Below, piece after piece: positions 1-64,000 of a stretch of 64,000 nt of DNA. The stretch comes from Candidatus Binatia bacterium (GTDB lineage Bacteria; Desulfobacterota; Binatia; Bin18). The stretch spans positions 1,024,001 through 1,088,000 of the forward strand of contig OY761159.2 of assembly GCA_963664395.2 (NCBI GenBank). The letters run 5' to 3'. Under the pieces are notes generated by a model. The model was not told where the DNA came from, did not search any database, and saw only the letters and a program-made list of their open reading frames with translations. The translations under genes and the position numbers were made by a program. How positions within the stretch are numbered: position 1 is the first letter of the stretch; each line of letters opens with the position of its first letter.

Positions 1-2
1 CA

Positions 3-1028
3 GAAAAAATTGCGTTGACCGCTCAAGAGCTGCCACAGAATCTCAAAGACCTGCATGAGGCCGGCATGTTGCTCAATGCGTGTTCGCTTGATCAGCTTCG
101 TTATTTTGGCGAGAATTTTCCAGGACAGGAACTCGGCATTCGTTTCAACCCCGGTCTCGGCTCGGGCGGGACGAACCGGACCAACGTTGGTGGCCCGGCA
201 GCAAGTTTTGGCATTTGGCACGAAGACAGAGCAGAAGTACAGGCCATTGTGCAAAAGCACCATCTCAAGGTCATCCGTATTCATACCCATATCGGCTCAG
301 GCTCAGACCCCGCGGTGTGGCAACATGTGGCCGGCATGAGTATCGGCTTGTTAGAGCATTTTCCTGACGCTCACACATTAAACCTGGGCGGTGGGTATAA
401 AGTGGGCCGTATGCGTCACGAAACCTCGACCGACCTACAGGAAGTCGGCCAGCCTGTGACCCAGATTTTTGTGGCGTTTGGGGAAGCAACGGGAAGAAAA
501 ATTCGACTGGAAGTCGAACCGGGGACGTATCTGGTCGCCAATGCTGGCTGCGTGCTTACCACAATCCAGGACCGCACCAGCACGGGAAAAGACGGCTATT
601 CCTTTCTCAAGATCGACGGCGGCATGACCGAAGTGCTCCGTCCGAGTATGTATGGCGCTCAGCATCCTCTCGTTGTCGTCTCGGCAACAACCGAGCAGGA
701 ACAACGCCCGACTATAGAGGCCGTTGTTGCCGGTCACTGTTGTGAATCCGGCGATATCCTCACCCCGTCGGCCGGCGACCCGGAGGCTCTTGAACCCCGC
801 GCGCTCCGCGGCGCCGCTGTCGGTGACTATCTGGTGATTGAAGGCGCAGGCGCGTATTGCGCCGGCATGAGTTCTAAAAATTACAACTCGTTTCCGGAAG
901 CGCCGGAAGTGCTGTACCGCGGACCGGAGCAGGAACCCCTGCTTATCCGCAAGCAGCAAACGCTGGACCAGATCATTCAGAACGAAGTGTTTCAGCCTGG
1001 AGATTCTTCTGGAGTGAATCTCCGATAA
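3..1028 (+). CDS. lysA: Diaminopimelate decarboxylase (5'-truncated by window edge)
   Basis: Frame is open from base 3. [39 protein letters not shown] and [14 protein letters not shown] are motifs of the fold-III PLP decarboxylase LysA. Confidence 0.9.
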
Positions 1029-1743
1029 AAGGTCTCAACCAATAGGGTTTGAGAAACTCCTGTTCAATAAAACGCGGATCATCACTCAGGGATGGGCCGT
1101 GGTCCACAGTCGTCCAGTACGCGTAGAACTGCTCGTGCAGACCGGGGTCGGAGATGGTGAACTCGCCCTCTTTCTCACACTGTTTCAGCCAGACGTGCAT
1201 CGCGTCAAAGGCTTCAAGCCCGGCTTGTTGCCATAAGACCCGCCCGCCTCCGTATTCCTTGTATAAATGACGTTGTAGTTTCCAGTTGGCGACCATCCAG
1301 CCGGCAAAACGTCGGCCGGGCGGTCTGAGCTGGGCATCAATCACCTGCCGTTCGTCCTCAAGCTGTTGTTTCTCCTCCGCAGCAAGCCCCGGCTTCGCAA
1401 GCGCGTGTTCAATCTCCGCGCGGCGATCTTTGAGCGGATGGTCCTGGGCCTTGAGGCGTTCATTATGCCAGCCATCAAAATGCGCAGTCGCGGTTGAGAC
1501 CTCTCGCTGTATGGGTTGAATCTCGCCCTTGTGCGCTGCGCGGTACTGCCGCATAACCGGATGGCTGAACAGATTGTGCAGTTCATTTGAGAGAGCTGCG
1601 CCCTCTTTGGCCGAGAGCTGGTCTCTATACACAGGCTGCCCCAGCACTGTCCCAATCTGCTCACGTAGCGTTTCTTCAGCGAGAGCAGGAGAGAAGAGCA
1701 ACAGACTGAATACGAACAGTCTCAGCAATTGCATTCCGGTCAT
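973..1743 (-). CDS. Hypothetical exported protein
   Basis: Signal-peptide-like N-terminus ([19 protein letters not shown]), helical charged body. 3' end overlaps the lysA 3' end by ~56 nt. Start codon uncertain. Confidence 0.6.
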
Positions 1744-2016
1744 CCACTTCCCTTTCACTACAGTTCCATCGCAAGAGCATTTGCAGCTTCCTGACATCTA
1801 ACATGGCAGAAAAGCTGAGTAGAAAAAACTCCACTCGCAGTGCGTCCCTTCACCGGAATAAATGTGGCAGCAGAGACCGGTCTCCACCGCCCATGCTGGC
1901 GAGCACGATCAAACTCCGTCACGCTAGCTTTCAAGACACCCGGCTATTGCCGCCGCTGTAGCATTGAGACATATTAGGTTGGAGCAATCCGGAACACAGG
2001 AAGAAGGAGATACCAC

Positions 2017-2301
2017 ATGTCAGCATACATGATCGTTCAGGCGGATATTACGAATCCCGAGAAGTTTCCCGAATACCAGAAACTTGCCGTTCCTGCCGTG
2101 CAGAAATACAATGGCAAGATTCTCGGTCGGGGGGCACCGGACACAGTCGAAGGCCAATGGGGTGCCCCACTCGCCCTCATTATCGAGTTTGAGTCGGTCG
2201 AAGCCGCCAAGGGTTTCTTCAATTCTCCGGAGTATACTGCCGCCCGCGAGGCGAGGGCAAACACTGCCAATTTCGTCATGTCTATTATTCCGGGAGCGTA
2301 G
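2017..2301 (+). CDS. DUF1330 family protein
   Basis: MSAYMIV...Y...A..AVQKYNG...EG.W....IIEFES.EAAK.F.NSPEY..AR..R pattern. RBS AAGGAG upstream. Confidence 0.85.
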   Translation: MSAYMIVQADITNPEKFPEYQKLAVPAVQKYNGKILGRGAPDTVEGQWGAPLALIIEFESVEAAKGFFNSPEYTAAREARANTANFVMSIIPGA

Positions 2302-2323
2302 CAAGCGAACAGGCAAGTGAACG

Positions 2324-2372
2324 AGCAGGGGACGGGTCGCTCTGGCCCGCCCCTGCTTTATTCTTCCTTTTT
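2324..2372 (+). terminator. Probable intrinsic terminator hairpin between convergent genes
   Basis: Inverted repeat AGCAGGGG...CCCCTGCT followed by a T-rich tract. Confidence 0.55.
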
Positions 2373-2426
2373 TGGAACCGAGACTTGAAAGGCCGGGCGT
2401 TCTCGCAGTCGGTCGTAATACTTCAT
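2358..2426 (-). pseudogene. Possible 3' remnant of a glutathione S-transferase-like gene
   Basis: Reads MKYYDRLRERPAFQVSVPKKEE*, resembling the GST C-terminal Y.RL..RPAFQ helix. Starts at an ATGA overlap with the upstream gene. Confidence 0.35.
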
Positions 2427-2632
2427 CGCCGTTGGGAACGCAGGCGTAAGAGCGATAACAACTCGGAGAGTTCGACAAGCCCTTCTGCCTCTGTGCGTTC
2501 GGCAGACGTGAGGGCATCCCCTCGATCCTGTCGGTCCAGGAGGTCATGCAAGCGTTCGTTCACTCCCCGCGGTAGTTTGAATCGGTCAAGGTCAGCTGGC
2601 ATTTCAAACTCGACGAGAACATGCTGAGGCAT
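2423..2632 (-). CDS. Small antitoxin-like hypothetical protein (69 aa)
   Basis: MPQHVLVEFEMP...RLHDLLDRQDRG..LT.AER.EAEGLV.L.ELLSLLRLR with strong RBS AGGAGG. This type usually precedes an HNH nuclease, which is absent here. Confidence 0.6.
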   Translation of the reverse strand: MPQHVLVEFEMPADLDRFKLPRGVNERLHDLLDRQDRGDALTSAERTEAEGLVELSELLSLLRLRSQRR

Positions 2633-2738
2633 CGGTGCCCTCCTCCTATAAGATATTTCATTATAGAGTATTTTGAGTGCTCTGTTCAGCTTAGCCAGAC
2701 AGGCTCCGTATCGGCCAGGGTTTTGATGAGAGAGGAAA

Positions 2739-2982
2739 TCAGAAGGACCCTCTGCCGTCTTCACCAGGCGCAGGCTTATTATCTTTTGTAATTCGGATCA
2801 GAAACCGTAGCGCCTCGTTGACGGACTCCGCATTGGGAAAGACTTCCGCCACATCATCCGCCAAGCGGATCACAGCACCAAAACGCTTACGGCCAGGACC
2901 GAGTCTTCGCACCCGGAGGCTCTTGAGATCATATTCCGACCGCAGTTCGTCCTCTTTTTCCTCAGTATTATCCTTACTTCAT
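2739..2982 (-). pseudogene. BrnA-like antitoxin with a one-base insertion right after the start codon
   Basis: KDNTEEKEDELRSEYDLKSLRVRRLGPGRKRFGAVIRLADDVAEVFPNAESVNEALRFLIR is out of frame with ATG (ATGAAG-T-AAGGAT). Span is 3n+1. Confidence 0.6.
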
Positions 2983-2989
2983 AGAGAGA

Positions 2990-3020
2990 TGTCGGATTAC
3001 GCTCCGCTAATCCGACCTAC
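2990..3020. repeat. GTAG-type REP palindrome
   Basis: TGTCGGATTACGCTCCGCTAATCCGACCTAC; near-identical copy at 42203-42233. Confidence 0.75.
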
Positions 3021-3070
3021 AACTAAGTCAGTAAACGAGAGAAGTTTGTTTGAACGTATTTTTTGTACTC

Positions 3071-3505
3071 CTAGATACATGAACGCTCCTTCACATATTC
3101 CTCCGCTTCGTCAGTGTCCTTATTCTTGCGTTTTCCATTGAACAATAATGAGCGTTTACCCGCGTTTTTACCCGCTTTATTTTGCTTTGCTTCCGCTAGA
3201 AACTCGTCGGAACTCATAATCCACATGGTGTCCAGACGCTCGGAATAAAAGACAAACCAATAGTCAGGGCGCTGCTCATGTTCTATTGCAGCGAACCTAC
3301 CAGCATCTCCTAATACGGCATCTTTTGACCGTGCTTTGATCTGAATTTCAATAAATCTACCGTCCGGTCTTTTGACAACGGCGTCAATGGCATCGTCATC
3401 TACAAGTGGCAAATAGACATCCAATCCTTCCTTGAGCATCTGCCCTACTATCCAATATTCGATGCGCTTTCCAAATGCGGCTGAATTCCGAAAAGATCCT
3501 CTCAC
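3071..3505 (-). CDS. Small PD-(D/E)XK-type endonuclease-like protein
   Basis: GKRIEY...G.DVY.P.VDD.AID.VV...IEIQIKARS catalytic pattern. More AT-rich than its neighbours. Confidence 0.7.
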   Translation of the reverse strand: MRGSFRNSAAFGKRIEYWIVGQMLKEGLDVYLPLVDDDAIDAVVKRPDGRFIEIQIKARSKDAVLGDAGRFAAIEHEQRPDYWFVFYSERLDTMWIMSSDEFLAEAKQNKAGKNAGKRSLLFNGKRKNKDTDEAEEYVKERSCI

Positions 3506-3531
3506 CGCAATTCACTCCCGATACATAGTTG

Positions 3532-5369
3532 CTATTCCCCCGTCACCGACTCGACATACGCCTGCGCCGCTGCATCGAAGGCCGTCTGCTCGGCGAACTC
3601 CCCAACTGCACGCGCTGCATATGGGCTCGATTGTCCTCCAGTTCGACCACGCACTCCACGACCCCCAGGCGGGCTGAGGCTCCCTCACCTGCCTCCTCAG
3701 GGGGTAGGAGTTTGGCTTCGGAGGTCATCTGTTTGATATGGTCCCGGTGCTCCGCCCGCCAAGCGTCGAACTCCTCGCGGCTGATGCTCGTCTCGCGCCA
3801 GAAGGCGGCTTGGTCGTAGGGCAGTTCTCGGAAGCGTTGCAGCAGGAAGTCGCGGGCCAGAAAGGCCAGCAGATTGCCGGCCTTGGGGCCGGAGTCGCGG
3901 TCGAGTAGCGTCCGATAGATCGCCTGAAAGGCGCGGGCCGGCGCGAGCGGGGTGAGCCGCGCGGCGTCGAATACCGCAGCCTGTAAGGCGTTATCGTCCT
4001 GCGGAATATCGGGCAGACGGGCGGCGAGTTGGTGCAGAAAGGCGTGCTGGCTGGCGGTTAGCTCGGCGGCTCGCTCCGGCAACGTTTTCTGCAAGACGAT
4101 CCGCTCCTCGGGGCTGGCGTAATGCTCCAGCCAGTAGCGGGCCGCCTGGGCCCGGCGTTCGAGTTGCTCCCGCTCAACCGGGGTCAGCGCCGCGCCCTTG
4201 CGCTTTTCGATCTCTCCGGTGAGATCAAGATGCGGCAATTGCGCAATCGTCGCCACCAGTTGAAAGTCCGCGGCGTAGAAATCATCGTCCAGGGTGGTCT
4301 GCGACAGGTGGTACACCCGCTTATCGTCTTCCGAAACCGAGGGGTCACGGTGCACGCGGGTATGAAATCGATCAAAATCATTGAAGATTTTGATAATGGA
4401 TTTTTCGTCCGGGGAGAAATTTACCGGCTGTTTGGGCTGGGTGCGGATCATCAGGAAACGCAGAATTTCGGGCGGCAGGAAATCCGCCATAGCCCGCGCC
4501 GACACTCCCAGCCCTTTGGACGAACTCATTTTCGCCCCACCCACGAGGAAGAATTCATACGGGATATTGAGCGGCGGAGCCTGGTTGAAGATTCTGCGCA
4601 AACAGGCCGCGGCCACGTCCCGAGAGCCGCCTTTTGTGGTATGATCTTTGCCCGCGCCCTCAATCGTAATATTGAACGTTTTCCACTTCGCGGTCCATTC
4701 GAGCTTCCACGGTAATTTCCCCTTGCCGTCAAACGGAGAAATTTTTCCTTGATAGCCGCACCCGGCAGCCCAAGTGACCAGATCAGGCCGGCAGGTGTAG
4801 GTGACCTCTTTCCCGTTATAGTCAGTGACTTCGGTCGTGCCGATACGCCCGCACTGTTCGCACACGGCTTGGAAGGGATACCAGTTATCCGGTCGCTCGG
4901 CCTTACTGACTTCTTTGTATACACCGCGAACGGTCGCCGCGTTGCGCAAAATATCATCAATGGCCGCATTGAATTGGCCTGAGCGGTAGATATCACGCAG
5001 CCGGTAGGTCTCGGCCTCGACGTTCAGGTCATGGAATACGCTGAAAAAATCCTGAATATAGTGCTCGGCTATATCGGAAAAGGAAGAACCCGGCGGCGAC
5101 GGCACGTTACACAGCGGCATGCCAAGATAGGGCCGGAAGAACTCTTCTTCGCCGGCCGGCAGCTCGTCCAAGGGGTCATAGTCATCCACCCCAAAGGTAT
5201 ACCGGACCGGCAGTCCACGGGCCTGAATAGCCCGGAAGACGACGTCGTGAATGAGCACGCCCCGCAGGGCACCAACATGGGCACGGCCCGAGGGTGTCTT
5301 CGAGTCGTTGATCAGTTGCTCTCCCCCGCCCTTCTCAATCTGGGCCGCGATTTTATCACACCAAAGCAT
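3532..5369 (-). CDS. lysS: Lysine--tRNA ligase, class I, with C-terminal extension (probable one-base frameshift near 3600)
   Basis: TPSGRAHVG (HIGH-like), GKLPWKLEW, EGAGKDH, PYEFF, KMSSSKG, SGPK motifs. As assembled the ORF stops at 3543; the alternative frame ends naturally at 3532. Confidence 0.92.
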
Positions 5370-5683
5370 GCATCCTCTCCAACTTGTTTATTCTGCCTCA
5401 GTAAGCGCTCCGGGGGCAGGAATCAGGCCAAGAATCAGGCTCTGTTATGCTATGAAAACACAAAAAAGGCAAAAGCGCTTCGACCCTCTTCTCTCATGGG
5501 TGCTCTTCGTCTTCGCTCACCGCTCCGTTCCTGTCTCAGGGGGAAGGGCTGGCGTCCTTCGCTTTACAGGGTTCGTGGCAAGCTCTATGAAGGAAGGAGC
5601 GTCGTTAGAGTCGCTCGGAATTCTGGTCCACCCAAATGAGGCAGTAAGGCGAGCCAGACACATCAGGAAGGAGACCGCGGATT

Positions 5684-6775
5684 GTGGAACAGGACCGAGC
5701 AGCCAGCGTACATGCGCTCCGCGTCTCCGAGCAGGTTCTTTCCCTTGTTCACGAACATATAAAGCGGATTGAGCAGATGCAGCCCGGCGCTCGGCATGGC
5801 CTCGACCTGAAGGAGGTCTCGGGTCTCAACGGCTTGGAAGCTGCAACCCTGCTGCGACTCGTACAGCAGGGAAAAAGTCGCGGGGTGACGGTGCAGTTTA
5901 CCGGAGTCTGTCAGCAAGTCTACCAAGCGTTTACTGGGCTTGATCTTAGCCTGCTCGATCCACCCGAACCTGCGCGCGGCAGACTGTCGCTGCTGGAGTC
6001 GATTGGCGACCATACACTGGCAGCCGTGGCAACCGGCCGCCGGCTCATCGAAATGATTGGCGAGCTCGCGTATTGGCTTTATATTGCCCCGTGGCGCGGA
6101 AAAGGCATTAAATGGGACCGGACACACGAGCAAGTCGTTAAAATTGGAGTGGACGGCATCCCTATTGTCACCTTTCTCTCCTTTCTGATCGGCGCGGTCC
6201 TGGCCCTGAACGCCGCCAGTCAGTTACGACAGTTCGGCGCCGCCATCTATATTGCCAATCTCGTCGCCGTTTCCATGACGCGTGAGATGGCCCCCTTGAT
6301 TACGGCTATCATTGTCGCGGGACGGAGTGGTTCGGCCATTACCGCGGAGCTTGGGACCATGGTGGTGTCCGAAGAGATCGACGCCATGCGCACCATGGCC
6401 CTCAGTCCGGGCCGCTTTCTGCTGCTGCCGCGCATGCTCGCCTTGCTGTGTGCCGTGCCAGGTCTGACCATACTCTCAAATGTGACCGGAATTTTTGGTG
6501 GCTATTGGGTCGGCGTTGTTTTACTTGGGCTGGGCAGTCGGAATTATCTCCAACAAACAGGACAGGCCCTCCTCATCAGCGACTTGGTCACGGGCATGAT
6601 TAAAAGCCTGGTCTTCGCCTTCCTGATTGGTATAGTCGCCTGCTACCGGGGCTGCTATGTGCACGGCGGGGCCGAAGGCGTAGGGACGAATACCACGGCA
6701 TCCGTTGTCGCTTCCATTGTCCTGTGTATTCTGGCAGATGCCGTCTTTACGACGATATTTTTCTATTTGTCCTAA
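5684..6775 (+). CDS. mlaE: MlaE-family ABC permease with N-terminal STAS domain
   Basis: REMAPLITAIIVAGRSGSAITAELGTM.VSEEIDAMRTM and GGAEGVG..TTASVV. Confidence 0.88.
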   Translation: MEQDRAASVHALRVSEQVLSLVHEHIKRIEQMQPGARHGLDLKEVSGLNGLEAATLLRLVQQGKSRGVTVQFTGVCQQVYQAFTGLDLSLLDPPEPARGRLSLLESIGDHTLAAVATGRRLIEMIGELAYWLYIAPWRGKGIKWDRTHEQVVKIGVDGIPIVTFLSFLIGAVLALNAASQLRQFGAAIYIANLVAVSMTREMAPLITAIIVAGRSGSAITAELGTMVVSEEIDAMRTMALSPGRFLLLPRMLALLCAVPGLTILSNVTGIFGGYWVGVVLLGLGSRNYLQQTGQALLISDLVTGMIKSLVFAFLIGIVACYRGCYVHGGAEGVGTNTTASVVASIVLCILADAVFTTIFFYLS

Positions 6776-6793
6776 CGAATATGTCTGGTCAGT

Positions 6794-7633
6794 ATGATGT
6801 CAGCAGCTCACCTATCGCCTTCCGTTCCCCCCGCCGTTCAGGTTGACGGACTCGTAGCCGAGTACGACGGACGTGCTGTCCTTGACCACGTCAGCATGCA
6901 GGCCCGGCAAGGCGAAATCACGGTTGTGTTGGGCGAAAGCGGCTGTGGCAAAACAACATTACTGCGCCATATCGTCGGGCTTCTGACACCAAAGGCCGGC
7001 AGGGTCCTCATCAACGGGCAGAACTTTCATACAGCAACCGAAGAGGAGCGTGAGCGAATCCTGCGCAACGTCGGCATGTCCTTCCAGGGTGGAGCCTTGT
7101 TTAACTCCATGACCCTGGAAGAGAATGTCACTTTGCCAATTATCGAACATACCCAGGTAGACCAGGCAACCGCGGCCCTGCTGGCCCGAATGAAGCTCTC
7201 CCTGGTTGGCCTGGGCCATGCCGCCCACCTGTTACCCGCAGAAATCAGTGGTGGTATGAAGAAACGAGCGGCCGTTGCCCGCGCGCTGGCCTTAGACCCC
7301 GGCTTGCTGCTCTTCGACGAACTCTCGGCGGGTCTAGATCCTGTCACTGCGCGTGAGCTGGATGAATTGGTCCTGCGCTTAAAAGAGCACTTGGGCGTGA
7401 CCATCGTTATTGTGACGCATGAACTCGGGAGTATTCAAACGATTGCCGACCGGGCCGTCATGTTGGACGCAGGAAAAGTCCTTGCCGCCGGCTCCTTGGA
7501 GGAAGTCCGGCAGACGGACCACCCGAAGATCCGGGCCTTTTTCGACCGTCGTCCGCGCCCCAGGGTCCTGCACGGCGATTTGCGTGACAGCCTTATCGTG
7601 AATGGAGAACAGTATGGGACAGGATCGGCTTAA
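6794..7633 (+). CDS. mlaF: MlaF-family ABC ATP-binding protein
   Basis: Walker A GESGCGKT, FQ.GALFNSMT, signature ISGGMKKR, Walker B LLFDE, H-loop VTHE. Confidence 0.88.
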   Translation: MMSAAHLSPSVPPAVQVDGLVAEYDGRAVLDHVSMQARQGEITVVLGESGCGKTTLLRHIVGLLTPKAGRVLINGQNFHTATEEERERILRNVGMSFQGGALFNSMTLEENVTLPIIEHTQVDQATAALLARMKLSLVGLGHAAHLLPAEISGGMKKRAAVARALALDPGLLLFDELSAGLDPVTARELDELVLRLKEHLGVTIVIVTHELGSIQTIADRAVMLDAGKVLAAGSLEEVRQTDHPKIRAFFDRRPRPRVLHGDLRDSLIVNGEQYGTGSA

Positions 7634-8549
7634 GGTCGGCTTGTTCGTCACGGTCAGCTTCTTTTTATTTGCCAGTGCTCTGCTATGGCTGGCTGGCTCG
7701 CGTTTTTTTCAGTCGGTCGATACCTACACCATTCTCTTTGCAGAGTCGGTCAGTGGACTCTTACCCGGCGCCGCAGTCGAATACCAAGGGGTAACAGTAG
7801 GGAAAGTCGAAACCCTCGGCCTGACCCAGGACGCGCCGCCCCGCGTCCAGGTGACAATTGCGCTCCAGCCAGACACCCCAATCCGACAAGATACGACGGC
7901 TCATCTTATCGGCTCCTTTGTGACCGGCATTCGCTATATCGAATTGGCGGGAGGGTCGAGTGCCGCTCCCGTCTTGGACCCTGGGGCCGTCATTCCAGTG
8001 CAACGCGGGGGACTTGAGGAGTTCCGAGATCGCGCCAGTGCCATTGCTGAGCGCCTGCTGGACACCTTAACCCGCATTGAACAAGGTGTGCTGAGCCAAA
8101 ACAATTTGACCGCAGTCACGGACTTTCTGAGAAATATGTCGCTGCTGACGAAAGACCTGCGCACCTCGCTGGCCGAAGTGTCAACACCGGACACGCGGCT
8201 GGCGTTACGTCAGATGGTCGATAATTTAGCTCAGACTGCCGCCGGTCTGAAAAGCGCCACCGCCGCGATCAACACGATTCGGGAAGAGCTGTTTCAGGAT
8301 GGCAAAGCCATGCTGGTCCAGATTCGAAACACCGCAGAGGTCACCGCCGACCTCGCCAGCGACGTGCGCCGCCTGACCCAACACGTGGACGCGCTTGTGG
8401 TCGATAATCGTCACGAGGTCCGGCAGCTCCTGAGCAATTTGTCACACACCTCGTACGAACTCAGAGAGCTGAGTGTATCCTTACGCACTGACCCGTCTTC
8501 ACTCATCTGGGGGACAACCGTCTCAGCAAAAGAAATTCCCGATCCATGA
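7614..8549 (+). CDS. mlaD: MlaD/MCE-domain periplasmic protein
   Basis: N-terminal TM VGLFV, ESVSGL..GA.V.YQGV.VG.V MCE motif, helical C-terminus ending DPSSLIWG. Confidence 0.85.
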   Translation: MGQDRLKVGLFVTVSFFLFASALLWLAGSRFFQSVDTYTILFAESVSGLLPGAAVEYQGVTVGKVETLGLTQDAPPRVQVTIALQPDTPIRQDTTAHLIGSFVTGIRYIELAGGSSAAPVLDPGAVIPVQRGGLEEFRDRASAIAERLLDTLTRIEQGVLSQNNLTAVTDFLRNMSLLTKDLRTSLAEVSTPDTRLALRQMVDNLAQTAAGLKSATAAINTIREELFQDGKAMLVQIRNTAEVTADLASDVRRLTQHVDALVVDNRHEVRQLLSNLSHTSYELRELSVSLRTDPSSLIWGTTVSAKEIPDP

Positions 8550-9168
8550 GGTATCCCAGGCTCTTCTTTCCGATTCTTCTCATTCCAGCCTTGTGCTCGG
8601 CGGGTGTAGCCTCATGCGCTCCAAACAAGAGGTGCAGTATTACGCTTTGACCCTGCCCACGCGCGCCTCTGCCCCGTCCAGTCCGGCACCCATCACGGCG
8701 TCGCTCGTCGTGCGGCCGTTTAGCGCCCAACCGCCGTATAACCGAGACCGTATTGTCTACCGCTCTTCACCCTATGAGTTTGATTTTTATCACTATCACC
8801 GCTGGGTCACGAAACCGGCTGACATGCTCACCGCCCTGACCCGGCGTTCACTGCAACAGTCTGGTCTCTTTACGACGGTCTATCCCACCTCAGACGCCCA
8901 GGCCGATCTGCAACTCGGAGGGGTTATCCGGCAATACGAAGAGGTCGATCAGACGCAAGCCTGGCAAGCGGTTCTGAGTATCGAGGTGTGGCTGTCCCGC
9001 TCCCGGGAGCCGGCCCCCTTCTGGTTCCAGCTCTATACGGCAACCCAGCCGGCGGCGAAGCGCAACCCGGCTGCTGTTGCTGAAGCGATGAGTCGGAATT
9101 TGCAGGATATTCTTGAGCGACTTGCTCACGATCTGGCACGCGAGTTATCAACGAAGCCACCCCCCTGA
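8546..9168 (+). CDS. ABC-type transport auxiliary lipoprotein (PqiC family); signal peptide frameshifted as assembled
   Basis: ATG at 8546 overlaps the mlaD stop and reads MRYPRLFFPILLI; the frame then shifts to SSLVLGGC lipobox. Y.RDRIVYR...Y.YHRW..P motif. Confidence 0.75.
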
Positions 9169-9210
9169 CGATGAGGACACCTGTCAGACGAATAAGGAGG
9201 AAGACGACCT

Positions 9211-10368
9211 ATGGACGCCACCACAGCCCAGATGCCTTTTGAGGGCGTCATTGATGCCGACGGACATATTTTGGAGCCTCCTGACCTGTGGGAGACCTAT
9301 CTTGAATCAAAATATCAAGACCGGGCCTTACGCATACAAACAGATGAGCACGATCTTGAATATTTAGAGATCAACGGCAAGAAGTCAAAGCTGAGTGCCT
9401 ATGGTACGCTGGGTTTTCTGGGCGGTATGGGCAAAAGCGCGGCAGAGACCATTCCGAAGCCCGAACGGACGTATGTCCGGGGTGCCCCCTTTGGCGCGAT
9501 GAATGCCAAAGAACGGGTGCAGCTCATGGATCAGGAGGGCACGGAAAAGGCGATTCTCTACCCCACACTCGGCATTTTATGGGAGGCCGAGTGTGACGAC
9601 GCGAAAATCTCTTCCGCCTATTGCCGAGCGTATAATCAGTGGATTTTAGATTTCTGCTCCGAGAGTGACGGCCGGCTCCTCCCGGTTGCCCATATCTCAC
9701 TGGGCGACGTTGGCGCAGCAGTCCGTGAATTGGAGCGCACGGCGAAGGCCGGAGCAGTTGGGGCTTTTGTCGCGCCGTTTACGATTACCAAAGTGCCGCA
9801 TGGCCATCCCGACCACGATCCCGTCTGGGCCAAGGCCCAAGAGCTGGATATGCCGATTGCCATCCACCCCACGCTTGAGCCGGTTGCGGTTAATCCCCAT
9901 CTGCGTTTTACCCAAATGGGCCATAAGGCCGGCTGGTATTATAACGTCTTTGCCGGCATGGGCACGCAAATGGCATTTACGACCCTTTTTCAATTCGGAA
10001 CGTTTGACCGCTTCCCCAACCTCAAGGTGGTGGTGCTAGAGAGTGGCGCCGGCTGGGTCGGGTTTTGGATTGATCGCATGGACGCGTTTTATAAAGTTCC
10101 AGTCGGCGCCTCGTGTCAGCTCAAAGACATACCGAGCACCTATCTACGCAATCAATGCTGGATCTCGGCAGATCCGGATGAGCGCGCGCTCACTCAGCTC
10201 GTCGATTATATTGGAGCCGACCGGCTCATGTGGGCAACCGACTTCTCTCATCCCGATCACGGCGGCCATTACGTTCAGGAATTACGCGAGATGTTGTCGC
10301 CACTTCCGGAGCCGGTGCAGAAACAAATTGCCGGAGAGAACGTCAGGCGGTTGTACAAGATATACTGA
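9211..10368 (+). CDS. Amidohydrolase_2 family metal-dependent hydrolase/decarboxylase
   Basis: IDADGHILEP, RAYN.W..DFC, IAIHP, DRFPNLKVVVLESGAGW, WATDFSHPD. Confidence 0.85.
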   Translation: MDATTAQMPFEGVIDADGHILEPPDLWETYLESKYQDRALRIQTDEHDLEYLEINGKKSKLSAYGTLGFLGGMGKSAAETIPKPERTYVRGAPFGAMNAKERVQLMDQEGTEKAILYPTLGILWEAECDDAKISSAYCRAYNQWILDFCSESDGRLLPVAHISLGDVGAAVRELERTAKAGAVGAFVAPFTITKVPHGHPDHDPVWAKAQELDMPIAIHPTLEPVAVNPHLRFTQMGHKAGWYYNVFAGMGTQMAFTTLFQFGTFDRFPNLKVVVLESGAGWVGFWIDRMDAFYKVPVGASCQLKDIPSTYLRNQCWISADPDERALTQLVDYIGADRLMWATDFSHPDHGGHYVQELREMLSPLPEPVQKQIAGENVRRLYKIY

Positions 10369-10371
10369 CTC

Positions 10372-10433
10372 GTAGGCGGGCACCTCTTGTGGGTACCCGT
10401 CAGAAAACGGGCGGGCACAAGACCCGCCCCTCC
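10372..10433. repeat. REPIN-like inverted pair of GTAG-type REP palindromes
   Basis: GTAGGCGGGCACCTCTTGTGGGTACCCG ... CGGGCGGGCACAAGACCCGCCCCTCC between convergent genes. Confidence 0.55.
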
Positions 10434-10448
10434 AATGGGGAAGGGTGA

Positions 10449-12377
10449 CTATTCCCCACCCACCGAAAACGCAATCAGGGCGTTGCCCGACATCCCACCC
10501 CACAGGCCGTAGCCGGAATTGACATACAGCATGCCACCCACAATGGTTGGGCCCGGGCCGTCAAAAGAACCGCCCTTCGTCTTGACGCCGTTGGTGCTCT
10601 CATACTCCTGATCGGCGTCGTAGTCCCATACGACATTCCCGCTGTCGGTGGCATAGCCGCGTAGATGTCCGTCAACCGAACCGGAGAACACCACGCCGGG
10701 CAGCGCCGACACGGCTGCCGACTGAGCGGGACTGCATTGGGGCTTCTCTCCACAGCTGACAGGCGGGACATGCCAGCGGCGCTCACCGCTCTCAATGTCA
10801 ATGGCAAACATGCCGCCGCCGACACTCCCGTCCAGGGTCGTGGCCCAGCCCGCGTCGGAATTCTCTACTGTCTTAATTCCGATATCCGACAGCGCCACAT
10901 AGACTTGTTTGGCATCTGCCGCCGAGCCCCACTGAATCCCGCCGATGATGCCGCCTTTTCCAACGCGGTGCTGCCACAGAATCTCACCGTCGCGGTCCGG
11001 GTCTATGGCATGCATCACCCCGGACTTTTGTCCGGCCAGGATCACGCGCCGGCCATTGGGTAAAATGCGCAGAATCGGAGACGAGGCAAAGTCAAGATCC
11101 GGACCGCGCGCCTCAGGGCAATTCATATCATCCTCGGTCTCACAGCCGACATTCCAGGCATCGCCGGCAGTGAACTGTTTCGACCATAAAAATTTCCCGG
11201 TGCGCATATCAAAAGCCCCCACCGCATCGCTCGTCAGGGAGGCCGGGTCCGAATAATTGTCGCCCGTGGTCACATAGATGCGGTTCCGCTCGGGATCGAG
11301 TACTGGTGAAGACCAGATTGAGGCACCGGACGGCCCCCATAACTGTACGCCAATCGCATTCTTACGCACAGGCGCGGGCGGGTCCGGAAGCGTATACCCC
11401 TTCCAGACTTGCGTGCCGTTAAACCGGTTGAGGGCCACCATGGAGCCTCGGAACGTACAGCACTCATAACTGGGATCACCGCCGGCGACTTCTTCAAACG
11501 CGGTGGCCGAAGCATAGATGCGGTTGCCATGCGTTTTGGGGGTAGCCGTAATCCGCGCCAGGGGATGGTCGTCAATTTTGACTTTCCAGATCTGCCTGCC
11601 GGTTTGCGCATCAAGTGCATACAAATTGGCCTCAACGTCCCCAACATAGACGACGTAGCGCTGCGGATTCGTAGCCGGCAGGCTATCGACCACTGGGGTT
11701 GAGCGGACGCCCGCCGTTGTTTTGACCGACCAGTACAGGCAGCCGGTTTTGGCGTCCAGCGCATACACCAGGCCCTTCATCGTTCCGACGAACACCCGGC
11801 CACCAACCACCGTCGGCTGGGAGGTCTGATAATCCATGGGCAAACCAAACACCCATTTGACCTTCAGGTCAGGAACCTGGTCCGCGCTTATGCCGGCGGC
11901 CGCTGCGGATTGGAAGCGGGTGTTGAAATTATCGGCCCCCCAGCCGTTCCACTGCGGAACACCGTCTTCGATAGCAAATGTCCCTGGCGCGTCTTCACAA
12001 AACCCGGCGACCGTCTCGTCTTTGGCGGTGGGCGGCGGGAGCTTCTTGCCGGTCATCCACTCCGCTAAGGCGCGCCGCTCTCGATTGGTCCGGGTCATGC
12101 CCTGGAATTGCATCTTGCCGAGTTCCAAAGAATTCAAGACCATCAAGGCGGGCAGGCGCTGAATAATGTTACGGTGCGGTGCGCGTTTGACTTGGCCCTC
12201 GTGGCAGCGCGCGCAGTGCGCCTGGTAGAGCGCTTCGCCGTCAGTTCCCCCTTCGGTTGGCGAGAAGGCCCAACTCGGTGCAATACTCATACCCAAGACA
12301 CAGGCAATACCCGCAATGGCTTGGACCGTGACTCGTATGTTTTGGCGTGCAGACCCGATAAACGCTGGGACAGACAT
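10449..12377 (-). CDS. Quinohemoprotein PQQ-dependent dehydrogenase (polyvinyl-alcohol dehydrogenase-like), copy 4
   Basis: Signal peptide, CARCH heme-c motif with axial GKM, QWNGWG, PQQ beta-propeller repeats, YECCTFRG, TTGDNY, GPDLDF, LYVNSGY. RBS AGGAGG before ATG 12377. Confidence 0.88.
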   Translation of the reverse strand: MSVPAFIGSARQNIRVTVQAIAGIACVLGMSIAPSWAFSPTEGGTDGEALYQAHCARCHEGQVKRAPHRNIIQRLPALMVLNSLELGKMQFQGMTRTNRERRALAEWMTGKKLPPPTAKDETVAGFCEDAPGTFAIEDGVPQWNGWGADNFNTRFQSAAAAGISADQVPDLKVKWVFGLPMDYQTSQPTVVGGRVFVGTMKGLVYALDAKTGCLYWSVKTTAGVRSTPVVDSLPATNPQRYVVYVGDVEANLYALDAQTGRQIWKVKIDDHPLARITATPKTHGNRIYASATAFEEVAGGDPSYECCTFRGSMVALNRFNGTQVWKGYTLPDPPAPVRKNAIGVQLWGPSGASIWSSPVLDPERNRIYVTTGDNYSDPASLTSDAVGAFDMRTGKFLWSKQFTAGDAWNVGCETEDDMNCPEARGPDLDFASSPILRILPNGRRVILAGQKSGVMHAIDPDRDGEILWQHRVGKGGIIGGIQWGSAADAKQVYVALSDIGIKTVENSDAGWATTLDGSVGGGMFAIDIESGERRWHVPPVSCGEKPQCSPAQSAAVSALPGVVFSGSVDGHLRGYATDSGNVVWDYDADQEYESTNGVKTKGGSFDGPGPTIVGGMLYVNSGYGLWGGMSGNALIAFSVGGE

Positions 12378-12408
12378 ACCCTGACCTCCTTTTTCCGCTG
12401 TCCTCCCT

Positions 12409-12443
12409 TTTTGCCCTGGAGAAGCGTTTTGTGTCAAACCCCT
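12409..12443 (-). promoter_or_regulatory. Conserved promoter-like motif (TTGACA-N17-GCAAAA)
   Basis: GGGGTTTGACACA.AAC.CT.C...GGCAAAA is shared with 14468-14502 at identical spacing. Confidence 0.55.
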
Positions 12444-12456
12444 CCAACGTTCAGAC

Positions 12457-12491
12457 AAAAAAGGGTCGCCCACAGGGGCGACCCTTTTTTT
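12457..12491. terminator. Intrinsic terminator (bidirectional shape)
   Basis: A6-GGGTCGCCC-loop-GGGCGACCC-T7. Confidence 0.85.
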
Positions 12492-12515
12492 CGTTTCCTC
12501 AGGCGCAAGAGCCAA

Positions 12516-14438
12516 CTACTCACCATTCACCGAGAAGGCAATCAAGGCATTTCCTGATGTGCCTCCCCAAAAACCATAGCCGGAATTGACGTACATCATG
12601 CCACCCACAATCGTTGGGCCAGGGCCATCAAACGACCCCCCTCTCGTCTTTACCCCGTTGGTGCTCTCATATTCCTGGTCTGCGTTGTAATCCCACACGA
12701 CCTCCCCGGTGTCTGTCGCGTAGCCACGCAGATGACCATCGACAGAACCGGAAAACACCACTCCCGGAAGAGCGGAAACCGCAGCAGATTGAGCCGGACT
12801 ACACTTGGGCCGGCCCTCACAGCCGACAGGTGGAACGTACCATTTACGCTCACCGCTTTCGATGTCGAGCGCAAACATGCCGCCACCAACACTGCCGTCC
12901 AGCCGCACCGCCCAGCCCACATCAGAATCCGAAATCGGGACCATACCAATATCTGACAGCGCGACATAAACCTGCTTAGCGTCGGCTGCCGAACCCCACT
13001 GAATTCCACCCGCCAGGCCGCCCTTGCCTACGCGATGTTGCCAGAGAATCTCACCATCGCGATCAGGATCTATGGCGTGCATCACGCCTGACTTTTGCCC
13101 AGCGAGAATGACACGCCGGCCATCAGGCAAAATACGCAGGATCGGCGACGACGCAAAGTCAAGATCCGGACCGCGCGCTTCAGGGCAATTCATATCCTCA
13201 TCCATCTCACAGCCGACATTCCAGGCATCACCCGCAGTGAACTGTTTTGACCACAGCAGCTTACCAGTCCGCATATCGAAGGCAACCACGGCATCGCTCG
13301 TGAGTGAGGCCGGGTCTGAATAATTGTCGCCTGTGGTGGCATAGATCCGGTTACGCTCGGGATCGAGGGCTGGCGAAGACCAGATCGAAGCGCCGGACGG
13401 TCCCCACAGTTGGGTCCCGATCTCATTCTTGCGTATCCGGGCGGGCGGCTCAGGCAGCGTATACCCCGTCCACACTAATTTGCCATTGAACCGGTTGAGC
13501 GCCATCAATTTGCCGCGAAAGGTACAGCACTCATACTGCGGGTCAGCACCCGCGACCTCTTCGAGCGCTGTGGTCGAAACGTAGATGCGGTTGCCGTGCG
13601 TTTTGGGCGTGCCGGTAATGGTGGCCAGGGGATGCGTATCCACGTCCACCTTCCACAATTGCTTACCCGTGCCGGCATCGAGCGCATAGACATTCGCCTC
13701 CGTGTCACCCACATACACCACAGAGCGCGGCGGATTAGTACCCGGCAGGCTATCCACCACCATAGTCGAGCGTACCCCACCAGAGGTCTTGGCCGACCAA
13801 TATAAACAGCCGGTTTTGGCATCAAGCGCATACACCCACCCTTTGACCGAGCCAATAAAAACACGCCCGCCCGCAACGGTCGGCTGGGAGGCCCGGAAAT
13901 CCATGGGCAAACCAAACACCCATTTGACCTTCAGGTCAGAAACCTGGTCGGCACTGATGCCGGCATGCTCCGCGGACTGATAACGGCTATTGAAGCCGTT
14001 AGCCCCCCAGCCATTCCACTGTGGAGCACCGTCTGCAATAGAAAAAATACCTGGCGCCTCCTCACAAAACCCGGCAACCGTCGCCTCTTTATCCGAGGGT
14101 GGCGGGAGCTTCTTCCCCGTGATCCATTCGGACATGGCCCGCTTTTCGCCACTGGTCCGAATCCAACCCTGGACTCGCATCTTCCCGACTTCGAGCGAGT
14201 GCAACACCATTTCTGCGGGCAGTTTTGAGAGGACTTCGCGGTGTGGCGCCCGCTTCACTTGTCCTTCGTGACACTGGGCGCAGTAACGACCATAGAGCTG
14301 CTCGCCATCACTAGCCTGTTCCGACGGCGAGAAGGCCCAACCGGGCGACGCAAGGCAGAGCCCCAGCGCAAGGGTCAACACGCTCGACACGCCGCTCATC
14401 ATAATTTTGCTCGGCCAGGTCCGATATGTTTCGATCAT
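12516..14438 (-). CDS. Quinohemoprotein PQQ-dependent dehydrogenase (PVA-DH-like), copy 3
   Basis: Signal peptide, CAQCH, same motifs as its paralogues. Confidence 0.88.
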   Translation of the reverse strand: MIETYRTWPSKIMMSGVSSVLTLALGLCLASPGWAFSPSEQASDGEQLYGRYCAQCHEGQVKRAPHREVLSKLPAEMVLHSLEVGKMRVQGWIRTSGEKRAMSEWITGKKLPPPSDKEATVAGFCEEAPGIFSIADGAPQWNGWGANGFNSRYQSAEHAGISADQVSDLKVKWVFGLPMDFRASQPTVAGGRVFIGSVKGWVYALDAKTGCLYWSAKTSGGVRSTMVVDSLPGTNPPRSVVYVGDTEANVYALDAGTGKQLWKVDVDTHPLATITGTPKTHGNRIYVSTTALEEVAGADPQYECCTFRGKLMALNRFNGKLVWTGYTLPEPPARIRKNEIGTQLWGPSGASIWSSPALDPERNRIYATTGDNYSDPASLTSDAVVAFDMRTGKLLWSKQFTAGDAWNVGCEMDEDMNCPEARGPDLDFASSPILRILPDGRRVILAGQKSGVMHAIDPDRDGEILWQHRVGKGGLAGGIQWGSAADAKQVYVALSDIGMVPISDSDVGWAVRLDGSVGGGMFALDIESGERKWYVPPVGCEGRPKCSPAQSAAVSALPGVVFSGSVDGHLRGYATDTGEVVWDYNADQEYESTNGVKTRGGSFDGPGPTIVGGMMYVNSGYGFWGGTSGNALIAFSVNGE

Positions 14439-14467
14439 AAGTGCACTCCCTCCTTATCTCCTCATTC

Positions 14468-14502
14468 TTTTGCCGCGTGGCAGTGTTCTGTGTCAAACCC
14501 CC
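14468..14502 (-). promoter_or_regulatory. Conserved promoter-like motif (TTGACA-N17-GCAAAA)
   Basis: Matches 12409-12443. Confidence 0.55.
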
Positions 14503-14555
14503 GTGTCTCTCGCCGGGCTCTTCCGAGAGACATTCTACCCTTCCCGAAGACATAT

Positions 14556-14585
14556 AAAAAAGGGCGGCCGTGGGGCCACCCTTTT
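14556..14585. terminator. Intrinsic terminator
   Basis: A6-GGGCGGCC-loop-GGCCACCC-T4; T-tract on the minus strand downstream of copy 2. Confidence 0.7.
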
Positions 14586-14604
14586 CACCAGACAAGAGCG
14601 CGCG

Positions 14605-16515
14605 TTATTCCCCATCCACCGAAAAGGCGATCAACGCATTCCCTCCCATTCCGCCCTGAAAACCATAGCCCGAATTGACATACACCATCCCGTCGACAAT
14701 GGTCGGTCCCGGACCATCGAACGAGCCCCCGCGCGTCTTGACGCCATTGGTGCTCTCATATTCCTGGTCCGCGTTGTAATCCCACATCACCTCGCCGCTG
14801 TTGGTCGCATAGCCACGCAGATGCCCGTCTATAGATCCGGAGAACACAACCCCAGGAATAGCCGACACGGCGGCGGACTGCGCCGGGCTGCACTGTTTTC
14901 GGTCGCCGCAGCCGGGCGGTGGGATATACCATTTGCGCTCACCCGTCTCAATGTCATATGCAAACATACCGCCACCGACACTACTATCGAGGGTGGTGTC
15001 AAAGCCGATGTCAGAATCCGGCACTGTCGTTACCCCGATATCAGACAGGGCCACGTACACCTGTTTGGCATCCGCCGCCGAACCCCACTGAATACCCCCA
15101 ATCAGGCCGCCCTTGCCAACCCGTTGCTGCCACAGGATTTCTCCCTTCCGGTCCGGGTCAATGGCGTGCATCACGCCGGACTTTTGTCCGGCCAGAATGA
15201 CTCGTCTGCCGTCGGGTAAGATGCGCAGAATGGGGGAAGAGGCAAAGTCAAGATCGGGCCCGCGTGCCTGCGGACAATTGGTATCATCCGTCTGCTCACA
15301 GCCAACATTCCAGGCATCACCGGCGGTGAACTGCTTGGACCACAGAAATTCCCCGGTCCGCAGATCAAAAGCCACTACCGCATCACTCGTCAGGGAAGCC
15401 GGGTCCGAGTAATTGTCACCCGTGGTGACATACATGCTGTTCCGTTCCGGATCGAGCGCCGGCGAAGACCAGATCGAGGCACCCGACGGCCCCCATAACT
15501 GCACGCCAATTGCATTCTTGCGGACCGGTTGTGCGGCATCCAGCGTATACGCCCGCCACACCAGCTTGCCGTTAAAGCGGTTGAGGGCCATCATCTTGCC
15601 GCGAAACGTGCAGCATTCGTAGTTCGGGTCTGCGCCGGCAAGTTCTTCGAGCGCCGTGGTGGACACGTACAGCCGATTGCCGAGCGTTTTCGGCGTGCCG
15701 GTAATCGTGGCCAGGGGATGGTCATCCACGTCCACTTTCCACAGTTGTTTGCCGGTGCGGGCGTCCAGGGCATACATATTCGCCGAGGCATCGCCCACGT
15801 AGACAACATAGCGGGGCGGGTTCGTTCCCGGCAGGCTATCCACCACCATGGTCGAGCGCACGCCGCCGTCCGTTTTCACCGACCAGTACAAACAGCCCGT
15901 CTTGGCATCGAGCGAATAGATACGGCCCTGCAGGGAGCCGACAAAAACCCGGCCACCAACCACCGTCGGCTGAGAGGCCCGGAAATCCATAGGCAAACCA
16001 AACACCCATTTGACCTTGAGCTGCGGCACCTTGTCGGCCGGTATGCCGGCGTTCTCAGCCGACTGGAAGCGACTGTTGGTGTTGTCCACGCCCCAGCCAT
16101 TCCACTGCGGAGCGCCGTCGGCAACAGAAAACTCGCCGGGCGCGTCCTCACAAAATCCGCCAACTGTCTCATCCGTTTCCTTGATTTTCTTGCCGGTGAT
16201 CCATTCGGACAGGGCGCGGCGCTCGGCAATCGTCCGTACCCAACCCTGCATCCGCATCTTACCCACGCTGAGTGAGTGCAACACCAAATTGGCGGGTAGG
16301 CGTGACATGACCTCACGGTGAGGTGCGCGCGCTACCTGGCCCTCGTGGCACTGCTGACAATACTGCTTGTAGAGCTGCTCTGCATCCGGTGCCGGTTGGG
16401 CGCCGGGTTCCATTGCCCAACTCGCCGGGACGCCGCCCAGCAACACCGCAAAGCACAGCGCTCCGCTCAGCCAGGTTATCATTTTTTTTGGCCCTACCCT
16501 GTCCATTGTGCCCAT
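14605..16515 (-). CDS. Quinohemoprotein PQQ-dependent dehydrogenase (PVA-DH-like), copy 2
   Basis: Signal peptide, CQQCH, YECCTFRG, PQQ repeats. Confidence 0.88.
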   Translation of the reverse strand: MGTMDRVGPKKMITWLSGALCFAVLLGGVPASWAMEPGAQPAPDAEQLYKQYCQQCHEGQVARAPHREVMSRLPANLVLHSLSVGKMRMQGWVRTIAERRALSEWITGKKIKETDETVGGFCEDAPGEFSVADGAPQWNGWGVDNTNSRFQSAENAGIPADKVPQLKVKWVFGLPMDFRASQPTVVGGRVFVGSLQGRIYSLDAKTGCLYWSVKTDGGVRSTMVVDSLPGTNPPRYVVYVGDASANMYALDARTGKQLWKVDVDDHPLATITGTPKTLGNRLYVSTTALEELAGADPNYECCTFRGKMMALNRFNGKLVWRAYTLDAAQPVRKNAIGVQLWGPSGASIWSSPALDPERNSMYVTTGDNYSDPASLTSDAVVAFDLRTGEFLWSKQFTAGDAWNVGCEQTDDTNCPQARGPDLDFASSPILRILPDGRRVILAGQKSGVMHAIDPDRKGEILWQQRVGKGGLIGGIQWGSAADAKQVYVALSDIGVTTVPDSDIGFDTTLDSSVGGGMFAYDIETGERKWYIPPPGCGDRKQCSPAQSAAVSAIPGVVFSGSIDGHLRGYATNSGEVMWDYNADQEYESTNGVKTRGGSFDGPGPTIVDGMVYVNSGYGFQGGMGGNALIAFSVDGE

Positions 16516-16550
16516 AACACTCCCCCCTGTTCTGTGCTGAAAGAATATAG

Positions 16551-18473
16551 CTATTCTTCATCGACCGAAAAGGCCAGCAGAGCGTTGCCCGGCATGCCGC
16601 CCCAATAACCGTAGCCGGAATTCACATACAGCATGCCGTCAACAATAGTCGGGCCAGGGCCGTCGAACGATCCCCCTCGGGTCTGTATTCCATTCGTACT
16701 CTCGTATTCCTGGTCGGCATTATACTCCCAAACCACCGCGCCGTCCGCGCTTGAGTAGGCGCGCAAATGACCATCGACAGAACCGGAAAAGACAACGCCG
16801 GGGATCACCGACACGGCCGCGGACTGGGCCGGGCTGCACTGGGCGCGGCCATTACAGCCCGGTGGCGGTGTATGCCATTTGCGCTCACCCGTCTCAATGT
16901 CATACGCAAACATCCCGCCGCCGACACTCCCGTTGAGGCTGGTCGTCCAGCCCAAGTCTTTATCTTGGTGGGTCTCCACGCCGATATCGGACAAGGCCAC
17001 ATAGATGGTCCGGGCATCGGCGGCCGGCCCCCACTGGATGCCGCCGATCAGGCCGCCCTTGCCGAGCCGCTGCTGCCAGAGAATTTCTCCATCCCGGTCC
17101 GGGTCCACGGCGTGGAGGACGCCGGATTTCTGCCCGGCCAGGAGTACCCGCCTGCCGCTGGGCAGCTTGACCAGAATCGATGAAGAACCAAAGTCCAAGT
17201 CCGGCCCTCTGGCCTCGGGACAGTTTGAGTCATCATCGGTCTCACACCCGATATTCCAGGCGTCGTTAGGCGTGAACTGCTGCGACCATAAGAACTCGCC
17301 CGTTCTCAGATCAAACGCCACGATGGCATCGCTGGTGAGCGAAGCCGGGTCGGAATAGTTATCACCGGTGGTGACATACAGCCGGCCGCGTTCCAGGTCG
17401 AGGGTGGGAGAAGACCAGACCGAGGCGCCTGAGGGCCCCCACAACTGGACGCCCTTTTTGTTTTTCCGGACCGGCGCGGCCGGCTCCGGAATCGTATAGG
17501 TCCTCCAGACCATCTTGCCATTCACCGGATTCATGGCCACCAGCGTGCCCCGAAAGGTACAGCATTCATAATCGGCATCCGCGCCGGCCGCTTCTTCCAG
17601 GGCCGTCAGGGGCACGTAGAGTCGATTGCCGTGCAGTTTGGGCGTGCCGGTGATGCGCGCCATGGGATGGTCGTCAATCCGGGTGCGCCATAACTCTGCG
17701 CCCGTTCGGGCGTCCAGGGCGTAGACCGTAGCTTCAGAGTCGCCGAAATAGACCACATGGCGGGCCGGGTCGGTTCCCGGCAGTTTCCCGACGACCAGGG
17801 TTGACCGAACGCCCGCCCTGGGTTTCATCGACCAGTACAGGCAGCCGGTCTTGGCATCGATCGAATAGATCCGACCTTTCATGGTTCCGACAAAGACCCG
17901 GTTGCCGACAACGGTCGGCTGGGAGGTCTGGTAGTCCATCGGCAGGCCAAACACCCATTTGACTTTCAGCTTGGAGACCTGCGCCGTGCTGACCCCGGCC
18001 TGTTCCGCGGGCTGAAAGCGGCTGTTCACGGCATCCACGCCCCAGCCATTCCACTGCGGAGCGTCGTCTGCGACCACGAATTCGCCTGGGGCATCGGCGC
18101 AAAAACCCGCCACCGTTTCATCGGTCGCCGCTTCCGGTTTGAGCTTCTTGGCGCTGACCCATTCGGAGATGGCGCGGCGCTCTTCGTTGGTCCGCAGCAC
18201 CCCCTGGAATTTCATTTTGCCCAGCTCCAACGAGTGCAGCACAAACTCGGCCGGCAGGCGGCGGAGAATGTCGAGCTGCGCCGCCCGGGTTGATTGTCCG
18301 GCGTGACATTTCGCGCAGTGCTGCTCGTATAAGGCCCGACCATCGGGCTGCTGCCCCGTTGGGGCAGCAGCCCAACTTGGGGAGAAGAGAAAACCGGTCA
18401 GCCCTATGGCCAGGACGGTTGCCCAACGGATTTTCCACCAGTGCGTACGGGTCGTACTCCAGTCGCGTGTCAT
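16551..18473 (-). CDS. Quinohemoprotein PQQ-dependent dehydrogenase (PVA-DH-like), copy 1
   Basis: Signal peptide, CAKCH, YECCTFRG, PQQ repeats. RBS AAGGAGG. Confidence 0.88.
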   Translation of the reverse strand: MTRDWSTTRTHWWKIRWATVLAIGLTGFLFSPSWAAAPTGQQPDGRALYEQHCAKCHAGQSTRAAQLDILRRLPAEFVLHSLELGKMKFQGVLRTNEERRAISEWVSAKKLKPEAATDETVAGFCADAPGEFVVADDAPQWNGWGVDAVNSRFQPAEQAGVSTAQVSKLKVKWVFGLPMDYQTSQPTVVGNRVFVGTMKGRIYSIDAKTGCLYWSMKPRAGVRSTLVVGKLPGTDPARHVVYFGDSEATVYALDARTGAELWRTRIDDHPMARITGTPKLHGNRLYVPLTALEEAAGADADYECCTFRGTLVAMNPVNGKMVWRTYTIPEPAAPVRKNKKGVQLWGPSGASVWSSPTLDLERGRLYVTTGDNYSDPASLTSDAIVAFDLRTGEFLWSQQFTPNDAWNIGCETDDDSNCPEARGPDLDFGSSSILVKLPSGRRVLLAGQKSGVLHAVDPDRDGEILWQQRLGKGGLIGGIQWGPAADARTIYVALSDIGVETHQDKDLGWTTSLNGSVGGGMFAYDIETGERKWHTPPPGCNGRAQCSPAQSAAVSVIPGVVFSGSVDGHLRAYSSADGAVVWEYNADQEYESTNGIQTRGGSFDGPGPTIVDGMLYVNSGYGYWGGMPGNALLAFSVDEE

Positions 18474-18601
18474 GATCCCCCTCCTTATGCTGAGCAGCGC
18501 GGCGCCCCGGTCGCCGCCCTTCCCTATTTAGCTCGCATTTGGTCGTTCTGCTAGCGCAGCACCGGGGGGGGCCGGAGGGGAATGGACGAATTGGGGAAGG
18601 C

Positions 18602-18982
18602 TTATGATTTGTGCAGGCGCTGCTCCCATTCATACTCGCGATTCGTTACCACATCTTCCATCCGTCGGAGGCGACGGTCGAGATGATCAAAGGTGTGTTT
18701 CAGACGGTGGAGAGCCAGCCCGCGCGAGTTGACGTAGGCGTCATAGAACTCGCGCTCGCCCGCACTGGCGAACGGCACGACAGGTTCGGGTTTCATCACC
18801 ACCGCGGCCAACAGATACAGGCCACCCACAGGCCACAGGCCGGAAAAGAGAAAAAACAGGATGGTCAGCATGCGCGTCCAAAAGAGTGAAATATCGAGAT
18901 AGTCGGCGATCCCTTTGCACACCCCGAGCAGCATGCCATCGCGTGACCGGTACAAGCCCGTCGAGCGTTCGGCTGTCGTCAT
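18602..18982 (-). CDS. pspC: Phage shock protein C
   Basis: LYRSRDGMLLGVCKGIADY...; C-terminal LDRRLRRMEDVVT.REYEW. Confidence 0.9.
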   Translation of the reverse strand: MTTAERSTGLYRSRDGMLLGVCKGIADYLDISLFWTRMLTILFFLFSGLWPVGGLYLLAAVVMKPEPVVPFASAGEREFYDAYVNSRGLALHRLKHTFDHLDRRLRRMEDVVTNREYEWEQRLHKS

Positions 18983-19242
18983 CGTTTTCCTTCTCCTTTT
19001 CTTTCCTGGTCAAGCAAAAGCGTTTCCAAGGCTTCCACGCGAGATTCCATCTTCGATAAGCCCTGATAGAGTTCCTGAATCATCTGGGCTTCATCCGCCT
19101 GGGCCAGATGTCCCTGTTTGGGCGTGCTTTTTCTCCAGATGAGCCATACCGCCAGCGCCAGTCCTCCGACCACCGCCACAAAGACCGAGCCGAAGATGAA
19201 GAGGACGACCAGCGGCCAAATGTCCATTATTTGTGCATCCAT
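18979..19242 (-). CDS. pspB: Phage shock protein B
   Basis: N-terminal TM, then IQELYQGL.KMESRVEALETLL; lies between pspA and pspC. Confidence 0.85.
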   Translation of the reverse strand: MDAQIMDIWPLVVLFIFGSVFVAVVGGLALAVWLIWRKSTPKQGHLAQADEAQMIQELYQGLSKMESRVEALETLLLDQERKGEGKR

Positions 19243-19284
19243 GTTGCAGACCCACTCTCCAGCAGCTTCCTTCGGGACAACCGA

Positions 19285-19980
19285 TTAGTCCTGCGGCTGG
19301 GCGGTTGTCTTTTGCTCAACCCCAGCTTTGAGCGTGGCTAACTCTTCTTCGATCTCCTCATCGCCTTCCAGCCGGGCAAACTCTTCTTCGAGTGAGTGCT
19401 GGCGCTCGGAATTGGGACCGGGGTTCACCAGGTCGGCTTCCGCTTCCATGCGCTCAATCCGGTTTTCAAATTGTTCAAACCGGACAAACGCCTCCGAGCT
19501 GTCGAGGCGGCGCAGGTCTTCCTGGGCGCGTTTCCGCTTTTGGGCATGAATATGGCGTTGGACGAGCAAGCGCTGTTTTTCGCGGACTGTCCCGAGTTTA
19601 TTTTCCAACTGGACAATGTCTTCCTGATACTGATGAATCAGGGCGTCACACTCGGCGCGTTCTTTTTGCAGCCCAGCGGTGCGTTCGGTATAGCGCCGCT
19701 TCTCCATGAGGGCCTCACGCGCCAAGTCTTCGCGCCCTTTATCTACGGCGAGCTGCGCCTTTTCGCCCCACTGGCTGGCCCGTGTTTCGACCGTTTGACA
19801 GTCTCGCTCGATTTTCTTTCTTGTGGCCATAGCCCCAGCGCACGAGACTTTAATCTCAACCAGGGTATCCTCCATCTCCTTAATCATGAGCCGAATGAGC
19901 TTCTCCGGGTCTTCTGCTTTGTCGAGCATGGCGTTGAGATTGGCACTGATAATGTCACGGACTCGGGTGAAAATTCCCAT
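19285..19980 (-). CDS. pspA: Phage shock protein A
   Basis: MGIFTRVRDIISANLNAMLDKAEDPEKLIRLMIKEMEDTLVE. Confidence 0.95.
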   Translation of the reverse strand: MGIFTRVRDIISANLNAMLDKAEDPEKLIRLMIKEMEDTLVEIKVSCAGAMATRKKIERDCQTVETRASQWGEKAQLAVDKGREDLAREALMEKRRYTERTAGLQKERAECDALIHQYQEDIVQLENKLGTVREKQRLLVQRHIHAQKRKRAQEDLRRLDSSEAFVRFEQFENRIERMEAEADLVNPGPNSERQHSLEEEFARLEGDEEIEEELATLKAGVEQKTTAQPQD

Positions 19981-20017
19981 TACGCTTCTCCTTTGCTTTC
20001 AGTACGCTCTGGAGCAT

Positions 20018-20034
20018 TGCAGTTAACATGCCAA
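20018..20034 (-). promoter_or_regulatory. Sigma-54 (-24/-12) promoter of pspA
   Basis: TTGGCATGTTAACTGCA on the minus strand, correct GG-N10-GC spacing; divergent pspF activator. Confidence 0.8.
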
Positions 20035-20136
20035 TTCAAAAAAACCTCCGAAGTCTTTTATTTCCAAGTACTTACAAAATTCAGAGAAATTTGTACAGAT
20101 TTGTTTTCGCTATGAATATGCTATATATACTGATAA

Positions 20137-21222
20137 ATGGCGAAAAAAACCACAGACAAGGGGAACGACTCGGTTCCCTCTTCCTTTGCTCCCGATACTT
20201 CTTTTAGTACACAAGAGGCGCTTGGACAGTCAGAGGCATTCCTGGCATTTCAGGAACGTTTATCCCGCGTCGCTCGGGTCAACCGCCCGGTTTTACTCAT
20301 GGGTGAACGCGGGACGGGCAAAGAGCTGGCTGCAGCTCGGTTGCATTATCTCTCCGGGCGTTGGCAAGGGCCCTTTGTCACCCTCCACTGCGCAGCACTC
20401 TCACCCAGCCTTATTGAAGCCGAATTATTCGGCCATGAAGCAGGGGCTTTTACCGGAGCAACCCGCCAGCGCCTCGGCCGTTTTGAGACCGCTCACAATG
20501 GGACTCTCTTTCTTGATGAAATCGGACACATTCCGCTTGAAGCCCAGGCAAAAATCCTGCGTGTCGTCGAGTATGGCAGCTTTGAGCGGGTCGGCAGTTC
20601 GCAGCCTGTTGGGAGTAATGTTCGGATTATTGGCGCAACCAATGCCGACCTCAGGGCGCTCGCCGCACGCGGACAGTTCAGAGCCGACCTGCTTGACCGC
20701 TTGTCTTTCGAGGTACTTTTTCTTCCGCCCCTGCGTGAGCGCCCTGAGGATATTTTTCTCCTCACCAACCATTTTGCCGCGCGTATGGCCTTCGAACTGG
20801 GACGGGAAGATGTTCCGCAGTTCAGCGATACTGCGCGCGCCGTTCTCGACAACTATCCATGGCCGGGCAATGTCAGAGAGTTAAAAAATGTGGTTGAACG
20901 CGCGGTCTACCGGGCTGATAGCATGCTGATTCGTGATACCGACATCGTACTCGACCCGTTTGAGACACCGTTTCAGCCCATGCCCCAGGAATCAGGTATA
21001 CGAGAAGAGGAACAAGCCGCATTCCCACCCGCCATTCCCGCTACCGCTTCTCACACATCCTTTCCCCAAGCCGTACAGGAATTCGAGTGTGGACTGCTTG
21101 AAAACGGGTTGCGCGCGACACGCTATAATCAAAGGAAAACAGCCGAGCGACTCGGTCTCAGCTATCATCAGTTTCGAGGCTTATACCGGAAATATGCGGA
21201 TCGATTACAGCGTAAAGAATAG
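20137..21222 (+). CDS. pspF: Psp operon sigma-54 transcriptional activator
   Basis: GERGTGKEL, GHEAGAFTGA, LFLDE, WPGNVRELKN, C-terminal YNQRKTAERLGLSYHQFRGL HTH; no N-terminal sensor domain. Confidence 0.93.
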   Translation: MAKKTTDKGNDSVPSSFAPDTSFSTQEALGQSEAFLAFQERLSRVARVNRPVLLMGERGTGKELAAARLHYLSGRWQGPFVTLHCAALSPSLIEAELFGHEAGAFTGATRQRLGRFETAHNGTLFLDEIGHIPLEAQAKILRVVEYGSFERVGSSQPVGSNVRIIGATNADLRALAARGQFRADLLDRLSFEVLFLPPLRERPEDIFLLTNHFAARMAFELGREDVPQFSDTARAVLDNYPWPGNVRELKNVVERAVYRADSMLIRDTDIVLDPFETPFQPMPQESGIREEEQAAFPPAIPATASHTSFPQAVQEFECGLLENGLRATRYNQRKTAERLGLSYHQFRGLYRKYADRLQRKE

Positions 21223-21229
21223 GGCCGCC

Positions 21230-21688
21230 CTAGGGGTAAAAGCGGTACACGCCCTCTGCCACACACGCCGGCTTACTGCTCTCTTCCACCTCAAAGGTCA
21301 GACCCACTGTGACTTGCAGGCCGCCGGTCACATCTTCCGCATTGTTCAAAGTAGCGCGCGCCCGCACCTTTTTGCCGATTGGCACAGGAGACGGAAAGCG
21401 GAGCTTATTCAACCCGTAGTTCACGCCCATTTTAATGCCCTGCACCGCCCAAATCTGATCCATGAAATACGGGGCTAAGGAGAGGGTATAATAGCCGTGT
21501 GCCACCGGACCACCAAAGGGCGACTCTTTTTTTGCTCGCTCGACATCAAGGTGAATCCATTGATGGTCGTGGGTACACTGAGCAAAAGCGTTGATTTCTT
21601 CTTGGGTGACCAGATGCCAATCCGAGACGCCGAGTTCTTCGCCAACCAGAGATTTGACCTCGCCATAGTCTACTTTTCGTGCCGTCAT
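21230..21688 (-). CDS. MaoC-family dehydratase
   Basis: SDW..VTQEEINAFA..T.DHQWIH.D.ERA...PFGG.VAHG, NYGLNKLRFP. Confidence 0.9.
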   Translation of the reverse strand: MTARKVDYGEVKSLVGEELGVSDWHLVTQEEINAFAQCTHDHQWIHLDVERAKKESPFGGPVAHGYYTLSLAPYFMDQIWAVQGIKMGVNYGLNKLRFPSPVPIGKKVRARATLNNAEDVTGGLQVTVGLTFEVEESSKPACVAEGVYRFYP

Positions 21689-21781
21689 GCGGTACTCCTT
21701 TACTGTACGAAGATGAAACAGGATTAGTTCAAAAATGACAGCGTGTTGTCAAGGGGAAGAGCGGCTTGTAGGCTTGCCACA

Positions 21782-22015
21782 ATGACACACTACGCCCCCC
21801 CGCCACCAGAGACCGGCCTGTGTCCCTCCTGCCGACACACCCGCGAGATTGTAAGTGGCAAGGGTTCCCGCTTCTATTATTGCGGACGGTCTGAAACAGA
21901 CGCACACTATCCGAAGTATCCAAACCTACCGCTGCTTGAGTGCCCTGGATATCAATCGGACAGCGTAGACACCGCAAATACTGCACCCACTACGGATACG
22001 AAGGGACCGCGTTAG
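21782..22015 (+). CDS. Small cysteine-rich hypothetical protein
   Basis: GLCPSC.H...SGKGSRF..C.RS..D..YPKYP.LP...C.GY; four Cys, possible metal site. Confidence 0.6.
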   Translation: MTHYAPPPPETGLCPSCRHTREIVSGKGSRFYYCGRSETDAHYPKYPNLPLLECPGYQSDSVDTANTAPTTDTKGPR

Positions 22016-23181
22016 CGATGGAGCAGCATTGCTGTCGTTGGCACCCCATTGCCTGAGGAGACAAAGGCCACCTCGGCGTCCGGGACCTGGTTAATGGCTT
22101 GCCCGCGTAATTGACGCACCGCTTCAACAATATTTTCCATGCCGTGAATATAGCCCTCGGACAGGTTGCCGCCACTCGTGTTCAGCGGCAGCGAGCCATG
22201 CGGCCACAACAGTTTGCCGTCAGACACAAAATCGCCTCCTTCGCCACGTTGGCAGAAACCCAGTTCCTCGATCGCCATGAGGACCAGCGGGGTGAAGTGG
22301 TCATACACAAAACACACATCAACATCACTGTGCGATATTCCCGCCCGGCCAAACAGGGCTTTGCCGGTCACAGTGGATTCTGTTTCGGCTTTCTCAACGT
22401 TTTTCACCACACGCTGGGTGTTCCACTCGCCCGCGCCAAAGGCCCCTCCCATAATATAGGCTGGTTTCTGCTGACAATCTTTTGCCCGGTCGGCTGAAGT
22501 AATCACCACCGCGGCACCACCGTCGGTTTCCAAACAGCAGTCCAGCAAATGGAGGGGGTCCGCGATCATACGAGAGTTTTGATGGTCTTCAATGGTGATA
22601 GGCCGGCCACGCATGACCGCATTGGGATTGGTCTGGGCATGCGTCCGACAGGCGACTGAGATTGCGCCGAAGTCCGCACTCTTGGTCCCATATAAATGCA
22701 TATGGCGCCGCGCAGAGAGGGCAACCATCTGGGCCGGGCTAAAAAGACCATAGGGTTCGAGGTAGGCACCCACGCCGGAAGCGCCCTTACGGACTGCGGC
22801 GCGTCCGAAGCGCGGCGTCCCACGCCCCGAGCGTTCGTTCATGGCCCGGAAAGCGATGACACAATTGGCCATGCCGGTGGCCACGGCCATGGCCCCAAGC
22901 AAAATCGAGCCGACCGGCCCACCCCCGCCGCCGTAGGGCGCTTCCGCGTAAAAACGTAGTTCCGGGATACCCAGGTTTGCGGCAATATCGACCGGATCGT
23001 TGTTATCCATGGAGAACTTGGCGATACCGTCGATATCGCTCGGCTTGAGTCCGGCGTCGGCAATCGCGTTACGGATGGCTTCGACCGCCAGACTCATCTC
23101 GCTGCGGCCCGAGTCTTTTGAGTATTCGGTGTGGCCGATACCAACGATGGCCGTCTTATCTTTCAGGGTTTCCGTTTCCAT
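22012..23181 (-). CDS. Thiolase-like lipid-transfer protein (Ltp2/SCP-x type)
   Basis: AIVGIGHTEYSK.SGRSE, LLDCCLETDGG, YDHFTP, PLNTSGGNLSEGYIHG, EAVRQLRG. Confidence 0.85.
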   Translation of the reverse strand: METETLKDKTAIVGIGHTEYSKDSGRSEMSLAVEAIRNAIADAGLKPSDIDGIAKFSMDNNDPVDIAANLGIPELRFYAEAPYGGGGGPVGSILLGAMAVATGMANCVIAFRAMNERSGRGTPRFGRAAVRKGASGVGAYLEPYGLFSPAQMVALSARRHMHLYGTKSADFGAISVACRTHAQTNPNAVMRGRPITIEDHQNSRMIADPLHLLDCCLETDGGAAVVITSADRAKDCQQKPAYIMGGAFGAGEWNTQRVVKNVEKAETESTVTGKALFGRAGISHSDVDVCFVYDHFTPLVLMAIEELGFCQRGEGGDFVSDGKLLWPHGSLPLNTSGGNLSEGYIHGMENIVEAVRQLRGQAINQVPDAEVAFVSSGNGVPTTAMLLHR

Positions 23182-23261
23182 ACTAGCCTCCCGAAACTGA
23201 ATTGAAGCCGGGATTAGAGCACAGGTCAACTGGATTTGCCACACCACTACCCCCTGCCCCC

Positions 23262-23654
23262 TTACGGAATCAGGGCTGGAATCAGGGGAGGAAACAGGAA
23301 CGGAACCAGTAGCAGCCTAGCCACAGAAGTGCCTACCAGCACTGAGCTAAAAACGATATTCTGTCCCTTTTCGAGCGTTGACTCTTCTTCTCCTGTCATC
23401 GCTACGCCAGCACTGTCAGCCGACTCAGCTCCGTGTTGCGAGATGATCTGGCTGTGTTGCAGGACAGTAGCGTCCCAGGCCGGGGCAGAAGAAAAAAACG
23501 GGTCATCAAAGGGGTCGCTCGCAAACGGGTCACTGACACGGCCATCGCGGACGGGCTCGTTCGGCGTGGACCGATGGGCGCTACACCCAGCCAAGAAGAC
23601 AAGGCAGACAGCACACACGCACAGCAACCAGCCAGCTCTCCATACCTTCTCCAT
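23262..23654 (-). CDS. Hypothetical lipoprotein with hydrophobic C-terminus
   Basis: Lipobox LAGC after a hydrophobic stretch; DPF repeats. Confidence 0.5.
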   Translation of the reverse strand: MEKVWRAGWLLCVCAVCLVFLAGCSAHRSTPNEPVRDGRVSDPFASDPFDDPFFSSAPAWDATVLQHSQIISQHGAESADSAGVAMTGEEESTLEKGQNIVFSSVLVGTSVARLLLVPFLFPPLIPALIP

Positions 23655-23907
23655 CTGTCCCCTCCCTACTCCACCACCGTCGGGCCGGTGGCGCACGAAA
23701 CGCCCCTCAATGAAGAGAAGGTCGTCCTCCTACTTCCTCCTGAGCCTGAAACTCGTTCCAAAACCATAAACAAGTTAAGTACCGCAGAGTATCCAACGGA
23801 CCCTCCCGACTAAGAGTTTTGTAGCATGCACACAGCGTGTTACGCAAAGAATCCGCGCCTTGCGAGCAGCCAAGCAACTCGTTTATGCTGCGGAAGAAAG
23901 GGACACC

Positions 23908-25158
23908 GTGACACCAGCACACGCTTCAGACGCGGTCCGCCATACGCCGGAGCCAGGGCGGGCCGCAACAGACCGGCGGTCGGAATTTGAGCATGACCGC
24001 GCCCGGATTATCCATTCGGCAGCGTTTCGGCGTTTGCAGGGCAAGACCCAGGTATTCGGTATCTACGAGGGAGATTTTTTTCGGACTCGCCTGACCCACT
24101 CTCTCGAAGTCGCCCAAATTGCCAAAGGCATTGCCCTGGCTCTCGGGACCGACCCGGATTTGGTGGAAGCGGCGTGCTTAGCGCACGATCTTGGCCATCC
24201 GCCCTTTGGCCATAATGGCGAGCGGACGCTGCACGCACTCATGCGGGCGCATGGCGGCTTTGAAGGCAATGCCCAGACCCTGCGTATTCTGACCTATCTC
24301 GAACAGAAACATGCGGACTATGCCGGCCTGAATCTGACCTATCAAACGCTTGATGGGGTTCTCAAATATAAAACCTGCATCGACTCAACAGCAATAGCCA
24401 ATGCTCCACAGAGCCCGGTCAAAGGCTTTTACACCTGGGATCGCCAGTTGGTTGAGACCATCGTCCAACAGACAGGCAGCGGGCAACAACGCAGCGTTGA
24501 GTGCCAAATCCTGGATGTGGCGGATGACATCGCCTATTCCGTGCATGACTTGGAAGACAGTCTCAAAGCCGGCTTACTGACCCAGGCGGACCTGCGGCGT
24601 CTTCCGCCGGCGCGCGTGGTGCGCGATGTCAATGCGAAGCTGACCGTTTGGGGACGGACCGTCAATGAAGGCACGGTCCACATGGAACTGGCGCAGATTG
24701 CCGACCGGCTCGAACAGCTTGAACAGCGGTCTCTTCGGGCGGGTAGAAAAATGCTGACTCGTGATCTCATTCATGAATTTGTCAGTCCGGTTGCCATCCA
24801 ATCACACGGAGACCACGAACACATTGATACCGATTTTTCCAACCGGGTCCGCATCGAAGCGCTCAAGGCGTTTGAGTCGTACAAGGTCATCAACAATCCG
24901 CGCGTGACCACACTCAGCCATAAGGGCAAAGAAGTCCTCCGCCGCCTGTTTGCCGTACTCGACCAAGGTCAGGAGTCCATCGGCCTCTTCCCCGAAGACC
25001 ACGGCGAGCACTATGAGAAAGCGCTCCTCAACGGCGACGAGACCGCCCGCAAGCGGGTCATCTGCGACTTTCTGGCCGGCATGACCGATTCGTACGCCCT
25101 ACGGTTTTACAGTCGCCTGTTCGTTCCGGGCGAGGGCAGCTTTTACGAGATGTTGTGA
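23908..25158 (+). CDS. dgt: Deoxyguanosinetriphosphate triphosphohydrolase (HD domain)
   Basis: DRARIIHSAAFRRLQGKTQV, RTRLTHSLEVAQI, AHDLGHPPFGHNGE, FEGNAQ, ADDIAY..HDLED, DFLAGMTD. Confidence 0.92.
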   Translation: MTPAHASDAVRHTPEPGRAATDRRSEFEHDRARIIHSAAFRRLQGKTQVFGIYEGDFFRTRLTHSLEVAQIAKGIALALGTDPDLVEAACLAHDLGHPPFGHNGERTLHALMRAHGGFEGNAQTLRILTYLEQKHADYAGLNLTYQTLDGVLKYKTCIDSTAIANAPQSPVKGFYTWDRQLVETIVQQTGSGQQRSVECQILDVADDIAYSVHDLEDSLKAGLLTQADLRRLPPARVVRDVNAKLTVWGRTVNEGTVHMELAQIADRLEQLEQRSLRAGRKMLTRDLIHEFVSPVAIQSHGDHEHIDTDFSNRVRIEALKAFESYKVINNPRVTTLSHKGKEVLRRLFAVLDQGQESIGLFPEDHGEHYEKALLNGDETARKRVICDFLAGMTDSYALRFYSRLFVPGEGSFYEML

Positions 25159-25220
25159 CTAAAGTTCCCCTCGGTAAAGGCGTCAGCGAATAGTCCAAAT
25201 GACAAGAGAGGAAATGCTAC

Positions 25221-26039
25221 ATGGAGCATGAATTAAACAATTATGAACAACAACAAGTAAAGCTAATCAAGGAATGGAAAAATAAGGAGCCATCGATAGT
25301 CTCCCAGGGCATGGGGAAATTACTATATCCTTTGACATGGATGGCTGAAAAAGTAATCCCGGAAGCTGCTATCAGGGGTCTATTGGACTTCTCTTCAACA
25401 ATCGCCAAATGGCTGACTGATACATCTGATATTTTAAGAGACGGTAGGGTTGCTTCCATCAAGGAACTGAAGGCAAAAGATATCGAATTGTCAGACGAGT
25501 TAGCCAACGAAGTCCATAACTGGGCAATTGGTATCGCTACGGTAGAAGGCGGAGCGACAGGATTCACTGGACTCCCCGGTATAGCTGCTGACGTCCCAGC
25601 TATAATAACGATTGCTTTAAGAACTATACAAAAAATTGGTGTTTGTTACGGATTTGAAGTGAAAACCACAGAAGATAGAGATTTCATACGCGGCATAATG
25701 GCAGCGTCGGGTGCAAATGACATGAGCGAAAAACTGGCGGCGCTGGCCACCCTGCGATCCATTCAGGTAACTATTGCAAAGCAAACGTGGAAAAAGATGG
25801 CTCAAACGGCCGCCCAGGGTCAAATGAGCAAAGAGGCTGCAATCATCGGTCTTAAAAATCTAGCGAAACAACTCGGCGTCAACCTTACGAAACGGAAGGC
25901 TCTTCAAACTATACCCGTAATAGGAGCCGGAGTAGGTGCGTCTGTTAATGGTTGGTACATTAAAGATGTTGGATGGGCAGCCCGTCGGGCTTTCCAAGAA
26001 CGCTGGTTAATTGAGAATGAGAAAATAATAGAAATCTAA
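25221..26039 (+). CDS. EcsC family protein
   Basis: EGGATG..GL.G.AADVP, I...YGF, Q.IPVIGA.VGA.VN, R.FQERW. Visibly AT-rich. Confidence 0.75.
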   Translation: MEHELNNYEQQQVKLIKEWKNKEPSIVSQGMGKLLYPLTWMAEKVIPEAAIRGLLDFSSTIAKWLTDTSDILRDGRVASIKELKAKDIELSDELANEVHNWAIGIATVEGGATGFTGLPGIAADVPAIITIALRTIQKIGVCYGFEVKTTEDRDFIRGIMAASGANDMSEKLAALATLRSIQVTIAKQTWKKMAQTAAQGQMSKEAAIIGLKNLAKQLGVNLTKRKALQTIPVIGAGVGASVNGWYIKDVGWAARRAFQERWLIENEKIIEI

Positions 26040-26105
26040 CGCTTGACCTCTCCCTTCTTCTTTTGACCGTTCTCTTACCTTGAAGCATCACCCTCTCCGT
26101 GGAGT

Positions 26106-26333
26106 ATGCAAACCATGAAGCTGACGTACCATCCTGACACGGACTCGCTTTACATCGACCTCTCTGAGCGGCCGAGTGTAGACAGCCGGGAGATATCCGA
26201 GGGTGTTGTGCTGGATTACGATGCCAGTGGGAACTTGGTTGGGATTGATATCGACAATGCCAGCAACAAGGTAGCGCTTAACGAACTGACGCTCAGCAAG
26301 TTGCCAGCCGAGATACAGACCATGACATCCTGA
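26106..26333 (+). CDS. DUF2283 domain protein (putative antitoxin)
   Basis: MKL.Y.PDTDSLYIDL...S..S.EI.EGVVLDYD..G.LVGIDI.NAS. Confidence 0.85.
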   Translation: MQTMKLTYHPDTDSLYIDLSERPSVDSREISEGVVLDYDASGNLVGIDIDNASNKVALNELTLSKLPAEIQTMTS

Positions 26334-26339
26334 TAATGT

Positions 26340-27023
26340 ATGCAGTTCGACCAGTTCCAATTTGGTATTTCTGGCGCCGTACAGTCGCTTGGCCTCAAGG
26401 CCGTCTGCTTTGTTATTGAGGGAGTGCGCAATCAACAGACGCATCCTGCGTTTGAAGCGCTCAAAGCGCACACGCTTGCCCAAGTGACCAAAGACCTCTC
26501 GTATGAAGTCATACAGACCCACCCTGTTCTGAACGGCTTTCGCGCCCTGCATGACGCCATTGGACGCTCCAATCGGAAAAACGTGGCGTCACCGGAGAGC
26601 TTGCTCAAGCTCGTCTTACAAACAGGCGGGCTGCCTCAGGTCAATTTGCTTGTTGATATCTACAACCTGGTGTCGGTGAAAACATGCCTGTCTCTGGGCG
26701 CGCATGACTTGGCGGCCATTCGCGGCAATGTCCACCTCCGCCTTACGGACGGCAGCGAAACCTTTTGGCCTATGGGCTCGGAGAAGCCAAAAATCGTCAG
26801 CCCTGATGAATACGCCTATGTGGATGACGAGAAAAATGTGCTGTGTCGTCTGGAGGTGCGCCAGTGCCAGACAACAAAAATCACACTCGATACGACCGCC
26901 TGCTTTTTCATCGTGCAGGGAAATGCACGGACAGAACATACCTGTCTGCACCACACAGCAAACGAACTCCTCACTCTCATCAAACGGTTTTGCGGTGGTC
27001 AGGAACGCCTGCTGTTGGGGTGA
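26340..27023 (+). CDS. Stand-alone B3/4 domain protein (tRNA-editing-like)
   Basis: S.ESLL......LP.VN.LVDIYNLVS....SLGAHDL, GSE.F.P.G, EYAY.D. Confidence 0.8.
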   Translation: MQFDQFQFGISGAVQSLGLKAVCFVIEGVRNQQTHPAFEALKAHTLAQVTKDLSYEVIQTHPVLNGFRALHDAIGRSNRKNVASPESLLKLVLQTGGLPQVNLLVDIYNLVSVKTCLSLGAHDLAAIRGNVHLRLTDGSETFWPMGSEKPKIVSPDEYAYVDDEKNVLCRLEVRQCQTTKITLDTTACFFIVQGNARTEHTCLHHTANELLTLIKRFCGGQERLLLG

Positions 27024-27054
27024 CACGGGGCTCACCCGACCGACGCGGCACGCT

Positions 27055-27888
27055 TCAGATACCCCTGCGAGAGTCCTCTTCTCCGGTGGGCAGGTTGTGG
27101 TCCATCTCGAGCGCCGGCTGTTGGAGTTTGGCGCAGCGGCCAACCAGCTTGGCCGGCACGCCGGCAACCGTGCAGCCCGACGGGACATCGGTGAGCACGA
27201 CACTGCCCGCGCCCACCTTGGCGTTTGCGCCGACCTCGACATTGCCCAGAATCTTGGCCCCAGCGCTGATCAACACACCAGTCCGAATCTTGGGATGACG
27301 GTCACCGGATTCCTTTCCGGTTCCGCCAAGAGTCACTTCCTGGAGCATGGACACATTGTTCTCAACCACGGCCGTCTCCCCAATGACGAGACTGCTGCCG
27401 TGGTCAATAAAAATCCCCGAACCAATACGGGCGGCGGGGTGAATGTCCACGCTGAAGACTTCCGAAATCCGATTCTGCAAACAGAAGGCCAGGGTCTTCC
27501 GGTCTTGCTTCCACAGCCAGTGAGTCACGCGGTAGGCTTCGAGCGCGTGAAAGCCTTTATAGTACAGCAAGGGCGCCGAATAGAACGAACAGGCCGGGTC
27601 GCGGTCGCGCACCGCGCAGATGTCCGCCCGCACGGCCTGCCCAATCTGTGGGTCATCCATCAGCGCTTCCATCATGATGTCGCGCAGGGTAATGGACGGC
27701 AGGTTGAGATTGGTCAGCTTGCCGGCCAAAAGGTAGCTCAGCGCTTCCTCTAATGAAGCGTGATTGAGAATAATCGAGTGTAAAAAGCTCGCCAGCACAG
27801 GCTCGCGGTCGGCTTCCAATGCGGCTTCGTCTCGAATGGCTTGCCAGACCCAGTCGTCAGATGTTGCTTGTTGCTTGACGGCACGCAT
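27055..27888 (-). CDS. cysE: Serine O-acetyltransferase
   Basis: EPVLASFLH..IL.H, RDPAC, YYKGFHA, VDIHPAA, DHG...VIGETA, VTLGGTGKE.GDRHPKI. Confidence 0.95.
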   Translation of the reverse strand: MRAVKQQATSDDWVWQAIRDEAALEADREPVLASFLHSIILNHASLEEALSYLLAGKLTNLNLPSITLRDIMMEALMDDPQIGQAVRADICAVRDRDPACSFYSAPLLYYKGFHALEAYRVTHWLWKQDRKTLAFCLQNRISEVFSVDIHPAARIGSGIFIDHGSSLVIGETAVVENNVSMLQEVTLGGTGKESGDRHPKIRTGVLISAGAKILGNVEVGANAKVGAGSVVLTDVPSGCTVAGVPAKLVGRCAKLQQPALEMDHNLPTGEEDSRRGI

Positions 27889-28148
27889 GCATGTCCTCCT
27901 GTAGAGAAGTTTCTGGTATAGTCAGTCAGCTTCTCTCCATACGCTTTCCCTCTATACGGAATAGTGAGGAAGAACAATATAAGCAGTATGAAACGTATCT
28001 GTGTTTTTACCGGAGTTCCTGCAACACGCGGTGGACGAGAAGTTTTTGAAAGCCACGTATCACGCCATGCTCTTTGGCGGAGAGCAGCCGGACGAACTCC
28101 TGCATGCATTCGAGGCGCAAACGAGCCGCTCAAGGTGAGGAACACGCT

Positions 28149-28514
28149 ATGGGCCATTCAGCGATCAATCTGGCGCAAAAACTCAACACGTTCTCAGACC
28201 ACTGGTCCCCCAAAATCATCGCCCGGATGAACGACTATCATTTCAAGCTGGTCAAACTCCAGGGCGATTTTGTTTGGCATAGCCATGTTGATACGGACGA
28301 AGTCTTTCTTATGATAAGTGGGTCTATGCAGATTGATTTTCGGGCTGGAAATGTTGAGCTGAAAACAGGAGAAATGTTCGTTGTGCCCAAAGGCGTCGAA
28401 CATAAACCGTGGGCTGAAAAGGAATGCCACGTCCTGCTGGTCGAGCCCGCAGAGACGGTGAATACAGGCGACGCCGGTGGAGAGCTAACCGCTAAGAATG
28501 ATGTCTGGGTCTAG
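28149..28514 (+). CDS. Cupin domain protein
   Basis: [29 protein letters not shown]...[14 protein letters not shown]. Confidence 0.88.
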
Positions 28515-28523
28515 GAGTACCCT

Positions 28524-29024
28524 ATGTCTACCATCACCGTTGTTGAAGCGGACTTACAGCGGCCCGATCACCAAGAGGCGGTCCTCCGGCTTGTGAACAA
28601 TTATGCGCGTGATCCAATGGGCAATAGTCAGGACCTGCCGCAGGAGGTGCGTAATCGCCTCATTCCAGGTTTACAGGCCCACCCGACAACGTTGATTTTT
28701 CTGGCGTATCGTGGAGACGAAGCAGTCGGAATTGCGGTGTGTTTCCGAGGCTTCTCCACCTTTGCCGCCAAACCGTTACTCAATATCCACGACTTGGCGG
28801 TGAATCCGGACTGTCGCGGACAAGGCATCGGGCGCTTGTTATTACAACGCGTAGAACAGAAGGCGCGCGCGTTAGGCTGCTGTAAGCTGACATTGGAAGT
28901 GCAACACAATAATACGGTTGCCCAAGGATTGTATTTTGGGGTCGGCTTTATTCGAGCGGCCTATGATCCGGAGGCCGGACAGGTTCTTTTTTTGCAAAAG
29001 CCGCTGTGGCACAATTCTTCTTGA
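28524..29024 (+). CDS. GNAT family N-acetyltransferase
   Basis: FSTFAAKPLLNIHDLAV...RGQGIG..LL, KLTLEV...N..A..LY. Confidence 0.88.
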   Translation: MSTITVVEADLQRPDHQEAVLRLVNNYARDPMGNSQDLPQEVRNRLIPGLQAHPTTLIFLAYRGDEAVGIAVCFRGFSTFAAKPLLNIHDLAVNPDCRGQGIGRLLLQRVEQKARALGCCKLTLEVQHNNTVAQGLYFGVGFIRAAYDPEAGQVLFLQKPLWHNSS

Positions 29025-29057
29025 GCAGAGCACTCGATTAAACGCCACGCTCCCCCC

Positions 29058-29564
29058 TTGGGTATGGATACGACGCAGCCAGACTATTACTACCGCGATT
29101 TCCCCTCTCAGGTCCTGCCGGCTCGGACCCCTTTTACTCGTGTCGGACGAGGGGATGCGGGACAGTTGTTTATTTATGTATCAAATCGCCTCCAACGCTG
29201 GAGTGTCTTACTCGCTAAGGATCGGGTGGACCACATCTATCCGGAAGCACGCAAGCAGATTCCGCCAGGGTTCGCTCATATTTGGTTGTTGGAAAAACGC
29301 TACAGTACGCGCCCGGTCGGTTTCCGGACAAAACATCCCCCGCCGCTGCACCAGCCCGATCAAGGCGACCGCACCCCAGTCACCGGGTTGGGCGAGTCAT
29401 TCGTACTCTTAGCTGAACCGTCTCAAGCTCCTGGTGTGCAAGGTGACGTCCTGTCGTACCACTTGCAGGAAGGGGCCGCTATCGAAGCGGCTGAGGAGTA
29501 CACAAAGCGGCAGCGGCGGCGTGCAGTCGTGGGTTTGCTGGTGTGGGATGATTATTGGTTCTAG
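29058..29564 (+). CDS. Hypothetical protein
   Basis: Fills the gap between the GNAT gene and the ureD stop; no recognisable family. Confidence 0.5.
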   Translation: MGMDTTQPDYYYRDFPSQVLPARTPFTRVGRGDAGQLFIYVSNRLQRWSVLLAKDRVDHIYPEARKQIPPGFAHIWLLEKRYSTRPVGFRTKHPPPLHQPDQGDRTPVTGLGESFVLLAEPSQAPGVQGDVLSYHLQEGAAIEAAEEYTKRQRRRAVVGLLVWDDYWF

Positions 29565-29566
29565 CT

Positions 29567-30460
29567 CTACAACCAGCCTGATTTGCGGCGGCTTGCCGGT
29601 TCCACACCGGTCAGACACAACCGCACCGCGCTCCAGGCCGCATGAAATGCGTTGCGCAAAGCAACCGCGTCAACGGCGAGCACTCGCAGCCAGGCGCCCG
29701 CATTGTGAGGAAGGGCCGACGCGCCGGCATAGATGTCGGGAATAGGACCGAGCGCCGTTCGTAAGGTCGTCACCAACTCCCCGGCATCATGATCCGACAC
29801 AACCCAGAGCGTCCCTTGCGTCCGGTAGCGCCGCAAGGCCGGTGGCAGACTAGCAACAAACTCGTGTCCGGCAATCTCGAAGCGGTCAATACACAGGCGC
29901 TGACCGTCTGGCCGCTGGACCACTGTTTCATTGAAAAACGAAGCAAACGGACGGGCTAAAGATTCCGGGGATTCCGGGTCGTGCAGGCCAAAGGCATCGC
30001 CGCTGATGGCTGTTGCGCCTTCTTCGACAGTGATGTGGACACAAGAGCGGAAGCGCGCTTGTGGAAATAATGCGAGCGGGTCGGGCAGATACTCAACAAA
30101 ACTGCCTTTCCCCGCCTGGATGGAAACATGCTGCACCGCAGCCCTGCCCTCCTGCATCGAATGGACAACGGTTGCCCCTTGGGTTGTCAGATGGACGCAC
30201 GCCCCGTCCGCAACCGAAAAATCGAGCGCCAAACGATCCTTTTCATACACCCCGCCGGAGATGGATTGCAGGATCAGCGTCGGCATCCCAGGCGGAACAC
30301 GGTCAAAATAAAACGGCTGGGTAAGGGTGAAGGGATAGGTCGTAAATTGTTTGGCAATAAACGTTTGACCGGATGGGTCACGTTTGAAGCTGAGAGAGAC
30401 TTGGGGCGACGTGACGGAGAATGGCTCCGCTGAGAGCCGAGGAGAGGGATCACTACTCAT
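29567..30460 (-). CDS. ureD: Urease accessory protein UreD
   Basis: SGG....D, TTQGAT.V, EYLPDPL..F..A; cluster context. Confidence 0.8.
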   Translation of the reverse strand: MSSDPSPRLSAEPFSVTSPQVSLSFKRDPSGQTFIAKQFTTYPFTLTQPFYFDRVPPGMPTLILQSISGGVYEKDRLALDFSVADGACVHLTTQGATVVHSMQEGRAAVQHVSIQAGKGSFVEYLPDPLALFPQARFRSCVHITVEEGATAISGDAFGLHDPESPESLARPFASFFNETVVQRPDGQRLCIDRFEIAGHEFVASLPPALRRYRTQGTLWVVSDHDAGELVTTLRTALGPIPDIYAGASALPHNAGAWLRVLAVDAVALRNAFHAAWSAVRLCLTGVEPASRRKSGWL

Positions 30461-30497
30461 GTCGTGCTGTGGTGCTTCGGGAGGAGCGCCGCTCCGA

Positions 30498-31121
30498 TCA
30501 CTCAGTAAAAAGTACCTGACGAGCAAGATGGGCGACCACCGCATCTATCCCGTCGCCCGTCTTGCAGTTTGTCAGCACCACCGGCTTTCCACCACGCACC
30601 TCGACCGCTTCGGCGACCATCTGTTCCAGATCAACACCAACGTAGGGAGCAAGGTCTATTTTGTTGATCACCAGCAGGTCACATTGAAGGATGCCGGGGC
30701 CACGTTTGCGTGGAATATCTCCGCCGCCGGATACATCAATCACAAACATCCAATAATCAACCAGCTCCAAGGCAAAGGTCGAGGCCAGATTATCCCCACC
30801 GCTTTCGAGCAGAATGATATCCAGATTCTGAAAACATTCTTCCAACTCTTCAGCCGCTTCTATATTCAGCGTCGGGTCTTCACGAATGACCGTGTGCGGA
30901 CAGGCGCCGGCTTCAACCCCACGGACACGCTCCGGCGCAATGAGACGAGACTGACGAATTCGATCAGCGTCTTCTTGGGTCACCAGGTCATTGGTAATAA
31001 CCGCCAACTCTGTATTTTGCGCATGCAGGGCGGGAATCAGGCGTTCAACCAGGGCCGTTTTGCCCGACCCAACCGGCCCGCCAATCCCAACCCGGGCGAC
31101 AGAAGATGAGACGCGCGTCAT
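30498..31121 (-). CDS. ureG: Urease accessory GTPase UreG
   Basis: [40 protein letters not shown]. Confidence 0.93.
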
Positions 31122-31126
31122 AACGG

Positions 31127-32836
31127 TCACCGTAAAAAATACTTTCGGGCGAGCGGGACCTCCACCACAGGGTCGCACGTCATCAGTTCGCCGTCCGCGT
31201 ACACCTCATGCGTGTGCGGATTGACGCTGATGTCCGGACAGGCATCGTTATGCAGCATATCCCTCTTCCCTAATGCGCGCGTATTCCGAATCGGCAACAT
31301 GGGTTTGTGGAGTTCAAGCTTACGCGGAATATCAGCTTCAAGCGCCAAGGAACTGGCGAAGATCGCACTGAGGGCGGACGGCGCGCTGCCCATCGCTCCC
31401 CACATGGGACGTTGGACGATAGGCTCAACCGGAAAGATGCAGCCACTCGCGTCGCCCATGATAGACCAGGCCATAAAGCCGCCTTTCATCACCATCAACG
31501 GCTTGGCGCCAAAAAACGCCGGCCCCCACAACACCATATCCGCCATCTTGCCCGCTTCCAGGGAACCGACGTAATGATCAATGCCCATAGCTCGGGCGGG
31601 GTTGATGGTGTACTTGGCAATATAGCGTTTAATCCGTTCGTTATCGGCGCGCGCCGTCTTTTCCGCGGGGAGACGACCGCGTTGGTCCTTCATTTTACTC
31701 GCCAGCCGCCAGCAATTTGTAATGGTTTCATTCACCCGTCCCATCCCCTGCGTGTCTGCGGCAAACATCGAGATCGCCCCAAGGTCGTGCAAGACATCTT
31801 CCGCGGCCATGGTCTGCGGACGGATACGGCTTTCTGCAAAGGCGACATCTTCCGGCAAGCGCCAGTTCAGCATATGGGCATCCATGGTCATGGGCAGGGC
31901 TTCGTCGAGCGCATTCCGCGAGTAGGGATTGGTTGGATTGGTGGAAGACGGCAGGCAATTGGGTACGCCCGTTACTCGGATGAGATCAGGCGCGTGGCCA
32001 CCTCCGGCCCCCTCAACGTGATACATATGGATCGTCCGCCCGGCGATCGCGGCCAGCGTGTCCTCACAATAGCCAGCCTCGTTGATGGTATCGGTATGGA
32101 GTTGGACTTGAAAGTCGTATTGATCCGCAACCGTGAGCGCGCAGTCTATGGTGGCCGGCATGGCTCCGAAATCTTCGTGAACCTTGATGCCAATCGCCCC
32201 GCCGGCCACACTCTCCTCAATCGCCGCTCCCGCGTGAGAGTTGCCTCGTCCCAGAAAGCCAAAATTCAATGGATACTGTTCACAGGCCTTCAGCATCTTG
32301 GCCAGATTGTTCGGCCCCGCACAGCTGATATCAAAATGCGGCCCCATGGTTCCGCCAATGATGGTCGTAATGCCGCTGGCCAGGGCGTGTTCACACTGCT
32401 GCGGACACAGGAAGTGGGCGTGCGCTTCCACTCCCCCTGGGGTAATGATCAGACCATCGCCGTGCACGATGGTCGTACACGGACCGCAGATCAGTTCAGG
32501 CCGGACACCATCTTGGATAGCGGGATTCCCGGCTTTTCCCACCCCAACGATCTTGCCGTCCTTAATGCCAATATCGCCCTTCACAATGCCCAGCACCGGG
32601 TCAATGATCGTGGCGTTTTGGACAACCATATCCAGCCCGCCTGACGCCGCGGTCGTGTGGGCGTGAAATCCCATCCCGTCGCGCATCACCTTGCCAGCGC
32701 CAGTCATACACTCATCACCATAGACAGCATGATCGTGCTCAACCTCGGCCAGCAGCGAGGTGTCGCCCAGACGCACCATATCCCCCTGTGTTGGCCCATA
32801 CGTAGCCGCATAGGCCGCGCGTGTCAGTCTTGCCAT
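31127..32836 (-). CDS. ureC: Urease alpha subunit-like protein (divergent)
   Basis: [62 protein letters not shown]. The flap motif is atypical. Confidence 0.9.
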
Positions 32837-32849
32837 AATGCAGTCTCTC

Positions 32850-33554
32850 CTATGCGCCCTTAAAGCCTTGTTCTTTGGCCCGTTGGAGAGCGGCCTGCTT
32901 GACCGCTTCGGAATGAATGGACCCATTCGTGAGATTATTGAGACCGGTGACTTCTCCGGTACCACCAATTGTGACCAACCGGGCTTCTTTCTTCATGCCG
33001 GGCTCAAAACGCACAGACGCGCCAGCCGGCACGTCCAGACGCATGCCAAACGCCCGCGCCCGCTCAAACTCCAGGGCTTTATTGGCTTCAAAGAAATGAA
33101 AATGACTGGCGACTTGGATGGCGCGATCCCCGGTATTGATGACATCGAGGGTGAGTGTTGCGCGGCCCTGGTTGAGTGCGATCTCTTCATCCGGCGTGAT
33201 GATCGCGCCCGGTCGCCCATAGGGAGATTCAGGCAGAGGCTCGGAGCCGGGTCGGATCGGATTATACACGGCAATGAGCCTAGTCCCGTCCGCGAACAGC
33301 CCATCCACCATAACCCGGGACACCAGCTCAGCAACGTTGGGCAGCACGTCATCGGTCGTCAGTAGAGTGGACCCCAGGCTCACGAGTTCGGCTACCGATT
33401 TGCCCTCACGCGCGCCCTCAAGCAGCTCATCCGTGATATAGGCAGTGGCTTCGGCGGTATTGAGCTTGAGCCCTTTGGCCTTATGGCGGCGCGCAAGTTC
33501 GGCCGCCATAAAAATAGTCAAGCGTTCGTTTTCTGTGGGTGTGAGGTTGAGCAT
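32850..33554 (-). CDS. ureAB: Urease gamma/beta fusion subunit
   Basis: Gamma: LKLN..EA...EGAREG, F.DGT.L. Beta: [38 protein letters not shown]. Confidence 0.9.
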
Positions 33555-33592
33555 TGTTATTCCCCCTGGAGATAAAGCCTGCGCTGGGCGGG

Positions 33593-34279
33593 TCAATTCG
33601 CAAACAAGCGCGTCGCCTGCGTCTCATGCCGCATCATGGCAATATCCGCAACTGGCGTAAAGCTTGTTAACAATTCAGGCAGGGGTCCGGAAAGAAGTGT
33701 GAGCACGGTCTGTCGTGTCTGCTGAACAATCAGTTGCGCCTGTATATGACTGATAAAGCCGAGCCGGATGGCGACACTCACAAACGCCACGCATTGGATA
33801 TGTCCGGACAGCAGCGTGGCAGTTTCTTCGTCCAGCCCGACCCCTCTCCAGACAAGGCCCTGAACGACAGGGATATGCCCCCACGCCTGCCCGGCTTTGA
33901 CCGCATCCAAATAGGCGGCTGCGTGGGGCGTCCGGAGCCGGGCATGAACGCGCAACAAGGCACGTCCGGTACGACGCGATACGGCACGCAGTTCACGCAC
34001 AAGCGCGAGAGCTTCCACTGCTGCATCAATCCTGGCAATCTCCTCCAGATCGTTTTGGTTGCGGCCCTGTGCCCGATGGGCGCGAATGAGGGCGGGTCGG
34101 TCACACCTTGCCCAACGATGTCGGAGTTGGCCTTGGACGAAGTGCAGCAGTGTATCAGCGTCATGCACGTAGACATCTGCGAACAGCGTCTCCAGTCCCC
34201 ACGAAGCGGCAAAGCCACCGCTGGGGAAAAAGCTATCACCGTGTTGTAGAGCAGTCAGCAGTGCCGTCGGGTCAGTCAT
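33593..34279 (-). CDS. ureF: Urease accessory protein UreF
   Basis: LQ.GDSFFPSGGFA.SWGLE; C-terminal HETQATRLFAN. Confidence 0.9.
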   Translation of the reverse strand: MTDPTALLTALQHGDSFFPSGGFAASWGLETLFADVYVHDADTLLHFVQGQLRHRWARCDRPALIRAHRAQGRNQNDLEEIARIDAAVEALALVRELRAVSRRTGRALLRVHARLRTPHAAAYLDAVKAGQAWGHIPVVQGLVWRGVGLDEETATLLSGHIQCVAFVSVAIRLGFISHIQAQLIVQQTRQTVLTLLSGPLPELLTSFTPVADIAMMRHETQATRLFAN

Positions 34280-34721
34280 GTTCCACTCGCTTCACTCTGC
34301 CACTCGTCAGGAAAGGCACCAGCCGATCAAGATACTCATCTTCCGGTCCTTCTTTGGCAATCAGAATCTGACTATTCGAGAATTTGACGCGCCAATGCAT
34401 GTTGCCGGCAAGATAACCCAACTCAAGTGCGGCGGACGTATCAATGGGACAAAAGGTCAGCCAGGTCTCATCTGTCATCCGAACGACGATGGCCTTATCG
34501 TCTTCGAGATATAGCACAGCTCCGTCACTCAAATATTCATCACGACGCAGAGCAATGGCCACATCCGTCCCGCTATCCGTTGTCGCCCGCAAGCGATGTC
34601 GCTTGGCGTCAGCCCGATCAAGGAGCAGGGTTTCCAGTCCAGCAGCATGGCTGATTGTGTGGAGCCGTTCCGCTATCTCTGGATCAGCGGCATAGCCCAG
34701 GATTGTCGTGATGCGTAGCAT
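34272..34721 (-). CDS. ureE: Urease accessory protein UreE (no His-rich tail)
   Basis: RHRLRATTDSG..VAIAL....L.DG.VL, LGY.AGNMHW. Confidence 0.8.
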   Translation of the reverse strand: MLRITTILGYAADPEIAERLHTISHAAGLETLLLDRADAKRHRLRATTDSGTDVAIALRRDEYLSDGAVLYLEDDKAIVVRMTDETWLTFCPIDTSAALELGYLAGNMHWRVKFSNSQILIAKEGPEDEYLDRLVPFLTSGRVKRVEHD

Positions 34722-34748
34722 TCCTGCTCTCAGTCTCTCTGCGTTGAC

Positions 34749-35051
34749 CTAGCCACGGGCCGTTTTTGCCATAAACGCGCCAGTGGCAATCAAGCAGCCT
34801 CCACTCAAACACCGGGGCCAACGGAATCGGGTGGGCTGCTGAAAAAAGAGTGTGGCTCTACTGGCCAAGACGGCATAGACAGTCAACACCACAAAGACGA
34901 TGAAGATATATGTTACTCCAAGAATAATCTGCTGGCGGACCACATCGGCCCCTGAATCTACGAACTGAGAGAAGAGCGAGAAATAGAACAGCGGGGAGGC
35001 AATAACCAGGAAGGCCGTAAAGATAAAGGCCAGATAGAATTCAATCGTCAT
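34749..35051 (-). pseudogene. LysE/RhtB-type translocator with large in-frame internal deletion
   Basis: N-terminal ...FLVIASP is joined directly to LFYFSLFSQFV; 100 aa versus ~200 aa typical for the family. Confidence 0.6.
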
Positions 35052-35080
35052 ACTGCTTCCTCATTATCTGAGGCCGGCTT

Positions 35081-36541
35081 ATGACACAAACTCGCCTTTG
35101 GCCAGACTCCCTTCTCTCCATTCCCCAAAGGGAGAGGAAAAAGACAAAACCCGCTATGGTAGCGGTGCGTATGACTCCCCCTGCCGCTTCTCCAGACACA
35201 CATCCATTCGTCCACCGTCCCCACCACACATTCATGACCTTCACCTTACCAGTCATGGCCTCCCTGGTAGTCGAGCCGTTTGCAAGCTTGGTTGATACCG
35301 CTTTTGTGGAACGGCTGGGCGTGGCGTCAGCAGCCGGGCTGGGCGCGGCAACTGCGCTGATGTCCGGCGTCCTGTGGATTTTCAATTTCTTGGGCGTAGG
35401 CACGCAAACGGAGGTGGCGCACGCCATCGGGGCAGGCAAGGCGCAACGAGTCGGGAGTGTCGCCAGTCTCGGTTTGATACTCGCCGTCCTTTTAGGACTG
35501 GGCCTGACGTTGCTCACCTGGCCGGGAGTAGAACGTTTCTCTATCTGGATGAGTACGGATATCACTGTTCAAACAGACGCGCAGGTGTATCTCACAATTC
35601 GGCTCCTCGGGGTTGTTCCCAGTCTCGTCGTGACGGCGGCTTTTGGCGTGCTGCGTGGGCTGCAAGATATGAGAATGCCGCTGTGGATCGCTGGGGGGAT
35701 GAGTCTGGTCAATATCGTTCTGGACCCTATTTTGATTTTCGGAATTGGCTCGATTCCGGCACTAGGCATTGCTGGCGCCGCCTGGGCAACGATCCTGAGC
35801 CAGTTTATTGGCATGGCGTGGGCACTTTGGGTTATTGCCAAGCAGACAAAGCTGACTTCTGATTTTGACTGGCATCGGACGCGTCGTTTTTTTCTGATTG
35901 GCCGCGACTTGGCACTCCGCACAGGCTTCGCTCAGATCTTTATGCTGGCCTCAACGTGGACGGCCCTTCAGATTAGCGTCGAGGCCGGGGCAGCGCATCA
36001 AGCCCTGCGTCAGTTGTGGATGTTCTTGGCCTTTCTGCTGGATGCCTACGCCGTCACGGCCCAAAGTCTGATTGGCTATTTCCTTGGCGCGACACGTATG
36101 GACATGGCTCGACGGGCCGCCCGTCTGGCGTGTTGGTGGGCTCTGAGTACCGGCGGCCTTCTTTTACTCGTCCTTGTGGTCTTTGATAATCTCATTGCGT
36201 TTCTTTTAGTCCCTCCGAGCACCCACTCTCTTTTCCTGACCGGACTGCTCATCTGCGCCTTGACCCAGCCACTCAACGCGCTGTCCTTTGTCACCGATGG
36301 TATTCATTGGGGAACTGGCGATTATGCTTATCTGCGTAATGCGATGAGCGCCGCCACGGGTACCGGCGTTCTTTTCCTTATGCTTATCGACCCTACGCAC
36401 ACGCAGGCATTTACGCAGGTATGGCTGGCTATGACCATCTGGATCGTCATCCGTTCGACGTTTGGCCTCCTGCGCGTGTGGCCGGGAATAGGCAATGCGG
36501 TCCTGCGGCTGTCAGCACCACGCTCGGCGGCCCGTCGGTAG
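35081..36541 (+). CDS. MATE family efflux transporter (DinF-like)
   Basis: EP..SLVDTAFV.RLG, G.LRGLQDMR.P, NIVLDP.LIFG, GIAGAAWAT, AAHQ. Start codon uncertain. Confidence 0.88.
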   Translation: MTQTRLWPDSLLSIPQRERKKTKPAMVAVRMTPPAASPDTHPFVHRPHHTFMTFTLPVMASLVVEPFASLVDTAFVERLGVASAAGLGAATALMSGVLWIFNFLGVGTQTEVAHAIGAGKAQRVGSVASLGLILAVLLGLGLTLLTWPGVERFSIWMSTDITVQTDAQVYLTIRLLGVVPSLVVTAAFGVLRGLQDMRMPLWIAGGMSLVNIVLDPILIFGIGSIPALGIAGAAWATILSQFIGMAWALWVIAKQTKLTSDFDWHRTRRFFLIGRDLALRTGFAQIFMLASTWTALQISVEAGAAHQALRQLWMFLAFLLDAYAVTAQSLIGYFLGATRMDMARRAARLACWWALSTGGLLLLVLVVFDNLIAFLLVPPSTHSLFLTGLLICALTQPLNALSFVTDGIHWGTGDYAYLRNAMSAATGTGVLFLMLIDPTHTQAFTQVWLAMTIWIVIRSTFGLLRVWPGIGNAVLRLSAPRSAARR

Positions 36542-36559
36542 AAAAATGTAAACCTCACC

Positions 36560-36946
36560 TTACCCGCCCATTTCCGCGATGCGCAGCGCCATCCATTCTA
36601 CGTACGCCGTACGGGTCATGCCGCGCCTGCGCGCCTCGCCGTCGATAAAGGCAGCGACGCCCTCATCAAGCGTCATATGGGTGCGCACGCTCCGACCCGA
36701 GAGACGGATCAACGGAACGGATATAAGAGTCTGCCCGGCCAGGGGTTCCACCCACTCCAGAGCGCTTGGCGGCGTGACCGCCTCGCCGTCCTTTTCCGCC
36801 TCAATCACATAATCGCGAAGCGCTTCCTCAGCGTTTACCATTGCCTCGTCAATGGTTTTTCCCATGGCGACGATGCCGGGAAGGTCGGGAAACGTAACAC
36901 CATAGTTGCCTTTTTCGCCATCGATCAATGCGGGATACCGGACCAT
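36560..36946 (-). CDS. hicB: HicB antitoxin
   Basis: YGVTFPDLPG..AMG.T.DEA..NA.EAL plus C-terminal RHH-like segment. Confidence 0.88.
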   Translation of the reverse strand: MVRYPALIDGEKGNYGVTFPDLPGIVAMGKTIDEAMVNAEEALRDYVIEAEKDGEAVTPPSALEWVEPLAGQTLISVPLIRLSGRSVRTHMTLDEGVAAFIDGEARRRGMTRTAYVEWMALRIAEMGG

Positions 36947-36970
36947 GCTGGGGTTCTCCTCCAGGGTCGA

Positions 36971-37159
36971 TTATTCCGGCCAGCCCACCTTTTTCGCGAT
37001 TGAGCGGGCGACGCCGGGAGACACTATCGTATGCCTGGGGAGGGTAATGATTCCCTTGATAGACGGGTGCCGATAGATGTCATGACCGGAGCCACGACGC
37101 GCCAGATACCATCCGTCCTTTTCCAGCTCGCGTCTGATCCGGTCCGTTTTAGTTTCCAT
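36971..37159 (-). CDS. hicA: HicA toxin
   Basis: LEKDGW...R.GS.H.IY.HP....IT.P.H....G..RSI.K..GW. Confidence 0.85.
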   Translation of the reverse strand: METKTDRIRRELEKDGWYLARRGSGHDIYRHPSIKGIITLPRHTIVSPGVARSIAKKVGWPE

Positions 37160-37334
37160 TACCGCTTTTCTTTTGCACATATATATGCACCTTTTCGCGA
37201 GAATATATCAAGCCGTTTCGCGCAAAAAATGGGATTGAGAGCTACACATGGGCGTATTAGGGTAACAGCAGGGCTGGAATTTGCTGCGAAGATTATTGCG
37301 AAGATTATATTGAAAGACTGGCAAGGAGGCTGTG

Positions 37335-37787
37335 ATGTCTACCCCGTTCTCTGGTGGTTGCGCGTGTGGCGCGATTCGGTATGAATGTACGGTTGACCCT
37401 GTTTTTTCGTGGAATTGCCACTGTCGGGATTGTCAACGCGCAAGCGGCAGTGCGTTTTGCCCGGTTTCATATGTCCCCAAGACTGCGCTGACTGCGCTCT
37501 CCAGCACCAGAGCAGTCGCCTATTATGAAGTGAAGGCAGAAAGCGGGAATACCGTCCGGCGCGGTTTTTGTCCGCAGTGCGGCTCGCCGGTCTTTATCCT
37601 GGCCGAGCTTGTTCCTGACCTGATAGGCGTCTGGGCCGCAAGCCGAGATGAGCCGGGTCAGTTTCAGCCTGCGGTCAATGTCTGGACCGCGAGCGGGCAT
37701 CCCTGGGATGTGATGCATGCAGCCCTGCCGGCCTGTCCGAAAGCCCCGACCGAAACGGAGATGCAGAAGATACTGGGCTCTCAGTGA
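37335..37787 (+). CDS. GFA (CENP-V) family zinc protein
   Basis: GGCACGAIRY, CHCRDCQR.SG, R.FCPQCGSP. Confidence 0.9.
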   Translation: MSTPFSGGCACGAIRYECTVDPVFSWNCHCRDCQRASGSAFCPVSYVPKTALTALSSTRAVAYYEVKAESGNTVRRGFCPQCGSPVFILAELVPDLIGVWAASRDEPGQFQPAVNVWTASGHPWDVMHAALPACPKAPTETEMQKILGSQ

Positions 37788-37887
37788 TCGGATGCTCTTT
37801 TATTCCCATTCATCTTTCCAACAACACGTCAATAACCAACCGAAGGGATTGGGCGAAGGTCCAGGTGTAAAGATTCCGCATTCTCCC

Positions 37888-37917
37888 TTGACGTGGCTCA
37901 AGCATTTTTCATACAGT
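37888..37917 (+). promoter_or_regulatory. Possible sigma-70 promoter for the rid-amidase genes
   Basis: TTGACG-N18-TACAGT, ~35 nt upstream of ATG 37951. Confidence 0.35.
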
Positions 37918-37950
37918 CAGGATTAATCACACCTAAAAAGGAGACGGGCT

Positions 37951-38358
37951 ATGATCACACGCAGCAACCCGGATGTGGGCTATATTGCGGACGAGGTATT
38001 CCAGACATACGCGTTCACCCAAAACATCAAAGCGGGCAACACGCTTTACCTGTCGGGAGTCACTCCCCTCAAGGGCGACCTTGAAAATGTTGAGGTAGTA
38101 GGCGCCGGAGATATGCGTGCCCAGGTCGCACAAACCCTGGAGATCGTGAAGCGTTGTCTAGCCGCTGAGGGAGCTACTTTCAAAAACTGGGTCGTCCAAA
38201 CAGTCTATACCACGAACATGGCTGAGCTCCAGAAAACGGCCGACGTCTTTCGAGAGGCGTTTGGGGGCTACTCGCCGACGAGTACCTGGGTAGAGATCAA
38301 AGGGTTATTTCATCCCGAACAGATGATCGAGATCAGTGGGATTGCTATTTTAGACTGA
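37951..38358 (+). CDS. Rid (YjgF/YER057c/UK114) family protein
   Basis: AGNTLYLSG, Q..Q.LE.....L.A.G, P.STWV.I.GL..P..MIEI; lacks the catalytic Arg of RidA. Confidence 0.85.
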   Translation: MITRSNPDVGYIADEVFQTYAFTQNIKAGNTLYLSGVTPLKGDLENVEVVGAGDMRAQVAQTLEIVKRCLAAEGATFKNWVVQTVYTTNMAELQKTADVFREAFGGYSPTSTWVEIKGLFHPEQMIEISGIAILD

Positions 38359-38425
38359 GCCGTTCGTCTTTGGCTGAACGGCAACCACGTTCCTTGTTTA
38401 TAGCCTTTCCCGAAGGAGTTACATC

Positions 38426-39871
38426 ATGTCAGATCAATTCGCTCATCTCGATGCCACCGCCCAAGCGGAACTCATCCGAAAAGGTGAAGCCACACCACTT
38501 GAGCTTGTTGATGCCGCGATTGCCCGGGTAGAAAAACTCAACCCTCAGCTCAACGCGGTGATTCACCCGTTGTTTGAAAAGGCACGCACCCAAGCCCAGG
38601 CCGCAGACCTGCCGGACGGTCCCTTTCGAGGCGTTCCGTTTGTGATGAAAGACTTACTCGGGGGTCCGGCAGGAGAGCCGTTGCATAATGGGATGCAGTT
38701 CCTTAAACGGCTGAACTTCACCTCACCGCAAGACACCTATCTGTCGGTAAAGTTTCGTCAGGCCGGCTTTATCAGCGTTGGTCGGACCAACACGCCGGAG
38801 TGGGGGCTGATGGGCACGACCGAACCGGCGGCCTATGGTCCGACCCATAACCCCTGGAATCTCGATCATTCTTCTGGTGGCTCAAGCGGCGGGAGTTCTG
38901 CTTCTGTCGCTGCCCGTATTGTCGCCGTCGGGCATGGTGGCGATGGTGGTGGGTCGCTGCGCATTCCAGCCAGTATGTGTGGCATTGTTGGTCTCAAACC
39001 AAGTCGTGGCCGGGTCTCGTTTGGTCCTGGTATGGGCGAGTGCTGGCATGGGATGGCCAACGAAGGCGTGATGACGCTTTCGGTCCGCGACATGGCGGGC
39101 GTGCTCGATAGTATGCACGGCGTCATGCCCGGCGACCCCTATGCCGCTCCCACGCCGCTACGCCCGTACGCCGACGAGGTCGGGCGCGACCCCGGCAGGC
39201 TGCGTATCGGCCTCATGCTCCAGCGGCCTCGCAACGATGCGCCGCTGCATCCGGAATGCAAAATCGCAGTCGAGCAGACTGGCAAGCTGCTCGAATCGTT
39301 CGGCCATACGGTCGAGATCGCGCATCCCGAAGCGTATGACGAAGCAGAGTGGATTGACCACTGGACCCATGTTGTCAATGCGCACTCAGCCCTGACTGCG
39401 GACGAGATCGAAGCCGCCGCCGGACAGAGAATTGGCGAAGGCGATATTGAGCCGTATGCCTGGCGTTTCGTGGAAGAGGGCCGCAAAATTTCTGCAACCA
39501 GTTATCTTTCATCGATGAACTGGCTGCACGCCTGGGCACGACGCCTGGCAAGTTGGTGGGTCAGTGGCTTTGATCTCCTGGTTACCCCAACTCTTGGCGA
39601 GCCACCCCCGCGCTTAGGCGATATGGGCGGGCCAAGCAATGACAACCTCGCCAAGTGGGAACGCAATCTTGAGGTCATTCCCTTCACGCCGGCGAATAAT
39701 GCCTCAGGCCAGCCAGGTCTGTCGCTGCCGCTCCATTGGACCCCGGACGGCTTGCCGGTCGGGGTGCATTTTGTGCCGGCCTATGGCCAGGAGGATTTGC
39801 TGCTGCGGATCGGCTCCCAGATCGAGCAGGCCCAGCCATGGATGGACAAGCGTCCGCCGGTGTGTGCGTAA
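38426..39871 (+). CDS. Amidase signature family enzyme
   Basis: GVPF.MKDL, GRTNTPE, NPWN....[29 protein letters not shown] (Ser-cisSer-Lys triad). Confidence 0.92.
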   Translation: MSDQFAHLDATAQAELIRKGEATPLELVDAAIARVEKLNPQLNAVIHPLFEKARTQAQAADLPDGPFRGVPFVMKDLLGGPAGEPLHNGMQFLKRLNFTSPQDTYLSVKFRQAGFISVGRTNTPEWGLMGTTEPAAYGPTHNPWNLDHSSGGSSGGSSASVAARIVAVGHGGDGGGSLRIPASMCGIVGLKPSRGRVSFGPGMGECWHGMANEGVMTLSVRDMAGVLDSMHGVMPGDPYAAPTPLRPYADEVGRDPGRLRIGLMLQRPRNDAPLHPECKIAVEQTGKLLESFGHTVEIAHPEAYDEAEWIDHWTHVVNAHSALTADEIEAAAGQRIGEGDIEPYAWRFVEEGRKISATSYLSSMNWLHAWARRLASWWVSGFDLLVTPTLGEPPPRLGDMGGPSNDNLAKWERNLEVIPFTPANNASGQPGLSLPLHWTPDGLPVGVHFVPAYGQEDLLLRIGSQIEQAQPWMDKRPPVCA

Positions 39872-39872
39872 A

Positions 39873-40025
39873 CCCTCACCCCGGCCCTCTCCCTGCGGGA
39901 GAGAGAAATTTTTGTAGGGTGCGCCCTGCGCACCAGCAGGTTGGCGCGGGTGCATAGCGGGTGCATATGATGATACGGTCAGAAGAAACCCACCCCGGCC
40001 TTCGGCCACCCCTCCGAGGAGGGGA
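39873..40025. repeat. Cluster of three different REP-like palindromes
   Basis: CCCTCACCCCGGCCCTCTCCC-TGC-GGGAGAG (39873); GTAGGGTGCGC-CCT-GCGCACC (39914); ACCCACCCCGGCCTTCGGCCACCCCTCCGAGGAGGGG (39988, second copy at 42329). Confidence 0.65.
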
Positions 40026-40088
40026 GCTGAATGAAGAGTTTGGCCAAGAAATGAGTATTAATTCCGTAAAACGTAAGGAGGGAATATC

Positions 40089-40523
40089 ATGGCGACGAAA
40101 AAGGCAACGCAAAAGACCACAACCGCGCAGGACGCAGCCGTTCCAAAAATTATTGATCCGGGCTGGAGCTGGGACGATAAGCTGCCATTAGCCCAAGCCA
40201 AACAAATCGGCAACACCATCTATGTGTCCGGACAGATCGCTTTCAACCCGCAGGGGAGACTCGTGGGCAAAGGCAATATGAAAGCCCAGACGCGTCAGGT
40301 CTTCCGCAATATCAAGGCGGTCCTTGCTGCGGCGGGCGCGAAGATGGAGCATATTATAAAAATCAATACCTATATCACCGACGGCAGCAAGTTCATGGAG
40401 ATGCTCGAAGCGCGCGGAGACATCTTCGGCGACAATCCACCGGCCAGTACCGCCGTTGTGGTGGCCGGCCTGGCCTTTCCGGGACTCCTGATTGAGGTCG
40501 AAGCGATTGCCGTCAAGCCGTAA
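40089..40523 (+). CDS. Rid family protein
   Basis: QA..IGNTIYVSGQ, AQTRQVF.NI..VL..AG, PPAST.V.V.GL..PG.LIEVEAIA; no catalytic Arg. Confidence 0.88.
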   Translation: MATKKATQKTTTAQDAAVPKIIDPGWSWDDKLPLAQAKQIGNTIYVSGQIAFNPQGRLVGKGNMKAQTRQVFRNIKAVLAAAGAKMEHIIKINTYITDGSKFMEMLEARGDIFGDNPPASTAVVVAGLAFPGLLIEVEAIAVKP

Positions 40524-41454
40524 CGCCGCGCTTCTCGATCAGACCCGGAACCCGCAGCACCTCAAGGGCTTGCTGCTCATGCTCGGCGCAAGTTTGTGCT
40601 GGAGCACGGGCGGCCTGTTTGTTCGCTCCGTCAGCATCCCCAATAGTTGGGAGATTGCCTTCTGGCGCTCGCTCGCCATGGGGGTGTTCCTTTTCGTCTG
40701 GCTCGCCTTTCGTTACGCGGGCAACGTGCGACGAGCGGTCGGCGCCATCGGGCTGGGCGGCTTCCTGGCTGGCCTGTGTCTGGCCGCCTCATTCCTGGGT
40801 TTCATTCTCGCCGTCACCCAGACAACGGTGGCGCATACCCTCGTCATTATCAGCACCTCGCCCTTTCTTGCTGCGCTTCTTGGCCGGGTGTTTCTCGGGG
40901 AGCTGGTTCCGGCACGTCGCTACGTTGCCATGAGTATTGCCCTGACCGGCATCATCGCCATGTGTCTCGATTCTTTCACCGTCGGGACGCTGGCCGGGAG
41001 TGTCATAGCCGCTGGCGTTGCGGTCGCCTTTGCCGTCTGTGTGGTTTTGCTGCGTCACAGTCAGGCCCGAGCCGATATGACGCCGGCCATTCTGGTTGCT
41101 GCGCTCATCTCCAGCGCTGTGGCCCTGCCCTTCAGTCTGCCGTTTCAGGCCGCGTGGCAGGACATCGGCATATTGGCATGTATGGGTACCGTTCAGGGCG
41201 GGCTGGGATGCCTGCTCATGACGCTGGCGGCACGACATATTACCGCGGTCGAAGTCAGTCTTCTGGCCCTCCTGGAAACGATCCTTGGTCCGCTGTGGGT
41301 GTGGATCGGCGTGGGGGAACGACCCAGCGATCTTGCCATTGTTGGCGGTCTGGTTGTGGTTGCCTCGTTGGCCCTGAACGAACTCCTGGGCCTGTACGGA
41401 CAAAGCCGCACAGTGGAAGCACCGGCTGCACTGCCCTCAGGTCAATCCGTGTGA
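40507..41454 (+). CDS. DMT/EamA family transporter
   Basis: About ten hydrophobic segments, WSTGG..VR, AFWRS, EVSLL.LLE.ILGPLWVW...GE.P. Start codon uncertain (TTG 40507 or ATG 40579). Confidence 0.85.
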   Translation: MPSSRNAALLDQTRNPQHLKGLLLMLGASLCWSTGGLFVRSVSIPNSWEIAFWRSLAMGVFLFVWLAFRYAGNVRRAVGAIGLGGFLAGLCLAASFLGFILAVTQTTVAHTLVIISTSPFLAALLGRVFLGELVPARRYVAMSIALTGIIAMCLDSFTVGTLAGSVIAAGVAVAFAVCVVLLRHSQARADMTPAILVAALISSAVALPFSLPFQAAWQDIGILACMGTVQGGLGCLLMTLAARHITAVEVSLLALLETILGPLWVWIGVGERPSDLAIVGGLVVVASLALNELLGLYGQSRTVEAPAALPSGQSV

Positions 41455-42176
41455 TCTCGTTTATTATTCCCGCCTATAATGAACAGGATAACATTGGCCG
41501 AACGCTCCAGGCCCTGCACCAGGCCGTTCGGTCCTTAGACACAGCCTGTGAAATTCTGGTGGTGGACGATTCCTCGACCGACCGGACCGCCCCACTCGCC
41601 GCAGCCGGTGGGGCGTGCGTCCTTGCGGTCAGGAAGCGGCATATTGCGGCGACCCGCAACGCCGGGGCACGCGCGGCAAAGGGCGACTATCTCTTCTTTA
41701 TTGACGCGGATACCTGGATCAACGCCCCTCTCCTCCACGCGGCCGTTCACGCCCTCCGACAGGGCGCGGTGGGTGGCGGCAGTCGGTTTCGCTTTGACCG
41801 TCCACTGCCGTGGTATGGCAAAATCGCCGAGCGCATCGTGCCGCCGCTCTACAGCCTGGCGGGACTGGCCAGCGGAAGTTTTCTGTTTTGTACCCGCTCC
41901 GCCTTTGAAGCCGTGGGCGGTTTTGACGAGGCGCGCTACGCGTCAGAAGAAGTCTGGCTGAGTCTGGCGCTCCGCAAACGCGGCAGATTCGTGATTCTGC
42001 GCGAACACGTGATCACGTCAGGTCGTAAACTCCGGGTGTATTCACTCCGAGAGACGTTTCGCTTGTTTGGCTATCTACTCCGAACAGGTCCGCGGGCACT
42101 CCATCAACGCGAGGGTCTGGAGTTCTGGTATGGCGAGCGGCGGGCGGATACGTCCGAGCCGGAGGAGAGCGGCTGA
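41451..42176 (+). CDS. Glycosyltransferase family 2 protein
   Basis: GTG start overlaps the EamA stop; ISFIIPAYNE, VVDD.STD.T, RNAGA, FIDADT, VGGFDE, TSGRK. Confidence 0.88.
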   Translation: MISFIIPAYNEQDNIGRTLQALHQAVRSLDTACEILVVDDSSTDRTAPLAAAGGACVLAVRKRHIAATRNAGARAAKGDYLFFIDADTWINAPLLHAAVHALRQGAVGGGSRFRFDRPLPWYGKIAERIVPPLYSLAGLASGSFLFCTRSAFEAVGGFDEARYASEEVWLSLALRKRGRFVILREHVITSGRKLRVYSLRETFRLFGYLLRTGPRALHQREGLEFWYGERRADTSEPEESG

Positions 42177-42202
42177 CCGCAGCTCACCCGTTCAGCCGCG
42201 CT

Positions 42203-42233
42203 TGTCGGATTACGCTACGCTCATCCGACCTAC
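42203..42233. repeat. GTAG-type REP palindrome
   Basis: TGTCGGATTACGCTACGCTCATCCGACCTAC, matches 2990-3020. Confidence 0.75.
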
Positions 42234-42254
42234 TCGCTACGCAGAAAGAGCAAC

Positions 42255-42369
42255 ATCCCCTCTTGGGAGGCCTGTCCTGAGCCTAGTCGAAGGGCCGGGG
42301 TGGGTTCCTGGAACGCACCTGTAGGCAGACCCACCCCGCCGCTACGCGGCACCCCTCCGAGGAGGGGAT
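42255..42369. repeat. Inverted pair of REP-like elements with a nested second element
   Basis: ATCCCCTCTTGGGAGG[CCTGTCCTGAGCCTAGTCGAAGG]GCCGGGGTGGGT ... ACCCACCCC...CCCCTCCGAGGAGGGGAT. Confidence 0.65.
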
Positions 42370-42426
42370 TTTCGGATGCCTCGCTTCCTCACAGGTCGTG
42401 AGCCCGGCGAACGCTCAGCCTCTGCA

Positions 42427-43869
42427 TTAGGCACACACCGGCGGCAGTTTCTCGATCCACGGCTGGGCCTGTTCAAGCTGAGCCGCAACGCTGAGCAACA
42501 CGTCTTCCCGCCCGTACGCAGGCATGAGATGTACGCCAACCGGCAGGCCGTCTTCACTCCAGTGTAGAGGCAAGGAAATCCCCGGTTGGCCGGTCACATT
42601 CGCAACCGGGGTATACGGGATCAGGTCGATCACCCGCCGATACACCTCATCCGGGTCGGCCGCGGCGCTGCATAGTTGACCCAAAGGCGGCGGCGGTGAG
42701 CCAAGGGTCGAGGTGAGGAGCAGGTCAAACCCCTCGGCCCACCAAGCGGCGAGACGACGCTCCCAGCGTTCCAGCCATTCGAGCGCGGCAATATACTCCG
42801 TCACACCGATGGACCGGCCCCGGTTCATGAGATCCCAGGTGTAGCGCTCAAAATCGCCGGGACCGACTTCGCGGCCAAGCGCGTCGGCAACGTCTTCAGC
42901 GGTCCGTGCGGAGTGGGCGAGTACAATCGTGCCAAAGGGAGCACCCCATTGCTCGTCCAGCGCCTCCGGGTACGCGGTTTCGACCCGATGGCCGAGAGAC
43001 TCCAGGAGTTTTGCCGCGTTCTCTGCCGCGGCTACACATTCGGGATGCAGGGCGTCTTGATTGCCCGGCCGCTTGGTCATCAGGCCGATGCGGAGCGAGC
43101 CGGGGTCACGTTGGGCAGCCGCGACGAACGAGCCCTCACAGGCGGGAGCCGTATACGGGTCGCCCGGCATGTGCCCTGCGGTCGCGTCAAGGACGGTGGC
43201 CGCGTCACGCACGGACAGCGAGACCACCCCTTCGGCAATGCAGCCGGCCCAGGCTTCGCCATAATCCGGCCCGAGCGATAAACGCCCCCGACTGGGTTTC
43301 AGGCCGACCAAGCCACACGCACTGGCTGGGATGCGAATCGACCCCCCGCCATCATTGGCGTGCGCCACGGGAACTATACGCGCGGCTACCGCCGCGGCAC
43401 TGCCGCCGCTCGACCCACCGGTCGAGTGGTTGGTATTCCACGGATTCCGGGTCGGACCGTAGGCTTCCGGCTCCGTCGTGGTGGCGAAGCCGAATTCCGG
43501 GGTGTTGGTCTGGCCAATCGTAATCAGGCCGGCGGCACGGAATTTGTCGGCCAGATAGGTGCTGTGCGAGGCCGTGTATTTCGCCTCTTTGAGCCCCTTA
43601 CAGCCACTATGGATTTCATCCCCGGCATGCGCGCAGAACAGGTCTTTCAGCAGGAAGGGCACCCCCTTGAGCGGACCGTCGGGTAAGGCTGCCGAGTCGG
43701 CTTCGGCGCGCGCCTTTTCATACCGCGGACGGATTACGGCATTAAGTTGCGGGTTGAGCTTTTCCACCCGCTCGATAGCGGCATCCACAAGCTCCCGTGG
43801 ACTGACTGCTCCGCTCCGCACCAACTCGGCCTGCGCGCTTGCATCCATTTTTGCGAGATCGTCTGCCAT
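42427..43869 (-). CDS. Amidase signature family enzyme (paralogue of 38426-39871)
   Basis: [34 protein letters not shown]; same C-terminus PPVCA. Confidence 0.92.
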
Positions 43870-43890
43870 GATCGGTCCTCCCTTACGGTT

Positions 43891-43935
43891 GATCGTGAAT
43901 TATATCGATCGTGAATTATATTGATCGTGAATTAT
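43891..43935. repeat. 16-bp tandem repeat (~2.8 copies) in the amidase promoter
   Basis: GATCGTGAATTATATY repeated; TTGACA lies on the minus strand at 43955-43960. Confidence 0.85.
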
Positions 43936-44061
43936 CCGGCCAGGCGGGAAAGTTTGTCAAGGAAAAGAATAAGGAAGAAGTAAATATTTGCTTGTCATTC
44001 GGTATTCCCGCCACTACTCTTTACGTCGTCATTGAGCATGAAGCCTGAAGAAAGGACGTAT

Positions 44062-45105
44062 ATGGACCGTATCGGCGTTGGTTTCTGGGGTGGGATGGCG
44101 GTCAATGAGCTCATTGACTGCGTCAGCCTGGCAGATCAAAAAGGCTATGAGTCGGCCTATCTGATCGAAAGCTTTGCCGATGCCTTTGGCGTGCTGTCGG
44201 CTTGCGCGCGTGAAACGTCCAAGATCATTCTTGCAACCGGCGTGGCCACAGTCTTTACCCGTAACCCGACGACCATTGCCACCGCCGCCGCGACCGTGGA
44301 TGCTATTTCAGCCGGCCGCTTTCGACTCGGCTTAGGCATCGGCCACTCGGAAATCCACCGGGCGCGAGATAATCCGGAACCGAGTCGCCCCTTCCCTTTT
44401 GACCGGCCCCTGCGTCGGCTGCGCGAAACAACCGAGGTTGTCCGCACCATCCTGAAAGGCGCAACCGCGGGCCGGCGCGTCAATTATAGCGGCCAGATCT
44501 TCCAGATTACCGACTACGAGCCGTGGCTCCATCCCTACCGCGATACTATCCCTTTCTACTTTGGGGCATTGTCGGAAAAGACCCTGGCGCTGGCGGGCGA
44601 GGTTGCCGACGGCGTACTGCCCATCTTTGTCCCGCTCGACGGCATTCCTGATGTCCTGTCAGCAGTCCAACGCGGGGCGCGGCGGGTTGGGCGTGATCCG
44701 TCTGCCATTGATATCGGCTGCTATCTGCCGTGCTGTGTCAGCCCGGACCCCGCCGCGGCAAAACGCGCGATGCAGTACGTGACGGCCATTCATATTACTG
44801 CGTATGGCTTGTACGCCCAGTATTTTGAAAGGCGCGGCTATGCGGAGACAGTCGCCCGTATGCGTACCTGCGCGACGCGTGGCGATATGGACGGGGCAGC
44901 CGCCCTGGTCACGGATGAGATGGTCGACGCCTTTGCCGTCTATGGTTCCGCTGAGCAGTGTCACCAAAAGATCGCCCGGTACCGAGCCGCCGGGGTGACC
45001 CTGCCCATTGTCTATCCTATTCATCCGACTTTCACGAATTATTTACCGGATGCCGCGGCACGGGACGGCATCCGCTATACCATTGAGGCTTTAGCTCCAG
45101 GGTAA
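44062..45105 (+). CDS. LLM-class flavin/F420-dependent oxidoreductase
   Basis: LATGVA..FTR.P...A..AAT.D.IS.GRF.LGLG.GH, LAGEVADG. Confidence 0.85.
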   Translation: MDRIGVGFWGGMAVNELIDCVSLADQKGYESAYLIESFADAFGVLSACARETSKIILATGVATVFTRNPTTIATAAATVDAISAGRFRLGLGIGHSEIHRARDNPEPSRPFPFDRPLRRLRETTEVVRTILKGATAGRRVNYSGQIFQITDYEPWLHPYRDTIPFYFGALSEKTLALAGEVADGVLPIFVPLDGIPDVLSAVQRGARRVGRDPSAIDIGCYLPCCVSPDPAAAKRAMQYVTAIHITAYGLYAQYFERRGYAETVARMRTCATRGDMDGAAALVTDEMVDAFAVYGSAEQCHQKIARYRAAGVTLPIVYPIHPTFTNYLPDAAARDGIRYTIEALAPG

Positions 45106-45149
45106 GCGGGCAGAAACACGTATGAGCCTCTTATTATAAGGTGAAATGT

Positions 45150-45189
45150 TTATCGATAATAATACGTCATACTATTGTCCTATCGATGG
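45150..45189 (+). promoter_or_regulatory. Paired ATCGAT-core palindromes (putative antitoxin autoregulation operators) around a -10-like CATACT
   Basis: TTATCGATAA at 45150 and CCTATCGATGG at 45179, just upstream of the AbrB gene. Confidence 0.45.
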
Positions 45190-45198
45190 AGACTTGAC

Positions 45199-45429
45199 AT
45201 GCAAACGGTAACAATCTCACCTAAGTTTCAAATTGTCATCCCGAAGGAAATCCGCGAAAATCTCCGGCTCAGTCCTGGCCAAAAAGTGCAGGCGATCATA
45301 TACGATGGCCGCATCGAACTGATCCCCTTACGGCCACTGAAACAGATGCGCGGGTTTCTGAAGGGCATCGATACAACAATAATACGAGAGGAACGTGGAT
45401 GTTGTCGCCGGGGTAAATATATACCGTGA
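45199..45429 (+). CDS. AbrB/MazE-fold antitoxin (VapB-like), C-terminus apparently altered, no toxin downstream
   Basis: MQTVTISPKFQIVIPKEIRE.L.L.PGQKV...RIELIP...MRGFLKGIDT. Confidence 0.8.
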   Translation: MQTVTISPKFQIVIPKEIRENLRLSPGQKVQAIIYDGRIELIPLRPLKQMRGFLKGIDTTIIREERGCCRRGKYIP

Positions 45430-45547
45430 GGACACTGCCGAAGAGTGTGAAACGAGTCGCAACAGATGAACCGCTCGGTGCCTTGATGCAACAAGGGACA
45501 ACTTAAGCGCGTCGCTCTCCCTTGCATCAGAGGGCCGGCATAGCAAC
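45401..45547. ncRNA. Candidate structured element, copy 1
   Basis: GTTGTCGCCGG/CCGGCATAGCAAC closing stem; hairpins GGTA/TACC, ACACT/AGTGT, CGAG/CTCG, TGATGCAA/TTGCATCA. Confidence 0.4.
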
Positions 45548-45592
45548 CGCCCGTACAATGCATCCTTGGACGCAGGACTCGACTTCAGCTAT

Positions 45593-45685
45593 TGCCGGGG
45601 TAAAATATACCGTGAAGAAGAAAACGAGCGGATGAACCCTCGTCACTGCTGAAACGGGAACAACAAAACCTTGGAGGGCCGGCAT
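45593..45685. ncRNA. Candidate structured element, copy 2
   Basis: Same ordered blocks GCCGGGGTAAA.ATACCGTGA, AAACGAG, GATGAACC.CTCG, GAGGGCCGGCAT. Confidence 0.4.
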
Positions 45686-45854
45686 CCCGTCCCATCAGCC
45701 GCGTCACCGTCGGACCGGCTAACACCCGCTCCTTATAGCCGTCTAAAACGGATAAGCTGTTCTCGGCATATGCTCCCCTGTACGTCATCCTGGGCTAGCG
45801 GAGAGAGCTAAGAGAGAATACAGGCAAAGAACAGGCAGCACAGGAGGAAAGCAC

Positions 45855-46145
45855 ATGTCAGCCTATATCATTGTGGATGTTCAGGTGACCGACCCCGAGG
45901 TGTACACAGGCTACACCAAACTCGTCCCGGCAACCGTTGAAGCCTACGGTGGGAAATTCATCGTCCGGGGGGGAGCCGCAGAAAATATGGAGGGCGACTG
46001 GGAACCCAACCGGGTGGTTGTGCTCGAATTCGAGAGCGTTGCCCAAGCCAAGGCCTGGTATAACTCGGAAGAGTACCGTGAGCCTAAAGGCATCCGGCAC
46101 AGCGCCTCTCAGGCAAAAATGATTGTGGTTGAAGGGGCAGCGTAA
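45855..46145 (+). CDS. DUF1330 family protein
   Basis: MSAYIIV...YGGKFIVRGG....EG.W.P.RVVVLEF.S...A.AWY.S.EY; RBS AGGAGG. Confidence 0.88.
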   Translation: MSAYIIVDVQVTDPEVYTGYTKLVPATVEAYGGKFIVRGGAAENMEGDWEPNRVVVLEFESVAQAKAWYNSEEYREPKGIRHSASQAKMIVVEGAA

Positions 46146-46151
46146 TCGCGT

Positions 46152-46643
46152 ATGCAATTCCTGACAACGGATTTATGTGACGCCCATCCAGACCTTGTCC
46201 GCGTTGTGGAACCACTGTTTACCAATTATGGCGGCAAGGTCTGCTTTGGTGGCGAGGTCGTGACCATAAAATGTCACGAAGATAATTCCCTGGTAAAAGA
46301 GCACGCCGGCAAGCCGGGGCAAGGAAAAGTATTGGTCGTGGACGGGGGCGGCTCCATGCGACGCGCCTTGCTGGGCGATGTGATCGCAGCCACAGCACTC
46401 CAGAATGGCTGGGAAGGGTGCATTATCTATGGCTGCATTCGGGATGTAGATGCCATCCGGGCGTTGAAGCTTGGAGTGCAGGCGCTCGGAGTCATGCCCC
46501 TACGAACAGAGAAACGTGGCATTGGCGACCTGGATATTCCTGTCACGTTCGGGGGCGTCACCTTTCAGCCGGGTGAGTTTGTGTATGCCGACAATAACGG
46601 CATTATCGTATCAGCCGAACCGCTTATCACGCCGGCCTCATAG
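46152..46643 (+). CDS. rraA: RraA family protein (RNase E regulator / HMG-aldolase-like)
   Basis: [48 protein letters not shown]. Confidence 0.88.
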
Positions 46644-46767
46644 TTTGTCAGTATCGATTCGAGACGTATCACGCTAAGAAACCCAGCCACAGAGCGACAA
46701 CATTGTTGCCTATGGGGGAGGAAGGGTGCTACTGATCGGGCAAGTCTTCTGCACTAAAGGACTCCCC

Positions 46768-47517
46768 ATGCTCATCGATCAACCCGACGGCAATTTCACC
46801 TTCATCAAAAGTAGCGGCCCTTTTTCCTCCGGCTGCCGTGCCCAGCCCGGCTATGAGGTGGCGCACGCCACCTTTCATCCGCTGCCCGCGCTGGAAAAAG
46901 GCTATGAGCTGATTGCGCATCATCTCCAGCAGCTCGGCCGCCCCATCCAGGCACTGTGTGGGCTGGAGCTGCGCATCCCGCAACCGCTCTCACCCCAGGG
47001 GTTTGCCGAGTTCAATGAACCCTACGTCCAGCGACTCGCAGACTGGAACGTCCTGGTTGATGGCCTCAACCCCACGGCGCGGACCAACGTGGCGCTGGCC
47101 GTCCACCCGGTTGCCGAGCCCTCGCTCTACGGGTTTTCCTACACCGTGCCCACGGACCACGACCGCCCCAGCTTTGTCCTGTCCGGGGCGGCTGAAATCC
47201 AGCGGTCCGAAAAAGGGTCCGAAATCGTCAGCCGCGGAGACGTGTCGCCGCAGGGCCTCAGCCACAAGGCGCAGGCGGTTCTTGAAATCCTGGCGGACCG
47301 CTTACAGGAGTTCAGCCTCGCCTGGACCGATGTGACGGCCGTCGAGCTGTACACCGTTCACAACGTGCACCCGCTGCTGGAAACGGAGATTCTGCCCGGT
47401 CTGGCCAGCGGCGGGCATCACGGCCTGCGCTGGCACTACGCCCGTCCGCCGGTCACCGAGGTCGAGGTCGAGATGGGCGCGCAGGGGGTGTATCAGGAGT
47501 TGGTCTTGCCGGGGTAG
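46768..47517 (+). CDS. CnbZ-like (2-amino-5-chloromuconate deaminase-like) Rid-superfamily protein
   Basis: GN..FI....FSSG..A.PG, GRP..ALCG.ELR.P, F.EFN..Y, NP.ARTNV, FSYT.P, SFV.SG, W..ARPPV..E.EM. Confidence 0.65.
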   Translation: MLIDQPDGNFTFIKSSGPFSSGCRAQPGYEVAHATFHPLPALEKGYELIAHHLQQLGRPIQALCGLELRIPQPLSPQGFAEFNEPYVQRLADWNVLVDGLNPTARTNVALAVHPVAEPSLYGFSYTVPTDHDRPSFVLSGAAEIQRSEKGSEIVSRGDVSPQGLSHKAQAVLEILADRLQEFSLAWTDVTAVELYTVHNVHPLLETEILPGLASGGHHGLRWHYARPPVTEVEVEMGAQGVYQELVLPG

Positions 47518-47821
47518 CCGGCACTTGGCCGGTCTGAGGCATGTGCGTTGCGCCAACCCCGAAAAGCCGTCCTTGTTAGGGGTTGCGCCTCGTCTGGCAA
47601 AATTAATCAGCAAGACGGCACCCCAATAACGGCTGTTCCAGTTATCCACCTCCGGAACGGCATCCTTCATCAGACATACTCACGCCGTCCATACTGGCCC
47701 ACCAGCTCAATAGACTGGGGGCCGAGTGTGACGCTGCCCTTCACCTTGACCTCCAGATATAAACGCGCAATGGTGATGAAACTGACTGAGCAGGTTTTGC
47801 CATGAGAGCGGGGGAGAACCA

Positions 47822-50209
47822 ATGACCACGAGTCTGGTCGGTACGGGAAAAGCAGTCGGAACGCGGGTGAGACGGGTCGAAGACCCGCGAGTGCTCTTGG
47901 GTCAAAGCCAATATGTCGATGATATCCACCTGCCCGGCACCCTCGGTGTCGCGTTTGTCCGTAGCCCCTACGCCCATGCCCGTGTGCTCAAGGTCGATGT
48001 CAGCGCCGCTCAAGCATATCCAGGGGTGGAGGCGGTCTTGACCGGGGCAGATGTTGCCCAGGCGATCCGGCCCTTACGCGTGGAGTATGACCCAGCCAAG
48101 GCCCCGAAACACAAGCCGTGCAACTGGTCGGTGTTAGCCCAGGACAAGGTTCGTTTCGTGGGAGAACCCGTGGCGGTCGTCGTCGCATCTGATCGCTACA
48201 CGGCGGAGGATGCAGCTGCTCTTGCGGAAGTCGACTACGAGCCTATCGAGGTTGTGCGAGACATAGAACAGGCCATGGAACCGAACGCGCCGCTTATCCA
48301 TGAGGAATGGGGCGACAATCTCATGCAGTCGGTGGACATGGAGGCCGGAGCGATTGCCCAGGCATTCCAATCAGCGGACTGCATAGTGGCTGAGCGCTTT
48401 GCCACCGGCCGACATCTGGCGCTGCCCATGGAGACGCGGGGCTGTCTGGCCCACTATGAGACAGCGCTGAACTCCCTCACACTGTGGTCTTCGACCCAAG
48501 TGCCGCATCTGATGCGCGCCCACCTTGCCCGCCTGCTTGACTTTCCCGAACACCATATCCGGGTCATTGCGCCGGATGTCGGCGGGGGGTTTGGACCGAA
48601 GGCCTATGTCTATCCCGAAGAAGTCTTGCTGTCCTTCCTCTCCAAGCGGGTGGGCTGCCCGGTCAAATGGATCGAAGATCGACGCGAAAACTTATCCGCA
48701 TCGACGTTGCAGGCTAAGCAACAAGTCGTGCACGCGGAGCTCGCCCTTACAAAGGATGGAGCTATTCTGGGGGTCAAGGGGCGTTTTATATGCGACGTAG
48801 GCGCATACTCAGCCTATCCGTGGGGCTCCGCCCTGGAAGCCGGCATGGCAGCGTCAGCCTTCCCTGGAGGCCCGTATAAGGTCCCGGCCTTCCACTGCGA
48901 GGCCCTCTCAGTTGTCACCAACAAGGTGACGAGTGGAGCGTATCGTGGGGTGGGCTTGCCGGTCAGCATCCTGGTCATGGAACGCCTGCTCGACCTGGGG
49001 GCACGGAAATTAGGGCTCGACCCAGCCGAATTACGCCTCCGTAATATGATCCGTAAGGAAGAACATCCCTATCAGATCGTCACCGGGGTTGAGATTGAAA
49101 GCGGCAGCCACCGCGAATCTCTGCAAAAAGCCTTGGACATGCTCGACTATGAGGCTTTCCGGGCCGAGCAGCAGCAGGCGAGACAACACGGGCGATACAT
49201 CGGCGTTGGCCTGGGCTGTTATGTTGAGAGCTCGTCCTACAGCTATCGCAGTTTTGAGCCGGTCGGCATCAACTGGGGCGGCTATGAATCCGCCACCGTG
49301 CGCATAGACGCAAACGGCAAGGTCACCGTCCTCGTTGGGACCCACTCCCACGGCCAGGGCCATGAGACGACGTTTGCCCAGGTTGCGGCAGATGAACTGG
49401 GCGTGTCCGTCGCTGACGTCAGAGTGATCCAGGGAGATACCACGACCGTCCCACACGGCTGGGGGACGTGGGCCAGCCGCAGTGCCGTGCTCGGCGGCGG
49501 GGCGATTATTCAGGCGTCGAGCCGGCTGCGGGAGAAAATTCTGCGCACCGCCTCACGCCTGAGCGAGGTGCCACAAGATGACCTTGAGTTGGCCGAGGGG
49601 CTGGTCCGGCGTAAGACGGATGAGATGACACTCATGCCACTCCAAGACATCGCTCATCTCCTAGTTGTGCAAGCACCAGCAGGCTTGCCGGAAGACGAAG
49701 AGCCAGGTCTGGAAGCGACCGCCCACTACACCCCGCCCCCGTGGACCCATGCCAATGCCACCTTCCTGGCGACTGTTGAGGTGGACATCGAAACCGGCTG
49801 CGTACAGCTCTTACGTCTTATTGCGGTTGAGGACTGTGGCACAATTATCAACCCGATGGTGGTTGATGGACAGATCCAAGGCGGCGTGGCCCAGGGGATA
49901 GGAACAGCACTGTACGAGCAGACGGTGTACGACGAAAATGGCCAACTGCTGACGGGTACGCTGATGGACTATCTGGCCCCAACAGCGGTGGACGTACCTC
50001 AGGTAGAAATCGGACATATTGAAACGCCGGCCCCGAATACGCCGCACGGCATCAAAGGCATGGGCGAAGGCGGGGCTATTTCACCGCCGGCAGCCATAGC
50101 CAATGCCGTGGCAGATGCCCTGGCACCGTTGGGGGTGCGAGTCAACGAGATTCCACTCACCCCAGAGCGCGTCCTCATGCTGATTGACCAAGGGCGTAAT
50201 GGAGCGTGA
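47822..50209 (+). CDS. Xanthine dehydrogenase/CoxL-family molybdopterin-binding subunit
   Basis: RVEDPR.L.G...YVDD, RSPYAHA, DVGGGFG.K, AYRGVG, HGQGHETT, ASRS, GQIQGG.AQG.G, KGMGEGG. Confidence 0.9.
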   Translation: MTTSLVGTGKAVGTRVRRVEDPRVLLGQSQYVDDIHLPGTLGVAFVRSPYAHARVLKVDVSAAQAYPGVEAVLTGADVAQAIRPLRVEYDPAKAPKHKPCNWSVLAQDKVRFVGEPVAVVVASDRYTAEDAAALAEVDYEPIEVVRDIEQAMEPNAPLIHEEWGDNLMQSVDMEAGAIAQAFQSADCIVAERFATGRHLALPMETRGCLAHYETALNSLTLWSSTQVPHLMRAHLARLLDFPEHHIRVIAPDVGGGFGPKAYVYPEEVLLSFLSKRVGCPVKWIEDRRENLSASTLQAKQQVVHAELALTKDGAILGVKGRFICDVGAYSAYPWGSALEAGMAASAFPGGPYKVPAFHCEALSVVTNKVTSGAYRGVGLPVSILVMERLLDLGARKLGLDPAELRLRNMIRKEEHPYQIVTGVEIESGSHRESLQKALDMLDYEAFRAEQQQARQHGRYIGVGLGCYVESSSYSYRSFEPVGINWGGYESATVRIDANGKVTVLVGTHSHGQGHETTFAQVAADELGVSVADVRVIQGDTTTVPHGWGTWASRSAVLGGGAIIQASSRLREKILRTASRLSEVPQDDLELAEGLVRRKTDEMTLMPLQDIAHLLVVQAPAGLPEDEEPGLEATAHYTPPPWTHANATFLATVEVDIETGCVQLLRLIAVEDCGTIINPMVVDGQIQGGVAQGIGTALYEQTVYDENGQLLTGTLMDYLAPTAVDVPQVEIGHIETPAPNTPHGIKGMGEGGAISPPAAIANAVADALAPLGVRVNEIPLTPERVLMLIDQGRNGA

Positions 50210-50242
50210 GATGTTTGAAAAGGTCAGCAAGAGGAGAAGCGG

Positions 50243-51250
50243 ATGCGTCTAGGCCTTACCCTGACAGGCGACCAGCTGACAATGGAAGATATCGTACGTT
50301 TTGCCTGTCAGGCTGAGGGGGCAGGGTTTGATTCGGTGTGGGTGACCGAGGCCTGGCGTGAGGCTTTCGTTCCCCTCACTGCTATCGCCATGCAGACAGA
50401 ACGGGTACGCATTGGCACGGCCATCGCCCTGACTATGGCGCGCAGTCCCGTTCTTATGGAGCTCGCGGCAGCGGCTGTGGATGAAATTGCCAAGGGCCGC
50501 CTTGTTCTTGGCATTGGCCCTGGCCCCAAGGCGTGGAACGAAGACTGGCACGGAGTACGGTTCTACCCCCCGGCCGCGTATGTCCGCGAGTACGCAGAAA
50601 TACTGCGCCTGATGTGGACGGCTCACTCTGGAAAGAGCATAGACTACCAGGGCAAGTATATTCAGATTCGTAAGTATCAACGCTTTTACCGCCCCTACCG
50701 AGATCAGATCCCCATCTACTTTGGGGCGGTCATGCCCAAATTCCTGCGGGTCACCGGAGCTGTGGCTGACGGCCTGTGTGTTGCCGCCTGTAATACTCCA
50801 CGCTACATCGCCGATGTCGCGCGCCGCTATGTTGCCGAGGGGATGCAAGAAAGCCAGCGAGAGGCGGACACAGTGGGCTGCATGAGTTTGGTCATCTGTG
50901 CCGTTGATAAGGATAGGGAAAAAGCCAGACACAGAACAAAGCAACAGATTGCCTTTTACACCACCTTTCCCTACTACGATATTGTGCTGGATCAGCACGA
51001 TCTCGCCGAGGAAAAAACGCGGATTCGTGAGGCCTGGGCGCGGAATGACACCGCAGGGATGGTTGCCGGTGTCAGCGAGCAGATGGTGGACCTCATCTCT
51101 ATTGCCGGCACGCCACAGGAATGTCGGCAGGCCCTCTCCCGCTACGATGACGTGGTCGATGAGGTGTCTCTCTATTCGCCCAGTTTTGGGCTCAGCCGTG
51201 AGGAGATTCTCACAAATCACGAGGCTATCCTGGCAGCCTTTGGTCGCTAA
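50243..51250 (+). CDS. LLM-class flavin/F420-dependent oxidoreductase
   Basis: AE.AGFDSVW..E, IGT.IA...RSP, GRL.LG.G, G.VADG. Confidence 0.85.
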   Translation: MRLGLTLTGDQLTMEDIVRFACQAEGAGFDSVWVTEAWREAFVPLTAIAMQTERVRIGTAIALTMARSPVLMELAAAAVDEIAKGRLVLGIGPGPKAWNEDWHGVRFYPPAAYVREYAEILRLMWTAHSGKSIDYQGKYIQIRKYQRFYRPYRDQIPIYFGAVMPKFLRVTGAVADGLCVAACNTPRYIADVARRYVAEGMQESQREADTVGCMSLVICAVDKDREKARHRTKQQIAFYTTFPYYDIVLDQHDLAEEKTRIREAWARNDTAGMVAGVSEQMVDLISIAGTPQECRQALSRYDDVVDEVSLYSPSFGLSREEILTNHEAILAAFGR

Positions 51251-51302
51251 ACAGGAAAGCCGGCAATAGGGCTGTCAAGGGGCCGCCGTACGCTTCCTCT
51301 CA

Positions 51303-51854
51303 TCACCCGCCGGTCTTCATCTTGAACCGAAAGTCGCAGTAATTGGCGCCCTTCATGATCGTTTGCGTCCGGGTCATTGTGATTCCAGGACCTCCCACCG
51401 CTTCGATATCCACGTCCATCTCACACGTCAGCAGCGCTCCGAGCTCCGGTTCTCCCAACTGCCGGAAGAAATCCGCGTAGCGGCAGCTGGTGATATTGAA
51501 CTCCCAGGCGTCTGGCGCCTGCTTGAGCTCCTCAAGGTCCACGTCACGGCCGACCTGTTTAAAGAGGGCCTCATTAATGGTGTCCCATTTCTGCCGAGGA
51601 CTGCCGGGGAGCTGATCCCCAATGTCCAGGAAGAGCTTTCCCGACCACTCCCGGAGTGCCTGGCTGGCAATCTGGTTCGCTCGCGCCTCCCCCAACTCAG
51701 CCCGAAAGGCTCGGAGCACCGGCACAAGCACCTGAGCTTGAATCTTGACCTTTTCAAGCAGGGAGAGACCGGTTTTGCCAAACGCCGGCGCAAAAATATC
51801 CGGAGCAGCGTCCTCTTGCTGCGCGTTCGCTTTCAGATCATTGGTACTCGCCAT
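51303..51854 (-). CDS. L-2-amino-thiazoline-4-carboxylic acid hydrolase family protein
   Basis: FNIT.CRYA.FF..LG.PELG..L.C..D, RTQTIM.GA.YCDFR. Confidence 0.8.
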   Translation of the reverse strand: MASTNDLKANAQQEDAAPDIFAPAFGKTGLSLLEKVKIQAQVLVPVLRAFRAELGEARANQIASQALREWSGKLFLDIGDQLPGSPRQKWDTINEALFKQVGRDVDLEELKQAPDAWEFNITSCRYADFFRQLGEPELGALLTCEMDVDIEAVGGPGITMTRTQTIMKGANYCDFRFKMKTGG

Positions 51855-52036
51855 GGCATTCCTCCTGTCTTAATGGGTTGCCCTACGGGCAGCCTGGTTA
51901 TGGCAGTACCAGAGCAAACTCTGAGGTGGCGTGTCAACGAGCAGAACGCAATGAGTTCTCCGCAGCTCTTGACGCAATTGATTTGCACAATCGATTTGAA
52001 AGATGCAGAAGGGCTGTGAGCGAGGGAGTGCCCCGC

Positions 52037-55000
52037 TCACTCCACATCCGTAATCACAAAATTCTGACTATTCTGTTGCCATTCCAGCGTGACCATCTCG
52101 CCCAGCATGGGAAAGTCCTCCACCACACATTCCCCCTCGGCGCCCCGCAGGAATTCGTGTCCCACGGTCGTGACCCACACCGTGGCCCGGCCTAACTCGA
52201 TGTCATCCACCCACGCTACCACCGGATGCTCGCCATCGCCCAACAGATTCCAGTTGAACAACAACCCAAACCCATTATCCACGTCTCCACACGCCCTCAG
52301 CGTGTCCCGCCGCTCCGTCCCATACCCCGCCTCCTGCCGCCCGAGGTGCCCAATCTCGATCTCCACCCGCTCCGCTGTACACACCCAGCCCGACAGCACC
52401 CCCACCCCACTCTGAAACGAGTTTACTCCCGGATTCTCCAGATACCCCGTCACGGTGGCAGACCTACCCCGAGTGGCCCCCACTAGGGGCCTCCCGCCCG
52501 CAATCACAAAGTTCTGCGTGTTCTGCTGCCACACCAATGTCACCGTCTCGCCCATCCTCGGGAAGTTCTCTACCTCACAGGTCCCGGCCACGTTCCGCAG
52601 AAACTCTACCCCCAGGGTCGTGACGGTGACGGTGGCACGGCTGAGTTCGACGTCATCCACGAGCGCCACGACTTCATGCTCCCCATCCTCCAACAGGTTC
52701 CAGTTGAATAACAATCCAAAGCCGTTATCGGTGTCGTCGCAGACGCCGGCGGTGTCCCGTCGCTCGGTGCCATAGGCCGCGACTTGCGGCGTGAAGGCAC
52801 CAATTTCGATCTCGACCCGGTTCGCCTCACATACCCAGCCCGAGAGCACCCCCACACCACTTTGGAAGGAATCGGCGCCCGGATTCTCCAGGTAGCCCAC
52901 CAGTAAACGCGTCTCCAACGCATAGTCCCCGGTCCGACTGCCATTCCCCTCCACGGCCACCACGACCGGCCCCGCCGCCACTCGGGTGCTCAGCCGAAAG
53001 TTCTGCCGCTCCCCGCCAGTATCCGCGCTCGCTAGTTCCTCGCCGTCCTGCCAGATTGTCCCCACGGTATCGGTCGAGCCAGTCGTCTCGACCACTAACA
53101 CCCCGGCCTGCGGCAGGCTGAATTGGAAATAATCGATATCGTCCGCCGTGTTGATCTGCCCGGCGGTCAAGGACGCCCAGGGGGTGATGCTGCCCAGCCG
53201 GACGCGGGTCGCTTGGGCGGGGGTATTGCCATGCAGGTCCCGGCGATCCTCCCCGCCACCGCCTGGTGGCGGTGGTGGCGGTGGCCTTCTTGCGGTCACC
53301 GTGACCGAGAAGGTCCGCGTCGTGGTCAGGCGGCCGGGATCGGTCGCCCGCACCGTCACCATGACCGTGAGACTCGGTCCCGCCGGTGCCAGCGTCAGCT
53401 GCGACCCGGCCAACGTCACCGCCGGGTCGGCGGGGCGCAACTGCATCGTGTAGGTCAGTGTATCGTCGTCGTTCGGATCGTCGAAGACATTATTCAGATC
53501 GATCGTCACCGGGTCGGCGCCCGACTCGAATGTCCGATCGGTCAGCGCGCTCGGCATCGTCACGGTCGGCGCTCGGTTGCGGTCTGCCACGGCGACGGCC
53601 ACCGTATTCACTGCGCCGGGTGCCATCACGATACCGGCGCCGGAATCACGATCAACGCCTGTCTCCTCAATGTCCAGGACCGCGGTCCCGGACGTCATTG
53701 CCGTGCGCAGTTCGGCCGGCGTGACCTTGGCCGGGCCGCCGGCCGCTTCCAGCATCAAGGCCGCAATCGCCGCCGCGTGCGGCGCCGCCGCCGAGGTACC
53801 CCTGAACGTCGAAAACCTGGGCGTCGAGGTCGAGACGTCGTCGGCCGCGGCCAGGTCCGGCTTCTTCAGCACCGCCGTGTTCGGCGTACCATCGGCTTCA
53901 AAGAACATCTGCCGCGGCCCGTCCGAGCTGAACGTCTCGACCGACTCCGTGCCGTTGAAGGCACGGTCCAAGCCGGCCGCGCTGACCGCCGCCACCCCCA
54001 CCGCATCCTGCGAGGCCGGATGGCCGAAGGTCTGACCGACCGTCGTGATCGCCAACCCGCCTCGCGCGTAGTTGAGACGCAGATAGCGATCCGCCGCACC
54101 CGCGTTCTTGACAATGACGAGGCGAGTCCCGACGCGATCGTTGGCGCACGAACCGCTGATGAACTCGATGGGGTCCTGGTTGCCGTCCTGTGTGTTCGTC
54201 GAGCTGGCAAGGACGTTGTTATCCGCATCAATGAGAAACAGGTCGTAGTCGTTGGCCGATTTTCCCCACGGGTCGGTCCACTGCAAGACGATGGGGAGGA
54301 AGCTGTCCTTCACGATTGCATTCCGGGTCACGTCATTGTCGGGGTCGAGGTCGAAGTCGTGGTAGACGGCACCCGTGGGGACGCCGTTCAGGATCAGCTC
54401 CGGCCCGGCGACGAAGTCGCCCTCCCAGACGCCGGACGTGCTGTCGTTCAGGTTGCCGCCGTTGCCGGCCGCCGAGAAGTAGTAGCAGCCGTCGGCAACC
54501 ACGCTGCTGACCGCCTGGGCGATGACGCCGTCCTGGAAGGCCGGTGCCAGCAGATACCCGATGTCGTCGACGATAACGTTGGCGCCGGCCGCGCAGAGAT
54601 CCTCGATGTTCTGCGCCATCTGCGCCGCCCCGTTGATGCCGGTCGCGAAAAACAACTCGGCGCCCGGCGCAAGATCGTGCACGATCTCTAACATGGCCGT
54701 CCCCTCGGTTCCCTTGCTCCTCCGGTTGCAGGACAACGAAATCGCACCGCCCGCCTGCCCGGGCAGGACCGTGACCCCGGCCGGCACCTCGCCCGTCGCC
54801 TGCTGCGCGGCGAGCGCATCCACGCCATCCGAGAGCACCCCGACGCTGATGCCCGTGCCGTCCACACCGTGCGTACTGCGCGCCACGTTCGCCTGGTGGG
54901 CGACATCGCCCTCCCTAAGGGGAGTGTTATTGCTTACCGCCACCATTGCCTGAGCAACAGCTGAGCGCTCCAGCACCTGGTGCGTGATGGGCTGGTCGGC

Positions 55001-55477
55001 GGGCCGAATGGACTGGACGGCCTCAAGCGTGGCGAGCGGCTCCAGAGCGGAGAACGGCAGCTGCGCCCGGATGGCCCGGTATTTCGGCACGCTGCTCAGC
55101 ACCGTGCCGCCCAAATCCTGGATGCGCGCCAGCACTGCGGGCGTCACGTCCGCCCGGATGTCTACCGTGACCACCGCGTCCTCGACATCCGTGGTCGGGG
55201 CCTGCTTGTCCTTGACGCCGGCGCCCGGTGCCTGCCGGCGCGCGACGCCCTCCGACGGCTGGGCACTCCCTGTCGCGTCCAGGAGTTGGGAACTCAGCTT
55301 CCGTTGGGCCGGCGTCCGCTGCGCTTTGGCCTCCAGGATGGACGCAATCGACTGGCTGGCCGGCTGGGCACGGCTGAGATCGGCCCACACCAGGACCGCG
55401 CCGACCGCTACCACTGCCCCGAGGAGCCCCATACCACGGGCTCCTGCCCTGAGTCCTGTCATATCTGGTCGCTTCAT
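52037..55477 (-). CDS. Secreted subtilase-fold (S8/S53-like) serine protease with PPC-like domain and duplicated C-terminal module
   Basis: Signal peptide, propeptide, DGTG..VGVLSDG, EGTAMLEIVHDLAPGA, SAAGN, GTSAAAPH, cadherin/Ig-like domain, poly-Pro/Gly linker, D.HGN, two GYLENP repeats. Confidence 0.85.
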   Translation of the reverse strand: MKRPDMTGLRAGARGMGLLGAVVAVGAVLVWADLSRAQPASQSIASILEAKAQRTPAQRKLSSQLLDATGSAQPSEGVARRQAPGAGVKDKQAPTTDVEDAVVTVDIRADVTPAVLARIQDLGGTVLSSVPKYRAIRAQLPFSALEPLATLEAVQSIRPADQPITHQVLERSAVAQAMVAVSNNTPLREGDVAHQANVARSTHGVDGTGISVGVLSDGVDALAAQQATGEVPAGVTVLPGQAGGAISLSCNRRSKGTEGTAMLEIVHDLAPGAELFFATGINGAAQMAQNIEDLCAAGANVIVDDIGYLLAPAFQDGVIAQAVSSVVADGCYYFSAAGNGGNLNDSTSGVWEGDFVAGPELILNGVPTGAVYHDFDLDPDNDVTRNAIVKDSFLPIVLQWTDPWGKSANDYDLFLIDADNNVLASSTNTQDGNQDPIEFISGSCANDRVGTRLVIVKNAGAADRYLRLNYARGGLAITTVGQTFGHPASQDAVGVAAVSAAGLDRAFNGTESVETFSSDGPRQMFFEADGTPNTAVLKKPDLAAADDVSTSTPRFSTFRGTSAAAPHAAAIAALMLEAAGGPAKVTPAELRTAMTSGTAVLDIEETGVDRDSGAGIVMAPGAVNTVAVAVADRNRAPTVTMPSALTDRTFESGADPVTIDLNNVFDDPNDDDTLTYTMQLRPADPAVTLAGSQLTLAPAGPSLTVMVTVRATDPGRLTTTRTFSVTVTARRPPPPPPPGGGGEDRRDLHGNTPAQATRVRLGSITPWASLTAGQINTADDIDYFQFSLPQAGVLVVETTGSTDTVGTIWQDGEELASADTGGERQNFRLSTRVAAGPVVVAVEGNGSRTGDYALETRLLVGYLENPGADSFQSGVGVLSGWVCEANRVEIEIGAFTPQVAAYGTERRDTAGVCDDTDNGFGLLFNWNLLEDGEHEVVALVDDVELSRATVTVTTLGVEFLRNVAGTCEVENFPRMGETVTLVWQQNTQNFVIAGGRPLVGATRGRSATVTGYLENPGVNSFQSGVGVLSGWVCTAERVEIEIGHLGRQEAGYGTERRDTLRACGDVDNGFGLLFNWNLLGDGEHPVVAWVDDIELGRATVWVTTVGHEFLRGAEGECVVEDFPMLGEMVTLEWQQNSQNFVITDVE

Positions 55478-55560
55478 CCCCGCTCCACGCCTTGGAACAT
55501 ATCTCTGACTTCTCTCCAAGGCGAGACAACGGGAGAAACACGAGCGGCACGCCGGCGCGC

Positions 55561-56091
55561 TCAGTCTGTTGGGCACGAACCGCGCGTCTGCGCCTCGTCG
55601 GCGGGACGGATCGACTGAACCGCGTCGAGCGTGGCGAGCGATTCCAGGGCGGAGAGGGGCAGCCGGGCCCGGATGGCCCGGTATTGCGGGACGCTGTTCA
55701 GCACTGTGCCGCCCAAATCCCGGATGCGGGCCAGTACCGCCGGCGTCACCTCGGCCCGGATGTCGACTTTTACCCATTCGTCCGCAGCTGGCTGACCCCG
55801 CCCTGTCCGCCACGCGTCGAGCAGGTGCGAACTCAGCTTCCGCTGCGCCGCCGTCCGCTGGGCCTTCTGGATAAGCAGCGCCTCGATCTGACGCTCGGTC
55901 GTCTGCGGCAGTGTGCCTCCAGGCTGCGCTGGCGCTGACTGCGCGCGAACGGGGCCGACCCACAGCAGGGGCACGCCTACCGCCCCCAGTAGCCCCCAGG
56001 TCAGTCTGACCCATGTCCTGCGTGTTTGGGCTATTTTTCCATCCTCAATGAGAAAGTCGATACTCTCCAACAGGGAAGGCTTTGAACTCAT
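55561..56091 (-). CDS. Free-standing secreted copy of the protease propeptide
   Basis: Signal-peptide-like segment, then KAQRT.AQRKLSS.LLDA...VDIRA.VTPAVLARI.DLGGTVL.SVP.YRAIRA.LP.SALE.LATL.AVQSIRPAD, near-identical to the downstream prodomain. Confidence 0.7.
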   Translation of the reverse strand: MSSKPSLLESIDFLIEDGKIAQTRRTWVRLTWGLLGAVGVPLLWVGPVRAQSAPAQPGGTLPQTTERQIEALLIQKAQRTAAQRKLSSHLLDAWRTGRGQPAADEWVKVDIRAEVTPAVLARIRDLGGTVLNSVPQYRAIRARLPLSALESLATLDAVQSIRPADEAQTRGSCPTD

Positions 56092-56128
56092 CCGGATGAA
56101 TGTAGCGTCCTCCTGCCGGCTACCGTCC

Positions 56129-59100
56129 TTACTCCACTGCGGTGATGATAAAATTCTGACTGGTCTGCTGCCACTCTAATAGCACACTCTGCCCCAGGCG
56201 GGGGAAGTCCTCTACCACACACTCCCCCTCAGCTCCCCGTAGGAATTCGTATCCCAGGGTGGTCACTCGCACCGTGGCCCGGCCCAGTTCGACGTTATCC
56301 ACGTAGGCGATAACCGTATGCTCTCCATCCCTCAGCCGGTTCCAGTTGAATAACAACCCAAAGCCGTTGTCCGTGTCCCCACACATTTCCTCGGTGTCCG
56401 CCCGCTCCGTCCCATAGCCAGCCGCAAGCCGTTCCGTCTCGCCACTCTCGGTCCCGATTTCGATCTCCACCGCCTCCGCTTCGCATACCCAGCCCGAGAG
56501 CACGCCAATGCCACTCTGAAAGGAGTTGGGGCCCGGATTCTCCAGGTATCCTACGTCTGCCGCCCCGGCCCGGTTCTCCCCGCTCGGCGCCGCTCCGCTC
56601 GCGATCACAAAGTTCTGCTTGCTCTCCTGCCATACCAGCGTCACCGTCTCGCCCAGACTCGGGAAGTCCTCCACCTCACACTCGCCCGCGACCCCCCGCA
56701 CAAACTCCTGCCCCAGGGTTGTCACCGTGACCGTCGCCCGGTCCAGTTCGACATCATCGACCAAGGCCACAACCGTATGGGGCCCGTCGCTCAGCCGACT
56801 CCAGTTAAACAACAGCCCAAAGCCGTTGTTGGTGTCCCCACAATCTCCTTGCGTGTCCGCCCGGTCCGTCCCATAGGCCGCTACGTGGTGCTCGGTGTCA
56901 TCAATCACAAGCTCCACCGTCTCCGCTTCACACACCCAGCCCGAGAGCACCCCCACACCACTTTGGAACGAGTCCGGGCCGGGATTCTCCAGATACCCCG
57001 GCACAAAGGTGACGACTAACTCGTAAGCGCCGGTCGCTCCCCCCTGTCCCTGCACAGCCACGACGACTGTTCCGGCCTGCACGGGGGCGCCAAGCCGGAC
57101 GGCCTGCCGACTGCCCGTGGGGCCGGTCGCCACGACCGCCCCGTCTTGCCAGATCGTACCCCTGAGATTCACTCCGCCGGTGGTGTCCACAAAGACCAAC
57201 CCTCGGCCTGGGGCAGTGACGGTAAAATAATCCCGGTCTGCGGCTAGACAGATGGCTCCGGAAGTCATTGTGTCCAGGGCAATGTCAGTGGCCTGTGCAG
57301 CGCTGTTGCCGTGCACGTCCTCTGCACAGGCGGGACCGCCCCCTCTACCACCGCCCGGTCCTGGTGGCGGTGGCGGCGGTGGCGGTGGCGGCAGGGGACG
57401 AGTCAACTCCGCAATCGTCACGACCGTAGTAGCGGGGTCACCCACCTCCATCCTGGCCGGCAGCGGGCTGCCGAACCCGAATTCTGCCAACTCGCCGGCG
57501 TCATCTGCTACAGCGTCGTCATGGACCGTGACGGTAAAGGTCTTCTCAAGCGGCTCGTCGCGCGAGAAGATCACGACGGGTACCTGCGTATAGCCATCTT
57601 CATACGGGACCACCACATAGCCGTCCGGGACCACCGCATAGTCGTCATACGTTATGCCGTCTCGGTTCGTTGCCGTCAGCAGAATCTTCACCCCGCGTTC
57701 CGGGTCCTTGTCCAGCTTCACGGTGACCGTCGCCGTCCTGCCCTCGTAGCGAACGGCGCCGAAGGACACGACGACACTTGGTGGCCTCACCAACCGGTCG
57801 GTAATATCCGGCGCGTTGTTACCGACCAAGTCCCGGACGGGCGTCGCCGCCATTCCGTCCGGCGCCGTGTAACTCAACCTGACCCCGTCGCTCGCTTCGA
57901 CCGGAGTGAGGAGTGTCAACGTGACCGTACTGTCGGCTATCGAAACGTCTGTGACCTCGACCGCCACACCCTCGACAGTCACCGCAAACGCATCGGATGC
58001 CGGTACCGAACTCTCATCCAGCATTTCGTCATAGCGCACCGTCAGCGTCGCGCCGTTGACTAGAAGAAAATCATCGTTGCCAAAATCCAAATATGGCTGG
58101 ACTCCATCCACCTTGTGGGCCTCAGTGTCCGTCAGTGCATCGAGAATCAGCAGCGCATCATGGTTGTCGCTGTCGCGGATGGTTCCGTCGTGCAGGTGCA
58201 GCGCGTCGGCGGCGATGCTCAACCCGTCGGGGGCTTCGTCCCCGACCGGCGGAACGTCGTACCCGAGGAAGCGCAGGATACCCGCAGTGAAGCGGTCGAC
58301 GCCCTCGGCTACGGCATATCTGAACACCAGGGCCGTCGTCCCCGACCCAGTCACGTATGGCGCGACTCGCTCATAGGGGCCACTGCTGTCGAACGTGAGC
58401 AAGAGGTGCGGTGTGCCCGTGACCGTTACGCTCTCGCTGAACGTCACCCTGAGCTCGATCACCTCCCCGGCGGCGTAGGTTTGTCGGGCTGCGGGCGTCG
58501 AGTTGATCTCCAGGCTGCTCACATACGGAGCGGAGGTCGTCACTGCGTGGTCGATCAACGCCGCTACGATATTGCCCGCCTTGTCCCGGATGGGACGAGT
58601 TCCCACGGTATAACTCAACATCACCTGATAACTCAACGTCACCCAGTCGGTTGGCGCCACCGCCGAAGCGAGGGTGAGCGTGACGGCACGGTCGCTTATC
58701 GAGACGGCGCTCACATCACGCCTCACGTTGTTCACCATCACCGTATAGGCGCTGGCTGGCGTCTGCGAATATTTCCAGAGCGTTTCGCTGTAGGTCAGCA
58801 CGAGGTGGGCGCCGTGCACCGCCGCCGCCCAGAGGACCGGCGTGATGCCGTCAACCCTTTTATCATACAGATCCTCATGCGCCTCGTGCGCCAGGTCTGC
58901 GTCGATGTCGGTATTGTTCTTTTTAATGCTGCCGCCGTTCAACTTGAGCGCGTTGGCGTCAATCGTAGTCTCGGGGGCTTCGTCGGTGTCCGCGACGGTG
59001 TAGCGGAAAACCAGGTCCGTCGAGGGCGGGCCGCTTTGATAGTCGGCTTGGCGGGTCATGGAACCGAGGGTCAGGGCGATTTGCGGCGTGCCGGTGACGG

Positions 59101-59329
59101 CCACCTCCTCGCTGAACGTCACGGTCACTTCGATGATGTCGTCAAGTTTATAACCATATAACCCGTCCGTGAACGCGACATTCTCGACCCTCGGCATGTC
59201 TGTCTGGCCCTCGACGGCGGGCGGGGACAGCACCGCCAGCAGCATAAATGTGACGGCGGCAAGGGACCGGTGTGAGTAACGGCACAGTGACATTATTCCG
59301 ACCACTTCGTCATCGAAGGACAGCCTCAT
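56129..59329 (-). CDS. Large exported adhesin-like protein (alternating Ig-like and SwmB-like repeats) with duplicated C-terminal module
   Basis: Signal peptide; 2x IE..VTFSE.V.VTGTP...L.FRY.V; 2x V.G..L...Y.E.L...VTLTL...LSY...RD..GN; poly-Pro; D.HGN; two GYLENP repeats. Confidence 0.8.
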   Translation of the reverse strand: MRLSFDDEVVGIMSLCRYSHRSLAAVTFMLLAVLSPPAVEGQTDMPRVENVAFTDGLYGYKLDDIIEVTVTFSEEVAVTGTPQIALTLGSMTRQADYQSGPPSTDLVFRYTVADTDEAPETTIDANALKLNGGSIKKNNTDIDADLAHEAHEDLYDKRVDGITPVLWAAAVHGAHLVLTYSETLWKYSQTPASAYTVMVNNVRRDVSAVSISDRAVTLTLASAVAPTDWVTLSYQVMLSYTVGTRPIRDKAGNIVAALIDHAVTTSAPYVSSLEINSTPAARQTYAAGEVIELRVTFSESVTVTGTPHLLLTFDSSGPYERVAPYVTGSGTTALVFRYAVAEGVDRFTAGILRFLGYDVPPVGDEAPDGLSIAADALHLHDGTIRDSDNHDALLILDALTDTEAHKVDGVQPYLDFGNDDFLLVNGATLTVRYDEMLDESSVPASDAFAVTVEGVAVEVTDVSIADSTVTLTLLTPVEASDGVRLSYTAPDGMAATPVRDLVGNNAPDITDRLVRPPSVVVSFGAVRYEGRTATVTVKLDKDPERGVKILLTATNRDGITYDDYAVVPDGYVVVPYEDGYTQVPVVIFSRDEPLEKTFTVTVHDDAVADDAGELAEFGFGSPLPARMEVGDPATTVVTIAELTRPLPPPPPPPPPPGPGGGRGGGPACAEDVHGNSAAQATDIALDTMTSGAICLAADRDYFTVTAPGRGLVFVDTTGGVNLRGTIWQDGAVVATGPTGSRQAVRLGAPVQAGTVVVAVQGQGGATGAYELVVTFVPGYLENPGPDSFQSGVGVLSGWVCEAETVELVIDDTEHHVAAYGTDRADTQGDCGDTNNGFGLLFNWSRLSDGPHTVVALVDDVELDRATVTVTTLGQEFVRGVAGECEVEDFPSLGETVTLVWQESKQNFVIASGAAPSGENRAGAADVGYLENPGPNSFQSGIGVLSGWVCEAEAVEIEIGTESGETERLAAGYGTERADTEEMCGDTDNGFGLLFNWNRLRDGEHTVIAYVDNVELGRATVRVTTLGYEFLRGAEGECVVEDFPRLGQSVLLEWQQTSQNFIITAVE

Positions 59330-59406
59330 AGACCACCTCCTCCTGTACCGGCAATCATACGCGTCGTTTCCCTGGCTGATGCGTACTGTAAGTATATGTC
59401 GCAGGG

Positions 59407-59439
59407 CCTGTCCTGAGCGTGTCGCAGGGCCGGGGTGAG
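59407..59439. repeat. REP-like hybrid element
   Basis: CCTGTCCTGAGCGTGTCGCAGGGCCGGGGTGAG, matching 42271-42302. Confidence 0.55.
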
Positions 59440-59447
59440 CAGGTCCT

Positions 59448-62400
59448 CTACTCCACCTCCGTCATGACAAAATTCTGACTATTCTGTTGCCATTCCAAGG
59501 TTACCGTCTCGCCCAGCATGGGGAAGTCCTCGACCACACATTCCCCCTCCGCCCCCCGTAGAAACTCTGCCTCGGCTCCTTCCCCTACGGTTGTCACCCG
59601 CACCGTGGCCCGGCCCAGTTCCATAGCGTCCACGACGGCCACCACATCATGTTCGCCGTCCCCCAGCAAGTTCCAGTTGAACAGCAACCCAAAGCCATTG
59701 TCCGTATCGCCACACATCGACTCCGTATCGAGCCGCTCGGTGCCATACGCCGCCGGCTGCGGCTCCCCGTTCAGTTCAATGACAACCTCGGCCCCCTCAC
59801 ATACCCAGCCCGAAATCACCCCAATCCCACTCTGAAAGGAGTTCGGCCCGGGGTTCTCCAGATAGCCTACCCCGGCTCTCCCCGCCCGGTTGGTGGTGCC
59901 AGCAGGAGCCAGACCGTCCACAATCACAAAGTTCTGCTGTGTCTGTTGCCACGCCAGGGTGACCGTCTCGTCCCCGGTCGGGAAATCGGCGGCTGTACAC
60001 GTCCCCGTCACCTCCCGCAGAAACTCCGCCCCCAGCGTCGTCACCGTCACAGTCGCCCGGTCGAGTTCCACCCCATCCACGACGGCCACCACCTCATGCT
60101 CGCCCTCCCCCAGCAGGTTCCAGTTGAACAAGAGGCCAAAGCCGTTGTCCGTGTCGCCACACACCGACTCCGTATCGAGCCGAGCCGTGCCATACGCCGC
60201 CTCCTGTGGCTCCCCGTTCAACGTAATCTCTACGGCTTCGGCCGCACAGGTCCAGCCTGAAATGACGCCAATCCCACTCTGGAAGGACTCGGCTCCCGGA
60301 TTCTCCAGATACCCCGGCACGAAGGTCACTTGCAGGGTGTACGCCCCGGTTGCGCCCCCTTGGCCTTGGAGGGCGATCACCACCGACCCAGGGGCAACCC
60401 GCACACTGAGCCGGAAGTTCCGGCCGGCCCCGCCCGTGGCGGCGGTGGCTAACTCTTCCCCGGCTTGCCACACCGTGCCCACGGTGGCGGTCGGCCCACT
60501 CGTCTCGACGACCAACACCCCGGCGTGGGGCACGTCTGCGGTGAAGTAATCCACATCGGCGGCCGTGTTGAGCTGCCCCGGTACGGATGCGGTGCGGGCG
60601 GGGTCCAGGGTGACGAGGGTCGCCTGGGCCGGCGTGTTGCCGTGTTCGTCCTGGCTGGGACCGCCGCCGCCCCCGCCCGTGGTGGTGCCGCCCGTGGTGG
60701 TGCCCGTGGTGGTGCCCGTGGTGGTGCCCGTACCGGTTCCTGTCGTCGGGGTCATCGGCGCGCTGGGCCCGTAGACAAAGACCTTCCCCGCGTGGAAGTC
60801 CGCCACCCACCATGTTGTCCCGTCCGACCAGAGCGCCGTCGGGCTCAGGTTGGCGGGCGCCAGGATGCGATCCTGCTCGACTGCGGACACAATGTCGCTT
60901 GAGGATTCTACCGCTCTCGGGTTCGCGCTGTACGCGTGCAGACGGGCGTCAAGGTAGCCCGAAATCCATACGGTGCCCACGTCATTCCACCAGAACCCTC
61001 TGATAGAGGATGCGATGTCAAGCAGGTCAAGCGTTGGCAAATTCTTGACAAAGTTGTTATTCGGCGACCCGTATATCACCGCCGGGGTTGCATCCGTATC
61101 CGCATATATCCGGTAGGCCCTGAGGCCAATGGGGCTCAGGCCATCTCTTGCCAGCCAGAGCAAGCAGGTCGCGTCGGAGCCCGCGCAGGTCGTGTCCTTC
61201 CTCCCCCACAGCCCGTACCCGGCGAGAACGCTATCAATATCCTTGGCCGTGTCCCGCATACGGTCGGCCAGCGTGTAGGCGTATATTTTCCCGTCATCGT
61301 AGTCCAACACCCAGAGTGTCGTCTCGTCCGACCACAGCCCGGTCGGACGAGCGTTGGCCGTGTCCAAGGGAATGTCCTGGGCGGGAGCTCGCACGCCGCC
61401 GGGCAGCGTGTAGGCGTACACCTTCCCCCCGACTTCGCCCACGACATACAGCGTCGTCTCGTCCGCCCACAGCCCACTCGGACGAGTGTTGGCCGCGTCC
61501 AGCGTGATGACACCGTCGCTCGTTTGGGTGCCGGACGTGATACGGGCGCTCCAAGCAGTAAATGCCGGGGTCTGCGGTATGGTCACTCCGGTGTTCTGCA
61601 CCCCCAGCTCCTTGAGGTCCGGCAGGGCGGTCGGAAATATGGCGGGGAGCGGCCCGCTCAAGGCCGCATTGCTGTGGAGCTTCAGGTCAACCAGGCTGCT
61701 CAGCCCCAACGCGGGTGGAATGAAGCCGCTCAGCTTGTTGCCCTGGAGGTAGAGCTGCGTGAGGTTCCTCAGGTTCCCCAACTCGACTGGGAGGGAGCCG
61801 CGCAGCTTGTTACTCCTGAGGTCCAATTGAGTGACCTCGCCGTCCGTATTCGTTGTGACCCCGTGCCACTCACCCAGATCCGTGTCGTCGTCCAGCCAGT
61901 TATCTTTGCTCGTCCAGTTCGCCCCGCCGGTCGCAGTATAGAGCGTTGCCAGCGCCTCGCGCTCGGTACCGGTCACGGACGGCACGGACGGGATCAGGCT
62001 GATGATCTCAGTCCTTTGTCTGTTCGGGGTTCCCTCACTGACCGTGCGAACCGCATCAGAAGAGATGGAAAAGAGCACCGACCCTGCCGGTAGGTTTTGG
62101 ACCGGGTGAGGGATCGGTGTCACCTCGACGCTATAGGTCGTCCCCGAGCCCTGGAGGTCCGCTGCCTGCACCTCCCATTGGGAGGGACCACGCCCATCAG
62201 GACGACTAAATCCTAGCACGAGGATATCTTGAAGCGCGAAGCCTGCCACCGCCTCCGAGAAGGTGACCGTGACCGTGAAGGAAGGTTCCAGCCCCGCATC
62301 TTCGTCCCAGGTCAGTGTGATTTGGGGCCGCTCATCCGCCAACGGTCTGGCCGTAGCCGTAGCCGTGGCCGCAGAGCCCGCGCCCGCGCTGTTCCACGCC

Positions 62401-62801
62401 CGCACCTCAAAGGCGTACTGTGTGCCGGTGGTCAGCCCCCGCACTATCGCCGACAGCGCCCCCTCATCTGCCGTAATGGTCCAGGAGGTGGTAGACGGCA
62501 CCGTGTCGCCCGCCGCATAGCGGTATTCGTATGTGGTGATGGACGCCCCGCCGGTGTTCTCCGGCGCGGACCAGAACAGCACTGCATGCGCACCGCTCGG
62601 AAAGACCGCGAAGTTCTGCGGCGGCCCGGGGACGGTGACCGTCTGCGCCCGCGCGTCTTCCGGCGTGGCAATCCCCAGCACGGCGGCCAGCACGACGAGC
62701 GCCGCCACCGCGCCCCATCGCCGGGACGGGCGCGGTGGGTGGGGAGCACGTCCTGGAAAGAGCGAACGTCTCTGGGGGATTCTGGGCTCAGCTTGCATCA
62801 T
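59448..62801 (-). CDS. Large exported protein with FN3, Ig-like, LRR and beta-propeller-like repeats and duplicated C-terminal module
   Basis: Signal peptide; FN3 (W.AP...GG.SIT.YEYRY...YAFEVRA.N.AG); ALATLY.ATGG.NW...W.GV cap with LRR L.GSLP.ELGNL.NL..L.L.GN.LSG; GLW.DETTL.V repeats; Thr/Gly linker; two GYLENP repeats. Confidence 0.82.
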   Translation of the reverse strand: MMQAEPRIPQRRSLFPGRAPHPPRPSRRWGAVAALVVLAAVLGIATPEDARAQTVTVPGPPQNFAVFPSGAHAVLFWSAPENTGGASITTYEYRYAAGDTVPSTTSWTITADEGALSAIVRGLTTGTQYAFEVRAWNSAGAGSAATATATARPLADERPQITLTWDEDAGLEPSFTVTVTFSEAVAGFALQDILVLGFSRPDGRGPSQWEVQAADLQGSGTTYSVEVTPIPHPVQNLPAGSVLFSISSDAVRTVSEGTPNRQRTEIISLIPSVPSVTGTEREALATLYTATGGANWTSKDNWLDDDTDLGEWHGVTTNTDGEVTQLDLRSNKLRGSLPVELGNLRNLTQLYLQGNKLSGFIPPALGLSSLVDLKLHSNAALSGPLPAIFPTALPDLKELGVQNTGVTIPQTPAFTAWSARITSGTQTSDGVITLDAANTRPSGLWADETTLYVVGEVGGKVYAYTLPGGVRAPAQDIPLDTANARPTGLWSDETTLWVLDYDDGKIYAYTLADRMRDTAKDIDSVLAGYGLWGRKDTTCAGSDATCLLWLARDGLSPIGLRAYRIYADTDATPAVIYGSPNNNFVKNLPTLDLLDIASSIRGFWWNDVGTVWISGYLDARLHAYSANPRAVESSSDIVSAVEQDRILAPANLSPTALWSDGTTWWVADFHAGKVFVYGPSAPMTPTTGTGTGTTTGTTTGTTTGGTTTGGGGGGPSQDEHGNTPAQATLVTLDPARTASVPGQLNTAADVDYFTADVPHAGVLVVETSGPTATVGTVWQAGEELATAATGGAGRNFRLSVRVAPGSVVIALQGQGGATGAYTLQVTFVPGYLENPGAESFQSGIGVISGWTCAAEAVEITLNGEPQEAAYGTARLDTESVCGDTDNGFGLLFNWNLLGEGEHEVVAVVDGVELDRATVTVTTLGAEFLREVTGTCTAADFPTGDETVTLAWQQTQQNFVIVDGLAPAGTTNRAGRAGVGYLENPGPNSFQSGIGVISGWVCEGAEVVIELNGEPQPAAYGTERLDTESMCGDTDNGFGLLFNWNLLGDGEHDVVAVVDAMELGRATVRVTTVGEGAEAEFLRGAEGECVVEDFPMLGETVTLEWQQNSQNFVMTEVE
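60676..60729. repeat. 12-bp coding tandem repeat (TTTG linker)
   Basis: CCCGTGGTGGTG about four times. Confidence 0.8.
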
Positions 62802-63116
62802 TCTATTCTCTCCTCTTGTATCGGTCTCCTGTCCGGGACGCTGACGCAGCACTGGGTCGAAACCTTACTCAACCCCATCCCGCCGCGTGTGTCCCTCCCA
62901 AATGGGAGGAATCTTCACACCGCAGGCCGAGGGCGGCACACCCCTACCGGTGCACCCGCCTGGTCGGGCCGGGGGGCGGCCCGCTCAACTGGACCCGAAA
63001 AGACGTGCGCGCATGTGAGAGAACGGGGGGCGGCCCCCTATCGTTCTGTTGTCATCTGGCATTGGCCTCGAAATGAGAGCGTTTCACGTTAGTCTGTAGC
63101 CATGCCAGTACGCGCT

Positions 63117-63143
63117 CGTCATGCCGGACGTGATCCGGCATCC
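63117..63143. repeat. CGTC-type REP-like palindrome
   Basis: CGTC-ATGCCGGA-CGTGA-TCCGGCAT-CC. Confidence 0.55.
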
Positions 63144-63302
63144 GGAGGCCGGGGGGTCGGGGGCCTGGATGCCCTAGCCAGGAACAAAAGAGGTGGGGCA
63201 CTACCGATTCAGGCTTCAGCTTGACATTTGGCTGACGGTCGGAGTATCCACGAAGAATACCATACGGAATCATTCGGACCCCAGCATTAAGGAGGGAGTA
63301 CC

Positions 63303-64000
63303 ATGCAAACTACCACGGAGAACAGACGCTGGTCAAAGGAATACCCCGAGCTCGGCACGGGACCCGTGCCGTCTGAATCGTGTATCTCGCCGGAATACTT
63401 TGAGCTTGAACGCGAGCGGATTTTTCGCCGTACCTGGCTCAACGTGGGCCGCGTCGATGACATTCCCAACGCGGGCGATTTTTTCGTGCGCGAGCTGGCG
63501 GTGTGTAAAACCTCGATTTTGGTGATCCGAGGGACGGACGGGGTCGTGCGTGGGTTTCACAATGTGTGCTCGCACCGCTCCAACAAACTGGTCTGGGAAG
63601 AGCGCGGCACCTGTCGAGGGGCCTTAGCCTGCCATTTTCATAGCTGGGGGTATAACGCCCAGGGGCAGCTCACCGGCGTTCCGGACGAAGAGAATTTTCA
63701 TGATCTTGATAAGAGCGAGCTGGGACTCACCCCGGTGACCATAGATGTGTGGGAAGGGTTTATCTTCGTGCATCTGGGTCCACAGCCCCAAGAGACGCTC
63801 ACCGACTACCTGGGTGGAGTGGCTGAACAGTTCAAAGGGGCCGCCTTTCATAAGCGCCGCTTGACCCATACCTATAAAGTTGAGGAGAATGCCAACTGGA
63901 AGGTGGCCCTGGACGCCCAGAATGAAGCCTACCACCTGCCCTTCCAACATCGCTACTCGTTTCCGGGTATGTTCGTCCTCAAAGACAACCGCTATCTGCG
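63303..64000 (+). CDS. Rieske non-heme iron aromatic ring-hydroxylating oxygenase alpha subunit (3'-truncated by window edge)
   Basis: ERERIFRR.W, FHNVCSHR...CHFHSWGY (CxH...CxxH), ANWKV..D...E.YH...H; RBS AAGGAGG. Confidence 0.9.
   Translation, partial: MQTTTENRRWSKEYPELGTGPVPSESCISPEYFELERERIFRRTWLNVGRVDDIPNAGDFFVRELAVCKTSILVIRGTDGVVRGFHNVCSHRSNKLVWEERGTCRGALACHFHSWGYNAQGQLTGVPDEENFHDLDKSELGLTPVTIDVWEGFIFVHLGPQPQETLTDYLGGVAEQFKGAAFHKRRLTHTYKVEENANWKVALDAQNEAYHLPFQHRYSFPGMFVLKDNRYL

Follow-up and report, generated by a model that had tools for sequence, protein, structure and literature searches.

The window, by which we mean the whole 64,000-nucleotide stretch of DNA analysed here, carries a complete nickel urease-type system whose catalytic subunit, UreC, keeps its metal ligands and has a substrate pocket that was remodelled and then fixed to new states throughout a clade. 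This clade, here called A+B (152 of the 221 sequences in our tree), is a widespread, unstudied side-branch of the ureases. Judging from sequence, we give an even chance to the window's enzyme being a working Ni-dependent, urease-type hydrolase that scavenges nitrogen and whose preference has moved away from urea, towards a small amide or ureide related to it. The chief alternative, which is a real possibility although short of an even one, is a true urease isozyme with urea as its physiological substrate, in which the changed flap and loop alter kinetics, gating, or inhibitor sensitivity; loss of the reactive flap thiol, for instance, could lower sensitivity to oxidants, quinones, and heavy metals.

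The genes lie on the minus strand between positions 29567 and 34721 in the order ureE-ureF-ureAB-ureC-ureG-ureD, with the gamma and beta structural subunits fused (Table 1). All six reading frames are open, and profile searches matched each to its urease-system family, as the first-pass annotation had proposed both for the intact accessory proteins (UreD, UreE, UreF, and UreG) and for the system as a complete set of gamma/beta, alpha, and maturation components. UreF gave no match in the NCBIfam profile search. UreC has the two-domain architecture of an alpha subunit (PF00449 and PF01979), and its ATG at 32836 lies 11 nucleotides past the ureAB stop. Two frames begin at a codon other than ATG: the ureAB frame opens at TTG 33596 and the family alignment begins at ATG 33554, while the ureG frame opens at GTG 31178 and the likelier start is ATG 31121, 6 nucleotides past the ureC stop. 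UreD is 74 to 79% identical to UreD of Binatia relatives. In eight mapped relatives, the same cluster occurs without ureE and ureG, and the absence of ureG was confirmed by tblastn in three of them.

Table 1. Genes of the urease-type cluster and altered segments of UreC, in window coordinates.
Feature	Position	Strand	Evidence
ureE, Ni metallochaperone, 149 aa	34272..34721	-	NF009752, 179 bits vs cut-off 162; PF02814; GNMH motif
ureF, accessory protein, 228 aa	33593..34279	-	PF01730, 110 bits
ureAB, fused gamma/beta structural subunit	32850..33596	-	NF009671, 325 bits (324.7) vs cut-off 243; PF00547 and PF00699
ureC, variant alpha subunit, 569 aa	31127..32836	-	TIGR01792, 758 bits (758.3) vs cut-off 680; NF009686, 814 bits
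ureG, GTPase	30498..31178	-	TIGR00101, 246 bits vs cut-off 204; CPH motif
ureD, accessory protein, ORF of 325 aa, alternative ATG at 30460	29567..30544	-	PF01774, 125 bits
Remodelled "Ala170" loop, F168 and D169	32312..32344	-	4 residues shorter than S. pasteurii GPAEGSKATTVTPGP
HEDFG, His220 and Asp222 kept, Trp to Phe	32165..32179	-	Alignment and translation
Mobile-flap segment, catalytic His321 kept	31862..31912	-	Alignment to S. pasteurii DEHLDMLMVCHHL and translation
ADTQGMGR, Ni-ligand Asp361 kept, Ala to Gly at S. pasteurii Ala366	31736..31759	-	Alignment and translation

Motifs were compared by HMMER alignment of UreC to the Sporosarcina pasteurii urease 1s3t_C, its best match in the PDB (643 bits), together with the translations. 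The Ni ligands H139, H141, K218, H247, H273, and D361 align to S. pasteurii H137, H139, K220, H249, H275, and D363; they sit in HAH (32414-32422), KVHEDFG, LHTDT, YHVEG, and ADTQGMGR, and the earlier claim that the metal ligands are retained stands. Also present are the substrate-binding residues H220, D222, and R337 and the catalytic flap H321, whose S. pasteurii counterparts (His222, Asp224, Arg339, and flap His323) are the catalytic and substrate side chains. Within clade A+B, H139, H141, K218, H220, D222, H247, H321, and R337 are identical in 152/152 sequences, and H273 and D361 are each identical in 151. Such conservation suggests that the variant UreC would carry out urease chemistry with a carbamylated lysine. 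That every side chain with a known catalytic or substrate role is kept speaks for the isozyme.

Phylogenetic analysis placed the variant in a deep, well-supported clade apart from canonical and all structurally solved ureases, the outcome that the first-pass annotation had suggested looking for. Clade A+B is monophyletic (support 1.0), and the window UreC falls in sub-clade A (19 sequences, support 0.994). Together with types C and D, A+B forms a short-loop lineage with fused gamma/beta subunits that is monophyletic against the canonical enzymes (support 0.999) and lies outside all 32 solved ureases. The variant scored 615 to 643 bits against 31 solved urease sequences and 527 bits against 9it2_C, whereas the canonical paralogue of a sister genome scored 772 to 929 bits against the same 31, jack bean included. 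On TIGR01792, the equivalog profile for the urease alpha subunit of EC 3.5.1.5, the variant lies about 200 bits below the canonical copies of five sister genomes (973 to 977 bits), and that it nonetheless passes the cut-off is a point for the isozyme. The A+B stem is long and its rate raised, which counts against the isozyme; root-to-tip lengths are 0.4 for canonical sequences, 0.79 for type D, 1.12 for A, and 1.52 for B. A pattern scan found carriers in at least 114 species genomes, and all among the matches listed are annotated "urease subunit alpha." A literature search, covering few subscription journals, returned no paper on clade A+B and none on a urease homologue acting on a compound other than urea.

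The substrate pocket is where the variant departs from canonical ureases, and here most of the first-pass observations hold. The loop carrying Ala170 in S. pasteurii is indeed shortened, by a four-residue deletion relative to GPAEGSKATTVTPGP, and in clade A+B it bears Phe at 168 and Asp or Glu at 169 in all 152 sequences. HEDWG is replaced by HEDFG; the Trp, present in 48/48 canonical and type-D sequences, is F, L, Y, or M in 152/152 of A+B. SDSQAMGR is altered to ADTQGMGR, the Gly at the Ala366 position being common to types C and D. In the mobile flap, aligned to S. pasteurii DEHLDMLMVCHHL, Cys is replaced by Ala, the histidines at S. pasteurii 315 and 324 by Ala and Met, Asp by Pro, Leu by Thr, and Pro by Trp. 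The reported loss of the flap Cys is therefore correct, and the reported loss of one His is not: two are gone, and the catalytic one (S. pasteurii 323) is kept. Phe358 is likewise invariant (152/152), and the Pro after the flap has become W, F, or Y in 149/152.

A signature for clade A+B was defined from these states (a GP-x-F-[DE] loop, HED[FLY]G, an E-[AG]-x-P-M-T-M-x-x-H flap, and F358), and the window UreC carries all four elements. The canonical flap, HEDWG, and the long GGGTGP...ATT.TPGPW loop were found in 11/11 canonical paralogues, and the variant has none of these states. Twelve positions discriminate the clade, each at least 90% conserved and identical in 11 canonical and 37 type-D sequences and kept by at most 5% of A+B; five of the twelve fall in a 14-residue flap stretch (hypergeometric p = 3e-6). 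By this alignment evidence, the pocket changes lie far beyond chance, the same states recurring in 152 homologues from many phyla, and the claim of a remodelled substrate pocket is upheld: loop, flap, and the Trp after HED were changed and then fixed clade-wide. Such re-fixation of conserved positions, concentrated in the flap, and the new invariant Phe and Asp/Glu at the substrate loop argue against the isozyme. In its favor, the flap Cys persists in 27 of the 133 clade-B members, and a review, in the part available, describes this Cys as a part of the flap gate and not as a catalytic residue. The further suggestion of a larger substrate finds no support of its own, because the invariant Phe and Asp/Glu and the shorter loop could equally give a smaller or charged pocket. 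Also weighing against a shift, Ala170 and Ala366 contact urea through backbone carbonyls, which a new loop could still supply, and in Klebsiella aerogenes activity survives mutation of the flap Cys and of the non-catalytic His next to it.

The first-pass annotation had also asked whether a second, canonical ureC is present. In other genomes it is: variant and canonical ureC (854 to 983 bits) were found together in 20/20, so that the variant is normally a paralogue beside an ordinary urease. In the window's own genome it is not, as the canonical urtABCDE-ureABC locus has been deleted and only a relic is left. That the variant is never the sole ureC in the 20 other genomes counts against the isozyme. 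This coexistence is only mildly informative and weakened as proof of a different function, because canonical urease is common in at least one carrier family anyway, where a ureC match at E ≤ 1e-150 occurs in 65/81 genomes, at least 60 of them with scores typical of canonical ureC. The isozyme draws support from the own genome, which deleted the canonical genes yet retains the variant cluster with its full accessory set; a genome could readily do without canonical ureABC as long as the variant went on hydrolysing urea.

Genomic context was surveyed around the window cluster and at other variant loci. As first reported, no urea transporter is adjacent: nothing labelled Urt-like or as another urea transporter occurs within positions 19000-45000 of the window, and no UrtA above the cut-off was found in the whole genome (best 104 bits vs 492.75). 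The window and its Binatia relatives have no operon-linked importer, and the nearby amidase lies on the opposite strand behind a MATE gene; any argument from context is therefore borrowed from clade B. Across the 78 variant loci, an amidase-signature amidase lies in the flanks of 45 (0/11 canonical loci), a PRK07235-type amidase at 28 (806 bits; PDB 3a1k, 469 bits), and a Urt-like ABC system at 34. The clade-B UrtA/AmiC-like binding protein scored 153 bits against PDB 8tg1, 144 bits against UrtA 7s6e, and 90 bits against AmiC 1qnl. In one Labrys genome, the importer beside the canonical ureC passes all five Urt cut-offs and that beside the variant passes none; of the type-D importer in the same genome, four subunits were scored (UrtC was not found) and UrtB, UrtD, and UrtE pass. 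The drift of the linked importer below all Urt cut-offs and the co-operonic amidases speak against the isozyme. Type D, the sister grade, tells in its favor, having the same short loop with the canonical flap and HEDWG; because it adjoins importers that pass UrtB, UrtD, and UrtE, a short loop by itself does not conflict with urea as substrate. In the part of PMC3098086 available, Urt paralogues beside amidases are argued to carry amides other than urea, with Bradyrhizobium blr0968-0973 discussed. For Mycobacterium smegmatis, the accessible part of PMC4222082 describes induction of msmeg_1082-1090 (an Opp/Nik-type ABC system and amidases) by nitrogen starvation and mentions "two ureases"; this neighbourhood is a candidate lead for a variant-type urease.

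The pocket changes might instead reflect a metal other than Ni, as in the iron urease UreA2B2 of Helicobacter mustelae, and not a change of substrate. Two features would fit: in the second shell, position 137 ahead of the first His ligand has changed from Asp to Glu in 152/152 sequences, and H-A-H stands in place of H-V-H. Against them stand the full UreE/F/G/D sets, with UreG keeping CPH and UreE keeping GNxH, and the Nik/Opp-type ABC system that adjoins the cluster at 7/10 actinobacterial loci. UreA2B2 does not need the accessory genes. Its structure 3qga_C, moreover, is no closer to the variant than the Ni ureases are (617 vs 643 bits), and we regard a change of metal as improbable.

The cluster is both expressed and under purifying selection. 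RNA-library contigs from four runs of three studies map to ureC, ureAB, ureG, and ureE/F at 95% identity or higher, and the stretch is present in DNA and RNA runs labelled "sponge metagenome." The dN/dS ratio against the eight Binatia relatives is 0.043 to 0.057. A decaying or non-catalytic relic, kept for moonlighting or not at all, might account for the missing near-invariant urease motifs and for the lack of ureE and ureG in the cluster of close relatives, but is already close to refuted by a dN/dS of about 0.05, catalytic residues kept across 152 sequences of several phyla, six intact frames, and RNA-library contigs over the genes. Searches for a signal naming a ligand were negative: no such regulator was found, and Rfam at gathering thresholds, run on the whole window and the loci of seven relatives, gave no riboswitch or other ligand-naming RNA, only a tRNA and two "5_ureB_sRNA" matches. 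The latter lie antisense to ureC at its conserved 5' end, and we attribute them to coding conservation there. Scans for sigma-54 and sigma-70 promoters and for terminators around the cluster gave chance-level hits only.

Returning to the shifted hydrolase, the fused gamma/beta and alpha subunits would form an enzyme matured by its own UreE, UreF, UreG, and UreD, in which a carbamylated Lys would bridge two Ni ions. The bridging hydroxide would attack a carbonyl or equivalent sp2 carbon, and the flap His would aid the departure of ammonia. The elements that bind the substrate and control its access, namely the loop at Ala170, the mobile flap, and the Trp following HED, have been rebuilt and then frozen. 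Candidate substrates are formamide or other short amides, ureas with N-substituents or acyl groups, biuret, and compounds of the guanidine type. We infer the substrate shift, as well as nickel use and mechanism, for the variant cluster; the shift is suggested by the rebuilt-then-frozen pocket, by paralogy beside a normal urease, and by the importer and amidase operons of other carriers. For the clade at large, we tentatively propose, at a little under even chances, that A+B may be the first neofunctionalised urease branch: a UreDEFG-matured Ni hydrolase of a small, nitrogen-rich compound other than urea, with the invariant Phe and Asp/Glu as its specificity switch, and used for scavenging nitrogen by soil and marine bacteria as well as by the window organism.

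Urease, the textbook Ni enzyme, is regarded as a family with a single substrate, and surveys of soils, oceans, and guts widely take ureC as their marker of urea use. For many "urease alpha" annotations and ureC marker counts, what is being recorded may be something other than urea use. The variant clade may also point to a nitrogen source so far unrecognised and to a new, Ni-dependent way of using it. As an experiment of nature, it offers a way to learn which residues of the pocket and flap determine the specificity of urease and its sensitivity to thiol-directed inhibitors. Even if the variant turned out to act as a normal urease, it would show that an enzyme can dispense with the "invariant" Cys and His of the flap and with the Ala170 loop.

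Compared with named systems, the variant shares with the canonical Ni ureases of K. aerogenes and S. pasteurii (UreABC) the two-domain alpha subunit, the six Ni ligands, the substrate His, Asp, and Arg, the catalytic flap His, the gamma and beta partners, and the UreD/E/F/G maturation set. Its identity to 11 canonical paralogues is 50.6 to 56.1% (median 53%). Where the canonical flap reads E-H-L-D-M-L-M-V-C-H-H-L-x-P, that of the variant clade reads E-A/G-x-P-M-T-M-x-A/C-H-(M/F/I/V)-L-x-W/F/Y; the loop is four residues shorter with invariant F and D/E, HEDWG is HED(F/L/Y)G, gamma and beta are fused, and the gene order is E-F-AB-C-G-D. H. mustelae UreA2B2 (PDB 3qga) is likewise a second, divergent urease of the same fold beside a standard one, and differs in that the variant has a full Ni-delivery set and ranks 3qga_C below the Ni ureases. 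Amide operons (P. aeruginosa amiEBCRS and Bradyrhizobium blr0968-0973) resemble clade B, whose variant is co-operonic with a UrtA/AmiC-like binding protein and an amidase, but the known amide operons encode nitrilase-superfamily, FmdA-type, or amidase-signature enzymes and no Ni-urease homologue, and the window has no importer. Closest are the type-D ureases, such as those of Aminobacter aminovorans plasmid pAA01 and Pseudomonas alliivorans and the third ureC of Labrys sp. KNU-23, for which the literature search returned no biochemical study. They differ in the canonical flap (DEHLDM.MVCHHLNP), HEDWG, and SDSQ, in having V-G where the variant has F-D, and in an importer that, unlike the variant's, passes the UrtB, UrtD, and UrtE cut-offs. 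Both belong to one lineage (support 0.999) and share a fused UreAB (NF009671, PRK13192), the short-loop length, G-M-G-R, and about 64% identity. The E-F-AB-C-G-D order is also that of the type-D loci pAA01, L143, L149, and L150, with L144 and L145 arranged as AB-C-G-D-E-F.

On the minus strand of the window, six contiguous or overlapping open reading frames in the order ureE-F-AB-C-G-D make up a urease cluster, and their families were assigned with NCBIfam and Pfam. The accessory genes had been described as intact in the first-pass annotation, and the UreE, UreF, UreG, and UreD reading frames indeed match their respective families. The likely ureC start codon lies 11 nt beyond the ureAB stop.

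Features of the window and of the comparison loci (L numbers, loci from other genomes or outside the window; G000, the window's own genome)
Feature	Location	Strand	Family or remark
ure cluster (six ORFs)	29567-34721	-	
UreE		-	NF009752, 179 bits (cut-off 162)
UreF		-	PF01730
Fused gamma/beta subunit (ureAB)		-	NF009671, 325 bits (cut-off 243)
UreC (P0001)	likely start ATG 32836	-	TIGR01792, 758 bits (cut-off 680); 569 residues
UreG		-	TIGR00101, 246 bits (cut-off 204)
UreD		-	PF01774
Sigma-54-like -24/-12 site	34767-34782	-	two mismatches; 46 nt upstream of ureE start
HicB-like antitoxin gene	36560-36946	-	PF15919; between MATE and GFA genes
GFA, RidA, amidase-signature amidase	37332-39871	+	in a row; amidase at 38426-39871
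Second, similar amidase	42427-43869	-	
urtABCDE-ureA(B)C, sister genome	L135 ~957-10588		~9.6 kb, lost from G000
czcC/czcB/czcA-type operon	L152 4995-10469		L152 is G000 C1:2152000-2166000
ureC 3' remnant	G000 C1:2162513-2162629		39 codons; within L152
Second ureG	L152 11016-11633		
Second ureD	L152 11524-12597		
2.2-kb stretch of sister genome	L135 14843-17051		matches G000 C1:1133390-1135599 and C8:5333-7542
Binding-protein and ANTAR-domain genes	L153 908-2684		Aminobacter aminovorans plasmid pAA01
5_ureB_sRNA match, Rhodococcoides	L025 9260-9557		antisense to variant ureC 5' end
5_ureB_sRNA match, Bradyrhizobium	L033 9265-9555		antisense to variant ureC 5' end

The window UreC was compared with the S. 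pasteurii urease 1s3t_C (643 bits) in an HMMER alignment. All six metal ligands claimed as retained (both HAH His, K218, H247, H273, and D361) aligned with their counterparts, as did the flap His (H321) together with H220, D222, and R337. The proposed changes around the substrate were also borne out: HEDWG reads HEDFG, the residue following the D-x-Q motif is Gly instead of Ala, and the loop GPAEGSKATTVTPGP is reduced to 11 residues by a four-residue deletion that takes out the Ala170 stretch. In place of the S. pasteurii flap DEHLDMLMVCHHL stands a different 13-residue sequence, in which Asp317 is changed to Pro and Leu319 to Thr; the flap Cys is gone, as had been proposed, together with the His residues at S. 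pasteurii positions 315 and 324, two rather than the one originally counted. In urease, the carbonyls of Ala170 and Ala366 contact the substrate, His222 binds the urea oxygen, and His323 is the proton donor. One review assigns two conserved residues, a Cys and a His, to the mobile flap gating the active site (PMC6077230).

The best 120 matches of a homologue search shared 63 to 95% identity with the window protein and, once aligned, fell into motif classes. Species-representative genomes scanned with a degenerate DNA pattern of the variant flap gave at least 114 matching stretches, 80 of them with 10-kb flanks. Carriers among the matches listed include Candidatus Binatia, Bradyrhizobium, Paracoccus, Labrys, Acidocella, Geminicoccus, Skermanella, and Burkholderiales, as well as Mycobacterium, Mycolicibacterium, Rhodococcus, Kineococcus, and MAGs of Gemmatimonadota, Methylomirabilota, and Planctomycetota. 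Phylogenetic analysis of 221 UreC sequences drew on 121 proteins from the homologue search, the UreC proteins encoded at the loci, and, from these genomes, 11 canonical (ordinary long-loop) copies and several third ones. Under an assumed root on the canonical group, the order was canonical, paraphyletic type D (short-loop ureases with fused gamma/beta subunits), type C (a further short-loop group), and then clade A+B, to which the window protein belongs. The deep separate clade envisaged by the first-pass annotation was recovered, as A+B is monophyletic (152 sequences, support 1.0) and lies apart from canonical and solved ureases. It divides into sub-clade A, which holds the window protein (19 sequences, support 0.994), and sub-clade B (133 sequences, support 0.856), and the entire short-loop family has a support of 0.999. 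Median root-to-tip distances were 0.4 for canonical sequences, 0.79 for D, 1.12 for C and A, and 1.52 for B. Type D has a short loop, yet its flap, HEDWG, and SDSQ motifs are fully canonical. The window UreG, 58 to 74% identical to UreG of clade-B and type-D clusters versus 49 to 54% for seven of eight canonical loci (62% in L137), is likewise of the short-loop-family type. The pocket changes are, on this distribution, a feature of the clade and not a private oddity of the window. Separately, the UreC motifs and the whole cluster (importer, amidase, and ure genes) of a contig labelled Frankia sp. RB7 (L051) group with Bradyrhizobium, which suggests assembly contamination or recent transfer.

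Within A+B, all 152 sequences share H139, H141, K218, H220, D222, H247, H321, and R337, and 151 each share H273 and D361. Twelve positions (47, 137, 223, 251, 309, 313, 315, 319, 322, 343, 374, and 375) show at least 90% conservation, with the same residue, in the 11 canonical and 37 type-D sequences, yet at most 5% of A+B keep that residue. Five of them fall within the 14-residue flap stretch 309 to 322 (hypergeometric p = 3e-6), and clade states include W to F/L/Y at 223, H to G/A at 313, D to P at 315, and H to M/F/I/V at 322. Other states have become fixed: F168, an Asp or Glu at 169, and F358 occur in 152/152, where positions 168 and 169 are F-A in type C, V-G in type D, and A-T in canonical sequences; clade-wide, N, H, or R replaces the Trp that follows the loop (176), and the Pro after the flap is W, F, or Y in 149. 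The flap Cys position holds Ala in 123 sequences and still Cys in 27, so that loss of this Cys is not the defining change. This conservation pattern is that of a functional enzyme in which the regions facing the substrate were altered and then kept, with urease catalytic machinery under strong constraint.

A TIGR01792 (urease alpha family) search of 20 other variant-carrying genomes (five of Binatia, the remaining 15 of different genera) found a second ureC of 854 to 983 bits in every one, the variant copies scoring 681 to 762 bits. Those high-scoring copies that were inspected have the long loop and a CHH flap. A third ureC was present in seven genomes (six at 787 to 827 bits, one at 616), and the inspected third copies (L128 to L130) are type D. 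The 20/20 coexistence is tempered by how common canonical ureC is: among 81 sampled genomes from the family of one carrier, 65 had a ureC match at E <= 1e-150, at least 60 of them in the canonical range, and only two had a full-length match in the variant score range, both beside a canonical copy. For the window's own genome, the second, canonical copy suggested as a check is absent: the variant is its only ureC, and no UrtA above cut-off was found there. Relative to the sister genome, it has lost the urtABCDE-ureA(B)C segment, whose place is occupied by a czc-type RND efflux operon, with a ureC remnant and second ureG and ureD genes alongside. A stretch of about 68 bp was matched at both sides of the czc insert. 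Elsewhere, a 2.2-kb stretch of the sister genome matches two places in G000 with equal identity, one on the main contig (C1) and one on the small contig C8, and several small G000 contigs may be repeat copies. In eight Binatia relatives (L011, L017, L020, L030, L035, L037, L064, and L075) the variant cluster consists of ureF-AB-C-D only; ureE and ureG are absent from the labelled maps of these 17- to 20-kb loci, as confirmed by tblastn in three. The window cluster has both genes; the relatives without them still have a canonical urease cluster, from which they presumably borrow UreE and UreG for the variant enzyme.

For the gene neighbourhood, ORFs from 114 loci and from the window were grouped into clusters and given labels through BLAST comparison with NCBIfam-annotated representatives, and the 78 loci with a UreC ORF of at least half the reference length were counted, short fragments being dropped. 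Among the matches listed, an amidase-signature amidase flanks 45 of the 78 loci, and a PRK07235-type amidase (806 bits, cut-off 545) occurs in 28, mostly immediately upstream of ureE on the same strand. Its closest solved relative is 3a1k (469 bits), which we take to be a Rhodococcus amidase from a nitrile-hydratase cluster. A five-gene Urt-like ABC importer is found in 34/78 of the loci among the matches listed, and its binding protein is closest, among solved structures, to 8tg1, three UrtA proteins, and AmiC; of ten actinobacterial loci, seven instead carry a Nik/Opp-type ABC system. As controls, an amidase was seen at none of 11 canonical and two of six type-D loci, and Urt genes at nine of the 11 canonical loci. 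In a single Labrys genome holding three ureC/importer systems, enzyme and importer have diverged together from the urea archetype.

Bit scores of the three Labrys ureC/importer systems
System	UreC (TIGR01792)	UrtA	UrtB	UrtC	UrtD	UrtE	Urt cut-offs passed
Canonical	973	567	428	430	380	337	all five
Type D	820	407 (fails)	322	not found or scored	322	300	three of four scored
Variant	719	250	209	177	264	267	none

In Pleomorphomonas sp. SM30, a plasmid-borne clade-B cluster precedes two 'amiC' genes, liv-type permeases, and an amidase. On pAA01, binding-protein and ANTAR-domain genes precede a type-D cluster and a HupE/UreJ gene follows it; the pairing, which we take to be AmiC/AmiR-like, suggests that ligand-induced antitermination may control this urease lineage. 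Matches above the gathering threshold to 5_ureB_sRNA, an antisense RNA of H. pylori, were also seen in two loci and were rejected as RNA genes, being most likely conserved coding sequence.

The gene context in the window itself is weak evidence. On the upstream side of ureE, a divergent MATE gene and hicB come first, followed on the other strand by the GFA, RidA, and amidase genes; GNAT, cupin, and cysE genes lie on the downstream side. This layout is common to Binatia relatives and counts as a single observation because they are close kin. A sigma-54-like site on the correct strand upstream of ureE gives a faint hint of possible NtrC-type control, such matches being at chance level across the window (26 versus 34.9 expected). 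The stretch is present in 20 public runs from 10 studies, with some of the runs labelled 'sponge metagenome'. Contigs from four RNA-library runs (three studies) lie on ureC, ureAB, ureG, and ureE/F (for example, 31849-33106 with eight differences and 30315-30795 with five), and those of runs X15, X16, and X17 (two studies) cover RidA and the amidase (for example, 37948-40623). These contigs record presence in an RNA library, not level, and DNA carry-over is possible.

We see a roughly even chance that the preferred substrate has shifted to another small amide or ureide, because the substrate loop and flap have taken on new, fixed states, members of the clade accompany a normal urease as an additional copy, and amidases and a diverged amide/urea importer go along with the clade. 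The invariant Phe of the loop could then pack against a group replacing one urea NH2, and the invariant Asp/Glu might offer a binding site for an additional N-H or cationic group. The main rival, to which we assign somewhat less than an even chance, is a true urease with changed gating or inhibitor sensitivity: the full set of catalytic side chains is retained, the lost contacts are backbone atoms, mutagenesis of K. aerogenes urease reportedly found the flap Cys and neighbouring His to be dispensable, and the window's genome deleted its canonical urease and retained the variant. Use of another metal is given small weight, since the accessory set, the UreG CPH motif, and the Nik/Opp systems often encoded nearby make Ni the probable metal. 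Decay of the enzyme is likewise given small weight, dN/dS between the window ureC and its eight Binatia relatives being 0.043 to 0.057.

The literature searched contained no description of the clade, and the database names seen for members among the matches listed are all 'urease subunit alpha'. None of the solved ureases compared (31 plus 9it2_C) falls within the short-loop family. Against these 31, the window protein scored 615 to 643 bits (527 for 9it2_C) and a type-D protein 631 to 678 bits, compared with 772 to 929 bits for the canonical paralogue of the sister Binatia genome, including 829 each for the jack bean and H. pylori enzymes.

Follow-up and report, generated by a model that had tools for sequence, protein, structure and literature searches.

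A tandem Ig-like repeat shared by three unrelated secreted proteins belongs to an undescribed extracytoplasmic domain family expanded in Binatia/Binatota

Three consecutive ORFs, all on the minus strand and here termed genes A, B and C (ORF list, start-codon check), lie within the window, i.e. the whole 64-kb stretch of Candidatus Binatia DNA that was analysed. The genes and the parts of the module shared by their products are as follows.

52037..55477, minus strand: gene A, secreted S8 subtilase with the module at its C-terminus (1146 aa, ATG at 55477)
53633..54670, minus strand: Peptidase_S8 catalytic region of gene A (best Pfam stretch)
53240..53290, minus strand: poly-Pro/poly-Gly linker ahead of the gene A module
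52898..53239, minus strand: PPC-like beta domain of gene A, beginning DLHGN
52496..52897, minus strand: gene A repeat 1 (134 aa; domain E 3e-77)
52046..52447, minus strand: gene A repeat 2 (134 aa), with the final residues and the stop after it
56129..59329, minus strand: gene B, SWM_repeat/Ig-like surface protein with the module (1066 aa)
56999..57319, minus strand: PPC-like domain of gene B, beginning DVHGN
56597..56998, minus strand: gene B repeat 1 (134 aa)
56138..56551, minus strand: gene B repeat 2 (138 aa)
59448..62852, minus strand: gene C, fn3 and LRR protein with the module (longest ORF, from GTG at 62852, 1134 aa)
60315..60650, minus strand: PPC-like domain of gene C, beginning DEHGN
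59916..60314, minus strand: gene C repeat 1 (133 aa)
59457..59867, minus strand: gene C repeat 2 (137 aa)

For gene A the public gene call starts at 55432 and gives 1131 aa (P0160, 100% identical). For gene C an ATG at 62801, behind a AGAGGAGAG stretch and giving 1117 aa, is the likelier start over the GTG at 62852. The passengers are mutually unrelated by Pfam: Peptidase_S8 in gene A (E 9.5e-9; residues 281-626 of a translation begun at 55510), SWM_repeat in gene B (E 1.2e-30, with NCBIfam TIGR02059 at E 5e-26), and fn3 (E 1.8e-8) plus LRR_1, LRR_4 and LRR_8 in gene C. A reading made from sequence only had described three unrelated secreted passengers with one and the same ending, as is borne out by Pfam, alignments and HMM searches; its protease, SWM-type and fn3/LRR assignments hold, and the "propeller" that it placed in gene C is unrecognised by Pfam. 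The only hydrophobic segment of each protein is N-terminal; its C-terminal part has no hydrophobic 19-mer. The end at 60660 set by the sequence-only reading takes in the shared module of gene C, not its passenger. The organism is probably diderm, since genes for MlaE, MlaD and an auxiliary lipoprotein are present in the window.

Toward the C-terminus all three proteins have the same order, namely a Pro/Gly or Thr/Gly linker, a domain beginning D.HGN, and exactly two acidic repeats of 133-138 aa that begin GYLENPG, in agreement with the earlier description of two repeats of about 135 aa per protein. The six repeats are 65-78% identical in protein sequence, with 68 invariant columns, are strongly acidic (pI 4.05-4.27), and lead to a common ending, QNF(V/I)(I/M)T(D/A/E)VE, before the stop. 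When the six-frame translation of the window is searched locally with an HMM, they score E 1e-77 to 2e-73, with no repeat outside genes A, B and C and a next best match at E>2. A DNA repeat finder also returns these six copies, at 63-88% nucleotide identity. Such sharing is far beyond chance. Third codon positions of the six copies are 45-62% identical versus the 65-78% identity of the proteins.

The domain that precedes the repeats is 107-114 aa long, and its three window copies are 48-58% identical. It resembles the PPC/collagenase collagen-binding domain in being about 110 aa, all-beta (residues 1-114 of the AlphaFold2 (AF2) model for gene A), placed after a linker and near the C-terminus of secreted proteins, and differs in preceding repeats on non-peptidase passengers too. 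Pfam PPC (PF04151) matches the gene A domain at 16.1 bits (E 0.022), under the 25.9-bit gathering cut-off, and the gene B and gene C domains not at all, while a profile of the three copies matches collagenase chain 5iku_A at E 0.0016. The domain accompanies the repeats in 63 of the 150 top-scoring relatives.

Structure prediction had been proposed as a check on the module. The AF2 model of a single repeat (gene A repeat 2; pLDDT 96.2) is an 11-strand Ig-like sandwich, and a model of the PPC-like domain with both repeats reaches pLDDT 87.5 and pTM 0.80. In the model the Ig-like beta-sandwich of the repeat is extended C-terminally by three strands (about 40 residues beyond the Ig core) and has one short helix and a probable C23-C53 disulfide; it falls within the Ig-like/E-set fold class (two-sheet Greek-key sandwich). 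Foldseek gives probabilities of 0.9-1.0 to Ig-like domains, TM by query being at most 0.46 among the matches listed, of which one reaches E<=1e-3 with the single-repeat model. The nearest PDB folds among these matches are Ig-like/E-set accessory domains (mannanase chain parts, feruloyl esterase and the surface glycan-binding protein SGBP-B); none of the matches listed is a PDB relative with TM of at least 0.5 or a lectin- or CBM-specific fold relative. Since the fold is an Ig-like beta-sandwich, the module is new as a family, but its fold is a common one and no novel type of structure.

The repeat family extends well beyond the three window genes. Among 1.84 billion proteins a repeat profile picks up 2,653 cluster representatives at E<=1e-3, and 1,031 when the threshold is tightened to E<=1e-30, and a genome-level profile search finds 77 loci in 23 genomes (a hand tally from the locus table), of which 18 are labelled Binatia/Binatota and one, of 5.0 Mb, alone has 20 module loci. 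The family is greatly expanded in Binatia/Binatota, and its earlier description as lineage-specific stands in the sense of lineage-linked. The earlier suggestion that passengers are shuffled onto the module agrees with their very large range among relatives, which takes in proteases, sulfatases, lipases and LRR/fn3/cadherin-type adhesion proteins as well as arylsulfotransferases, FGE-sulfatase domains, SRCR and LDL-receptor class B. The repeat itself is without a match among Pfam, NCBIfam and PDB sequences, and public names of the carriers are either "hypothetical" or passenger-based only. Carriers have N-terminal leaders, and of the two cysteines C23 occurs in 144/144 copies, C53 in 143/144. 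The repeat of about 134 aa is an undescribed extracytoplasmic domain family and not a demonstrated sorting system.

The sequence-only reading had also asked for a test of whether the module is always terminal and paired, which is not the case. Among 150 top-scoring representatives it is C-terminal in 121, directly after the leader in 19 and internal in 10; among carrier ORFs in the loci it is C-terminal in 58/88 and non-C-terminal in 27/88. In all 19 N-terminal-type proteins a hydrophobic leader precedes the first repeat, which starts at a distance of 21-58 residues from the protein start; the junction typically reads ...VWAQ and then ATLENP. Both orientations coexist in a single genome, even in adjacent genes (L061). 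Copy number per carrier ranges from one to four, and P0376 consists of a putative signal peptide and four repeats, with nothing more. Pairing is not obligatory, a single full copy being found in 25/88 carrier ORFs of related loci, some of which may be split genes because ORFs were taken stop-to-stop. As for the linker, P, G, T and S make up 60% or more of the 30 aa upstream of the module in 95 of the 122 relatives of C-terminal type. Profiling of co-occurring translocon or peptidase genes had been proposed as a check; across the 77 loci the neighbours of carriers include no recurrent outer-membrane translocon, sortase or peptidase, and no recurrent receptor-like or envelope gene. The recurrent neighbours are generic metabolic families, i.e. 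luciferase-like monooxygenases (39 ORFs, 33/77 loci), amidohydrolases, hydrolases and dehydrogenases.

Among known systems the module can be compared with the C-terminal domain (CTD) of the type IX secretion system (T9SS; Por_Secre_tail, TIGR04183) of Bacteroidota, a beta-sandwich found on dozens of Sec-exported proteases, adhesins and LRR proteins of one lineage. Both are conserved beta-sandwiches on many unrelated exported proteins, mostly at the C-terminus. The T9SS sorting domain is, however, defined by a strictly C-terminal position, whereas the Binatota module is 134 aa, normally a tandem pair, and also occurs at the mature N-terminus, internally or alone. Proteins A, B and C have no match to Por_Secre_tail models (TIGR04183/Pfam) at E<=0.1, no T9SS tail is matched in 149 related copies at E<=0.01 (Pfam), and no PorU/PorV/SprA-type genes are seen in the window or among recurrent neighbours in the 12-kb loci. 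Assignment to the T9SS CTD was rejected on the missing TIGR04183 match and on the N-terminal and internal placements. In LPXTG, PEP-CTERM, GlyGly-CTERM and similar signals a hydrophobic helix and a basic tail come after a C-terminal signature motif; they were rejected given the lack of a C-terminal hydrophobic 19-mer and the ending ...T(D/A/E)VE, as were autotransporter and SLH, no Pfam beta-barrel or SLH match being found in proteins A, B and C at E<=0.1. The earlier statement that the proteins lack a C-terminal TM helix is confirmed by the hydrophobicity scan, and the lack of an SLH, autotransporter or T9SS tail agrees with Pfam and NCBIfam at E<=0.1.

By architecture alone the module can be likened to SLH domains, dockerin-cohesin and cell-wall-binding repeats, which are likewise short, conserved, repeated and lineage-specific, are joined by linkers to many passengers and are placed at either protein end; the module, all-beta and Ig-like, has no sequence or fold relation to SLH or dockerin. 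Export signals depend on position, whereas SLH domains and dockerins may stand at either end of a protein and in several copies. Big_7 (PF17957) and Ig-like/E-set accessory domains share with the module a seven-strand Ig-like sandwich core. Big_7 is unmatched in all six window repeats even at E<=10 (Pfam) and in 53 of 54 members of the family alignment A3, and no CBM or Big_7 model matches any of 149 copies from related loci at E<=0.01. Only P0003 copy 1, a truncated and divergent copy from the same genome, passes Big_7 (34.9 vs 24.1 bits, E 2.4e-8), and 11% of members carry Big_7 in the Atlas cluster that is the structural neighbour of a homologue's module. Membership in Big_7 was rejected, the window repeats lying below the 24.1-bit gathering cut-off.

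The module might serve as an export or sorting signal for a dedicated Binatota translocon or sortase-like enzyme, which would take carriers through the outer membrane and perhaps cleave and re-attach them as in T9SS. The mostly C-terminal position among representatives and locus ORFs, the conserved extreme end (QNFVIT-D/A/E-VE), the beta-sandwich shared with the T9SS CTD, the abundance of carriers within a genome (20 loci in one case) and a probably diderm organism are consistent with this. Variable position and copy number, together with the lack of a recurrent translocon, sortase or peptidase neighbour, nevertheless argue against a positional export signal and for a handle, and the module-only secreted protein P0376, the two orientations in one genome, the absence of Pfam/NCBIfam matches to known sorting domains and the absence of a T9SS CTD among the 50 listed Foldseek matches point the same way. 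Co-resident modules are 69-72% identical, and orthologues elsewhere with the same passenger are 84-99% identical. In 8/8 orthologue pairs module conservation is at least equal to passenger conservation, as one would expect of a piece kept in the mature protein more than of a tag that is thrown away. The export signal of the sequence-only reading is quite unlikely on these data.

Sulfatase-type, protease, lipase and eukaryote-type adhesion passengers (LRR, fn3, cadherin, SRCR, LDL-receptor class B) would suit CBM- or lectin-like targeting, by which the pair binds an external polymer, such as a host or detritus sulfated glycan or matrix, and concentrates enzymes and adhesins there. Glycoside hydrolase accessory domains and SGBP-B are among the nearest folds, and the P0003 copy passes Big_7; papers listed for that family (PF17957) deal with chitinases and adhesins. 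The absence of CBM and Big_7 matches from the window and locus copies, the weak fold match (TM<0.5) and the use of one fixed module for very different substrates and for non-enzymatic repeat proteins, which would be unusual for a CBM, make such targeting rather doubtful. Tandem Ig-like arrays commonly act as stalks, and the pairs may likewise build a stalk or may interact with one another, so that passengers are assembled into oligomers or a surface layer, or they may be a stabilising spacer. Among the Foldseek matches of the three-domain model are the D. radiodurans HPI S-layer protein and receptors with tandem Ig domains, the pTM of the three-domain model suggests a defined domain arrangement, and P0376 provides a repeats-only protein. 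This role is the least probable of all, as Foldseek TM for arrays is only 0.12-0.21 and spacers usually drift, yet E4, N5, Q12, R46, D48, D55, N58, N65, Q124 and Q128 are (near-)invariant over 144 copies and the module is conserved at least as well as the passengers.

The module resembles a shared handle for binding or anchoring more than it does an export signal. From sequence and modelling, it is tentatively proposed, at a little short of an even chance, that the tandem pair is a non-catalytic handle for many passengers. Carriers would be exported by Sec and then fold in the periplasm, the pair being attached to the rest of the protein via the flexible Pro/Gly or Thr/Gly linker, and the pair would tether diverse passengers to one common ligand, most likely some part of the producer's own envelope. 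With such a ligand the module would be a non-covalent surface-retention module, with a logic like that of SLH or dockerin. The envelope anchor of the sequence-only reading stands as the most plausible reading on architecture, without its export-signal half. A more specific version, in which a surface-display system peculiar to Binatota uses the tandem repeat as its attachment tag and has an envelope receptor (protein or glycan), is possible but on the unlikely side. Dozens of different enzymes and eukaryote-like adhesion proteins would then be held at the cell surface by one module, and an uncultured diderm phylum would have a functional analogue of cohesin-dockerin or SLH-polysaccharide anchoring.

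No Binatota are in culture, and the literature on the phylum is concerned with metabolism (PMC8262859, PMC9999580); term searches in these two papers bring up nothing about secretion or cell-surface proteins. The module marks a very large part of the Binatota exported proteome, with at least 20 loci in one genome, and no database has a name for it. A family model would at once provide annotation for thousands of "hypothetical" proteins and define the phylum's surface and secreted set, including the LRR, fn3, cadherin, SRCR and sulfatase proteins, which are candidates for host or polymer interaction. As an anchor the module would offer a new receptor-tag pair and a possible display scaffold; as a mere stabilising Ig-like domain its value would be confined to annotation.

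Against a handle, no recurrent receptor or envelope gene accompanies the 77 loci and no lectin or CBM fold relative is listed. The acidity of the module is awkward for anionic envelope polymers unless cations bridge. Its conserved D-x-[D/N]-N-G loop deviates from the canonical calcium motif, Dx[DN]xDG, as given in PMC3123361.

Genes A, B and C lie head to tail on the minus strand and encode secreted proteins whose passengers, i.e. all of a carrier protein outside the shared module, are mutually unrelated by Pfam.

Genes A, B and C, in window positions
52037-55477, minus strand: gene A, secreted S8 protease, 1146 aa, ATG start
56129-59329, minus strand: gene B, SWM-repeat protein, 1066 aa, with GGAGGAGG upstream of the start
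59448-62852, minus strand: gene C, fn3 and LRR protein; longest ORF, the likelier start being the ATG at 62801, preceded by AGAGGAGAG

Peptidase_S8 (E 9.5e-9) is found in A, SWM_repeat (E 1.2e-30, and TIGR02059 in NCBIfam) in B, and fn3 (E 1.8e-8) with LRR models in C. Each protein has one strongly hydrophobic segment, near the N-terminus and preceded by basic residues; none was found at the C-terminus of A, B or C. The module begins with a linker, poly-Pro/poly-Gly in A and B and Thr/Gly in C, followed by a D.HGN domain of 107-114 aa (three copies, 48-58% identical) and two acidic repeats of 133-138 aa, which start GYLENPG and are separated by about 16 residues. All three proteins end in QNF(V/I)(I/M)T(D/A/E)VE, then the stop codon. 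Identity among these six copies is 65-78%, with 68 invariant columns; their pI is 4.05-4.27, and each carries zero or one lysine and three cysteines. An HMM of the six copies, run on the six-frame translation of the whole window, returns exactly these six (E 1e-77 to 2e-73) and no further repeat, all other matches having E>2. A DNA repeat finder also recovers the six copies, at 63-88% nucleotide identity, and since both methods agree the observation is confirmed. Thus the sequence-only reading was right that three neighbouring genes with unrelated passengers share an end with exactly two repeats before VE-stop. Its placing of the genes and module holds, apart from the right-hand limit at 60660, which falls within gene C. 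The propeller it saw in gene C has no Pfam match in the region 60663-61565, even at E<=1. That region contains, at 61236-61501 (minus), a tandem repeat within the gene, about 135 nt in length and with 75% identity.

Several local features accompany these genes. The last 118 nt of A and C (52039-52156 and 59450-59567) are 88% identical, against 63-75% for the same segment in the other copies, which could be local conversion or unusually strong constraint on the last strands. G+C is 0.61-0.675 in 52001-62000, the block of genes A-C, versus 0.52-0.625 for most of the window, and GC skew is more negative there (down to -0.17) than in most of the window; Pro/Gly/Ala-rich coding or a different history may account for both. 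Directly upstream of gene A, in another frame, a 176-aa ORF (55561-56091, minus) is a paralogue of the gene A leader and pro-region (57% identity over 131 aa, E 2e-36) and ends ahead of any catalytic domain. At the DNA level the two share repeats at 54992-55181 / 55594-55783 and 55274-55327 / 55813-55866, 82-83% identical. By its sequence the ORF appears to be either what remains of the 5' end of a second subtilase gene or the product of a partial tandem duplication.

The repeat has no match to a characterised domain, as had been proposed. The module gives no Pfam or NCBIfam match at E<=0.1 in whole proteins A-C, the six window repeats, searched singly, match nothing credible in Pfam up to E<=10, and none of 149 repeat copies from related loci matches an Ig or CBM model at E<=0.01. 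CarboxypepD_reg appears below threshold in two of these 149. Profiles of 6 and of 144 copies found no relative among PDB sequences; the best match, OspA, had E 0.19-0.39, and OspA matches at E 0.2-0.8 were set aside as noise. One divergent, truncated copy, in the related protein P0003, does pass Big_7 (E 2.4e-8, 34.9 bits against a cut-off of 24.1). Membership of Big_7 was nevertheless rejected, P0003 being the only one of 54 members of alignment A3 to match and none of the 149 locus copies doing so; it is a remote lead only. In the ESM Atlas, a comparison resting on the single homologue P0153, the module's structural neighbour is a cluster whose members are hypothetical proteins of 280 aa, 11% of them with Big_7 (TM 0.86 for that entry). 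Carriers in public sources are called 'hypothetical protein' or named after the passenger. In the literature searched, the motif strings occur in no paper; the searched parts of papers on Binatota and sponges, Binatia and eukaryotic-like proteins, and PF17957 do not describe the module, and the passages of PMC9999580, PMC8262859 and PMC9531527 retrieved by term do not mention it. The repeat family thus appears to be undescribed, having no Pfam or NCBIfam model, no solved relative, and no public name or mention in the portions of the literature searched. Promoter and terminator scans and Rfam gave nothing relevant to the module.

The domain ahead of the repeats seems weakly PPC-like: the Pfam PPC model matches gene A alone among the three (E 0.022), and the D.HGN-domain profile matches collagenase chain 5iku_A (E 0.0016). 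Homology between this domain and the repeat was discarded at an hhalign probability of 0.4%.

An AlphaFold2 model of a single repeat, built on an alignment of 144 copies, is very confident, with a mean pLDDT of 96.2 and pTM of 0.83. It displays eleven strands and a short helix at residues 47-53. An Ig-like core takes up the first ~95 residues, and the last ~40 add three strands; one copy each in P0003 and in the related protein P0376 lacks exactly this last part. The 400-residue model of the gene A module, PPC-like domain plus two repeats, has pLDDT 87.5 and pTM 0.80, with low confidence in the inter-repeat linker only. The matches that Foldseek listed against the PDB are all generic Ig-like ones. 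For the single repeat, one reached E<=1e-3, and the best TM by query was 0.46, a value shared by sulfite dehydrogenase and a mannanase chain from Thermotoga; SGBP-B, AMPK beta, a feruloyl esterase, and domains of antibodies and TCRs were also matched. The three-domain model gave 278 matches at E<=1e-3, all at TM 0.12-0.21: receptors with tandem Ig domains, CtXyl5A, GhpA and the HPI S-layer protein of Deinococcus. The PDB matches listed include no T9SS CTD. As modelled, the repeat is a new sequence family on a very common fold, extended at its C-terminus in an unusual way and lacking any close relative of solved structure. In the 144 copies cysteine is conserved at C23 (144/144) and C53 (143/144), but C107 is present in only 74; a C23-C53 disulfide is inferred. 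A canonical Dx[DN]xDG calcium loop was considered and does not fit in register.

The repeat occurs well beyond these three genes. A profile search of 1.84 billion cluster representatives returned 2,653 proteins at E<=1e-3, of which 2,072 pass E<=1e-10 and 1,031 pass E<=1e-30. Three word-indexed searches, each scoring 8,000 candidates, gave at least 2,879 proteins, at least 901 short ones, mostly fragments, and at least 2,632 with the N-terminal-type profile. In species-representative genomes 229 stretches match two exact peptide patterns; 145 were confirmed and 80 kept, yielding 77 loci in 23 genomes (counted by hand from the table), a survey that says little on more distant lineages because the patterns are exact. 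Eighteen of the 23 genomes are labelled Binatia or Binatota, the other five being Thermodesulfobacteriota, delta proteobacterium, Deltaproteobacteria and, twice, 'Enterobacteriaceae' (co-assembly bins). A single 5.0-Mb genome, OZ244620.1, holds 20 of the loci. No match was found by tblastn in 72,556 plasmids and 50,697 phage records. What mainly sets the family apart is how large and how conserved it is, together with its confinement to an uncultured phylum.

The module is not always terminal and paired. Among the 150 best representatives, a ranking that favours multi-copy proteins, 147 have two copies, two have three and one has four; the module sits at the C-terminus (tail <=10 aa) of 121 of them, 19 have it beginning no more than 60 residues from the N-terminus, and the other 10 carry it internally. 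A PPC-like domain is present in 63. In the 88 carrier ORFs of the 77 loci, read stop-to-stop, a single full copy occurs in 25.

Carrier ORFs at the 77 related loci (88 ORFs), by copy number and module position
Two full copies: C-terminal 42, not C-terminal 18
One full copy: C-terminal 16, not C-terminal 9
Fragments only: C-terminal 3, not C-terminal 0

All 19 proteins of the N-terminal type have a hydrophobic leader and then a first repeat starting 21-58 residues from the start, the typical junction being ...VWAQ followed directly by ATLENP. With ATLENP directly behind the leader, the mature N-terminus of such carriers would be the repeat domain itself. Both orientations can be found in a single genome and, at locus L061, in genes next to each other. 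Four-copy ends are found in P0153 and P0384, and P0376 consists of a signal peptide and four repeats, nothing more. P0376 is a genuine case of a 'module-only' small protein, most others being N-terminally truncated gene calls. In 95 of 122 C-terminal-type proteins the 30 residues ahead of the module are at least 60% P/G/T/S, the mean fraction being 0.65 versus 0.34 in the rest of the protein.

Passengers, from precomputed or scanned Pfam, include S8, M4 and reprolysin-like peptidases, sulfatases, arylsulfotransferases, FGE-sulfatase domains, GDSL lipases, glucose/sorbosone dehydrogenase and DPP-IV. Repeat- or adhesion-type passengers comprise beta-helix, LRR, fn3, cadherin, Calx-beta and SWM repeats, SRCR, LDL-receptor class B propellers, CARDB and FG-GAP. 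Among the carriers, the most uniform build is that of a conserved family of ~650-690 aa, with signal peptide, tandem repeat and GDSL/SGNH lipase (PF00657), which accounts for more than 20 of 120 matches listed (P0397, P0404, P0407, P0410, P0411 and others).

Modules A, B and C are 69-72% identical to each other, and each has closer relatives on the same kind of passenger: P0161 and P0151 (96%) and P0167 (84%) for A, P0166 (95%), P0244 (93%) and P0199 (92%) for B, and P0195 and P0204 (99%) for C. The two repeats are conserved at least as well as the passenger in eight of eight orthologue pairs (repeats/passenger 96/77, 84/81, 93/92, 92/82, 99/98, 99/92, 93/89 and 94/92%), so the fusions are old and the module is under strong purifying selection. 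Recent duplication or gene conversion as the source of the similarity was rejected because of third codon positions, only 45-62% identical between the six copies whose proteins are 65-78% identical, and because orthologues are closer than co-resident copies. A clean division into first and second repeats was likewise rejected: in a tree of 294 copies the split is partial, one clade of 70 holding 66 second repeats and no first repeats, with 58 other second repeats elsewhere.

These features bear on what the module does. SLH domains, dockerins and cell-wall-binding repeats occur at either terminus and in multiples, on Pro/Thr-rich linkers, and are highly conserved among paralogues and lineage-restricted; the module is alike in build and distribution. 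By analogy, it may be a non-catalytic handle, folded and carried on a flexible linker, with a single shared ligand to recognise. Because it is borne by enzymes of many specificities as well as by non-enzymatic adhesion-type proteins, a component of the producer's own envelope is ranked first as the putative ligand, a tentative choice with somewhat less than an even chance of being right. The strong acidity of the module and the absence of a receptor candidate among recurrent neighbours speak against an own-envelope ligand. An external substrate or host polymer, ranked second, is rather unlikely as the ligand.

The export signal suggested by the sequence-only reading fits poorly with use of the module at the mature N-terminus, internally and alone. 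Position independence, variable copy number and evolution no faster than that of the passengers disfavour any positional signal; the module does not fit a T9SS-type CTD or a motif-plus-helix signal, and a true sorting signal is improbable. A self-associating or merely stabilising stalk is judged the least probable reading. The 'envelope anchor' idea survives as a hypothesis. In kind the module is familiar: a new family of Ig-like accessory or anchoring modules on secreted bacterial proteins.

The anticipated translocon or peptidase partner was not recovered beside the carriers. No secretion, sortase or envelope-polymer gene adjoins genes A-C, and clustering of 688 non-overlapping ORFs from the 77 loci gave no candidate partner, the recurrent families being metabolic: luciferase-like monooxygenases (39 ORFs), amidohydrolases, alpha/beta hydrolases, CoA-transferases, short-chain dehydrogenases and amidases. 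These are read as simply abundant in such genomes. In 33 of the 77 loci luciferase-like monooxygenase genes are found no more than 6 kb from carriers, often immediately downstream (in the window at 50243-51250). They were read as probable background since their frequency near carriers is about the window density of 2 in 64 kb.

Elsewhere the window encodes metabolism and envelope upkeep of an ordinary kind. A lipid transport operon of the Mla type at 5684-9168 (plus; MlaE, ABC ATPase, MlaD, ABC auxiliary lipoprotein) suggests a diderm envelope with an outer membrane. Urease genes, amidases, luciferase-like monooxygenases, a molybdopterin dehydrogenase and a Rieske oxygenase are also present. 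Four consecutive paralogous genes at 10449-18473 (minus) encode PQQ-dependent dehydrogenases of 636-688 aa, the last in the row (10449-12515) with a weak cytochrome c domain match below cut-off (26.5 bits against 27). Alcohol and methanol oxidation is reported for Binatota (PMC8262859), and these four genes may bear on it. ARAGORN calls a 93-nt 'tRNA-Pyl' (anticodon CTA) at 29530-29622 (plus), overlapping the end of a ureD-like ORF; Rfam at gathering thresholds finds neither a tRNA nor another family in the window, which makes it probable that the call is spurious.
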